Positions 1 through 64,000 of a DNA stretch of 64,000 nt are shown here, in pieces (position 1 is the first letter of the stretch; every line of letters begins with the position of its first letter). The position numbers and the translations under genes were made by a program. A model generated the notes under the pieces. That model saw only the letters and a list, made by a program, of their open reading frames with translations. It made no database searches and had not been told where the DNA came from. The stretch is from Eledone cirrhosa (lineage: Eukaryota), in contig OZ024743.1 of the NCBI GenBank assembly GCA_964016885.1, positions 28,396,001 through 28,460,000 of the forward strand. Reading direction: 5' to 3'.

Positions 1-1437
1 CATGGAGCCAGTTTCGGAAGGAGGGGGGTTTTTCTCCTTTCTCAGGGTCTTCTCGTTGCAGAAGGCCCTGAGGTGAGTCTTCGATCCACAGCGAAAGCAT
101 TTCAGGCGTTTGCCCTCAACACTTATGGGCAGTTGAGTGCCGTTATCGAAGTCTATCACATCCGGGATAGCTTCGATGCACTCCTGGTTGGTTTGGATTA
201 ACATCTCAATGGAGGTGCCGACCCAATCTTCTCTTACTTTTTTCTGTAGTTGCAGTACAGTTGTTTTGTCCTCGATTCCGACGAGGACAGACGCGGCCAG
301 CCAAGAAGGGGCCATCCCGGGGGGGACGTGGGTCAGTTTGACCCTCACAATTTTTTGCCCGCAGTAGGAGGGCACCAACACCATTTCCTCGCTCCTTAGG
401 GTCACTAAGGATTGAGCCTTTGCCTCCTGGGGTGTGGCAAAATGTACGTCTACGGTGGCATATTTCTTGCCTCGGGTGATGTGCGTTTTCCGCTGCCACA
501 CAGACCCCCAAGGTTTTTTGTATTTGAGCCTCTGTGGCTCTTTCAACCCTGCGGGATTTTGTACTTACTGTACGGTACGTGACCGTATAGTGCTGTTGGG
601 TTTCGAAAAAATTTTCCGCTGCCTTGCAGAATGCTCGGTGTCTAGTTTTTGTCACCATCTTCTTCGCTTCCTCTAATTCCTCATTTGTTATGAGGATGGT
701 TTCCAGGTTCTTCGCAATACCTGCACACGCGATTGGTTTTTCTTTGCTGCTGCTGTTGTTGTTGTTGTTGTCGTCAGAGCTGCTGTTACTTTTGTTGTTG
801 CTGCAGGTACTACGACTACTGCCGCCGCCGCTGTTGCTGTGGTTGTTGTTGTTGTTGCTGCTGCTAATGCTGTTGTTGTTTATGCTGCTGCTGATGCTGA
901 TGGGGCTGCTACTGTTGTTTTCATTGTCACTGTTGCTGTTGTTATTACGGCTGCTACTGCTATTATTCCTGACGTCAGACGAATGAAATGGGTTTTCGTA
1001 TTTCCCGCACACCTGTTTCGTCGTTGTCGTCGTCGTCGTGGAGAAATCTTGCACGCTTTGCACGAGACTTTTCTTTTCTGTCGTCGCTTGCGAAAGAGAA
1101 GGGAGGGAGAGAGACACATTTAAAGAAGGGAGGGAGAGAGACAATCTTCTCTCTGCTGTAGTGACGATTGAGGAAGAAGAAGACGGAATGAGTGGGAGTG
1201 ACCTATGAAAATTCTTTTTCGTAGCCATGTTGTTTTTTTGTTTAAAATAAATATTGGGCACAAAACCCCAATAAGCAGTTATTTAACCCCGAAGGGCCAA
1301 ATAACGAGCAGAAAGACCCCTCTCACGAGGAGGAGGGTGTTTTTGTCTACAAGTTGGTTAAAGTTTTAAACAATTTACAATTGTTATAGCGGTCAAAATT
1401 TACAATACCTTACAGAGCCGAGCCTCCGTCAACCATA
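1..1437 (-). mobile_element. L1/Tx1-type LINE 5' end with frameshifted ORF1 (gag-like, CCHC zinc knuckle); runs off the window start
   Basis: ORF 206-1261 (-) has a low-complexity N/S-rich insert. Another minus frame at ~58-99 reads CFRCGSKTHLRAFC (CX2CX4HX4C), preceded by VLVPSYCGQKIVRVKLTHVPPG. The 5' end abuts a (TAA)n tract at ~1445-1520. Confidence 0.7.
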
Positions 1438-1443
1438 GCATTC

Positions 1444-1511
<68 letters not shown>

Positions 1512-2599
1512 TAATAATAAGAAGAAGAATAAGAATAAGGGAAGAAGACGCACGAGGTGGTAGAAGGTCATGAAATCGCTCCCGTAAGTTTTTGATTTTT
1601 AACATATTTAAATCAATTGTGAAATAACAATTCTTAGTACAAATAATGCATAAACCACCGAATCAAGTCTCATAAAATTTCTGATCCATAATATATTGTT
1701 ATATCGCTCAAATATTCAATTTTGTATTATATATTTTATATTCAAAAAAGAAAATGATTATAAATGGAAGAAAATTCCCTCTGTCTACACTATAGAGAAC
1801 AGCCAAATAACAGCAATTTCACCAACACCAGAAACGTGATACACCACCTATCCCATCACACCGCTGTGTACACTAAATATAACAGCCAGATAACGGCAAT
1901 TTCACCACCACCAATCCCAGCATCATAATTTAATTACTATTATTATTGTCTCAAGTTTTAACAAAATGTTTAATTCCAATTTCACGGGAATATCTCAACA
2001 CATATATTAAACATACGCGACACAAACGCATAGATACTACAGATCAAACAAAACTAGTCTATACAACACAGATATTAAACATACGCGACACAAACTCATA
2101 GATACTACATAGTCCACTCAACAAAACTCAGTAACGACAACGCCACCACCGCCACCACTCCATCCATCATTGCTACCACTACCCCATCACCGCCGCCACC
2201 ACTCCTTCATTGCTACCACCACTATTCCCCTGTTATGTTAACTTAAGAAAGGGGAAGGTGGCGGTATCACTAAACAAGGGAGAGGCTAGCAAAAGATATA
2301 AATAGATTGACTTAGTGACCTGGCCACCGGCCAAACGTCAACAACTATGGCACTGCTGGCTCCCCCCTTCCTCACCAACAATATAAAAAGCCCCAGCACC
2401 ACCACCGACATAGCCAACAACAATAACAGGCAACTTCAGCAAAAAGTATATTATATTATTGTAATGCACTGGGTGAATGTTGGCCTTGTGCCTGGAGTGG
2501 AGACAATTATTGTTATTAATAATTTCATTCTTAAGCCACGCAATGCTCACATTAAGGAACCACTCATGATAATAACAATTTAAAAAAACAACAAAAAAG

Positions 2600-5500
2600 A
2601 AAACCCCGTGACCAAGAAATACCGGGATGGCGGCCGGCGGGGAATAGCCGTGTCTCTAGGGGAGAACGACCCCTCTAGTCTTGGTTGACACTCGTTCTAG
2701 AAGTGGTAACACGAAATGATTAGCCCTTGGCGGATAAGGATAAAACGCGACAAAATAAAGTAAATGTCTAATGATAAAATCTCATACCGGATCGGCCGTC
2801 ACCCGGGTAAAAAAGGGCCGCGTCCCTCAGAGAGGAACCAGGCTGGGGTCGAAAAATCAGCTAATGGTTCAAACCTTCCCATCACTTCGGAGCTGGAGAC
2901 CTCCCATAACCGGAATACTCCTACTGTTAGCCCTCCATGCTCACCACCAAGAAATCCAAAGAAAAAGAGAGAAAAATGGTCAAGGGAAGATAATAAAGAA
3001 GTCCTTGAGGCTTTCTACACTGCCATGTACTACCCATCAAATACATCGAATACAGAACAGACATATATCAACTGGAAAAAGAAACATTCCGAAAACAGAG
3101 TCTATATTTACAGTAACAAACTAGCCAATATACGAAGAAATATTGTAAAAAAAAAGTTACTAACTGATATAGAAATTGATCAGATCAAGCTATTAGCACA
3201 AAGTCAGCGAAGGGAAAATGAAACATGTGTCAGTGAAAACGAGGTAAATTGTAACACTTCGAATCCCAGGGTTGGGGCGGAATCACTGGCAACAGAACAA
3301 ATTAAAGAAAGGATCGAAAAAGTGGAGGGAGTGCATGCTCAAGATGAAACTCCAAATGAAAATAATGAGATCGTAAATGATAAAGAAATGAATGAGAATG
3401 AACTTGCCAACTTGAAGGATGAAATTATGATCGAATGGATGAAAATGAAAGAATCTGACATGGGGCAACGAGACACCCTCCCTAAGATCCAGAACTCCAA
3501 ACAGAACCAAAAGATAATACACAAGACTAACATAATTCTCAAAAACATTATCATCACAAACAAACTAAACATTACTGATTTAAATCATCTCTATTATGCA
3601 TCGGCTAAAGTCACCACTCACTTATGTGGAGTGAAGATGAAAATACAAAGGAATTCTCACAAGAAATCTACTTGGCAAGAGAACATCAATCGCCAAATAA
3701 ACCTTCTCCGATCTGACATAGAAATTTTAACAAACTATAAAGTAGGTGAACATGTTAAACAAACTAAACTTAGAAAATTGAAAAGAAAGTATAGTATAAA
3801 ATCAACAAGTGACATAGACATGCTGATAGAAATAATCAAGCAAAAAGTGTCGGCCAAAGCTGCTCGTATAAGGCGCTTTGAAAAACGATCTAGATTCTAT
3901 AAGGACAATAATATGTTCAAAAACAACCAAAGAAACTTCTACAGAAAAATTGGTAAGTCAACAATAACTGCTAAATCAATACCACCCAAGGAGGAAGTGC
4001 AAGAATTCTGGGAAAAGATCTGGACCGAAGAAAAAGTTCATAACATACATGCCCCATGGATAGACAGACAAATGAAAGATACAGCTCACCTTGAGGAACA
4101 AATATGAGAAAACATAACAGTTGAACAGTTGCGCTTGGCTCTAAGAAAAACCAGCAAATGGAAATCCCCAGGAAAAGACAAAATACAAAATGTTTGGATA
4201 AATGCCTTCACAGAGTCTCATGAGCTGTTAGCCCAACTTTACAATGAAATAGTTAAGGAGCCAGAAAAGATACCATCATGGCTAGTTAACGGCATTACAT
4301 TCCTGCTTCCGAAGAATGATGAGACAAACAATCCCCAAAATTACAGACCGATAACTTGCTTGACCACAATGTATAAAATTTTAACATCAGTCCTAACTGA
4401 ATACACATATGACCACCTGATAACAAATGACCTATTTCCCATTGAGCAGAAAGGGTGTAAACGAGGCTCATATGGCTGAAAGGATCAGCTTTTGGTTAAC
4501 AAAATGATACTGGAAGATTGTCATAATAGACACAAAAATCTATCAATTGCTTGGATAGACTATAAAAAAGCATTAGATAGTTTGCCACACAGTTGGATTG
4601 AAAAATGTTTAGAGATTTTCAAAATATCCCCCGTTGTCAGGAGGTTTTTGTCATTCAGTATGAAGACATGGAAAACGACACTCCTTTTGAATAGTGAAAC
4701 AAAATCACTGGAAGCTGGAGAAGTTAATATTAATTGTGGAATTTTTCAGGGTGACTCTTTATCACCGCTTTTATTCTGCATCGCACTTATACCATTAAGT
4801 AAAATGCTCAATGAAACAAAACATGGATATAGAGTCTATGACAAAACCATTAATCACTTGTTCTACATGGATGACCTGAAACTATTTGCAAAAAATGATG
4901 AACAATTGCAAGGGCTATTATCCACTGTGGAGCAGTTCAGTGATGACATTAAAATGGAGTTTGGACTAGATAAATGCGCCAAAGCAACGTTCACCAGAGG
5001 AAAGCTGCTGAAGAGTTCAGACATTAATCTTGATCGGGGGAACGTGATAAGAGAACTTGATCAAGAAAAAACTTACAAATATCTAGGTGTTTGTGAAGGA
5101 GACGGAATCAAGCACTCTACAATGAGGGAAAGGATAAGGAAGGAATGTTACCGCAGAGTAAGAGCAATCTTAAGAACGGAATTGAATGCAAGGAATAGGA
5201 TCGATGCCATAAACACGCTTGCCATACCAGTAGTAACCTACAGTTACAATATCATCAACTGGTCAAGCACAGAGATCCGTAGGCTCGATACAAAAATTCG
5301 AAAATTCTTAACCATGCACAGAATGCATCACCCTAAGGCAGATATAGATAGAATATATCTCCCTAGGAAAGAAGGAGGACGTGGGTTAGTCCAGTTAGAC
5401 ATTGCGTTGAAAACTGCAACAATTGGATTATCTACATATCTAAGGGAATCACATGATTGGATGATCAAACTCGTTTTGAAACACGAAAGCATCAAAAGAT

Positions 5501-6555
5501 CATATTCCATTACAAAAGATGCAATAAGATACAGTGATGGACTACAAATTTCAGAAGTCCCATTTACTGCTGAAATGGAAAACACAGAAAAAGCAAAGCA
5601 GGTAAAAGTAACTGCAAAGAAAGAACTGCTACAGAAACTGGCTAAGAAATGGCAAGAAAAGCCTCTGTATGGAAAATACCCAGAGCGAGCTAACAATCCT
5701 GATGTTGACAAAACTTTAACCCATCAGTGGTTGGCATCCTCTGGACTGAAATCGGAGACTGAAGGACTGATTATATCAGCACAAGATCAGTGTCTGCCAA
5801 CAAAAAATTACCAAGCCAACATAATAAAAAATGGATGCAGCCCATTATGCCGTGTATGCAAAAAACAACCAGAGACCATTGACCATATAATTTCAATGTG
5901 CAGTCCTATAGCTCCAACCGAATACCTAAACAGGCATGACAGAGCTGCACAATACATACATTGGATAATGTGTAAGCATTTTGACCTGCCCCATCAAAAG
6001 AATTGGTGGGAGCATCAACCACCTCCCATACTTGAAAAAGATCACATCTTGTGGAACTTTAGCATCTAAACAGACCGAAAAATAGATGCAAATAGACCTG
6101 ATATAATATTGAAGGACTTTAAAAAGAGGGTATGCCTGCTAATTGATATGTCCGTTCCAATAGACAAGAATGTATCTATAAAAACATTTGAAAAATTGAG
6201 CAAGTATAAGGACCTGGAGATAGAAATTGGAAATATGTGGAAATTGAGAACTAAAACAATACCAGTGGTTGTAGGCGCTCTGTGAATGATACCTAAGGGG
6301 TCTAATGATTACTTATCGCAAATCCCAGGAAACCCGCGTATAGGAGAAATACAAAAGATAGTACTAATGGGAACTGCCCATATACTAAGGAAGATTCTGT
6401 CAATATAAGTACATCACAAGTCTAAACACTAAAGATGCATGTGTGAGTATGTATGTTCTTTCTTGAACATGGCGGACCTTGTTGTCTCTTGAGGTCACTG
6501 GTTGTGACTTGGTGATAACTCGTATGAACATAAAGCAAGATAAATGCAACTGTAA

Positions 6556-6570
<15 letters not shown>
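2600..6570 (+). mobile_element. Near full-length R4/Dong-type non-LTR retrotransposon (RT + CCHC + restriction-like endonuclease), inactivated by stops
   Basis: ORFs 2764-4107, 4129-4479 and 4492-6069 are in one frame. RT motifs WKSPGKD, NYRPITCL, WIDYKKALDSLPH, GIFQGDSLSPL and FYMDDLK are present, then CRVC..ETIDHIISMC, RHD and RPDII (RLE, ~6094). The element ends in (TAA)n, the known Dong target. Confidence 0.92.
2764..6420 (+). pseudogene. R4/Dong RT-RLE polyprotein with 4 in-frame stops (~4105, 4477, 6067, 6283)
   Basis: The reading frame continues through single stop codons that replace the expected W, C, Q and G residues. Confidence 0.85.
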
Positions 6571-6586
<16 letters not shown>

Positions 6587-6692
6587 CTTATTGGCAACAT
6601 GACCCTCCCAAAGTATAACAATATCGGTTTCAACACACGATTTCAGATAAAGAATCTTGCTAAATAAATTCAGAAACGAAATAATAATATTG

Positions 6693-7905
6693 ATTTCTTT
6701 ATTGGCCACAAGGGCTGACATCAAGAAAAACATCACAGACGGAACAGGACGGAACAGGGTTTTGTGCGTGTAAATATTTTTCTTATTTATATAAGAAAAG
6801 AAAAAAGACATAAAACATATATATATATAAACTTTAAAATGAAAATTGAAACAATGAAAAATTCCCCAATAGGGGGAAAACCTCCGAGGGTTACTCGTGG
6901 CGAAAACCACACAAAAGACCACGGCCACCCTGACCACCAGGGCAAGGGCCCTCTCTCAATTTTTCCATTTCTCAAACTACAGACGTATATTCAGAGCGGT
7001 CCCGTTCACTCGGACCATTCTCGCTACATTCACCCACCTTTCAACACACTTGCTAGAGGGCAGCACTTGCCTCTCCACCCTGATTTTCCTCTTCAAGTGA
7101 AACTTGAAAAAGTTAATTAGGGATTCGCCGAAGAGGAAAGTGTCTGCCTTTAACCCTTTTAACCTTGTCCACCACACAATCTCTTTCGCCATGGCCACCA
7201 GGCAGATGAAAATGGCCTGCCCTTCCTCCTCGAAGGAAGACGGCGAGACCATCTGCACAATGGACTCAGTCGATAACCGGATCAGTCCTACACGCGACAG
7301 CAACTGATCGACATAGCTCCACAAGTCAGCAATGCTCGGGCACTGAAGGAGTGCGTGCATGACGGTTTCGTCGCTCTGCACGCATCTCGGACAGGCTCAG
7401 CTGACGGCACTTCCGTGCCAGTAGAGCTTATCTCGAACCGGCAGCGCTCTCCGGTAGCACTGCCAGGCCAGGGATTTTTGGAAGTTATCCATAGGCCCTG
7501 GCCTGAAAGTTCTCCGGAAGAGAGCAAACAGCTGATCTTCTTCGACGCCCAGGATCTCTCCGAGAATGTCGTCGCTCATCCTCTCCACTAGCCCTTTATA
7601 GAACGCCGAGGTGGATGTTACACCGATACTGGTGCCCAGCTGGCAGAGGGCAGAGAGCGCCTGGAGACATTTCAGTTTCCAAGCGCTATCCCTCGGTCTT
7701 TTTCTGACCCAGGACTGCAGCTCCGTCAAGGAGACGAGCTGTGGGAAAACCTGCCTGGCGAACGGTGACCACACGTGTTCACCATCAAGGAAGCAAGCCT
7801 CAGCGCATGTTTGCGCATCATCAGCGATGGCATGCCCAGTCCTCCACGCAACGGGTGTTGACAGCAGATGGATCGTCTGACCATGGGCGCTCGTCCCTTC
7901 CACAA
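6693..7905 (-). mobile_element. 5'-truncated L1/Tx1-type LINE: ORF2 C-terminus (zf-RVT region) and 3' UTR
   Basis: Peptides GGLGMPS, LAWQCYRRALPVRDKL and CPRCMQSDETVMHALLQCP are split over ORFs 7397-7903, 7726-7995 and 6977-7381. The 3' tail CCCTTGTGGCCAATAAAGAAAT lies at ~6693-6715. Confidence 0.8.
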
Positions 7906-9816
7906 AAAGCGGAAGAGGATGATAATAATAATGATAATAACATAAGCAAGAAAAGAAGGAATGAGAAGGTGAAGGAAAAGATGGATAGACTGCAATGTGA
8001 CAATTTAAAATTACTTCAACTTTGTTTATTTCTATATTTTAGTTAAATTTATATATTTTGTCATCTTAGAGTTTCAAATAAACCCAAATAGGGGGATATT
8101 ATCGATTTATGTTTAAATTTGATATTATAAATTGAATTCACACAGAAATTTGATTTTAGAAATTGCGTTTTCAATTTCAAATTGATTGAAAACCTTCGCA
8201 GTTTTTAAAAATCTATTTAGAATTGTAATTTAGATTTAAAGTTTTTAATATTTTCAACCAATGTGAAAATCGTAGATGAAAGGGTAATCTGTTGGCAAAC
8301 TCATACTACAACCGGTTTCAAATATTTGTGGATTTGGGAAAGGAATGATGATCTGAAATACGGAGGTAAGTATAGCTCTTCCTCAGGCTAGGAAGTTTAC
8401 TTTACAATTGCGTGATACTGGTTTTGTTTCCTCTTTGTGGATCTTCCCAACGTATTTTCTACTATAGCCCCAGACTAAGCTGTGGAAAGTGCTTTCTATT
8501 ACGGACTCATGAGTGAAACTGCACAGACGTAGATTGCACGTCGGGTGGATTATACTAATTTTAGGATCGTGGATTAACCGGTCATCTGTTTGTTTTTAGT
8601 GAAGTTTATTCTGTTGCTATGATCGGATCCGAACTCTAGCTTCAGGCTAATTCGGTATCCTGATGTGTTTAATCTAACTGTAGCAACACATGAGTTGTGA
8701 TCACTCCCTTTTCCAACTGTTCCTCCTTTTCCTTTACTGAGTCATAAAACATCCATTCCCCTTCCTTTAAAATATGGGAACGTATATATTGAAACGAAAT
8801 GAGTACCCCAAAAAAGATCTGGTAAATAGCAGAAACGGTAAAGAAATTAGAAAGAGTAGAGTGTAGTAACATTTTTAAATCTTAAAAAATCAATTAAAAA
8901 TACTATTCATGATAGTCAGACATTCTGTTAGTGTACAATAAATTATGCACGGATTAATCAATTACTTAAATTATTTCCCACGTTTTACAAATTGACTAGC
9001 ATTTCTATATTCGCCGCTTGTTTCGGTTATGTATTTTATGATGTGTATTCAATTTATTGGGTTTTTCAACTGAAATATCAAGGGAATTGAAAAGTAAATG
9101 ACAAAAATAAAATAGTGTTCAATTTTTTAAAAATGCTATTGTAGACTAATACCAAAATTCCTATTAAAACAAAACAAAAAAGAATATTTACATTAGTTTG
9201 CGGTGTTGATCAACTCAGGCGATTAACTTCATAAGATATGTATATGATAAGTTTAATATATAATGAAGAAATTTAGTGAAGCTAAGACGACTGCATATAA
9301 CGAAGATTGATGGGTGTGTTGTAATAAATTTTGTTGGTTTGTTTTTTCACTTGTCTTATTTAGGGAATTTATCAAAGTTTATTCAACATGTTATCTCCTT
9401 TTGATTTAACAATCCCATCTGAACCAATAAGATTGATGAGAAACACATTATATCTGCCTGTTCGAGTATATGTGAATGCTGTATTAATAATGATCATGAT
9501 TAAGAGGAAGAAAGTGAAGAAAGTAGAACTAGAGAAAGTAGATGACAGAGAGCTACAAAAAGGCAAAAAACAAAACAGAATATAGTAATTTGTGTTCTAT
9601 ACATCATTTTCGTTAACCATGTAAAATTTATGGCGTAAATCTATTGTAACATAAGCTGTAGGTGAGGTATTAGCTAATGTTGTGACATCGAAAGTAAGAA
9701 AAACAAAAAATACAGCAGTTATAGCCTAATTCTTATTACTACTACCACCACCACCAACAAAACTACTACTATTACTACTACTAGTAGTAGTAGTAGTAGT
9801 AATGGTAGTAGTAATG

Positions 9817-10031
9817 GTTTCTTTTATAGGCACAAGACCAGCAATTTGGGGGGGGGGGAAAGTCGATTAAATCGACACCAGTGCGTGACTGGTACTTTAT
9901 TTTATCAACCCCGTAAGGATGAAAGGCAAAGGTAACCTCGGCGGGATTTGAACTCAGATCAGAAAGGGCCGTAATTCTATGCTACAAAGCATGGCGTCCG
10001 ACCCTCTACCGATACTACCAATCCACCGCCC
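9817..10031 (-). mobile_element. tRNA-derived SINE (cephalopod-type, Nin/Deu-like core)
   Basis: A-box-like TGGTAGTATCGG, B-box GAGTTCAAATCC, core TTTGCCTTTCATCCTTACGGGGT.GATAAAATAAAGTACCAG and tail CTTGTGCCTA. More than 10 copies occur in the window. Confidence 0.85.
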
Positions 10032-10056
10032 TACTACTACTAGCGATAATAATAAT

Positions 10057-10163
10057 TGTTTCTACTTTAGGCACAAGGCCAGTAATTTGTAGGAAGGGGA
10101 AGGGAAAGTCGATTACATCGACCCCAGTGTATTACTGGTGCTCTATATTATCGACCTCGTAAG
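10057..10163 (-). mobile_element. SINE 3' fragment
   Basis: Core and tail of the same family; head missing. Confidence 0.75.
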
Positions 10164-10164
10164 G

Positions 10165-10640
10165 TCGTGTTTGAATAATCCAGTTGCTGTTCTTTACGCG
10201 CCGCAAACGATGCGTTAAACTTCCAGTATCCGATCCCTGTCTGCAGGTTTTATCCAGGTCATGAATTTGTGATCTGAATAACCGACCGTTTAAAATTGTG
10301 TGTAATTTCTGCTGCCTGTATCTGCTAACCTAATCAAAATCCTATCTGAATACGATCTAGATACTCAATGCGAATGGTCGTGGTCCACACTGGCGCATTT
10401 GGAAAATCTAGTGGGTACCTGTCAGACAGTTGCTTAGGTTCTTGAGGTGTTTGCACCGTCTATCCCTACACATATCTTAGCTACTCCTATACAATCCCAG
10501 TGGGTGTCTACTGATGTCGTTTATGTTAGAGGCTCCCAAATCGAAGGGGAAGCACTCCCTAAAGTATTATATTTTCGAAGAGACGTTCGGACCATTATTA
10601 GTGTTTCTGGCACTTGAAGTGTGCTGATTTCAAAGATCGG
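10165..10640 (-). pseudogene. Eroded L1/Tx1 ORF2 AP-endonuclease fragment
   Basis: Minus-strand peptides DRILIRLAD, VGYSDHKF and GYWKFNAS match the APE C-terminal motifs (DR, SDH, W(K/R)(L/F)N). Confidence 0.7.
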
Positions 10641-10683
10641 TCTCCCTCTCTCTTTCTCTCCCTCTCTCTCCATCTATCTATCT

Positions 10684-10750
<67 letters not shown>

Positions 10751-10813
10751 TCTCTTTTTCTATTTCTCTCTCCCCCTCTCTCTTTCTCTCACTTTCTCTC
10801 CCTCGCTCTCTCA

Positions 10814-10900
<87 letters not shown>

Positions 10901-11140
10901 TGATCGAGTATCGAAAAATCGGCGCACGAGTTCACGATAAACAAAATTCGAAATGAGCGGCAGAGGGCTCAATAGTTCAGATAAATCAGAGCTATAACTA
11001 TCGTTAAAATACCGTCACACATAGAACAAGTCTAAAATCAACCGTACGATAAAAAAAATCGATAATAGAAGATTCGGGACAATCAGATAAAAAATATCAA
11101 TAAATCAATAAATCAATAATTTAAATGAATGTAAAATCAT

Positions 11141-11276
11141 ACCCGGACCCACTAGAAAGGTGTTAAATCTAGCTTCTTGGGTTTCTGTAAATCCTTAGAC
11201 TGTACTCTATCAGCTCACATATAAATATATAAGACTTCTAGAACAAGCGGACTGGATATTTACTTCTTCAACGAGC
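11141..11276 (-). ncRNA. Variant type I hammerhead ribozyme (family A, copy 1)
   Basis: GCUCG-UUGAAGA-A GUAAAU(AU)CC...GG AUUUAC A-GAAA-CCCA...UGGG-UC^CGGGU. All three stems close. Confidence 0.7.
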
Positions 11277-11757
11277 TTCGTCCTAACGGATAAGAGGCTA
11301 ACTACAAGCAAAATACGCACATGGCATTCGGCAAGGGAGATAACCTCTACATCCGCGAAAACTATTCGAGGAAATGTGGAAATACACATATCGAATAAAA
11401 GTGCTCAATAGACATGTTAAAATAAAACAGGAGCTATTCATCACTCAATAGAATCGACAAAAAAGGAGCAATAAAATTAACTGGTGGATAGCTATGTCCA
11501 GAGCTAAAAATATTAGAATGATCGAGTATCGAAAAATCGGCGCACGAGTTCACGATAAACAAAATTCGAAATGAGCGGCAGAGGGCTCAATAATTCAGAT
11601 AAATCAGAGCTATAACTATCGTTAAAATACCGTCACACATAGAACAAGTCTAAAATCAACCGTACGATAAAAAAATCGATAATAGAAGATTCGGGACAAT
11701 CAGATAAAAAATATCAATAAATCAATAAATCAATAATTTAAATGAATGTAAAATCAT

Positions 11758-11893
11758 ACCCGGACCCACTAGAAAGGTGTTAAATCTAGCTTCTTGGGTT
11801 TCTGTAAATCCTTAGACTGTACTCTATCAGCTCACATATAAATATATAAGACTTCTAGAACAAGCGGACTGGATATTTACTTCTTCAACGAGC
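11758..11893 (-). ncRNA. Variant type I hammerhead ribozyme (family A, copy 2)
   Basis: Identical to 11141-11276. Confidence 0.7.
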
Positions 11894-12358
11894 TTCGTCC
11901 TAACGGATAAGAGGCTAACTACAAGCAAAATACGCACATGGCATTCGGCAAGGGAGATAACCTCTACATCCGCGAAAACTATTCGAGGAAATGTGGAAAT
12001 ACACATATCGAATAAAAGTGCTCAATAGACATGTTAAAATAAAACAGGAGCTATTCATCACTCAATAGAATCGACAAAAAAGGAGCAATAAAATTAACTG
12101 GTGGATAGCTATGTCCAGAGCTAAAAATATTAGAATGATCGAGTATCGAAAAATCGGCGCACGAGTTCACGATAAACAAAATTCGAAATGAGCGGCAGAG
12201 GGCTCAATAATTCAGATAAATCAGAGCTATAACTATCGTTAAAATACCGTCACACATAGAACAAGTCTAAAATCGATAAAAAAAATCGATAATAGAAGAT
12301 TCGGGACAATCAGATAAAAAATATCAATAAATCAATAAATCAATAATTTAAATGAATG

Positions 12359-12423
<65 letters not shown>

Positions 12424-12429
12424 ATTCCC

Positions 12430-13400
12430 GTTATAAGGGATATTATTTCTTGGTTCTGCTTCCTTGGTAACACGAAGTTTCGTGTTTACGTTGTTGGTTT
12501 GTGTTTTGTGTCTGTAAGCTTGTTTTTGTTGTGGTTATGTTGTGGTTGTTGTAAGGTTAATGGTGATGCCAATAGTGCTTGTGTTGTTAACTGGAATAGT
12601 GTTGTTGCAGGTGTGTGTTTTGTATTTCTGGGCTAGGTGTTGGTGTATGGCTGAGTGTGTTGTTTGATATTTTGTCTTTTTTTTTTTTGCCTTCTTAGTT
12701 TTTGTGGTTCCTCTTCTCTTTCACTGGGAAATGGGGGAGGGGTGTTTGTGTCTGACAAAAGTGGTATGGAAGTGTATTTATATCTTTGTGTGTTTATGTA
12801 TTTAGAGCGGGGGGTGGGTGGGGAGAGAGCTTTGTTTTGGTGAACCTAAGGTTGGTTTTGATGGTTCTTACGATTGTTGTTGTTGGCGTCGGTGTTGTTT
12901 CTGATGTTGGTGTTGCTAGTCGCTGTCATGATGTAGCTGCTGCTACTGTTGTTGGTGTGCCGCTGTTGTTGTTGTCTGCTTCTGGTGCTCATTTTGTTGT
13001 TTGTTGGGATTCTTGTTTTGGCAGCAATGGCACTCTGTGGATCATAGCTGTTTCCTGTAGAGTAAAGAAAGCTTTTAAATGAATGACTTGTCCACAGATT
13101 TGATCTGGTCAAATATTTCCAGATTGATTCCAAATTGGTTATTCCTCTGGGCCCTCTTTACTCCGAGGAGCGTTTCACTTCCCTCCGGCATGCTAGGATC
13201 CACCAGGTGTCTAATTCTAGTGGAAACCCAAAAATTCGGATTTTCAGTGTTCTTCCCTTGTTAGAGGGAAACATAAGTTGGTCCATTTTACATGGTACCA
13301 CAGAGTCCTTCTTTAGAGGAACCTCGATTTTGAAGAGGACTGAGATGCTCTCAGACTGTTTGGCCTTATGAAAAGAAACACAAATGTTTAGCCTCCAAGG
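12430..13400 (-). pseudogene. Eroded L1/Tx1-type ORF1 remnant
   Basis: Minus-strand LMFPSNKGRTLKIRIFGFPLELDTWWI resembles VLVPSYCGQKIVRVKLTHVPPGMAPSWL of the ORF1 at 1-1437, and is followed by a Q/N/T-rich low-complexity tail. Confidence 0.5.
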
Positions 13401-13484
13401 GCTATAGATATAGGGAAATCAACCAACCCTTCTACAATTGTTGGTGTAGTTACGAAACATTATATAATGTTCAGTGATAATGAA

Positions 13485-13669
13485 GGGCGGTGGATTGGCA
13501 GTATCGGTAGAGGATCGAACGCCATGCTTTCCAGCATAGTTACGCCCCTTTACGATCTGAATTCAAATCCCGCCGAGGTTGACTTTGCCTTTCATCCTTA
13601 CGGGGTCGATAAAATAAAGTACCAGTAATGCACTGGGTAATTGCTGGCCTTGTGCCTAAAGTAGAAACA
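13485..13669 (+). mobile_element. tRNA-derived SINE, full length
   Basis: Complete head, core and tail. Flanking duplication ATTATATAATGTTCAGT. Confidence 0.9.
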
Positions 13670-13778
13670 ATTATATAATGTTCAGTAAAATTGCTTTAAA
13701 ACACCTTAACAAACAATGAACTTACTCCACAGGACGGGTACGTCTCGAGAAACTCAACAACATCAACAATAATAATGG

Positions 13779-14220
13779 CTTCTGATTTAGGAACAAGGCC
13801 AGCAATTATTTGTCGGACGCAAAATTCGATTAAATCAAGTCCAGTACGTTAGTGGTACTTTATTTTATCGTCCCCGTAAGGATGAAAGGCAAAGCTAACC
13901 TCCGCAGTATTTGTACTCATAACGTAAAGGGACGTAACTATATGCCACAAAGCATGTTGGTTGACGCTTTACAGATACCACCAATCCACCACCCAATAAT
14001 AATAATAATTGTTTCTACTTTAGGCACAAGGCTAGCAATTTGAAGGGGGAGGGGGAAGTCGATTAAATCAAGTCCTGCACGTTAGTGGTACTTTATTTTA
14101 CCGACCCCGTAAGGATGAAAGGCAAAGCTAACCTGGACGGGATTTGAACTGAGACCGTAAACAGATGTAACTATGCTGGAAATCATGGCGTCCGACCCTC
14201 TACTGATATTGCCAATCCAC
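13779..14220 (-). mobile_element. Two tandem SINE copies (13779-13993, 14010-14220)
   Basis: Same family, separated by a short (AAT)n. Confidence 0.85.
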
Positions 14221-15543
14221 AAAATAACAATGGCAGTTCCAACGGTAGCACCTGTCAGGTGACAGTTAAGGAGAACGGGTATGATATTTTCATCATCTCC
14301 ATCGTATTTCAGCATTTACTTCAATCTCATGTTTTGCTGCCTTCAAGAAAGCCATAACATTTCGCCAACAAATAGCTAATATCTGACAGTGACACAAAAC
14401 AACACATTTTCCTGGACGTACAATATGACAGAACCTTGTGTAGGGCTCAGTGCCTGATTTACCATTATGCTTATGGGGAACCAATCTTCCTGCCCCCAAA
14501 AATTTCTACGATGAACATTTTTCAAATGTTTCAGGGATAAAAACTTAACTAGCACAAGGCTTCATTTGTCCTAAATCCGACACTGGTACAGCTGGTATAT
14601 ATTCGCCTAACCTCTCAGATTGGGCCTGATAAGTAACAATTATACTGAAGACAGAATATATATGAGGATGTAGCAGCATATTGTAAAGAACTAATTTCGA
14701 TAAGTTACATTTACTACCATAACGTTTCTATCAATAAACATGTTTTAAAATTATATAAATATATAAATAAGAAATCATAGTTGAGTATAGAAGAGTTGCT
14801 ACAAACTTCCATTATTACCATTGTAATTATACTATGGTATTTTAATTGTCCACTTGGATGAAGCTGATTAACAATCTATAAATCTAATGTACATTCGTTG
14901 CCACATTTACACGACCAAAAGTTTGTCAATGCATTTTATTTTTATTTTTACTTCATATAAATGATATCAATTATTAGCAATATGACAGTAATTCAGCGAT
15001 AGTCGTGGAAGACAACGTGAGCATATAAAAAGTATTAGCAATATGGTAATGCCTCGTTAGAATTCTGAATACATTTTCCTGCGAAAACTCAAATATTCAA
15101 TATCCTTTCAATTCTAAAACCCATGAAAGCATAAACATTTCCGGATAAAATTCCAATTTATTAATTAATAGACTTACAATAATTGACTTAGATAGTAATT
15201 AGCCTATACACACAAACATGGCCACATTCTCGTATAAGTATATACTGTATATGAACACTTATTCATATGCATCTGCATATATAAAATATGAATGTTATAG
15301 ATTACTACAAATGAGCATACACACACACACATCATATGTATATATAATCAGGGATAATTATGGATACATATATACATATAAATACATACATTTATACACA
15401 TATATTCATACAAATAAATCTATTCCTATAAACCTATATATTCATATGAATTAACCTAGATTTATATATATGGTAGAACTGGTGCGGCAAGGAAATATAC
15501 TTCCAAATAGTAACAAATGTACAATAGAGAATCATTTATTACT

Positions 15544-15720
15544 TGGATTGGCAGTATCGGTAGAGGGTCAGACACCATGCTTTCCAGCATAGTTACGTCC
15601 CTTTACGATCTGAGTTCAAATCCCGCCGAGGTTGACTTTGCCTTTCATCATTACGGGGTCGATAAAATAAAGTACCAGTAATGCACTGGGTAATTGCTGG
15701 CCTTGTGCCTAAAGAAGAAA
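15544..15720 (+). mobile_element. tRNA-derived SINE
   Basis: Same family. Target-site duplication CATTTATTACT on both sides. Confidence 0.9.
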
Positions 15721-16144
15721 CATTTATTACTAATAGGCGCAGACACTAATAGGCGCGGGCACTCTTATATAAAGTAACATATTACTGATGAAGCATCTAT
15801 ATGAAGCATAAGCATGAGAATATAATAAATATAATTAAGAAAGAATGGAAAAAGGAATTAGATAGAAATGCTGAATATTAAAATTATGAATAAAAATACT
15901 ATAAAAAATATTCAAATATGACACGGGAGGATTTGATCCGTTGTAATTTCTGATATAATGTCATCTGTGAACCATGGCATTTCAGCAGTGGTGATATCTA
16001 AATTAGTCATTTAATTTCATTGTCACAGTTGACTGATTTAATAGCAAATTTATTTAAATTATTTTCTCCTCTACATTTGACAAACCTTTATTAATATATG
16101 TATGTATGTATGTATGTCTATCTGTCTGTCTGTATGTATGTATA

Positions 16145-16450
16145 TATGTATGTATTTATTTATGTCAGGTCACCAGTTGGTGCTACTGGTAACATGTATC
16201 CCAGTACAACCTGTCTCATGGTCGGGTCGTTGGCGACTAAACTGGCAACCCCACCAAGGTTTCTTGGTTAGGAAGGTGACTTTGGACATCCTGCAGGACT
16301 AAAAACAAAACCTGTCAAAGGGCAAAGGAGCTCTTAAGAGTCAATGGCCATCCAAAATCACCGGGAGAGATGACCCCTTAGCCTTTGTCAAGGCAGAATT
16401 CTAGGAGAAGGAAAACTCTGATATAACACCTGCAACCCTGATGGTATCCA
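16145..16450 (+). mobile_element. Probable LINE (RTE-like) 5' UTR fragment
   Basis: GC-richer, self-complementary segment (GGTCACCAGTT...AACTGGCAACC) resembling RTE leader sequences. No ORF is attached. Confidence 0.35.
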
Positions 16451-16832
16451 ATGATGTTGACTTCTTCTTCTTTTTGGTAAATATCATCTTGGTTAAGAGA
16501 GTGGGACTGGCTTTGTGCAGTGCCTTTGCTCACTATAAAAGCTTCACGGCACAGGCATTGCTTTATATCTGGAGATCTCTCTGCACTTGTCGTCACATGG
16601 TACCATGGGCCCAGCACTATGTGTCAATAATTGTCACAAGTGTAGTGTTTGTACCAGAGTTTTCAAGTCGCTGGCTGGACTAAAAAGTCACACTCGTTCA
16701 GCGCTTCGGTAGGAGTTCTCCTACATGGATATAAAGTAGTGGCCGTACTCGAAAACGAGTTGGCAGCCACCATTTATTTATGTATTTATGTATCTATGCA
16801 TGTAGGTATGTATGTGTATGGATGTGTGTATT

Positions 16833-16914
<82 letters not shown>

Positions 16915-17091
16915 TGTGTGTGTGTGTGTATGTGTGATTGTGTGTTTGTGTGCGTGTGGAGAGAAGGATACAAAGTGAAAAAGAGGATAAATAAATAAAT
17001 CTTGGGTGTTACATTTGTTTTATAACTCACTCCATGCTTCTCCGTCTACATTAACCACTCATTAATTTGTTTGCTATTGTTTGCTATTGAA

Positions 17092-17275
17092 GGCGGTGGA
17101 TTGCCAGTATCGGTAGAGGGTCGGACGCCATGCTTTCCAGCATAGTTACGTCCCTTTATGATCTGAGTTCAAATCCCGCCGAGGTTGACTTTGCCTTTCA
17201 TCCTTACGGGGTCGATAAAATAAAGTACCAGTAATGCACTGGGTGATTGCTGGCCTTGTGCCTAAAGTAGAAACA
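17092..17275 (+). mobile_element. tRNA-derived SINE, full length
   Basis: Same family. Flanking duplication ATTAATTTGTTTGCTATTG. Confidence 0.9.
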
Positions 17276-19628
17276 ATTAATTTGTTTGCTATTGAAATTA
17301 CACTGGGGAACAAAAACAGTCTCGTGTCACAGGAATGAAACTACTCCAGCTTTATAGTAATTTTTGCGCTGAATCAGATAATATTTTAGAATAGCAAGCA
17401 ATTCAATTTTTAAGCTATATTATAAAGACAAGATCGAGTAACAGATTAAGACCAGAGAGAAGAGACCAATTTGTAATTGAGCAAGTCACAGAAAGTGTGA
17501 CGAAAGTACTTTGACGAACTAACCAATAAGCAGTAATAAAGATAACGTGAAGAAGTGAAAATCATATGGTGCGTATGTTTTTATTGCCAATACTTGCGAC
17601 ATGACCATCCACAAATAAAACAATTATAAGTAAACATTTGTTAAAATATCGATCGACATACTTTTTTGAAAGTGTATCCTTGTTTGGTTTCCTCCGGTAC
17701 TTTGTTCCTGTCATATATATTTAATAGTTCAGCCAGTGTCGACACTCTGGCTTTAGTTGCATTGGTACTGCATTGTCATGGTTAAATTATTTTGATATTC
17801 CACCAAAAGCCACGAAGGCACTACACCGGCTTTAATACTTATGTTTACTTACTGTTTCAGAAGAGTTTAGACCTTGACATTTCTCAAAATGTTTACAAGA
17901 AACTTTACTACGCAGTGTTATCAACTCATTCAAATCTATTTCCTGATAATTTTCTTATTATATGGCCTACAAATGTACCTTCATAAATCTTAGCACCTAT
18001 GATCGGGAGAAATATTTCGCAACTGTTTAAATCTCCAGTTTTCAGTTTATCTAATCCATCTTTTTAACAAACTTTCCAATATTTCTTGGTGTGCTAAGGT
18101 AATATGAATATTTTTTCTGGATCAACAAACAAACCGTTCAAGGTATTTTTCTTTCCTTAGACCAAATGTCGTGCGTTTAGCCAATTTTTCTAAAGCTGAT
18201 AGTTTTGTTTTTGTTACATTCCTACACATAAAAACAACAGTGCTTGGTGTAACCAAGCTTCTACACCATCAAATGTGCAATGACATTCAAAGCTGGACAC
18301 ATATTTTACCTACATTTCTGATACCGAATATTATTTAAAGCAACGTTATGCTGCATGACTCTAGGTCGAGAAATATAAAAAAAAAACATAACACCATCGA
18401 TAAGCTTCTCGTTTCACAACAATACTGTATCATAAACTAGATATGTCAAGACGAAATTTAACAGATTCAACCTATAATTCCTTTTAAATGAACGACGCTA
18501 TCAAGTCAATGGGGATACCTCTAGGTGAACACTCAATCTGTTACAAATTTCACTCAAATAAACTGACCCTCACGAAACAAAAGGGAGATGCTGATCTATG
18601 TACTCCTAGATCCACAATGGTAAAACAATGGAAGAGGTGAACATGGCTATATCTTCTTTGATCGTGAGTTTGTTCAGTCAGTGATGATATAGAATTAAAA
18701 CGACATCGCTTTTTAATATATAGAATACTATTTATAGTCATCAAAATATATACTCACTGAAAACTGACAAAATATCGACGTTGCTCCAGCATGACCATAC
18801 GTCCGAATGTTTAAATTAATCATGAGCAAACTACGGACCATGAGCAACCAGTTTAGCTTTCTGAATGACACCCGTAATTTCAAAATTGCTTTATAGTTTT
18901 TGCTAGTGCCTTATAATGAGTCACATCCTATGCGACCCCAAGATCAAAAAAGGTTTCACATGTTTGGTTTAAGCACTGTAAATAACTAAGGAATTAATAA
19001 CATTCTGCATAAAAAAAGCATATGTAATCATTATTGCGAAAAATGTATTAATATTAGGGATAGAAAAGAAGACACGTCAAGAACGCAAATAAATCCTACA
19101 CTGCGGTTTAGATTTCAGGATGTTGTTTATTCTCATTAAAATACATTATCAGCCGTGTACGAAGTTTCAATTCTCACTCATTTATATTTTACATTTCATT
19201 CTTGAATAGTTATTGATATAATAAAACAGCCCACAAAAGATCAAACAATTGATTGTATCTCATTAGAATGTAGAATATATTTACTGATGCATCAAATTCA
19301 AGAAACCTTATTTTAATTTTACACATTGTTTTTGTTGCGGCACTATTTTCACTAGAAAGAAAGAGAGAAAATAGGTAGAGAAAGCGCGATAGGTAAGAGA
19401 GAGGGAATGCATGTCAGACAAAAAATGTGAACTAATCAAATTGTGGTGCCAGTTCCACTCAGCAGTAAATAGGTGCCATGCCAATGTAGCAGTTTTTATT
19501 GTGATGATGAGGAAGGATAGTGAAAGAAAAAGTGAGACACAATGTGACATAGAAATGCGTCGTATTGTTTTCAAACACAAAACATTATACCAATACACAG
19601 AAAATTGGAGTTGAAATATGTTATAGAT

Positions 19629-19837
19629 CAGGCATGTGTCAAACTGAGGGCCACATCAGTCACATATGTGTTGTCTGAGGACCACACACGACAATTAATT
19701 GCGCACATTACAAAACATTTTAAAATTTTATATTACGAAGATAAAACATGCTTGGGCTGTAACAATCTTTGTGCGGACCGCAGGTGTGCTTGTAAAAGGC
19801 CACATACGTCCCGCGGGCTGCCTGTTTGACATGCCTG
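19629..19837. mobile_element. hAT (Charlie-like) MITE
   Basis: TIRs CAGGCATG(TG)TCAAAC / GTTTGACATGCCTG and a perfect 8-bp TSD TTATAGAT (19621-19628, 19838-19845). Confidence 0.88.
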
Positions 19838-20628
19838 TTATAGATTATATCACGATGAAAACTATTACTTCCACCAAATATCTTAATAACAATTATCGTA
19901 ATAACAGTGCAAGTATGTTTGACCCAGCTTGTTATAAACTCATTGAATAATAAAGCATTAACGGATAAATATATTTTGTCAATGAGTTTTAATTATACAC
20001 GTGGAATTAAATATATATATATAAAAATTAAAAACTCGAGTAAAGGATAAACGACATCAATAAATTTGAATCATAACCAAATATGGCTAACCTCTTGAGC
20101 TATATGTGGGAAGCGTAAAACACTTTAAAGGAATGTATTTGATGAACACAGAATTCACAGATCAAAATGATGCTGATATATAACATTGCAAAAGCTAATC
20201 ATAATTCCATCGAGGTGGAAAGCAATAACAATTTAAAAGCTTACACCATTGAAATTTACTTCGGCAAAAGAACCATTTAAATTACAATTAAACGTCACAT
20301 AGAATTGTTGGAAGTATCAAGGGAATATATATTCAATGGGAATTGAATGGATCATGCAACATCTAAAAATGAAGTATATATTAATGTTCCAAGACTGAAA
20401 CATCAGAACAACATTTAGTTGGATGAACTGAGAGGAGTATTAAATTCAGTCAAGAAATTTGTACGCAAATTCCGATCATAAATGTAATTCCCAAGTCAAG
20501 ATAATAGTAAATACGGATAACACAAACACACAAACACGTACATACACATCCATATATATATATATATATATATATGTGTGCGTGTATTTATGTGTATATT
20601 ATACATGCATACACAAACACACATATAA

Positions 20629-20679
<51 letters not shown>

Positions 20680-21258
20680 TATGTATGCGTGTGTATTTAT
20701 CTAGCTCTCTATATATATATACATACATACACATATGAATATAAACGCACATATACATATATATAAATATACACATATGTATATGTATGTAAAGTGTATA
20801 TATTCATATCTATATATGTTTAGTTTAACACACTTATATACTGCAGCCTTAACACATATATTTCCTCATATTTATTAAACAGTTTACAAACAAGCTACAG
20901 TATTGTTGTGTGGTATAAATTAAGAGAGGTGATTTCAACAAAGACAAACTACAGGTGATATACATATAAAAAATATATATATCGTGATGCTGCCAATATC
21001 GTTAGATTTCGCTTTTAACACACCCTGGTAATATCCGCTAATGGCTCGTTTCTGAAAAATATATAAAGGTTCATTGAATTACGATAACTAAATAGCGTCA
21101 TGGAATTGCGTTCCGCTGAAGACACGCAAGCACTTACATACACATAAATATACCCATATGTTTGCAAATTATATATATATATATATATATACATAAACAT
21201 ATATATATAAATACACTCTTATATTTGCATATAATATATATAAGCATACATTTATTGG

Positions 21259-21366
<108 letters not shown>

Positions 21367-22026
21367 ATATTCGTGTGTGTTTGCATTTATTATCATTATA
21401 TTTCTATATGTTTAATATATAATAAATATAACACATTTTGATTTGAATAAATGTTAGCTTTCATTGAGCGCTTCGAAAAAAATCTTTACACCTACAAATT
21501 GCATACATATTCTTCGATATCATAGAGGTTAACCACATAAAAATATTATAAGCAGCGTTTCTTTCACGTTTGATAATTACTAAGGAAATTCTTACAATAT
21601 GAGAATTCTTGTAAATATATTCATTAATGAAAATAAAAAAAAGGAAAAAATATCTTTACTGTTCCATAAGATGTTTAGAATACTATAGCATAATATATAT
21701 ATATATAAATAAATAAATATATATATATATATAAGAAAGTAAGTCCATAGAATCATTTGATAAAATATATACAGTATTTCTTCTCCCAATCAGCATAATT
21801 AACCACACAAAAAATCAATTAAAACGAGGCTATACGTTTAAATGCACCTATGAAGAAACAATAGATAAATAAATGATAGCTATTTTATCCGCAATCAATA
21901 GCCACAGAGGATTTACCTAGTATTTCTAATAGCCCATAGAAATTGACCAGACATATAGCCAACCATACACAATTAGGTACAAAATCAAAGTTAGAAAAAA
22001 AAATGTACATAAACATACCAAAATTA

Positions 22027-22111
22027 TGTTTCTACCCCAAGAGGTTTCATTCGCATTTTGAAAATATCCGATCATGGATAAATTCACGAGTTTCGAAATT
22101 ATCAGGAAACA
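22027..22111 (-). ncRNA. Type I hammerhead, core mutated (CUGAUAA)
   Basis: Same fold as the other family B copies, with a G8>A change. Confidence 0.6.
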
Positions 22112-22600
22112 AACTCAATTGGACAAAGATTTTTAAAGGATCCCCGCCAGAGACGAATTCAAAATGGCTAAGAACTGTCACATAGCCAATGGTCAAGTTA
22201 GAAAGCTTGTGATTGGTGCCTGACGGCGAGTAGGCTGGTTGCTAGAAAGCGCAGCCGAATACTGCCTAAATTGTTACTCAAACATACGTGAGTTTATAAA
22301 ATATATAGATTTACATATACATAAACTAGACAGAGCCATAGATATATGCGTGTTTTTGGCAACCGTTCACGGTGTGGCTCAATGACGAATTAATTAATTA
22401 AATAATCAACAATCAGAGCAATATATAAGAAAGTAAGTCCATAGAATCATTTGAAAAAATATATAGAGTATTTCTTTTCTCAATCAGATATATATATATA
22501 TGTGTGTTTTTGGCAACCACTGGCTATGTGGCAGTTCTTAACCATTTTGAATTCGTCTCTGGCGGGGATCATTTAATAAAAATCTTTGTCCAATTGAGTT

Positions 22601-22685
22601 TGTTTCCTGATGATTTCGAAACTCGTGAATTTATCCATGATCGGATATTTCCAAAAAGCGAATGAAACCTCTTGGGGTAGAAACA
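22601..22685 (+). ncRNA. Type I hammerhead ribozyme with extended stem II (family B)
   Basis: UGUUUC-CUGAUGA-U UUCG...CGAA U-GAAA-CCUC UU GGGG-UA^GAAACA. Confidence 0.8.
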
Positions 22686-23308
22686 TAATTTTGGTATGTT
22701 TATTTACATTTTTTTCTTCTAACTTTTATTTTGTACTTAATTGTGTATGGTTGGCTATATGTCTGGTCAATTTCTACGGGCTATTAGAAATACTAGGTAA
22801 ATCCTCTGTGGCTATTGATCGTGGATAAAATAGCTATCATTTATTTATCTATTGTTTCTTCATAGGTACATTTAAACTTATAGCCTCGTTTTAATTGATA
22901 TTTTGTGTGGTCAATTATGCTGATTCGGAGAAGAAATACTGTATATATTTTATCAAATGATTCTATGGACTTACTTTCTTATATATTGCTCTGATTGTTG
23001 ATTATTTAATTAATTAATTCGTCATTGAGCCACATCGTGAATGGTTGCCCAAAACACATATATATCTATATATATCTATGGCTCTGTCTAGTTTATGTAT
23101 ATGTAAATCTATATATTTTATAAACTCACGTATAGTTGAGTAATAATTTAGGCAGTATTCGGCTGCGCTTTCTAGCAATCAGCCTACTCGCCGTCAGGCA
23201 CCAATCACAAGTTTTCTAACTTGACCACTGGCCATGTGTCAGTTCTTAACCATTTTGAATTCGTCTCTGGCGGGGATCATTTAAAAAAAATCTTTGTCCA
23301 ATTGAGTT

Positions 23309-23393
23309 TGTATCCTGATGATTTCGAAACTCGTGAATTTATCCATGATCGGATATTTCCAAAAAGCGAATGAAATCTCATGGGGTAGAAACA
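23309..23393 (+). ncRNA. Type I hammerhead ribozyme (family B)
   Basis: UGUAUC-CUGAUGA...CGAAU-GAAA-UCUC AU GGGG-UA^GAAACA, with one stem I mismatch. Confidence 0.72.
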
Positions 23394-24322
23394 TAATTTT
23401 GGTATGTTTATGTACATTTTTTTCTTCTAACTTTGATTTTGTACCTAATTGTGTATGGTTGGCTATATGTCTGGTCAATTTCTACGAGCTATTAAAAATA
23501 CTAGGTAAATCCTCTGTGGCTATTGATCGCGGATAAAATAGCTATCATTTATTTATCTATTGTTTCTTCATAGGTACATTTAAACTTAAAGCCTCGTTTT
23601 AATTGATTTTTTGTGTGGTTAATTATGCTGATTCGGAGAAGAAATACTGCATATATTTTATCAAATGATTCTATGGACTTACTTTCTTATATATTGCTCT
23701 AATTGTTGATTATTTAATTAATTAATTCGTCATCGAGCCACACCGTGAATGGTTGCCAAAAACACATATATATATATATCTGTGGCTCTGTCTAGTTTTT
23801 GTATATGTAACTCTATATATGATATATTTATATATATATATATATGTGCGTGTGTGGGGGTGTGATGGTGGGGTGGGGGATGTATGTGTGTGTGTGTGTG
23901 TGCGTGTGTGTATATACATGTACATATTTTAAACTTGGGGAGGGTCATATTGTTGTAATACTATTGCCAGAAATAATAACAGAACACACTCACTGTTTGG
24001 ATGGTTTTCGCTTCTGTATCTTTTATATCTCCATAGTTATTTCATTTGCCCATCAATGTTTATCATTGACTGACCAACGGTCAAAAATACAGATATAAAT
24101 ATATATATACATAGTCTAACAAAGTTGTTTCGTTGCACATCTGCAACTGTGGCACTAGTATTACAAAAATATGACCCTCCCCAAGTATAACAAATATTTG
24201 TTTCGACACACGATTTTATATCAAAAACCTCGCAAAACAAATACATAATCACCTCATTTACACAGACGAGAAAACTATATATTCTCGACGGCTTTCAACT
24301 CCAGCAGTAGCAAGCGGTGGGA

Positions 24323-24376
24323 GGGACCGTCCTGACGAAGGCCAGTCATGCCTGAAATGCATAGACTGTTGTTCCC
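24323..24376 (+). ncRNA. Minimal type I hammerhead (Penelope pLTR type)
   Basis: GUC-CUGACGA-AGGC CAGUCAU GCCU-GAAA-UGCA-UA^GAC, with palindromic stem III AUGCAU. Confidence 0.82.
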
Positions 24377-24765
24377 CTTGCTTCTGCTACGGCTTCCGAA
24401 AACCGTATTTCTTTAGAAATACGAAATTTCTATACGCAATAATGCATTCTGATGTTAAAGTATGTTTCTAGCCGTACAGCGTACTTTATTAAATACTTTG
24501 CGTTTATAATTGCCTCGGAAGAGCCCCATTGGGCGAAACATATGGAAGAGCTTTATAAAAAAAAATATGTTTTAACGGCTTGTAACTCTTTCATTAATCT
24601 GTTTGCTTATAACCGCTCTGCTTATTATTAATTTCCTCTAATATTTAACCCTGATTATACAAGCATCGAGCACCTATGCACCCGCTTTTGGCAAATAATA
24701 CTCTGTATCGCATCTCTTTATAGCTCCTCTTTCTATCCTCATTTACGATACCTTTTATTATATAC

Positions 24766-25168
<403 letters not shown>

Positions 25169-26588
25169 TGAGGAGGCTTGTGTGTTTATTCAAAACATAT
25201 GCTGCATTGGTTCTGCCGAATAATTCCTCAGAATCTCGATTATTTGCTGTACATGATGATGATTAAAACCTTCAATCGCAATATAGGCCATTTTGATTAG
25301 GATTTCATTTAGTTGAAGTGTATGTGGTTGAATACGAATCTTCTTTGGTATAATGAACATTTAGTCTTTACTCTTTCCAACATCTTTATGAGAATTAGCT
25401 TAGTCCATTAGGAGTTGCTATTCTTCCGATAGAACGGTGATTACAAACGGAAACTAAGGAACGATGATGTGCTATTGTCGATTTTGAATGCTCAATACTT
25501 AAGGTCTTGTGTAATAAACTTTGCTTTAAGCAGGAAACAGCATTATTCTGACATAATAAAAAAGGAGCTTATCATTTTTCTTTTTTAATTAAGAAGGAAA
25601 TTTCTCAGTTTATTAAAATGTGTACACGTACATTATTCATTACTACGAAACCAACTAGATTGAGTTGGTGTACTTTAATAATCAAATTTAATTTCACGTA
25701 AATATAAACAAAAAAGAGATAAGACCATCAAACACGCACGTCCTTCAGACAGTGTGATACGATACTGGGAATATCATACTGAGTAGGGCAACTGCCATTA
25801 TGTCCTTTACTCAAGGTGTACAATATACATCATCTAAGTCATCCTTTCGTGTATTTTTATGGAGATTTCTATCAAGTTATGGATTGCATGTACCTTTATT
25901 AGCACGAAAGATGAATGTTGTTAAGCACTACTAAATGTGAAAATATTTGAGCCCCCTTCTAAAATGTAGCTATCTAATCTGCTTTTCTGTTGTTGCTTAC
26001 TCGAGATCTGCTACATTGAACAGACACGTTTAATGGATTCTAACCATGGCGATTAGAACATTATTGTATCTGTAGTATTACGTTATCCATGATATTTATA
26101 TCTCATCTTTCTTAAGACGTAAGATGTGATTTAAGGAAATTTGGTTGCAAATTCATTGCATACCCAGTACCGGCCTAGAAGCTCTTATGTCGGTTCCTTA
26201 ACACTACGTGTCATTTGGCATCAAGCTGATAAACTGATATAAACTATATAGTGCAGTGGCACTCAATTAGTATTAACACCAGCGAACAGGTAGTGCTATA
26301 GAGTAATCCAGTATTTGAAAATAAAACTGATCATACCAACATTAAGATGTATTGATGATCGACAATATCAAAAGCTGATCAATTATCTCAATTGATAAAT
26401 GACCTATCAAAGGCGTGCTTCGTTACAAAATTAACGCTATGCTATTTCATATTCTATTAAGTTTGTCCAATTTAGTCATGCTTCTCTGTGGTCAGTTATG
26501 GTCAACAAGTCCCTTGTAATTCAAATGGATAGATAAATAAATGTATAAGGAGAAATATCTCTTGATATCTACTCTCTTTCTCACTCTA

Positions 26589-26647
<59 letters not shown>

Positions 26648-26859
26648 GTCTGTCACTCTTTGACCCTCTCATTTTTCCTCTCATTCTCTCTTTCCATCTC
26701 TCTCTCCATCTCTCTCTCTCACCCTCTCTCTTTGTTTTGCTAAGAAAGCAAGGATGAACTTCTCAATACCGAAATCTAGTGTTGACATTAACATCCGTTG
26801 CTTCTCTACTCATACATATATATGTATGTGCACGCGTATTTGGGATTGAGTGTGCATCT

Positions 26860-26903
<44 letters not shown>

Positions 26904-27196
26904 TATAAATTATGTCCATAGAATAATTTGATAAGATATATACACCATTTCCTCTCCCAATTAGCATAATCAACCACACAAAAAAAACGATTAAACCAGG
27001 CTATAAAATTAAAAGGCACCTATGAGGAAATAATAGATAAATAAACGACAGCCATCTATTCGCGATCAACAGCTATAGAATATTTACCCAGTATTTCAAT
27101 AGCACGTGGAAATCGATTAAATATATCGTCAACCATACACAATTAGGTATAAAATTAAAGTTAGAAGAAAAAATGCATATACACATACCAGGATTC

Positions 27197-27280
27197 CGTT
27201 TCTACCCTTTAGGGTTTCGTTCGCTTTCGGAAATATCCTATCAATGATAAATTCTCGAGCTTCGAACTCATCAGGAAACA
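27197..27280 (-). ncRNA. Type I hammerhead ribozyme, canonical core, extended stem II
   Basis: UGUUUC-CUGAUGA-GUUCG[~39 nt]CGAAC-GAAA-CCCU AA AGGG-UA^GAAACG. Confidence 0.88.
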
Positions 27281-27882
27281 AACTCACTTGGACGAAGATT
27301 TTTCTTAAATGATCCCCGCCAGAAACGAATTCAAAATGGCTAAAAACTGTGACGTGGCAATGGTCAAGTCAGAAAGAATGTGATTGGTGCCTTACGGCGA
27401 GTGGGCTGGTTCCTAGAAAGCGCAGCCTAATATTGCCTAAATTGCATCTCAACCTTATGGGAGATTATCAAATATAAAGATTTACATATACACAAACTAG
27501 ACAAAGTCATATATATATATTTTTTTTTGGCAACCATTCACGATGTGGCTCAATGATGAATTAATAAATTAAATAATCAGAGCAATATACTATAAATTAT
27601 GTCCATAGAATAATTTGATAAGATATATACACCATTTCCTCTCCCATGTAGCATAATCAACCACACAACAAAACAATTAAACCAGGCTATAAGATAAAAA
27701 GGCACCTATGAAGAAATAATAGATAAATAAACGACAGCCATCTATTCGCGATCAACAGCTATAGAATATTTACCCAGTATTTCAATAGCACGTGGAAATC
27801 GATTAAATATATCGTCAACCATACACAATTAGGTATAAAATTAAAGTTAGAAGAAAAAATGCATATACACATACCAGGATTC

Positions 27883-27966
27883 CGTTTCTACCCTTTAGGG
27901 TTTCGTTCGCTTTCGGAAATATCCTATCAATGATAAATTCTCGAGCTTCGAACTCATCAGGAAACA
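27883..27966 (-). ncRNA. Type I hammerhead ribozyme (identical copy)
   Basis: Same as 27197-27280. Confidence 0.88.
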
Positions 27967-28741
27967 AACTCACTTGGACGAAGATTTTTCTTAAATGATC
28001 CCCGCCAGAAACGAATTCAAAATGGCTAAAAACTGTGACGTGGCAATGGTCAAGTCAGAAAGAATGTGATTGGTGCCTTACGGCGAGTGGGCTGGTTCCT
28101 AGAAAGCGCAGCCTAATATTGCCTAAATTGCATCTCAACCTTATGGGAGATTATCAAATATAAAGATTTACATATACACAAACTAGACAAAGTCATATAT
28201 ATTTTTTCTTTTTGGCAACCATTCACGATGTGGCTCAATGATGAATTAATAAATTAAATAATCAGAGCAATATACTATAAATTATGTCCATAGAATAATT
28301 TGATAAGATATATACACCATTTCCTCTCCCATGTAGCATAATCAACCACACAACAAAACAATTAAACCAGGCTATAAGATAAAAAGGCACCTATGAAGAA
28401 ATAATAGATAAATAAACGACAGCCATCTATTCGCGATCAACAGCTATAGAATATTTACCCAGCATTTCAATAGCACGTGGAAATCGATTAAATATATCGC
28501 CAAGCATACACAATTAGGTATAAAATTAAAGTTAGAAGAAAAAATGCATATACACATACCAGGATTACGTTTCTTAAAACAGAAGCGAAAGGGGTACATC
28601 ACACACGTACCAACTACACAGAATTACATATATCTGCATCAAGGACTGTCACTCACACATCAGTCCGCTCAGTCACTGCAGACGATGCCAAAGTCTAGCC
28701 AGGCGCATTAAGCATAGTCTCTTGAGACTGACCTGCCAATG

Positions 28742-28788
<47 letters not shown>

Positions 28789-28898
28789 AAAGAATAGAGG
28801 TGTAACACACAAGTTATTATATATTGGTAAACGGAATAGAAAATGCTGACAAATTTTTTACTGTGAACAATTTGTCAGCATTTTCTATTCCGTTTACC

Positions 28899-28933
<35 letters not shown>

Positions 28934-28942
28934 GGGGAGAGA

Positions 28943-29598
28943 AGAAGATAGTACAGCATAATCGAAGCTCTGGTTGCGGACAAGCTAACGAATGATCTCG
29001 AGAAGTGCAGCCAAAAGCACTCAATAGGGAATTTTACCTTAGAGTTATGACATTACGTTTATACAGCAATGCAAATTGAAGACAGCGACCGAAATGCGAG
29101 CCGCTAGGACCAGAACAACTGAAAAAACGGACTCAGGGAAATGTTTGACAATTACCTGGACCATCGTGGACATATTACATAATATTATATAACATCTCCA
29201 CTAGGTTTCTGTAAATCCGAAATCAACAAAATCCAATTGCAGGGGCCTGCAAGTTAATTGGTCTTTGGAAGGTAGAACAGTGGAATTTACTTCGTCAACA
29301 AGTTTTCGTTCTGCCGCCGCCGGTTGCAAGAACTAGTAGTAAACACTGCTTGTAGTCACGTGGTTTCTCCGAAGGGAAGTAACCCCCGGTTTTGGCGGTC
29401 AAATTAAAAATTTGTACAAAGGATTTAAATCCGTTACAAAAACCGAATAAAAGCCCTCAACTAGATGTTATAAACAAACATAAACAATTAACCAATCAAT
29501 AGAATTGTCTAATTAAATTAATCAATTAATCATTAAGTCTAGGAGATAGTAATGCAAGAAGGTAGTACAGCATAATCGAAGCTCTGGTTGCGGGCAAG
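28943..29598 (-). repeat. One ~614-bp unit plus short terminal redundancy; diverged member of family A
   Basis: GTACAGCATAATCGAAGCTCTGGTTGCGG at 28951 and 29565. Collinear blocks are shared with 10893-12361 (GGTTTCTGTAAATCC, ATTTACTTC.TCAAC, GAATAAAAG...CTCAA, TCAATAGAAT). Confidence 0.8.
29154..29303 (-). ncRNA. Variant type I hammerhead ribozyme (family A, diverged)
   Basis: ACUUG-UUGACGA-A GUAAAU(U)CC...GG AUUUAC A-GAAA-CC UAGUGGA...UCCACGAU GG-UC^CAGGU. Confidence 0.7.
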
Positions 29599-29918
29599 AT
29601 ATACAGGTTGTACCAAAAAATGTATACACAATTTGATTACTTGTACAGGCAATATTTATTAGAATGATGTTGAAGTACGTATACACGTTTGGGATTTACA
29701 CGCTCTCTCTCTGTCTCTCTGTCTCTATATATATACACACACACACACACATACCCCCCCCCCCACACACATATATATATATATATATATATAGGAACGA
29801 GTAGGACCCCGACGGCTGTTCCTATTACCCACTCGTTCCTATTACCCACTCTACTACGCTAAGTATTGAGTACTTTGGTGCGTTATGGTCCACCTGGTTC
29901 CTTGCCATATTTCCTCCG

Positions 29919-30462
<544 letters not shown>

Positions 30463-30473
30463 ACTCTCTCTCT

Positions 30474-30548
<75 letters not shown>

Positions 30549-30551
<3 letters not shown>

Positions 30552-30950
30552 TATAAAGTATGTCCATAGAATCATTTGATAATATATATATACACCATTT
30601 CCTCTCCCAATTAGCATAATTAACCACACAAAAAAATCAATTAGACCAGGCTATAAGATTAAAAGGCACCTATGAAGAAATAGTAAATAAATAAACGACA
30701 GCAATCTCTTCGCGACCAACCGCAATATAATATTTACACAACATTTCAACAGCACGTGGAAATCGATTAAATATACGGTCAACCATACACAATAAGGTAT
30801 AAAATTAAAGTTAGAAATGCTTATATACATACCAGGATTATGTCCCTACCCTTGGGTTTCGTTCGCATTTTGATATATCCTATTAAGGATAACATCTCGA
30901 GCTTCGAACTCATCAGGAGACAAACTCGTTAGGACAGATTATTTTCTAAA

Positions 30951-30952
<2 letters not shown>
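30549..30952 (-). repeat. Partial family B unit (third subfamily) between (TA)n tracts, with hammerhead at 30841-30922
   Basis: Aligns to 26901-27310. UGUCUC-CUGAUGA-GUUCG...CGAAC-GAAA-CCC AA GGG-UA^GGGACA. Confidence 0.85.
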
Positions 30953-30986
<34 letters not shown>

Positions 30987-31459
30987 GTATATGGGAGACA
31001 TGACGCTATTACGACCGTGAGGTTAGTGTCAACTGCCAGTTATGTAACTGTTGCATAACCAAAGGTTAACACAAAACACTGAGTAGCAATATTTGGATAT
31101 CACAGATTTTATTTATTCCATGGTGGAATGGGGAATAGGAGGGAAATCGTCGATACCGAAGGTCCTCATCATTTCGGCTAACTCACCGAATCACTGGGTT
31201 ATTAATAAATATGAGTTCTCACTCACGCAAGTTGCTTCTCAAATATCATCTGGAGACATTAGCTGTAAATTAGCTGAATGTGAGAGAACTCTTAGTTCGG
31301 ATTTTAATATATTTCTATATCTGCTCCGCAGAAAAAACATGTCTTCTCACTTGACAATTCGTCATTTGATAGCCTCTAAATTCGCTCGACTTGCTAGAAA
31401 TAGTTGACTCACCTCTCTCATATTACACTCATTCGGCTTAAAACAGAAATAATGTATAT

Positions 31460-32450
31460 ACAATATGGTGGTATTGTATGGTCCCGTAACTCCTGATAGA
31501 GTCATAGGGGCGCCATATTAACGTTTCTAGGGCATTTTAAGTCTGGCAGAACCCATCCCCTTCCAGGTCTGAGTACAGCAGAATTCTTCCAAAGATAAGA
31601 AATGAGAGAGAGGAAATGAAAAAGATATATAGAGGAAGAATCGCTCTAGCTGGCATAAATAAGAATAGGCTCACTGTCTCTAATACCACCGTAAACCCCG
31701 GAGCCACCCAACAAAACCAGAACGTGGGACGCATTGGAACCCGGACAGGCCCAACTAGCCCACTGGAACTCAACGACCCTGTGCTGATTGGCTACCCAGC
31801 CAACCCCGAGTGATGCTAACCACGCGGTACATGTGGTGGGGCTTAAGAAGTCATGTAATTGCAGAGACCCGTCGCTATGCCCCCTTAGTAATGAATGCAT
31901 GGCCAAAAACGTGGTATACAGGTGCAAGGTCACAACCCCTAACTCGGAGCACCACTACATAGGATCCACAGCGACGAGCTTCAAAGCTCGGTGGTATAAC
32001 CATCGCCATTCCTTTAACAGAATAGATAAGAGGAAATGTATGGCCCTTTCTGAACTGATCTGGAAGCTCAAACTTGAAAAGACCCCGCACTCACTGGTCT
32101 GGTCTGTGGTTAGAAAGGTTCCCCCAGACAGAGGCGGGTCTGGTATTTGCAACCTCTGTCTTAGTGAGACACTCGAGATTCTTCATGGCGTAACCAAGCT
32201 ATTAAACAGAAGGGCCGACTTATTCGGTGCCTGCAGACCAAAGGACGGGAACTTTCCTCAAGCTATATGGATAAACCCCGGTTACGGCCTCCCACAAGCC
32301 TCCCCCCTCCCCCTAGGTCTCCTACACCCCGTACCAATGACGATTGGACAACAACGACCACGCATGGTTTGCGGTCCTTATGGTGGATGGTCCACCGGAT
32401 CCTCTACTGGTTGGGAGTCATCTAAACAATGTTTTATTGAACCTGATTTT
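31460..32450 (+). mobile_element. Penelope-like element 3' fragment (GIY-YIG endonuclease)
   Basis: CNCRDPSLCPLSNEC..NVVY..HYIGSTATSFKARWYNH..CNLCLSE..LLNRR in ORF 31788-32582. Confidence 0.88.
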
Positions 32451-32520
32451 ATATATATATATATATGTATATATATGATAAAGAACACAAGAGCGTCTAC
32501 AACATCAAACAATTTTTATT

Positions 32521-32567
32521 GGCTTACAATGTTTCTTCCTTACGTAACCGTAGGATTCTTCAGAGCT
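32521..32567 (-). ncRNA. Minimal type I hammerhead in a Penelope-like pLTR
   Basis: GCU-CUGAAGA-A UCCU ACGGUUACGU A AGGA A-GAAA-CAUUG-UA^AGC. Confidence 0.75.
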
Positions 32568-33849
32568 ATAAAAGGGGTTTGATTGGTGTTATGGACTCTA
32601 CCAACCAAACATTCAAGAACAAAGAGTAAAGAGAGTAAAGAGCAAAAGCAGGGGACAATAAGTCTAATTTTGGTGCGGGAGGGTGTGGTGTGGGTCCTTG
32701 TTTACTAGCTGTGGTCATATTCATTCCCGGGAGTCGAGTGGTTAGTGGAGCCATAGATGGGGTGGCGTCGATATTAGGGTGCAGAGGGTGTGCAGAGGCT
32801 ACACACACACAAAGGGCATACAATATATATATAACGGAGGAGAAAGTACATGAGGTAATTAGAAATGGAATAAGAGTAATAATAATAATAATCTATCATT
32901 AATAATGTATAATAAGGCATGGGGAAGATTACACTATAATAAGGTACAAAAGTAAGAATAAGGTAAAATATAAAGGAGGATAAAAATGAAAATAAGAATA
33001 AAGATAAAAAAATATATATAAAAAATATATAGAGAATATATAAAAAAAATATAAGCAAGTATTAGAAAGGGAAAAACACAATGTAAAAAAACAGATTTTG
33101 TCAAATACAAATATTATAAATATGGGGGGAGAAAACGGGAGAGAGAAATATAATCAAATGTGATTAGTTGAGAGAATATAAGATGATAATAGTTATGTCA
33201 AGTTTATACATCTTAATAATAAATAATATGTATATCAGAGTTACGCATCCTTCAATTCACTTGCAAGTTCAACCCACATGGCATAGTCCATTGCTCATCT
33301 GTGCGGTCGTGTGCGTTTGTGTTTGATACCACAGCAGATGCACAAGTTCGTAAATTTCAATGCAGATAGAAATCTATTTGTGCGTACCCGGACATTGACG
33401 GAGGATCCAATATTCCTAGTTCATTGCCGACCCAATATGTGTGTGGTGTTATTTTGGTCGCACAAATCAATCACTTGGTTCAATATTATGGAGTATGGTT
33501 TTCTGGTCTTCGTTACACTATCAGTGGTTGTATATCTCGAAATCACAAGGATCACAATACTCCGGTTTGGTGTGATTATCGGTCATCCAACTATGTTGTC
33601 GGTGGTTGGATTCAATTCTATTGCCCAGAACGTAGAACTTGGTGTTGATTGAACATTAACGAGGCAGAGTGAGATCGCATCTGTCGTACAAAACGGTACG
33701 CAAGGAAATTCTTCGTCTTCGTTTCATCCGTGTCTAGCAGTCACGTGCAAGAACTGCTACGTAGTAATTGTGAGGGTAAGCGGTCAAGATAGTAACTGAC
33801 CGAAAATTCTCCTGGGAATTCAGACAGGCATGACAGGTACATTTAGGTC

Positions 33850-34300
33850 AGCAGTTTCTTCATGTGTACGTGTGTCCGATACACACAGACACATATTTAT
33901 ATGTATTTCAACTCAAAAAATTCAATTGATTCGCTTATTGATATTATATCTCTGTTGCTCCGATGTGCATGTTATGATGTTCTGCTCGTGTTTACCATTC
34001 ACTGTGTTTTTCCATTACCTTGGAATATGATGTTTTGGTCATCAATATTCCGGCAAGCGCATTCCTCTCTTACATTGTGGAGAATGGTGTTCTGGTCCTC
34101 AGTAAACATTTGGGTCAGCGGGAGGGGTGGTGGTTCTCAATTTCAACTGCGACAATACATATGTGTTATTCTACATATCGTGCTCCTCTCAAAGAAGAGT
34201 ATTATAGGAGGAATTCATGCCAAACACCACATATAGAGAAGACTTCTACATAAAAAAAATTCTCTCTCCGAGAGTTCCTTCCAAATAACCTTTCGGCGAC
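33850..34300 (-). pseudogene. Heavily eroded Penelope-like GIY-YIG remnant
   Basis: Frameshifted minus-strand pieces ECACRN..NIIFQ and MHIGATE resemble CNCR..NIIY..YIGST. Confidence 0.4.
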
Positions 34301-35392
34301 ACATAGCGAAGTAAACAATACGTTATATATAATATATAACATATAGTGTGTTATTACATGAGTGGATATTCACTTGTATCATATATGAGAGGCAATAGGG
34401 AGTGGGGAGGAAGAGGCTCTGCTTTTATGGTGGAGGTTGGGGTGAACTAGCATAAGAATGCACACCCGCAGACGTTCCCGCATCTGTCTGAGCGTGCACA
34501 TGGACAGTGACGCACACACTCAAACACGCATATATGTATACACCCATGCACACACACACGCACGCGCACACACACGCACAGATGATAGAGGCTGGGGTGC
34601 ATTGTTATATATGTCCATGTGCGCAGACATACACATACCCACCCATAGATGTACGTATGCATACACACACACACGCACGAGAGGTTTGGGTGCATTAGCA
34701 CATGGGTAGATATTCCCCCACATGCATGCGTGCACACACACATGTATTCGCGCACACAGACACACATACCAGCCCACGCCCATCTACACCCAGGCATATA
34801 GATCACTACCCCACGACACGCATGCATATACACAGACGCGTGGGGGTTAGCGATATTTAAGATATACGGAACCTGAGGGGTCAATATAGTGACATAGGTT
34901 TACCCACAAGATATAGGGCATATGATATTGGATCCACAGAATGTGATAGTGCTGCGGTACTAGCCAGTGCCCACATATGCGCACACACCTGCGCCTCCTC
35001 ACTCCCCGACAGACCAGCGCCCACACACATAGGGCCACACACATGTACACACCCATATTCGATGACATGTACCCACATAGGCGTATTTATGGGGGTCCAT
35101 AGAGGAGCAAATAAATGAATGAGTCGCAGGGGAGCCTGCAGTACTACGTGCAGCGCAACTTAAGATGAGGGCTCAGACAAAATGCCGTCCAGCAGATGTG
35201 TAACCTAGATGAGAGTATGACATTCCATTTACTCCACACCGTCTCGTGTCCCAAATTCTATTCTCCCAAAGCTGTGGCCCGTAGGGGACTGTTACACCCA
35301 TAGGCTACCTATCTATCTGGGTTCTGGGTTGGGGGAGAGCTGTAGTCAAGGAGGGGTATGTCTAGGTGGGGGTTGCGTAATATATGTTACAT

Positions 35393-36675
35393 CTATGTGC
35401 TAGGTTTAAAATAGAAGAAGGAACTCAGGATTTTGTGTTGGCAAGGGGAGAACATTTCCGATTTCCTGTTAAGCAGGTTCAGTTTAGAGTGTATTATGGC
35501 ATGGCATTCTAGTAAACACAGGTCACAACTCCCGCTCTGCGGTCGGTATGGCGTGGATCTAGTAAGCTTCCTCCAAAAAAGTTTGTATGGGGTACTATTA
35601 TTTTTTAAAAAGGAGATGAATCCCGCCAGTGAGGTGGCATTCTTATGTCTATCGTGTCTAAATGTGCATATATGCGCGTTATATCTAGTTTTAAATGTAT
35701 TGGACGTTGATCCTATATATGTTTTGGTAGAGTTGTGTGTGGTTACGTCACATGCATATACGATGTTTTTCATGAGGCAAGCCCCCCTTAGGGGACAGTT
35801 ACTACTCCGCCTACAATTGCAACTGCAGGTTCGATCAGTTAGCGTACCTCCCGAACTTTTGTTACTAGCATTATCACTAGGTGCCTCTATACCATTAGAT
35901 GGCTCAGTGATGCTATTATGTTGCCTATTTTCCAGTGTAGTCGGTTGCTGGTGGTTAACTGCCATTTTAATTGTTTCGAAACCTTCCCTAGTCTTCCTAA
36001 TGTTCGTGCGTGCTAGGTGTGATGCGAGGTTAGGTCTGGTCGAATAGGATAATTTAATCACGTTTTTGTTAATTATGTTACGATATCTATTGCCTGGTGG
36101 GAAGTTTTTTTCTAATAATGAGAAGAATGCTCTGGGGAGGTTAGTGAGGACCTCAGAGTTAAAAGGTGGGTTAAAATACATGTTTTTCCTTCTTCTATTT
36201 TTCTTATCTGTGGGGTGAGTCTCGTTACTGTGCGTACTATTTTGTAGGGTTCCGTTATTAACGTTAGTGGCGTTGTCTGTTTTGCTTATGCCCGGATGGT
36301 TTATATTCATGGCATGACCATTTGCTGCTTTAGAGTTGTGGTGAGGGACACTAGTATTGTCTCTACGTGGTTTACATTTAGCTGGGTTACCGCCATTAGG
36401 GTTCTTACTATTATTCTTGCCTCTAAGTTGGTTAGGCTTTGTGGCCATACTATGTGTGATTATGTTGGTGTGTTTCACACTCATGGTTTGGGAGTCCTTA
36501 TGTATGTATGGTAATCTATTCCCGTAACCAGATTCTGCTAGGGCCTTGTCATAATACTCTCATTACAGGACAGTCTGCTAATTCTATTAGAGACCCCTTT
36601 GGGAATAGCGTTTAGGACTGATTTGGGGTGGTTGGAGCTGGCCTTTACATATGTTAGTCATCATTAGGTCTATGG
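35393..36675 (-). mobile_element. 5'-truncated Penelope-like element: RT thumb, linker and GIY-YIG
   Basis: YVKASSNHPKSVL..RISRLSCNE (~36560-36650). ORF 35393-36484 has YFNPPFN, KLSYST, CNCRRSSNCPLRGAC, NIVY, YIGST, RYNAH, CDLCLLE and LLNRKSE. A CA/TG-rich 3' region follows at 34440-35090. Confidence 0.9.
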
Positions 36676-36811
36676 TATATATGTATATATGTATATATGT
36701 ATCATGTGTATATATATGTGTATTTTATGTGTGTATGTATGCGTATCTTTTATATATGTGTGCGTATGTGTATGTATACATTTTATATATATATGTGTGT
36801 ATATGTGTGTG

Positions 36812-36894
<83 letters not shown>

Positions 36895-37685
36895 CTTACG
36901 TGTGTATATATTTTGTGTGTATGTGTGTTCCTATGTATATATATATATATTTTTATCTTTTTGTATGTATATATTTCATATATATGCATGTTCTGTGTAT
37001 ATATATATTTTATATATATATGTATATATATATTTGTGTATACTTGTGCGCACATGCATGCATGCATATGTATATATGCACACCTGTATGGATTTGTGTG
37101 TGTAGATGTGTGAGTGTTTGAGGGGATAGGTGTGAGTGTATGTACAAGTGAACCAGCATAAACCCTTTATTTCTAAATTTTCTAAACTATCTATGTATTG
37201 GACTCTAACCATTATATTAAGTATTACCACCCCACTTTTTGTATGTGTAGAAGTGTGTGTGTGTCTGTGGAGGTGTGTTTGAGTGTAGTGCAAGCCAACC
37301 TACATAAGTCTTTTTATTTGTAAACTTTCTACTCCAACCATAATTTTCAGTAGCACCACTCCACATAAATTCCTCAATTTAAGAATGACCTGTAGTATCT
37401 ATTTCATACTATTATCCTTATTTAAAAATATATCTGACCAAGAATGCCTTTTGTGAAAATCAGTCATGTGGAACTAATGTCATCTTGCCTGATGGCTTGA
37501 ACCCTACAGAACCAGCTGCCTCTTTGAGGTCAAATACCAACCTACTACCATCTACAAACTGACCAATGAGAATCAAGACTATTCCAGCTGACAACATCAA
37601 AATATTCCTAACAAGCTCATATGTCCCAAGGCTCTGATACCATCAACACTATACGCACAGAGCTGGCATATCTAAGAACTGACTA

Positions 37686-37741
37686 ACTGCCTGATGAGGT
37701 CATAGCCATTCAATAACTATCATCGAAATATATATAGCAGT
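37686..37741 (+). ncRNA. Minimal type I hammerhead (Penelope pLTR type)
   Basis: ACUGC-CUGAUGA-GGU...AUC-GAAA-UAUAUA-UA^GCAGU. Confidence 0.8.
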
Positions 37742-37782
37742 AAATAAAGGATTATGAGTTCATACAATTGACTTATGTTTCG

Positions 37783-37876
<94 letters not shown>

Positions 37877-37988
37877 AGAATAAACCTGCTGCGTGGTTGC
37901 TAATGGGTTACATATGAATAAAGTTAGTCCTTCATCAGTGATCTTCCAACCAGATGGTTGGAAGATCACTGATGAAGGACTAACTTTA

Positions 37989-38027
<39 letters not shown>

Positions 38028-38071
38028 GACAGTAGCACTACTAAGACAGAGCAAAGCGTAACAAGATGTAT

Positions 38072-38384
38072 ATCTTGAAACAGTGCTGTCTGACAATCTT
38101 AATTGCTACAGATATTCAGTGCCGTGTCCACAGAACAAAGAGTGAAAAAGATTTTTTTCGCAACGAAAAAAAATATATATATTTTTTAAGAGTGATGCTC
38201 CCATAAGTTTATTGTATATAAATATATTGTATAATATATTTATATACAATAAACTCTAAAAATACTCTAAAAAAATACATATATATTTTTTCGTTGCGAA
38301 AAAATCATTTTCACTTTTTGTTCTGTGGACACGGCACTGAAAATCTGTAGCAATTAAGATTGTCAGACAGCACTGTTTCAAGAT
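38072..38384. repeat. Fold-back element: ~115-bp inverted arms enclosing an inner ~50-bp hairpin (38206-38255)
   Basis: ATCTTGAAACAGTGCTGTCTGAC... / ...GTCAGACAGCACTGTTTCAAGAT. Confidence 0.85.
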
Positions 38385-38527
38385 TTGTTAATCTCTCATT
38401 AGTGATATGCACCCAACCGACGCTGACATGGAAATAGCATGGACATTCTGAAATGTATTCAGAGAGCAAAAGAGAGGAAAATACTTTTTTTGTAACGTAA
38501 AAACGAAATGTATATATCTATTTATTT

Positions 38528-38611
<84 letters not shown>

Positions 38612-38737
38612 AAGTTTTATTTAAATTGTTGGGTTACAACGAGTAAATATTTATAACTGATATAAAAGCACTCAACAAGTATTTGGAGTATATTTACGAT
38701 ATTAAATAAATGGAAAATATATTTATAAAACCATATT

Positions 38738-38803
38738 TATTTCATTATATATATTTCAGGGATATCATATTAAAAATATGGTATGCCTTCATCAGACAAA
38801 ATA
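38738..38803 (-). ncRNA. Minimal type I hammerhead in the inverted left pLTR
   Basis: Reverse complement of 43715-43780. Confidence 0.75.
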
Positions 38804-40180
38804 CAATATAAACAGTCTTATAAATAGATAGATTTGACATACCTTACAACTTCAACTTCCATTTAAAAAGTTGATTTGGTAGTGAAAAATGTTAGGGACA
38901 GTCATAAAAAGAAAGAAAGAAAGAAAGCGAAGAAAAAGAAGAAATGCATGTAACGAAAAACAGAGAGAGATAGATATAGAGAGATAGATAGAGAGAAGAA
39001 ATTCATGTAAAGAAAAAACAGTGAGAGATAGATAGAGAGAGAAAAAACACAGAGGGAGATAGATAGAGAGAGAGAAGAGAGAGAGAGAGAAAAAATAGAG
39101 AGAGATAGATATAGATAGAGATAGAGAGAAAGAAAATAGGTAGTTGGGCACCAGTTGAATGACGTATCAATGATATATTTATTTATTTATTTATTTATTT
39201 AGTTCTAGTATTAAGGTAGAGAGAGATATGTGTGGTTAGGAGAGAAAACAGCCGTTACATAGAGAGAAAAGAAAAATATCCAGAGATAAACGAGGCAGAT
39301 TTAAAACATTATGTTTCATCAATCTAAAAATATCAATTCGTAGGAATTAGGTATTATAATGTAAATATCAGTATTCATGAATGAGACACGTATCAATAAT
39401 GTGTGAAAAATAATGATCATATGTCTAGTTTAAAATTCCTATGTTTATAATCAGAACTGAGATAAAAAAACTGAGATAAAAAAACTGAGATAAAAAAACT
39501 GAGATAAAAAACTTCAAAAAAATTAAAATACATAAGTATATATGCACTTTCATGAAAAAAAAGAAAAAGAAAATAGGTTATCCCAGATTCGATACTATAG
39601 ACTTCCATGTGAATTTACGTGATCAACTCTGCAAATTCCTATTTCACATGAAAACAATCTCATTGTGCTATAAAAATTCTAGTATACATATATGTGTACA
39701 TACACACAAATATATATAGAATCTACATTAATTTTAACAATACTATTCTTGTCTTTACTCTACATGATTATCGTTCAAGCATAAATAGACAACAGATATC
39801 AATATATCAATAAAAATATTAAAAAATTAAAAAAAATTAAAAATAAAACACAGTATGCCCCGCAAATCAACCACAGAAATCAACCCTTCAAAATTAATTG
39901 ACAATATATTGCCAAGTTCATTATAAGCATCAGAATCAAAAGCAAACAAAACCAAAATTACTTACCAAATCCTGTCTAGCAGAAATCATTCCAAAAGTTT
40001 AGGATACCCATTTGATCTACAGATGGTCTTATATTTATTATAGAAGTTTATCTAGTGTAAAATTTATTTGATATATTTGGAGCATCAGCTTTTAGGGTAG
40101 TTTAATTATTCATGAAGAATGTTTAAAAAAAAGAAATCTTGCTCCAATAGTGTTGAGCGCTTTATATTATAACTGAAAAA

Positions 40181-42400
40181 ATGGAATTCTTTAAGATTTC
40201 TTCCTCTTTAAAAGACATACCTCTACCTAGAAACAAAGACTTTATTAAACAATTAATAGATAAATCGGACTCTTTTATAAAGAGAATCAGGTGGCGTGCA
40301 TTCCACTTTGATAAATCTAATATAAATGAAAATGTCTCGGACTTAGACAAAGTTTTCAAATCTAAAAAAAATCCACCCCCCAACAAACTTTTATTTGACT
40401 TTGAAAACGATATAATTTCTATCATACAAGGAGTCAAATTCAAGAGAAACTTCAAAGGCCAGGAATATCTGAAAGGCATTAAGGATAATATTGAGAGCTT
40501 AGAGAAAACTGAGAAGATCTTGGTGAAATCTGACAAGACCAACAACCTCTATGGAGTGCAAAAAGACATGTATAATGGCCTCATACTGAAAGAACTGAGG
40601 AAAAAGTACAAGGTAGCAGATAAGGCCGAGCTTGAGAAAATGAATGTTGAGGCATCTTGTATAATGCATGAGTTGGAAATTGAGAACAAAACACAACCTT
40701 TCGTGCCCAGGAAACCGAAGATCAATATGAAAGATCACAAAAGAAATTTTGAAAATGACCTGCCAGTCAGATTGATTTCAAAATCTGACCTGGGTAAACT
40801 TAGCAAAAACATTCTAGACAGGGTGATACAGCAAATTAAAAACTTGAATTGTTTACCTAACTTGAGCTTGTGGAAGGGAACTGGAGAGGTTATTGAGTGG
40901 TTTAAAGAAATTAAATATAACAATAATAATAAATTTATTCAACTAGATATTGCTAACTATTATTCATCTATTACCCCTAATCTACTAAATAAGGCACTAA
41001 ATTACGCATTCAAACATACAGACCTAACTAGCAATGAAATGCACATTATATTATCGGCTAGGAAAACATTGATAGAATTTAATAACCAACTATGGACCAG
41101 AGCAGATAGAGATAACAATTTCGACATTACTATGGGATCATCCGACTCAGCTCAGGTAACTGACTTTGTGGGCCTATTTATAATCAATTCGCTCCATAGG
41201 AAAATACCCGGTGCTACCGGAGGTTTATATAGAGATGACATGCTTTTACTTATTGAAAATAATAACTCTGAACTAAATAGAAAAAGAAAACAAATTACAC
41301 AATTTTTTAATTACTTTAATCTAAAAATAGAAATTGAGAATAACCATAGAATAGTCAATTTCCTAGATGTAACATTAAATCTCAACACATGTCTTCACTA
41401 TCCATTTCACAAGTTGAATGAAAACTTAAACTATGTCAGTTTTAACTCTAACCACCCCAGATCTGTTAAAAATACTATAGTGAACTCTGTTCAAAAACGT
41501 ATCTCTAGAATCTCATCTAATAAAAAGATGTTCGACGAAAAAGCCCAGTATTACAATGAACGGTTAGCTAGAGCAGGATATAGTGATAAAATTATGTACA
41601 TAGATAATAATAGACAAACTAACCAAAATAACAACAATTTTAATTACGGCAACAACTTTAACAACTATAATAGAAAGCATTACAATAATTCCACAAGCCC
41701 AAAAAGAAATAGAACTAGGAATATAATATGGTTTGCCCCCCCCTTTTCTCACTAAACATTAAAACCCACATCGCTAAACTATTTTTTAATGCTCTTGATA
41801 ATCGCTTCCCTAGAACACATAAGTATCACTCAATTTTCAATAGACATACTATAAAATTAACTTACTCATCCACCAAAAATTTAGCACAAAATATTAATAG
41901 AATAAATAATAGGAATTTAAAACCTAGCCAAAATACCGATAATAGCATAAATAATATCCAAGTAAACAAATGTAACTGTAGAGATAGATCTAAATGTCCG
42001 TTAAATAACAATTGCTTAGTTAAAAATATAATATACAACTGTAATGTTAAAACGGACTTAAATTCTTTTAACTATGTTGGTTCCACCTCGACAGAATTTA
42101 AACTTCGCTATAATAACCACAAGAATTCTTTCACAGATCCAAGCAAAAAAACCTTCAACATCACTATCAGGCTTACTCTGGCAACTTAAGCATGATAACG
42201 TTGGATATTCGACGGCTTGGAATATAGTCTCAAGAGGGATTCCTTTTAATTCATCTTCTGAGACATGTGACCTCTGCGCGGAGGAGATATTCTTTATACT
42301 AAAATCTAAAAATTCCCTTAATTTACGGACAAATTTATTCAGTTGCTGCAGACATAGATTGAACTCAACTTTTAAATATAAATATAAATTTAAAATGTAG
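40181..42400 (+). CDS. Penelope-like RT + GIY-YIG endonuclease polyprotein (two +1 frameshifts at ~41745 and ~42150)
   Basis: KSDKT, RLI, LDIANYYSSI, ITMGSSDS, YRDD, FLDVTL, SNHP, WFAPPF, CNCRDRSKCPLNNNC, NIIY, YVGST, RYNNH and CDLCAEE. Confidence 0.88.
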
Positions 42401-43714
42401 TATATTTACTTATGATTTGTAATTATTTATGAAACTCGCCGATAAATCTTTCGATTTCTTTTTTTTAAACATTCTTCATGAATAATTAAACTACCCTAAA
42501 AGCTGATGCTCCAAATATATCAAATAAATTTTACACTAGATAAACTTCTATAATAAATATAAGACCATCTGTAGATCAAATGGGTATCCTAAACTTTTGG
42601 AATGATTTCTGCTAGACAGGATTTGGTAAGTAATTTTGGTTTTGTTTGCTTTTGATTCTGATGCTTATAATGAACTTGGCAATATATTGTCAATTAATTT
42701 TGAAGGGTTGATTTCTGTGGTTGATTTGCGGGGCATACTGTGTTTTATTTTTAATTTTTTTTAATTTTTTAATATTTTTATTGATATATTGATATCTGTT
42801 GTCTATTTATGCTTGAACGATAATCATGTAGAGTAAAGACAAGAATAGTATTGTTAAAATTAATGTAGATTCTATATATATTTGTGTGTATGTACACATA
42901 TATGTATACTAGAATTTTTATAGCACAATGAGATTGTTTTCATGTGAAATAGGAATTTGCAGAGTTGATCACGTAAATTCACATGGAAGTCTATAGTATC
43001 GAATCTGGGATAACCTTCTATTTTCTTTTTCTTTTTTTTCATGAAAGTGCATATATACTTATGTATTTTAATTTTTTTTTGAAGTTTTTTATCTCAGTTT
43101 TTTATCTCAGTTTTTTTATCTCAGTTTTTTTTATCTCAGTTCTGATTATAAACATAGGAATTTTAAACTAGACATATGATCATTATTTTTCACACATTAT
43201 TGATACGTGTCTCATTCATGAATACTGATATTTACATTATAATACCTAATTCATACGAATTGATATTTTTAGATTGATGAAACATAATGTTTTAAATCTG
43301 CCTCGTTTATCTCTGGATATTTTTCTTTTCTCTCTATGTAACGGCTGTTTTCTCTCCTAACCACATATATCTCTCTCTACCTTAATACTAGAACTAAATA
43401 AATAAATAAATAAATAAATATATCATTGATACGTCATTCAACTGGTGCCCAACTACCTATTTTCTTTCTCTCTATCTCTATCTATATCTATCTCTCTCTA
43501 TTTTTCTCTCTCTCTCTTCTCTCTCTCTATCTATCTCTCTATATCTATCTCTCTCTGTTTTTCGTTACATGCATTTCTTCTTTTTCTTCGCTTTCTTTCT
43601 TTCTTTCTTTTTATAACTGTCCCTAACATTTTTCACTACCAAATCAACTTTTTAAATGGAAGTTGAAGTTGTAAGGTATGTCAAATCTATCTATTTATAA
43701 GACTGTTTATATTG

Positions 43715-43780
43715 TATTTTGTCTGATGAAGGCATACCATATTTTTAATATGATATCCCTGAAATATATATAATGAAATA
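43715..43780 (+). ncRNA. Minimal type I hammerhead in the 3' pLTR
   Basis: UAUUUUGU-CUGAUGA-AGG...CCU-GAAA-UAUAUA-UA^AUGAAAUA. Stem I is 8 bp including G-U pairs; stem III is palindromic. Confidence 0.75.
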
Positions 43781-43820
43781 AATATGGTTTTATAAATATA
43801 TTTTCCATTTAATTAATATC

Positions 43821-43899
<79 letters not shown>

Positions 43900-44057
43900 T
43901 ATATATATATAAATAAATGCTATTGTTAATTAATAAATAAATTAACTAATACCTTAACACTTCACACAAAGTAAAATATTTTGTTTTTAAAATTTTCTAA
44001 CCCAGAAAAAAGAGAGAAACATAAAAGGAAAATAATTCCTAATAATCGTCTTTTTCT

Positions 44058-44112
<55 letters not shown>

Positions 44113-44361
44113 AGTATATGTATGTATATATATATAACCCAAATTAAATTAAGGATGTCACGTCTGAGAAATATGCTCAATTGAGATTAATCATTTTTAA
44201 ATGTGTCGATATTTGAAGTTATCGTTAAACTTTAATTAGTTACCTATCTTGCTGTGTGTGCTTACACTCTTTACAAATTATCGTTTGTGATTGTTTCATA
44301 TGTTTATTTTATATATATATATATATATGTCAATCGATTTCTAGTTGATATGTATATATAT

Positions 44362-44478
<117 letters not shown>

Positions 44479-45086
44479 AGGATGTATATATATATATATA
44501 TATATGTAGAAGGTGAACAAAACTATGCCTATATCAGATAAGTAGCACTCAACAGTTGGTAGAACTGGAGTATATATAAAAAAGAAATTAAAAGATGGTT
44601 AAAAGAGTTCCATATATTGGTGTGATGTCATCCTTTGGATCACTGCAAAGAGATAGCACGAGAGAGATAGCACGTCTATTGTCTCCAAGCTCTGATTATC
44701 CAATTTTTGTTGTTTCAGCAACTGACGTCAGAACGTAACGTCAGAACTAAGGGCAGTTAATTGACTGGCTTCACAGTCGACGCTAGATGGCGTGATCTTC
44801 TACATGGCCTCCCACCAGATTTTTGGAAAATTAAATAAAAATCGGTTCATCGAATCATGTATGTAGAAAAACCGATTCGCAACCAGCAAAAATCCCAAAC
44901 CAAGGAGCAATCAGTCCAACCGAGCATGAAGGGCACAACAAATTTCAAAGATACATATTAAACAAGCATTCAAGAACGTGAAAGGAAAAAACAAATGTAA
45001 TAAAATGTAAATACAATTTCCTAAAAGTTCCAATAGTCACTACAGGATTAAAGCACCGCAAAATAGCAGTTTAAAAATATACCGTG

Positions 45087-45710
45087 CTACAGCTTTTTGG
45101 GCCAATGAACCCTCCGACCGGAACGGGTCGTAGTCTTATATCTTGGTGATGGGGGGGGGGGGGGGGGGGGGCAAAAAAACAGGTGTGTGTGCAAAAGAGA
45201 AAGATGGGGGTGTATGTGGCTCAGTTGTGTGAGCATCTGTGTAGGCCCGTTTAAGTCTATCAACCGCAATGGTCTCTCTGGATCCCTTAATGTCTACAGT
45301 GAAATGTTTATCAGAACGAGCCAACACACGGTAGGATCCAGAGTACGGTTGTGTGAGAGGTGGTCTCACAGCATCGCTTCTTACGAACACATGGGTCCAC
45401 GAGGCAATATCCCTCGGGACTGCAGATTTTACAGTTTGTTTCCGAGCGGAGCCTTAACGTGTTTATGGATTTTCGATTTCTGGCAAGCAATGCAGGAACG
45501 GCACCAAGCAGTAATATCGCGTTTCATATTTGGCCAGAAGAATCTGGCTGTTATGAGCTTTACTGTGGTAGAAGATCCTGGGTGGGAAATACTGTGTAAA
45601 ACAAGAAAAACAGTACGACGATGGTTTAGCGGGACGAACGGTCTCTGTGAATCCACGGAAACGTCGCAGAGAATCTGTCCGTCTGCGGTGGGCAATGGCA
45701 GGTATTTCAA
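45087..45710 (-). pseudogene. Gypsy integrase remnants (HHCC zinc finger and GPY/F tail; catalytic core absent)
   Basis: LHSISHPG..CIACQKSK is joined almost directly to VFVRSDAVRPPLTQPYSGSY. Confidence 0.8.
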
Positions 45711-45743
45711 ATTACTCGTCGCAAATTCGGCTGATGTAATATC

Positions 45744-47600
45744 CTACGATTCCAGTGCAGGTTGGTCTGCTGCCAAGTGATTTAAATCGATGTCGTGGGA
45801 TGACGCAATTGCATTGATCGGCAATCGAGACAGGGTGTCAGCCGCTGTGTTTAATGAGCCTGGAATGTGTTGGATGTCGTTTGTGAATTGCGAGATAAAG
45901 TCGAGATGCCTTGTTTCTCTGGGCGAGTACTTGTCGGACTTTGCCCTTAAAGCGAAGGTCAAATGTTTATGGTCAGTATAGATTGTAAAACACCTTCCTT
46001 CGAGCATATGTGAAACATGTTTTACGGAAAGGTAGATGGCTAACAGCTCCTGGCCAAAGGTGCTGTAGCGAGTTTCTTCAGGCTTCAACTTCCTGGAGAA
46101 AAATTCCAATGGTTGTTGGTGATCGTCACTACTCTGTTGTAAGACTGCACCCACTGCAGTATCCGACGCATCAACACAAAGCGAAAGCTTGGCATTAGAC
46201 ACTGGGTGGGCCAGCAAAGATGCACTAGCCAATGCTGATTTGGCTTTTTGAAAATCCTCGAGCTGAGTCTGAGTCAAAGAGATGTCCTTATTTTTCTTGC
46301 GGCAATTTTTCAGAATCTCAGTAAGAGAGAAGAGTAGATTAGTACAATGCGGAACAAAACGTCTATAGATATTTATCAGTCCTAGGAATTGTCGCAACTG
46401 ACGAAGTGAGGTCGGCGGAGGCAAATCCTCTATAGCCTGAACTCGTTGAGGGAGGGGTCGACTACCCTCGGAGTCAATGACATGACCTAAAAAATTCAGC
46501 GATTCCGCACCGAAAACACATTTTGTGGTACTTATATGAAAACTGTAATCCTTGAGTCGACAAAACAAAAGATTCAAATGACGTATGTGTTCTTCTCTGG
46601 AGGAACTAGCAATAAGCAGATCATGAATATAAGTGTAGACGAAGTCTAAACCACGAGTGACCTCACCCATAAACCGTTGAAAGGTGCTAGCAGCATTCCT
46701 AAGTCCGAAAGGCATGGTAAGAAATTCGGATGATCCAATTGGAGTCGTAATGGCCGTTTTCGGAATATCTTCTTTCTTGACGGGAATCTGATGATAGGCT
46801 CGCACCAAATCGAGCTTCGAGAATATTTTACATCCCTGCAATGACGATGCAAAATCTTGCAGGTGTGGAATAGGATATCTATCCCGGACAGTTATTGCAT
46901 TTAACTTCCTATAATCCCCAGTGGGTCTCCAGTCGCCAGAAGTCTTGGGTACCATGTGCAATGGAGAAGCCCAAAGGCTCGTAGAAGGGCGAATTATGCC
47001 TAGCTGCAGCATGTGGTTGAACCTAGACCGTCCTGCCTTCAATTTATCCGCAGGCAAGCGACGAGGACGTGAGAACACTGGGGCGCCAGTTGTAGAGATA
47101 AAATGCTCTGTTGTGTCAGTTGGTTCGACAACTCGAAAATTTCCCTGAGTAAGCTGTGGGAAAGAATTCAACAATGTATGATAGGGATTCCCAGCATTAG
47201 CGAGGAAAAAGGTCGGACTAACTGTTATAAAATTAGCTTTCTGGCCACGAAGAGAAAAACCAGTAATGTCGTCTACTAGGTCTCGGCCATGGACATCCAC
47301 CGTCAATGCAAAATGGTGTAGAAAATCCGCTCCCAAGATCGGATATGGTAAGTCAGCAACCGCTAAAATCCATTTGAATTCTCGTCGAAGATTTCTGAAT
47401 TGCAGAGGAAGCGAGATTTGTCCAAAAGTCCGTATCGGCGAATGATTGACAGCTTCATAGATTCATTGATGACTCAGGAGGAGTTACTGTCATACAGTTG
47501 ACAGGCCAAATACTGCACGATGCTCCTGTGTCTACGAGGATGGCTCTTCCAGACAGGAGGTCCTCTATGAAGAAATGGCGGTTCTGTTGTGTCTCGCAGA
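45744..47600 (-). pseudogene. Gypsy pol: protease (LVDTGA, ~47521-47540), RT and RNase H
   Basis: [40 protein letters not shown] (catalytic YxDD mutated), DASD and YTDHK. Confidence 0.9.
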
Positions 47601-47615
47601 GTTCACCTGCCGCCT

Positions 47616-48206
47616 TTAGTGACTCTGATCTACATTCCCCGAAGCTGAATATTTACATGGAGGCCGGCAATGTTTTGCCTTATCCGCGAAGGTGGTATGA
47701 TACCAGCAAAATAATGGATTGCTGGCGGGCGAAGTAGTATGCTGACGTGGAGTCGCGAAAGAACGCGAACGACTCCTAGGCCGCCGGGAATACGGCCTAT
47801 TCTCCCTGCATAACCGAGCGACTTGCTGCGTCAAAGCGTCAATAGCCTTCAACATGGCATCCACGCGTGTCGAGACGGGATGGTTCAAATGAGAGGAAGC
47901 AATACGCGAGTCCGAGGCGGTAGCCTTTTTAGAAAATTCCACGATTCGATCCGCGGAGGCAGCAATTTGCTCCAAAGAGCTGGTGTCCACTATATTTGCC
48001 AAAATAATTTGGACGTTGTTTGGCAGCCGAGAGAAAAATAATTTTTTAATAAAGGAATTATCCTGTTCAGGCGAGTCACTGTGGTCCCTAATGTGGCGCA
48101 AAAATTCGGACGGCGACCTATCGCCTAGACACTCGTCCTCCAACAATGAACGAAATCTGCTCTCAGCAGAACGATTGCGGGAAGAATTTCTTCCCGCAAC
48201 AATCAT
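47616..48206 (-). CDS. Gypsy gag (N-terminus disrupted)
   Basis: LGDRSPSEFLRH, LFFSRLPNNVQIIL and CWYHTTFADKAKHCRPPC. Confidence 0.82.
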   Translation of the reverse strand: MIVAGRNSSRNRSAESRFRSLLEDECLGDRSPSEFLRHIRDHSDSPEQDNSFIKKLFFSRLPNNVQIILANIVDTSSLEQIAASADRIVEFSKKATASDSRIASSHLNHPVSTRVDAMLKAIDALTQQVARLCRENRPYSRRPRSRSRSFATPRQHTTSPASNPLFCWYHTTFADKAKHCRPPCKYSASGNVDQSH

Positions 48207-48793
48207 AAGAAATACTGGCCGACGGGTTCGTAATCAAATCTTTCACTGTTATAGCGAGTGAAGAAGGAATAGCACTTTAGGCGGGGTGATGGTCGTCAGT
48301 CCTCCCGTCTTATTGGATATTGTTTACTGGCACATAGTCAAACAAGGAATAAGGAAGATACCTCAATTTTATGTTATAAAAACATTTTTTAATAGGAGCA
48401 ATTACAGAATATATTCAAATACTAGGTTGGGATATATTTAAGTCGTCGTATACTGCCGCATGGTGTGGTGTCATCCTTTGGATCACTGCAAAGAGATAGC
48501 ACGATAGATATAGCACGTCTATTGTCTCCAAGCTCTCATTGTCCAATTCTTGTTGTCTCAGCAACTGACGTCAGAACGTGACGTCAGAACTAAGGGCAGT
48601 TAATCGACTGGCTTCACAGTCGACGCTAGATGGCGTGATCTTCTACACTATCATATGTTGACTTAGCATTTTCCTGTAAACAAGTGCTATTATGCCTCAT
48701 GAAAACACAATTTTTGTCCCAAGATGATTTTGTATTCGAAATGCGCATAATAAAATATATGGAACTCTTTTAACCATCTTTTAATTTCTTCTT

Positions 48794-48882
<89 letters not shown>

Positions 48883-49289
48883 ATACATATATATATGTAT
48901 ATATATATATATATGTATAGTTATATTTTGAGAGAGTCATGCAGCCAATAAAAAAACACACGCACATGTTGGATTTCACTTAAATTACCAATGTCCGGTT
49001 AGTTGGTTTAACAACAAGATGGTTTTTTATTTTGTGTGTTGTGCGCACAACAGGCCCCTCCTGTTTATCTAGTATCCTATAATACGCTATAATGTGGAAA
49101 ACATTTGAGTTTGTGTCCCAATGGTAGACAAGAGGGTATATATTCTGATAAAGCACTAATGTCCGAAATGTAAATATTTTTGCCTACGATATCAAAAGTT
49201 AAACTAATATAGATCATCAATGTACTGTATCATTTGATACGTTGTTTCCTGTTTACTTTTGGCATGTACACACACACACACACACACAG

Positions 49290-49386
<97 letters not shown>

Positions 49387-49452
49387 TAACAGATTAAAGT
49401 TTAAGCAAAGAATAGCTGCTTTCACCCTTAACGGGATCTTCTGAAACTATAT

Positions 49453-49487
<35 letters not shown>

Positions 49488-49488
49488 C

Positions 49489-49546
<58 letters not shown>

Positions 49547-49721
49547 TTAATATAGATGAGATTCTACAGGACTAGAACTGTTTCATTCATAAGAAATCAT
49601 CATTCTTATGAATGAAACAGTTCTAGTCCTGTAGAATCTCATCTATATTAAAACTGTTATACTCTGCTATGTATTGAGTACCTTACTTACTGTGGTTACC
49701 TCCGATTCAACCCGGAATAAC

Positions 49722-49759
<38 letters not shown>

Positions 49760-49839
49760 TCAGAAGATCCAATTAAGAATGATAGCAGCTATTCTTTACT
49801 TAAACTTTAATCTGTTATTTTAATATATATATATATATA

Positions 49840-50013
<174 letters not shown>

Positions 50014-50022
50014 TATATATAT

Positions 50023-50053
<31 letters not shown>

Positions 50054-50859
50054 AAGTGTGTGTGTATGCTTGTGTGATTGAGAGAAATCAGATTGAAGGT
50101 GTTAAATACCAGCTTGACCACTACTCACCAGAGTACTCGATACATGAAGTAATAGAGTGGGTAATAGGAACAAATTCAGGACCCCGACGGCTGAGTTCTG
50201 GCCGTTTCGATAGTTAGATCTGAGTTCTGATCTAGCTGTCGAAACGTCCGGAGCTCAGCGGTTGCGGTCCTGAATTTTTTCTCATATATATTAAATATAC
50301 ATATATATACTTACATACATACTTACATGCCTGTTTACACCCTCCAACATATATATATGTTTCTTTGTTTATGTGTGTGCGCGTGCCTATGTATTCCCAC
50401 AACCCAATGATTGGGGCCGGTAAAAGCATAATAGAAAATACGCAACTAGTATAATAATAAAATATGATGTTATATAATACCATGTATTGATGTTTTGCTT
50501 ATTCGTCGGGCCTAGCGCAATCACACGTATTTCAGTCAAGTTTATTAGCTATAATGTAAAATTCTAAATGGATGTTGTAATAACCTTAATTGTCCACAAG
50601 AATTAGCACTGTAAGCTTACGTGAATCAATATGAATTAGTAGCGTTTGTTTGAAGCAACATACAATACAAACATTGAGCCTGGTGAGATAATATATCCCT
50701 TTCAACATACTTGTCGCTTCACAAAACATTTATATTTCATTTATTTTATGATATATAACGTTTCTCTTATAGAACTCTTGATTGATTATTTTCCTTGGGT
50801 AAAAAGAAACTTTCAGATTAATAATGAAACGTGTGTAACTTGCGTGAGCGTCTTTAATG

Positions 50860-50999
<140 letters not shown>

Positions 51000-51349
51000 T
51001 AAATCTGGTGAAGTTAGAATGACGGGGGAAAACTATCGAATACTAACATTAATACTGAAGACGTTTTTTATATGAAAAATCAGTAAAAATGTTGCCCTCC
51101 TCCCATGGCCCTTTCTTATAACTGTGCTTTAAGGTACGACAGATGCAAGGAGACCATTTCATAAGGAATAGATGAAAATATATTCTATAATAGAGTTTGT
51201 AGCAAAGAACTAGAATCCAGGCAATATAACTAACGAATAAGAAACCTATAGTCTTCTGAATTCTCTGCACACAAAAACAATAATTCAGTAGCTCACAATA
51301 TGTGTGCTGTGCATGTGCTGACACTAACATTTGATCTAATTGACTGGAC

Positions 51350-52345
51350 GCGAGACGCAATATGAGCCATTGATGTTTAATACTCGAAAGGTTTTAAAAG
51401 GTACTGAAAGTTTCCACATCAGCAGTGAGATAAACTGCTTCTATCTAAAACGTAAACTGAGGCAGAGGCGTTATATCAGACCAAACAACATTTCAGTGTC
51501 GCATCATATATCCCCGACAATATCTACGAACCACCAAGCGTAGACGCCCATCTATAGAACAAGTCTGTATAAATGAGGCAAATGCCATTATGAGAGTTGG
51601 GAAAGAGCTCCTTGAGAAATACTCCCTGCATTATAACCAAAACTTTACACCCATGGAAATTGCACAGTAATACCACAATGAATCCACGAATAAAAAGCTG
51701 CATTCGTAGCAGCAAAACATCATGCATAGCACCTCACTTTAAAGGATAGGTTTTTTGCAATACTAGAACAGAAAATAACAACAAAATACCTGATTTACAA
51801 AAGAAATAGGAATGCAGGCAAAACACCTAGATATGACAAAGATGCAAAATCTGTTTAATAATCATCGAAGATCATAAACAGCTACGAGGCGTGATGTAGT
51901 GGCCAAAATACTATACAATGCAATCCGTACAAAGGATAGTCATGAGAATAAGCATATGTTACTGTGATGTGGAGGATATAAGCATACATATATTACAATA
52001 CACACCCCAATAAAATGCAAACATAACAGACCAGACATATTGGTAAGGAAGAGAGAACAGAAGGCATGCACAGTGGCGGAGATAAGTTGCCTATCAGATG
52101 TCAATATAATGCTAAAGATTAGCTGAAAGAATATTTATACCGAAATAATGAGGAATCTGCAGACATACCACCCTGTCTATACCTTTCGATTGGTGCATGA
52201 AATCAATGAGTCTCTGGAACATATTGCTAACTGCCCCAGTACAAATATGGAGAAGCTGGGCTTCACAGAACCAGAAAGGGTACAAGTAGTTAGGAAATTG
52301 CAAGTTGGAACTGTAAATATATGTAAAACCTTTCATAAAAATTCA
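51350..52345 (+). mobile_element. Eroded R4/Dong-type 3' fragment
   Basis: SSEINCFYLKRK, HNRPDILVRKREQKACTVAEISCLSDVN and GTVNICKTF are homologous to 55190-56260. Confidence 0.75.
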
Positions 52346-52999
52346 GCATGTAATAACTGCATATACAAATATAGAAACATATACACATGAAGACATATAA
52401 CTTAAAACATACAGATTCACACATGCCCTAACACTCATACCTGTACACACATAGATAAACCTATACAAACATTCATACGTATTTACCTAGCTGATAATGA
52501 AAGAGTCTTGATTCTATTACACACAGGCTTTTTTCTCTTTGTAACCATTTATAATAAAACCAGAAAAGCATACATACATGCATACATACATATATACATA
52601 CATACATACGCGGTAAGATTACATACAATTATTCTACATAAGTGTTTGAACTGTAAGTGTGTTGTAAAACACCTATTTATATGAACGATACATACACTTA
52701 TGATATATGAACGATACATACACTTTAACATATAAATGCAACGTTGTTATATTACATTTATAAAGAAATATGCAGGTAACGCTTTCGATTCAGAAACAAA
52801 AATATAAGTGTTTGAACTGTGAATATGTTGTGAATAAGTTGTAGAACACCGATTTATATGAATGATACATAAACTTTAACATATAAATACAGCGTTGTTA
52901 TATTATATTACATTCATAAAGAAATATACTAAGTAACGGTTCTTTTTGTTCTCGATTCAAATGATTCAAGAACAACGTTTAAAACACAGTTGTAGAATT

Positions 53000-55900
53000 A
53001 AAAGCTAACTGAAAAGAAATATTACCCAAGCTGTGAATAACTTTAAATTTGATTCTGACGGAACTTTGTCGAAACTTTTAAAGAAGATCATCGACTATTT
53101 TGAAAAATAAATACGAAATATTAGTGAATAGACGAACTCATCATGGCAAAAAGTACAAGTCTCCTTCGACCAAGTCGCAACTACAACCGTTGTATACAGT
53201 GGAGCTACGAGCTTAACAAAGAATTATATGAAGCATACAAACAAACTGAACCACAAAAGTTCGGTTTTATACAAAGGCAAAACACTTTATGGAACTCCAA
53301 ACACCCAGTATTAGACTTTTCTCCAAAGCATTTAAATGAACAGGCAAAACGTATCATTAGATGTAAATTGATACATCTAACGGAATTGAGTGATACAAAT
53401 ACAGCCCTTGTAGACAAACACCCCATCTCTCTGACAGACAAAGAGAATGGCCAGCTAAATCTAACAGTGAACAGATCACCAACAATTTTGCTGAAATCCA
53501 TCCCACTTCCACTGAAGAACAGCGAGAATGGTCAGCTAACTCTAGTAGTAATTGTCACCACATCAACAATGAGGCTGAAATTCATGACTCTACTGTACAA
53601 ACAGAGCACCAAAAACTTGTGGAACCTTACAAGTGATATGGGACGATATGTTTCAAGAGATACACAGCCTTAATGTGAGTGACAGACCATACAACACCAT
53701 AATCAGTAAAGAACCCACTATGTTTTGGAATTGGAAGCGGTGAATGAAATATCTGGCAATTATCTGAAGGCTATACGATCTAAAGGTGTAGCAACGACAT
53801 TTGAAACGCTTAATATTTTGTTATATGTTTCAGCTGTCACATTGCTATCATATAACACACATCTAAAACCACGCAATCAAGATACAAACAAAAAGCCTGA
53901 ACCAGCGTGGATGCGAAATTTAAAAAGCAAAATTTTGTCCCTGAGACGAAGTATCTCACACATCGCAGTCGTTATGAAATGCAACATACAGAGCAACTTC
54001 ACACGACACCAGGAAGACCTACAAAATTTAAAACTTTGAACTCCAAACTACATCAGTTGAAACAACAACTCACAGCTACAACAGAAAGACTAAAATATAA
54101 GTCAACAGCACATAAACGACAAGAACTGCCCAGATGGTTATCAACTCCCAGTACTCTCCTCATTCCCCAAAATAGCCAAACCACTCTTGCTAAAAATTAC
54201 CGCCCAATAGCCTGCCAAAACATCATGTATAAATTATATACTGGGTGCCTTAACCTGTTTTTACAGGATCACTGTGCTACCAATAACATCATAACACCTG
54301 AGCAAGCTGGTGGCAAGAGGGAAGTGTGGGGTTGCATAGATCACCTACTAACTAATAAAATGATTCAAGAAAAAACAACAAAGAATCGCAGAAACATGAC
54401 TGTGGTGTGGCTGGACTATCAAAAAGCATTTGATAGTGTACCTCATGTGTGGATTGTTAAGGCTTTACAGTTAGCCAAAGTCCCACAACCACTGGTAGCT
54501 GCTGTTGAACGTCTGACCAAGAACTGGTACACCAATTTGATCCTTAGAGGTGAGAAGGAGCAAGTTAAGACTGATAGGATACATTACCAGAAGGTCATCT
54601 TTCAGGGTGATAGCTTGTCAGTGCTACTCTTCGTTCTCTCACTAAATCCACTATCTTACCTACTCAGGAAACAAGGTGGACAAAGAAGTGGGTCCAGAAG
54701 TATCTCCCATCTTTTCTTTGTTGATGACCTGAAGTTGTATGGGCCAAATATCAATGACATCAAGAAACAATTGGACCTCATTACACAATTTTCAACAGAC
54801 ATCAAAATGAAATTTGGTGAGTCCAAGTGTGCATATTTGGCAGTAAAACGTGGAAGAGCTGTGCCCTCCTCTAGAAATCTAGAGATGAACGGCTTGACAA
54901 TACAACCTCTACAGTCAGGTGACAACTACAGATATCTTGGACAGGATGAGAATGTCAGATATGATGGACCCATAAATAAGGAGAGAACCAGAACTGAATA
55001 CCTCAGAAGAGTAAAGAAAATATGGTCATCAGAACTGTCAGCGTACAACAAATACATTGCCCACAATACTTATACTGTGCCAATTCTAACGCCAACATTT
55101 GGCCAGCTGAACTGGTCATTGCAAGAACTAAGTGAGATGGATGTTAGAACTCGCAAACTTCTCAGTGTTACTGGGAACTTTAACATCAATGGTGATGTGG
55201 ATAGGCTATACTTCTCACGCAAGGAAGGTGGCCGGGGTCTAAAATCCATATTAACAACATATGAGACCCGGATAGTAACACTGAATCAACACCTTCAACA
55301 GAGGAAATAGGTTGGCAACCATCTTGCCCAGGTTTATGAGCATGAAAAAAAAAAATCATTATAATAGCGACTGATCTGGAGGAGAGATATGGAATAAAGC
55401 ATGATATAAATCTCTCACCCAGAGAAATCGGAAGATCCTATTCAATGTTCAAACAAGATGAAAAAATTGACCAATTTACAGAAAAAGTTGTGTATGGATA
55501 CTTGAGACGTAAAACACAGACCATAGAGGGGATAAACCACTCAAAAAGCCTGGCATGGAGTTCCGACAAGTTTATGACATCACACCTTGAGGGATATCTC
55601 TATGCAATACAGGAACAAGAACTCCCTACCAAATATCTGCTGCACAAAAAGGGGAGGGCCAGCAGCTGACAATAAATGTAGGCTATGTAAAACAAAGATC
55701 GAGGATGTAAGCCACATTGTTGCCAGCTGCGAAATAATGTCATCTCGCTACTACCTTCCCATGCGACACGATGGGATAGCTAGAACCATCTGGAACGCAC
55801 TTCGGAAAACAAAATTAACAACAAACGAGGAAGAATATATTGAGACAGATAGCACTAAGGAATAGTGGTGGAACCTGAAAATAAAAACTGCCACCAAATT

Positions 55901-56345
55901 AAAGCACAACCGGCCTGATATTGTTGTTTGGGACCACACATTAAAAACGTGTTCTGTTGTGGAGATCAGCTGCCCACTTGATGTAAACGTTGTCAGAAAA
56001 ATACAGGAGAAGGAGGACATCTACGGACCATTGATGAGGAGTTTACAAATCCAGTATCCAAGATACATCTTTAGCTTCATACCCATCCTTATTGGTTATA
56101 TACGGGTTATATACGGGTTATATACGAACTCGCTTGGACCAAAATATGACTGAACTTGAATTTGCGGACAAAAAGCGCAGCTCCCTAATTCATAGTCTAC
56201 AAATGGCTGCGATAGCTGGCACCTTCAAAATTTGCAAAACATTCTTGCGATTCAAGGGATGACAATTTCTTTTCTTTTACAACCTTGCCACCAGGATGGT
56301 GGCCGGTCAAAAAAATATACTCGAAATTAAGAGAAAGAGATAACA
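53000..56345 (+). mobile_element. Second R4/Dong-type RLE retrotransposon, frameshifted, with an internal deletion before RT
   Basis: NYRPIAC, WLDYQKAFDSVPH, IFQGDSLS, FFVDDLK, RKEGGRG, CRLC..HIVASC, RHD, HNRPDI and EISCP. The WKxPGxD segment is missing at ~54120. Confidence 0.9.
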
Positions 56346-56656
56346 TACATACATACATTTGTGTTTCGATATTTAAAACAAATTGAATTTTGAAATAAAA
56401 CATTATGTGAGGCTAAAAAGACCAACATACCTTGTTTTATTCTAATCCATGCGGAAGAAATTACATTATATACACATATACACATTCCAGACATGAATGG
56501 TATTAATGACGCATGAATTCCAAGTTACCTTTGTAATAAATTACACCTATACACAATTGCCATCTCTCTCTCTTTCTCTCTCTCTTTCTCTTTCTCTCTC
56601 CATACGTATATATATGTATGTGTGTATATATATATAATTTCGTTTCATTCTATTCC

Positions 56657-56734
<78 letters not shown>

Positions 56735-56842
56735 GGAATAGAATGAAACGAAATTTCATTTCTCACTCTTAGTACGGCACTTACTTAAATGTAAGTATGT
56801 ATGTATACGTACATACATATATGTATACAGACGTACAGTAGC

Positions 56843-56883
<41 letters not shown>

Positions 56884-57567
56884 CAGGCACACATATATAT
56901 ATGCACGTATCAGTTTACCGGACATTTATTATAATGTTCGCTTTGTTCGTTTGTAAACAAACGAACAGCCGTACAGTGTTTAGGCAACCACGTCACCTTT
57001 TTGTTCAACACTGACACAGGAACGGTGTACTAATTTCAAGCTTGTTAGCTATCGTCAGCACCGTATACCTTTCTGCCAGATGGTTGAACGTCCGAAAGTA
57101 TATAAGGAAAGTCCGAAAGTATATAAGGAAAGTATATACTTTCGGACGTTCAATATTTCATCAGTTTATGCTTTTACTTTTTAATTTGGCGTTAATTGTT
57201 TAAGTAGATTCCTTTCTCTGCTACCGCTTTTGTGGTTACTGTCTTTCACAATTAGCCGAAAGGCTAGCTTAAATGTTTACAATATTGAAAGTCTCAAATT
57301 TCAAGGAGAAATAAATAAAGGGGTGGGGAATAAAATTTATATAAAAGGAGCGGACACTGAACTTTTTTCTATAAGGGAAATAATAATAAAAAAATTTTTT
57401 ATTTATTAATTATAAACGTGGAAAAGCCGAATGTTCTATGATCGGAGTTTGTAGCAACACACGACTACTGCTATTACTGCTACAACAACAACAACAGCAA
57501 AGACTGTTGCTGCTGCTGCTGCTACTACTACTACTAATACTACTACTACTACTACTATTACTACTAT

Positions 57568-57608
<41 letters not shown>

Positions 57609-57609
57609 T

Positions 57610-58580
57610 TGCATGTAGGTCAATACAAAAGACAAGGACAGTGGGTATTTACAAACAAATGAAAACGTCTAAACAAATAAAACAGCTAACACTAAACTAT
57701 AAATTAATATCAATAAAAATCCCTCAATAGTGGAGCCCCACCCAGAGGTATTTAAGAAAGCCCACAGATCCTAAAACACCCTAATACTCAAGAAACTCTC
57801 TAGCTTACAAGCACATGTTTCGAGTAGGCGCTTTCACTAGGGCCATCCTAGTTACAGTCACCCACCTTTATATAAAATGTATGAGGAGGGGGGGCATTAC
57901 TTCCCTCTCCACCCTCACCTTCCTTTCCAAGTAGAAATTGAAGACGTCGACGAGGATTTAGCCGAAGAGGAAAATGTCTGTCTTAAATCTATTCACACCT
58001 ATCCACTACATAACCTCTCTCTCCACAGTCACAAGACAGTAGGAAACTGCCTGTCCTTTCCGGCAAAAATAAGGCGTCACGGAGATCTTCGGCGATCTTC
58101 GGCGATCTTCGGGATGGAGTCGATCGAAATCCGGATCCATCCAACGCGCGACAATTTTGCAGCAAATCTCCTCAAGCTTCGTCGCTCTGTGTACATCTCG
58201 GGCTGCTCCGTCTGACAACACTTCGATGTCTGTAGAATTTGTCTCGGACCGGCAATGCTCCACTGGCTAGTTCTTTCTTGCCAACGCCTAGATACTCTAC
58301 GAGAGCGTCGTCGCACTTGCGAACAACTAGTGCTCTATAGAATGCTAGAGTGGAGTTTCCACTGACCGCATTGCCCGACTGGCAGAGGGCTGTGACCGCC
58401 AGACAACATTCCAGAGGCCAGGCACCCAGTCTCCGTCTTTGCTTAACCCCAAACTGCAACTCTGTGAAAGAGATGGGTGCGGAAAAAGGTGCATGATAAA
58501 GTGTGACCACATCTGTTCACTGGTTCGGGATATCTGGATATGACGTAACCTCAACACATGTCTGATAGACCGCCACACCA
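57610..58580 (-). mobile_element. 5'-truncated, eroded L1/Tx1-type LINE 3' end
   Basis: ALPVRDKFYRH..CTQSDE and FYLERKVRVER are homologous to 6977-7903. The 3' end abuts (CTA)n. Confidence 0.75.
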
Positions 58581-59563
58581 GAAGAACCTACAATTTGTAC
58601 AAAAAGTTGAAGAGCAGGCGCTCCTACTTGGTAACGGTGGCGGTGGTGGTGGTGGTCGTCGTATTGGTGGTGTTGGCATTTGTAGATCATGAGGCTACTA
58701 TTGTTGTTGCTTTTTGTCGTTATTATTTTATTTTGTTGTTCTTGTGGTGGTAGTGGGGGTGGTAGTGGTGGAGGTGGTAGTGGTGGAGGTGGTGGCGTTG
58801 ACATTTTTAGCAGCGGGAAATTTGATTCACAATTTACCCATACTGTGATGTTGTTGTTATTGTTGCTATTGCTGCTGTGTTTTACAATTTTGCCATTCCA
58901 TTCCGTAGATGGCCAGCTGTTCCTGTCAACAGACGTACACTTCTCGTCCAGCACCTTGTGTTTTCTTTTTCACGCAATACTTAAGAGGTGTGTTTGATAA
59001 ACAAATTCCGGTTGAGCCTCTAAGGTCTACAGGTAGAGCTAAACTAACCAGCTCACCAAGATTCTAGTTAATTTAAATACAAAACAGTCACAATCAGACA
59101 ATATGATAGTTTGAATAACTGTGAAAATAGGGCAAACCTACGTAGTGGTGAGACAGTAAGCAGTAATAATAAGTATAATATCCCCTTTCCATGAGAATAT
59201 ACAAAGTTAGCGTCAATATAATCTGGTTAGAAAGTAAAACATTTCCAAATCAACAACAATCACGATAGTTTACGGCTACATGTTTTATGAATAATGAACA
59301 ATAAGGTATTAGCATACGATATTTAAGGTGTGATTGATTGCTTGTTAGTGGCATCTATAATGTGAATTTCGCTTTTGAGTGAGGAAGCCCAGCATACATT
59401 CATTAGCATTTAGTCTATCTTAAATTGTGCTCCTTCACATCCTCGTAGCAGTTGAAATTCAAATCTGCGCTGTCAGCTGTACCTATATAAAAATAAGTTG
59501 ATTCAGTTTTAGGATTCTTTCAGTTTGAACGTAAGATTTAGAGTTTTGTCTGCATGCAATAAT

Positions 59564-59745
59564 TGTTTCTACTTTTGGCACAAGGCCAGCAATTATACCA
59601 GTGCATTACTCGTGCTTTATTTTATCAACCCCGTAAGGATGAAAAGCAAAGTTAACATCGGCGGGATTTGAACTCAGACCGTAAAGGGACGTAACTCTAT
59701 GCTGCAAAGTATGGCGTCCGATCATCTACCGATACTGCCATTCCG
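59564..59745 (-). mobile_element. tRNA-derived SINE
   Basis: Same family as 13485-13669. Confidence 0.85.
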
Positions 59746-60466
59746 ACTTCATACAATAATGCTCCTGGCATATTATAAGCCTTCTTAATCGATAACACCA
59801 TCTGGCTTTGTTGTAAGCTGTCAGACATCCAGAATTAATTTCCCCTTTTTAATATATATTGCAGATTTGTTTTGCCTCTCCTCACATTCAGTACCAAAGA
59901 ACTCCCATACATAAAAATATATGTTTGTATATATTTATCTTACATGATTTCGCAATATTTTGTTGATTTCTTTTCCTTTTTTTTTTTTATATTCCGTTTA
60001 TAATTTAACCGTATTCAAATTCAGTATATTTAATTAAAAAATCTCTTTTGTCCATACGATAACGAAATTTTCCAAATTTTCATCGTGATTCCTTCTCAAC
60101 AGGTTTGCATATTTTATAGTTAGTGCACTGGCACGAATTTGCATTTATAATAAGATTTTAATATGTTTAGCTTCAAAATCTAATCACATGTATACTTTAT
60201 TCAATAATATTTATGGCTTACGCACGGGGAATTTTCTGCACACAATTTCATCGTATGATTTTCTCTTCGGAACTGTTTATGTTTTATATTTTGTAGTTAA
60301 CATCTTTGCACGAATTGCATTTTTTAAATAGTTTTAATATGTTTTATTTTGCAATCTAATCGCGTCAATACTTAATTCAATAAATTTAGGGCTCGCATTA
60401 CCTTTCACAATACAAGCATATTTTCTGCATATATTGCTGTTGATGTTGATATTATTATTATTATTT

Positions 60467-61018
60467 GCTTTATGGCATAGAGTTACGGACCTTTAATTTC
60501 GGAGTTCAAATCTCGTCCAGGTTAGCTTTGCCTTTCATCCTAAGGGTTCGATAAAATAAAGTTCCAGTAATGCAATGGGTTGATTTAATCGACTTTCCCA
60601 TCCCCCATAACTGTTAGCCTTGTGTCTAAATCAGAAACGGTGAATTGGCAGTATCGGTAGAGGGTTGGATGCCATGCTTTCTAGCATAATTACGTCCCGT
60701 CGAGGTTAACTTTACCTTTCATCCTTACGGGGTCGATAAAATAAAGTACCAGTAATGTACTGGATAATTGCTGGCCTTGTGCCAAAAGTAAAAACAATTA
60801 TTATTATTATTGATTGGCAGTATCGGTAGAGCGTCAGACAACATGCTTAGCAGCATAGAGTTACGGTCCTGTACGTTTTGAGTTAAAATCACGCCGAGTT
60901 TAGCTTTGCCTTTCATCCTTACGGGGTCGATAAAATAAAGTACCAGTAACACAATGGGGTCAATGTAATCGTTTTTCCTCTCTCCCCAAATTTTTGGCTT
61001 TGTGCCTCTAGTAGAAAG
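60467..61018 (+). mobile_element. Three tandem SINE copies (~60467-60638, 60639-60795, 60811-61018)
   Basis: Core TTT.CCTTTCATCCT.A.GGG.TCGATAAAATAAAGT occurs three times. Confidence 0.85.
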
Positions 61019-61364
61019 CATTATAAATCAGATATATAATCCCATTCTCGGTTGTATTAGGAACCGGGTGATTATGTAATTTCATATTCAATTTTCAAAA
61101 CTCTTTCGCCTTACATTCTATGGTATTCTCAATGACTATTCTCTGTTGTCTCTTCGTTTTAATTAAGTTCTCTTTATTCCATTTTATTTTAGCTGTCATG
61201 TATTTGAAGTATGCATATGTGTCTATGTGTGTTTGCATATGTGTGTCTCTTTGTATAATTCTACTTCCGCAAGCTTCCATGCTTAGCATGTACTTGCGTG
61301 TATGTATGTGTGCCCATATTAGTGCACAATTGTGTGTGTGTGTGTGTGTATGTGGGTGTGTGTT

Positions 61365-61440
<76 letters not shown>

Positions 61441-62149
61441 AGTCTTTATATTTTGTTCTTTCTCCAGGCTTTTCACTATGCCCGTATTTCTATTTAGCTG
61501 CATAAGTAGTTTATTTGTATTTGTGTATGCTCTGGTAAATCACCCACAAGGCTTCGTGTATTTTACTTATCTATGTGCTTATGGATATGTATGCAATTGA
61601 TTGCATCTCTATGCTTGTTCTGATGCCTGTCAGTGCGCCCAATCTTATGTGTCATACTATGTTCTCTCTTCATTCCACTAGCCTGTAAATAGTTACTATT
61701 CTATTCCTGCTTTCTATTAAGTGTCGGTTTATGTCTGTTTGTGAAGTGCTGTGCATTTATTCATGTGTGTCATAATATTTGTCATCAGTCACTAGGCTGC
61801 GGGATTGTCAATAATCCATTCTTGTTTTCTATTGTGTGGGGGTTATTTTCTATAATATGGATGGCTTCTTTAATCTCTCTTTATGCTGCGTCGGTATGTA
61901 TGTAGATATTATTTTTATAACGGAGTTTTATAGTGAATCACCGTGTTTTTTATATGCAGGTGTCTCGGTGTGTGTGTGTTGAAGGACGGATTTCGAGATT
62001 GGTGAGCCCGCGTGTTCAGATAGTAACCCCCCCCCCTCACACACACACACAAAATAGCTATATCAACAACAAGAGCATTATGAACATTCACTGCTAAGGG
62101 AACATTCCCTGTTAAGGGAACATTCCTCGCGAGCCACATTAAAAGCTTC

Positions 62150-62590
62150 TCCACTTTGCTTAATGGGTTTTATCCCTCTTCCCATGGCTTTCATTTCCTC
62201 CTCCATTAACCCCAGGCAAACCTTTCTTGATCTTTCTATTTACCTACCGCAACATTCATACCCACACAGTCACTTCCGCTGTTCTTTATTCTTTAAAACA
62301 TGACCGAACCACCTCATTCCATTTTTCACCAGAACATTTATCAGTGACTCTGTTCCTAGCATGCTCTGTAACTCATTGTTCGCCTTCTTCTCTTTGAGCG
62401 ATATATCACTGCTTCTTCAAGTCATTCGCATTTCCGTTCTTTCCAGCCTTCCTTAGTGTTTCATGTATATAAAATATGTTTCACTTCCCTGCTTCATGTC
62501 ACATCTCACTCATGCTACATACACATTTGACTCTCCCCAAGTTAGCACGCCACTCCGTTTCCGGAACTCCTTTCAATGTTTCTGGAAGGA
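62150..62590 (-). mobile_element. Eroded RTE/BovB-like LINE 3' fragment
   Basis: Minus-strand GSETY, RLERTEMRM and MRWFGHVLK. Confidence 0.7.
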
Positions 62591-63897
62591 CCTTTATACC
62601 CAACAACTAAAGTAAACGCCTGTAACTGGAAATGAAATATACACACATATACAAACTATATTTATTTGGGGCTGGTTTTCAAGTTTACGTTTTAAATTTT
62701 CAGAACTCTTAGCTATAACATTATTATCCAAATCTTCAACAGTATTGCAAATATGTTCACGTTGGTTTGATGCATGTCAGCAATGATACTTTCCTTGATA
62801 AGGTACAGTATTTTCATTGGTTTGATTTCACAATTAGTAAGCGACAAATGTAGAAGGACAAGTTCAGTAAATTTATGTTTTATATCATTGCACGTTGACA
62901 CCAATTCCACCATAAGTTATTAACATACACGAATATTAAGATTTTATAAAAATTCTATAATATTCATGATTTTAAATCAATAAAAATAGCCATACAGAAA
63001 AATGTGAGAAGATATGACACCCAACTGTACACTACTACAACACTAAAACAATTGGGACAGGCTGAAATATTAATGGCTCTACTGGGGCTGACAGAGAGGC
63101 TAAGGCAATGGAATAGCTTAGCAACCTCACGAGAATAACGTGATACTTCAGTAGAATGAACCATCAACAATGACAAAAACTATGTTATCATCGGTCTAGT
63201 TTCCCAGAACGTTCTGAATGTCACAGATTGAAAAAAGTAATTTATCAATAAATCATGGCATTTCAGTAATTCATTGTGTTCAGCTATGAATGCAACATTA
63301 CCACCTCCACCACAGAATCTAGGATGTGAGGAATGAATGTGTCGATGACAGTAGTGTCTACCTAATATATAACTAATTTTCTTATTATTAAGCTAGTGCT
63401 TAGAACACACCTAACAAAATTTCCTTTGTAAAATTAGGATGGAAGTGTTTTAGATAAATATAGATATATTAAAACTAAGAGTTTGGGACTGTAGAACCTG
63501 TGGCAGTTTCAGGTGGTTTGGTATCAAAGCTGTTAATAAATTTTCAAACTATACTTTATCTAGGTTGGATTTCACAGTTCAACAATTAAAATTTATATAT
63601 GCTACTGACAACTGTATATTTTATTAAATCTGATTTAGAAAGTAGACTTAAAAAACAGTCTGATGTATGGAAAATAATTTACATACGTTTTACCAGCCAT
63701 TTTGAGAGAAATGTTAGTATTGGTTTTGATTTGCTACGTCTATAAATATAATAGAGAGAGAAAGGGAGATAGTAAGGGAGATATGGAAGGAAATACAACA
63801 GAGACGGAAGAGAGTGAGGCGGTTCATCGTTTCAAATAATGGAAATGAGTATAGTAATTATGTACGTAGACAAACGCAAGCATATAACTCACACATC

Positions 63898-63969
<72 letters not shown>

Positions 63970-64000
63970 TTTCTGAATTTGTTTATCTGAAAACGTGTGT

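Follow-up and report, generated by a model that had tools for sequence, protein, structure and literature searches.

Organization of the retrozyme insertion

The window (the whole 64,000-nucleotide stretch of Eledone cirrhosa DNA that was analysed) contains a tandem repeat embedded in (TA)n on its minus strand, and a distant relative of this repeat about 17 kb away. The following features were delimited:

10896..12361, minus strand: retrozyme insertion made of 2.4 non-coding units of 617 bp each (by repeat comparison)
11763..12361, minus strand: 5'-most unit, from 11-12 nt past a predicted cut to C17 of hammerhead copy A
11146..11762, minus strand: full monomer of 617 nt from cut to cut, predicted to be the RNA unit in its linear or circular form
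10896..11145, minus strand: 250-nt 3' tail reaching the fixed 3' end of the family, the presumed internal start of reverse transcription
11758..11893, minus strand: predicted type I hammerhead, copy A, identical to copy B (U3 at 11888, C17 at 11763, predicted cut 11763/11762)
11141..11276, minus strand: predicted type I hammerhead, copy B (by fold and comparison)
10853..10895, unstranded: (TA)n flank, 3' side
12361..12423, unstranded: (TA)n flank, 5' side
28942..29601, minus strand: distant-branch member of the superfamily, with a 614-nt period and a 46-nt terminal redundancy

The repeat has a GC content of 35% and its longest stop-free frame spans 64-70 codons; segments 11142-11657 and 11759-12274 are 100% identical across 516 nt, at an offset of 617 nt. 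The first base of the array is 12361, 11-12 nt past the third predicted cut (TA microhomology blurs one base), in agreement with the 11 nt given by a first-pass annotation of this DNA. A DNA search of the 3.0-Gb genome G000 returned 1,153 candidates, the 40 scored ones being 98-100% identical, and the superfamily comprises at least 4,400 motif copies in this genome. In 30 fetched loci, all visible 3' ends are located 249-250 nt past the predicted cut and abut (TA)n, and the 5' ends are variable. Each of the other subfamilies has a fixed tail particular to it, in most cases of 200-255 nt; their periods, estimated from 68 loci, range over 525-678 nt. Head-to-tail arrays with U3·G8 cores are also present, one with a 609-bp period over ~39 kb and at least about 40 units listed (G000:C1:81709751-81748764), the other with ~16 units of 612-618 bp (G000:C2:379420227-379428395). 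At three loci (L060, L063 and L075), the hammerhead is split by other repeats inserted in the AT-rich loop of stem III.

The element thus combines the features of non-LTR retrozymes, namely a non-coding tandem repeat, a type I hammerhead in each unit and many genomic copies, with those of the Penelope-mobilised type, namely 5'-truncated copies with terminal redundancy, a (TA)n target and a 3' end that is fixed past the hammerhead. On these sequence features, the array is classified as a Penelope-type non-LTR retrozyme. Since 3' ends are fixed, 5' ends vary and the flanks are (TA)n, the element would be copied in a Penelope-like manner, and the mobilising enzyme is likely a Penelope-type reverse transcriptase.

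Several other elements are encoded in the window: (i) a second retrozyme family with a period of ~690-710 bp, a canonical CUGAUGA core, a 49-nt stem II and a short stem III (21727-23826; 26896-28574; 30544-30954), whose first copy has an inverted, 5'-truncated partner, as in Penelope insertions; (ii) a short type I hammerhead with a CUGACGA core, a 14-nt stem II region and a tiny stem III (57024-57062, minus strand; also in L139 near 6580), which belongs to an abundant fold-back repeat; (iii) Penelope-like ORFs without a Pfam match, reverse transcriptase-like (40157-41755) and endonuclease-like (41719-42189) by eye, enclosed by long inverted repeats (38780-40124 / 42467-43738); (iv) two broken non-LTR retrotransposon reverse transcriptase regions (2764-6069; 53128-55310), the former with an RVT_1 match (4480-6066) and flanked by (AAT)n and (TAA)n tracts; (v) a Gypsy-like pol (reverse transcriptase, RNase H) and gag-like ORFs (45744-48233, minus strand), with a 187-bp direct repeat around them (44618-44804 / 48461-48647); and (vi) a dispersed repeat of 150-350 bp with many copies in both orientations (9806-10164; 13475-14231; 15536-15735; 17082-17279; 59558-61024).

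Hammerhead architecture

Each full junction reads GCUCG-UUGAAGA-A-G...C-A-GAAA-CCCA[26]UGGG-UC/CGGGU. In copy B, on the minus strand, this corresponds to the 5' strand of stem I, GCUCG (11276-11272), U3 (11271), G8 (11266), A9 (11265), an extra A (11264), G10.1 (11263), C11.1 (11187), another extra A (11186), GAAA (11185-11182, with G12 at 11185), a 34-nt stem III, CCCA[26]UGGG, U16.1 (11147), C17 (11146) and CGGGU (11145-11141), with the predicted cut at GUC (11146/11145). The distance from G 11263 to C 11187 is 77 nt, or 79 nt counting both extra As. The conserved U4, G5, A6, N7, A9, G12, A13, A14, A15.1-U16.1 and H17 are all present, and three stems surround the core with stem I open, as in type I hammerheads.

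The motif departs from the canonical core at two points. The 3:8 pair is U3·G8 in the window, not a Watson-Crick pair as in the U3-A8 majority and the C3-G8 subfamilies, and C11.1 is separated from G12 by an A in the window and in nearly all relatives. The hammerhead of the distant-branch member (29154-29303, minus strand; U3 at 29298) has U3·G8, both As and the same first box as the window copies, which bears out the view of the first-pass annotation that these deviations are inherited rather than the decay of one copy. Its measurements of the motif were all reproduced. Its A·A mismatch at 10.1/11.1 needs revision: the two As are better taken for insertions on either side of an intact G10.1-C11.1. 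Its type I fold stands; it missed a predicted leader/stem II pseudoknot and the amplified C3·A8 state, both described below, which are the newer features.

An Rfam scan of the window returned zero hammerheads at E<=5, the canonical-core ones being missed too. The pattern TTGANGAAGTAAAT..ATTTACAGAAAC, by comparison, matched G000 592 times, and its reversed control 0 times. The expectation that CUGANGA descriptors would miss the motif was correct, and it extends to Rfam. Since more than 4,400 motifs of a single genome escape both Rfam and CUGANGA descriptors, the number of hammerheads in animals is underestimated.

Comparative support for the fold

The minimum free energy (MFE) structure of a 156-nt stretch is the three-way junction, but with a z-score of only -0.28, and the three core-closing pairs have probabilities of 0.75-0.84 in a 140-nt piece and of 0.01-0.57 in a 420-nt context. 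Support for the fold is therefore comparative, not thermodynamic. Indeed, RNAalifold, applied to 36 hand-picked subfamily representatives, recovered stems I, II and III unprompted, with 97% of 466 cells paired; none of 500 shuffles was as high, and slid structures gave 18-50%. Two-sided changes were found in 5 of the 13 pairs. Pairs 2-5 of stem II, which are free in the looser patterns, swap among U-A, C-G, G-C and A-U, and 68 of their 76 cells are paired versus 51.9 in shuffled alignments (0/5000 as high). Covariation of stem I alone is weak, 327 of 5000 shuffles being as high. The proposed type I fold is thus upheld by stems that recur and covary across the subfamily representatives.

The genome patterns never included the cut site; even so, of the 72 loci whose stem I + III site is perfect, 69 read GUC there. 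Of the remainder, 34 of the 106 loci examined have no such site and are decayed, interrupted or chance matches. The closing pairs on both sides of the cut site are likewise conserved, though unsearched. Changes at G5 (~48 family members by eye among the 100 matches listed) are a mixture of A, U and C in many subfamilies, and changes at G12 are scattered over subfamilies among the matches listed (100 of 245). Among the 100 matches listed for each, changes at these two positions formed no families and affect roughly 2-3% of copies; they look like scattered post-insertion decay. Taken as sequence comparisons, these results argue that the fold is under selection.

The same data bear on whether the array is an ordinary satellite, or a dead pLTR fragment, amplified at the DNA level and carrying hammerhead letters as unconstrained remnants. 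Long arrays (~16 units, and at least about 40 listed units on C1) and a folding z-score near 0 are what such an origin would produce, but the dispersed copies have family-fixed 3' ends with variable 5' ends, and the stems show compensatory changes. Conservation also reaches 0.95 in the cut-site columns versus 0.65-0.67 in the distal stems and tail, in rows chosen by a pattern that includes the cut site, so that the GUC count is the fairer test. This origin, already disfavoured by the covariation tests on sequence, is considered extremely unlikely.

Insertions flanking the 10.1-11.1 pair

The pair G10.1-C11.1 is G-C in 36 of 36 aligned rows, both letters being fixed by the search patterns. In Penelope hammerheads, a nucleotide is conserved between positions 9 and 10.1 and G10.1-C11.1 is kept (PMC4209133), the consensus in Figure S3 being CUGANGAH-G (PMC4209133). 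Because this insertion is described with the pair retained, the A after A9 is, by sequence position, assigned to the known Penelope insertion. It is rarely altered (6 matches vs 592); a contig of organism C has a C there, together with U3, A8 and A9.

The unusual base, as judged from the alignments, is the A between C11.1 and G12, which is kept throughout the superfamily. A pattern requiring a non-A before GAAA, with U3 only and a pyrimidine at 10.2 only, gave 72 matches versus 63 for the control; ~37 belong to the family by eye and are scattered over many subfamilies, and no clean deletion family lacking this A was found among those 72 matches. Very divergent C3-G8 families have both As, having been found by a pattern that requires them. 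AGAAA occurs in 1 of the 56 rows of Figure S3, its 29th line, which is Cotesia by row order, an uncertain assignment as the columns are lost in the available version (PMC4209133).

In G000, a 1x1 mismatch at the same spot recurs in two unrelated C3-G8 hammerheads with a C after A9 and an A before GAAA (L045:2311 and L094:435, both minus strand). Four further hammerheads (L139:5147; L142:5483; L146:5040; L153:4880) are C3-G8 with both As, a stem II of 65-81+ nt and a minimal, near-palindromic stem III; possibly they are dimer-type and represent an older state of the superfamily.

Variation of the 3:8 pair

In the best-studied ribozyme, it is the C3-G8 pair that places the general acid, and this pair is regarded as close to indispensable. 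Known hammerheads lose much of their speed through single C3U or G8A changes, and C·A+ and U·G wobbles are alike in shape.

Searches of G000 with one loose pattern frame gave 2,924 matches for U3-A8 (control 26), 1,417 for U3·G8 (control 5), including the long arrays, 107 for C3 with a non-G at position 8 (control 4) and tens for C3-G8. The initial idea that U3·G8 is the norm of the family was thus rejected, as was the expected absence of C3·A8, ~90 family members being recognised by eye among the 100 C3/non-G8 matches listed. A U3-A8 family (L172, L052) is nested beside that of the window with support of 100/100. On these counts and this tree, U3·G8 is best described as a wobble state in a mostly U3-A8 lineage: the U3 core noted by the first-pass annotation is real, with U3·G8 in the window and at 29154-29303, and is not a fixed trait of the family. 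Natural U3-A8 covariation has been reported (PMC3088659), and the row of a Saccoglossus Penelope-like element (PLE) hammerhead in Figure S3 starts UUGAAGAA-G, i.e. U3·G8 (PMC4209133).

A 53-row tree was built with positions 3 and 8 masked, from rows found by patterns requiring Y3 and R8. On this tree, position 3 changed 6 times, always between U and C, position 8 changed 6 times, always between A and G, and the pair state changed 11 times, while position 7 took four states in 18 changes; one ladder runs through U-A, C·A and U·G, with reversions to U-A. Unrestricted searches found a purine at position 3 in 4 of 608 matches and, at position 8, C in 3 and U in 0 among the 100 matches listed, so that purines at 3 and pyrimidines at 8 are singletons only. 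A pyrimidine at 3 and a purine at 8 while 7 varies freely suggest a core under selection.

A shift of register would pair U3 with the A one place further along, give the role of A9 to the A after that and leave 'position 8' bulged within a normal U-A core; this is considered very unlikely. It relies on the one spare base between A6 and G10.1 and would account for the run of As and for the free choice of G or A at 8 with U3 (6 changes); in 6 of the 7 C3·A8 tree rows, a G at position 7 could serve as G8. A bulged base should, however, also be C or U, as position 7 is, and pyrimidines at 8 are rare singletons; the organism C contig, with U3, A8, A9 and an inserted C, fits the standard register only, and the published consensus places the insertion after A9 (PMC4209133).

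Predicted pseudoknot between leader and stem II

Two short words are predicted to pair: G-R-A-C, which precedes stem I by 3-5 nt, and its complement G-U-Y-C, which is reached after 10-13 nt of the 5' arm of stem II. The latter sits directly over the 8-bp proximal helix, and the MFE structure leaves it unpaired. In the window, the two strands are:

11280..11283, minus strand: predicted pseudoknot leader strand GGAC, 3 nt upstream of stem I (copy A: 11897-11900)
11249..11252, minus strand: predicted pseudoknot bulge strand GUCC in stem II, single-stranded in the MFE structure (copy A: 11866-11869)

At 29154-29303, the leader carries GAAC and stem II carries GUUC. In the 50 of 53 tree rows that have both anchors (3 are without an anchor; anchors were picked by motif), the four core pairs form in 50/50, 50/50, 50/50 and 49/50 rows. 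The variable second pair is A-U in 34 rows, G-C in 13, G·U in 3 and A·C in 0; two of the three G·U rows are at the switch point on the tree, and a second switch, from C-G to A-U, is seen in L172/L052 and in the organism C contig. Over 109 rows, the best-helix score was 13.4 versus 12.6 after partner swap and 11.0 after letter shuffle, beyond all 100 trials; a test of independent pairs was not significant, with only two independent switches. In the model, a predicted pseudoknot of 4-7 bp would clamp the long arm of stem II. Pseudoknots are known to clamp stems I and II (PMC3088659), and such a clamp would explain stem II lengths of 75-88 nt.

5' ends, cleavage and mobility

Eighty-eight independent insertions were curated after removal of duplicates, of edge-limited loci and of most of those that matched poorly. 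Twenty-two of them reach the upstream predicted cut, and 15 of the 22 read through it. The other 7 stop 8-24 nt past the cut, against 7.2% per 25 nt elsewhere (P=6e-4, ~0.014 after 22 bins); 4 of these 7 came from a search whose hits were ordered by similarity to the window. Two further insertions, including that of the window, stop there on a later lap. The 5' ends of insertions do cluster near the predicted cut. The pile-up coincides with a TA-like word (target microhomology) at the foot of the structure, and it may instead reflect microhomology to (TA)n or copying stalled at the structure; partial cleavage fits both the pile-up and the read-through. Copies ending at exactly one unit (5 of 54, P=0.34) gave no support from lengths for a stop after one full circle of a circular template.

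The fold could also be selected while cutting little or not at all, as a signal by which the borrowed Penelope enzyme recognises the RNA or by which the RNA folds, with multimers arising from uncut read-through RNA. The read-through of 15 of 22 copies and the repeated amplification of 3:8 mismatch states would follow naturally from this. In addition, hammerhead cleavage is unnecessary for insertion by a Penelope-type element in vitro (PMC11167929), many metazoan motifs have low or no activity (PMC4209133; 10.64898/2026.07.22.740005), and 8 of 9 Xenopus retrozyme dimers assayed did not cleave (10.64898/2026.07.22.740005). Against it stand the retention of GUC and of both closing pairs, though unsearched, the lack of families with G5 or G12 changes among the matches listed, the restriction of position 8 to purines and of position 3 to pyrimidines, and the clustering of 5' ends just past the cut site. 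It is regarded as unlikely.

In the loci and in twenty 10-kb stretches that were inspected, no copy linked to a reverse transcriptase and sharing the hammerhead was found, nor was a protein-coding autonomous partner found among the examined loci and the window. The following candidates were rejected: the reverse transcriptase piece of L139, which a microsatellite separates from the hammerhead and which is missing from the sister copy L146; L106, where a retrozyme is inserted behind another element's own hammerhead; reverse transcriptase/endonuclease matches near other loci, which are in mixed orientation; and the PLE-like ORF region of the window (38780-43738), where no such hammerhead was detected by descriptor. 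The published mechanism of Poseidon PAc has reverse transcription initiating at an internal position of the RNA, with AT-rich sites as targets (PMC11167929).

Comparison with known hammerhead systems

Metazoan non-LTR retrozymes resemble the family in being non-coding tandem units of low GC with one type I hammerhead each, dispersed and arrayed, and the 617 bp of the window are within their reported 51-972 bp (PMC7229834; 10.64898/2026.07.22.740005). Their canonical hammerheads have C3-G8, a 4-bp stem II with a loop-loop contact and a short stem III (PMC7229834; 10.64898/2026.07.22.740005), whereas the family of the window has a stem II of 75-88 nt, an A before GAAA, a predicted pseudoknot and a stem III long enough for folding as a monomer.

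PLE pLTR hammerheads share the nucleotide between 9 and 10.1 and G10.1-C11.1, and include U3-A8 families in Schistosoma (PMC4209133). They differ in being minimal, with a short stem II and no or a palindromic stem III, and in working as dimers (PMC4209133); in the available part of this set, U3·G8 and AGAAA are single entries, and no C3·A8 row, repeated switching or pseudoknot is seen (PMC4209133).

Pseudoknotted type I/II/III hammerheads have a Watson-Crick stem I-II pseudoknot clamp in ~40% of examples, and natural U3-A8 covariation and a U·U at 10.1/11.1 have been reported (PMC3088659; PMC11300833). In these, stem II is either short or gives way to the knot (PMC3088659; PMC11300833), whereas in the window family an 80-nt arm supplies the partner strand, as a bulge that follows an 8-bp helix. 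As insertions, the accessible text names A6a and U13a, and none between 11.1 and 12 (PMC3088659).

Finally, Poseidon PAc (PMC11167929) and the (TA)n-targeting Neptune, Naiad and Hydra PLEs (PMC8557442) share an internal start of reverse transcription past the hammerhead, AT-rich targets and 5' truncation; unlike them, the element of the window encodes no protein.

The variant was unmatched in the accessible parts of PMC7151607, PMC3884650, PMC2837043, PMC6155905, PMC10085705, PMC11014351 and PMC13725137; the 'long helix II' of the last is 6 bp. The literature search found no description of an A·A here or of the whole architecture, although precedents may remain in figures and supplements; none of a four-state 3:8 pair, of the combination of features, of an A before GAAA kept superfamily-wide or of the leader pseudoknot; and no report of an amplified C3·A8. 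The suggestion that the variant is undescribed may hold for the combination, but is too strong for U3·G8 and AGAAA, each of which has one entry in the available part of PMC4209133.

Proposed mechanism and significance

Taken together, the repeat and its ends, the stem covariation, the conserved A before GAAA and the switching 3:8 pair are, in the reading that we consider probable, those of a non-coding, multi-copy retrozyme with a 3' end fixed in (TA)n and a type I hammerhead predicted to cut slowly or incompletely at GUC. The tandem array would be transcribed on the minus strand and the hammerhead would fold so that an extra H·A 1x1 pair lies beneath an intact G10.1-C11.1. The leader/bulge pseudoknot of 4-7 bp, its bulge 10-13 nt up stem II, would replace the usual loop-loop contact and let stem II grow to 75-88 nt. 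The 3:8 contact is proposed to need only a pyrimidine:purine combination, so that U-A, U·G, C·A and C-G lineages would all still spread, the wobble forms probably cutting at a lower rate. Cut RNA would yield linear monomers and circles, and uncut RNA multimers; a borrowed enzyme would nick (TA)n, start copying ~250 nt past the cut and run 5'-ward, often crossing one or more junctions and stopping randomly or at a cut 5' end. Given the strong slowing caused by single C3U or G8A changes, the amplification of C3·A8 and U3·G8 counts against this explanation.

A more far-reaching version, which we hold to be possible but doubtful, is that the pseudoknot clamp and the A inserted before G12 free the core from a Watson-Crick 3:8 pair; the family would then be a distinct class of hammerhead with active U·G and C·A forms. 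If so, switching of the 3:8 pair would tune how much RNA is cut and how much is left as multimers for copying.

In summary, the biology is that of a known class of parasite, and two of its oddities have single precedents. The family offers, on a shared scaffold, a graded natural series of the four pyrimidine:purine pairs, the copies of each numbering in the tens or in the thousands. Since all four combinations are amplified in one scaffold, tolerance at 3:8 is directly measurable, and the series bears on the question of whether cleavage matters for Penelope-type mobility.
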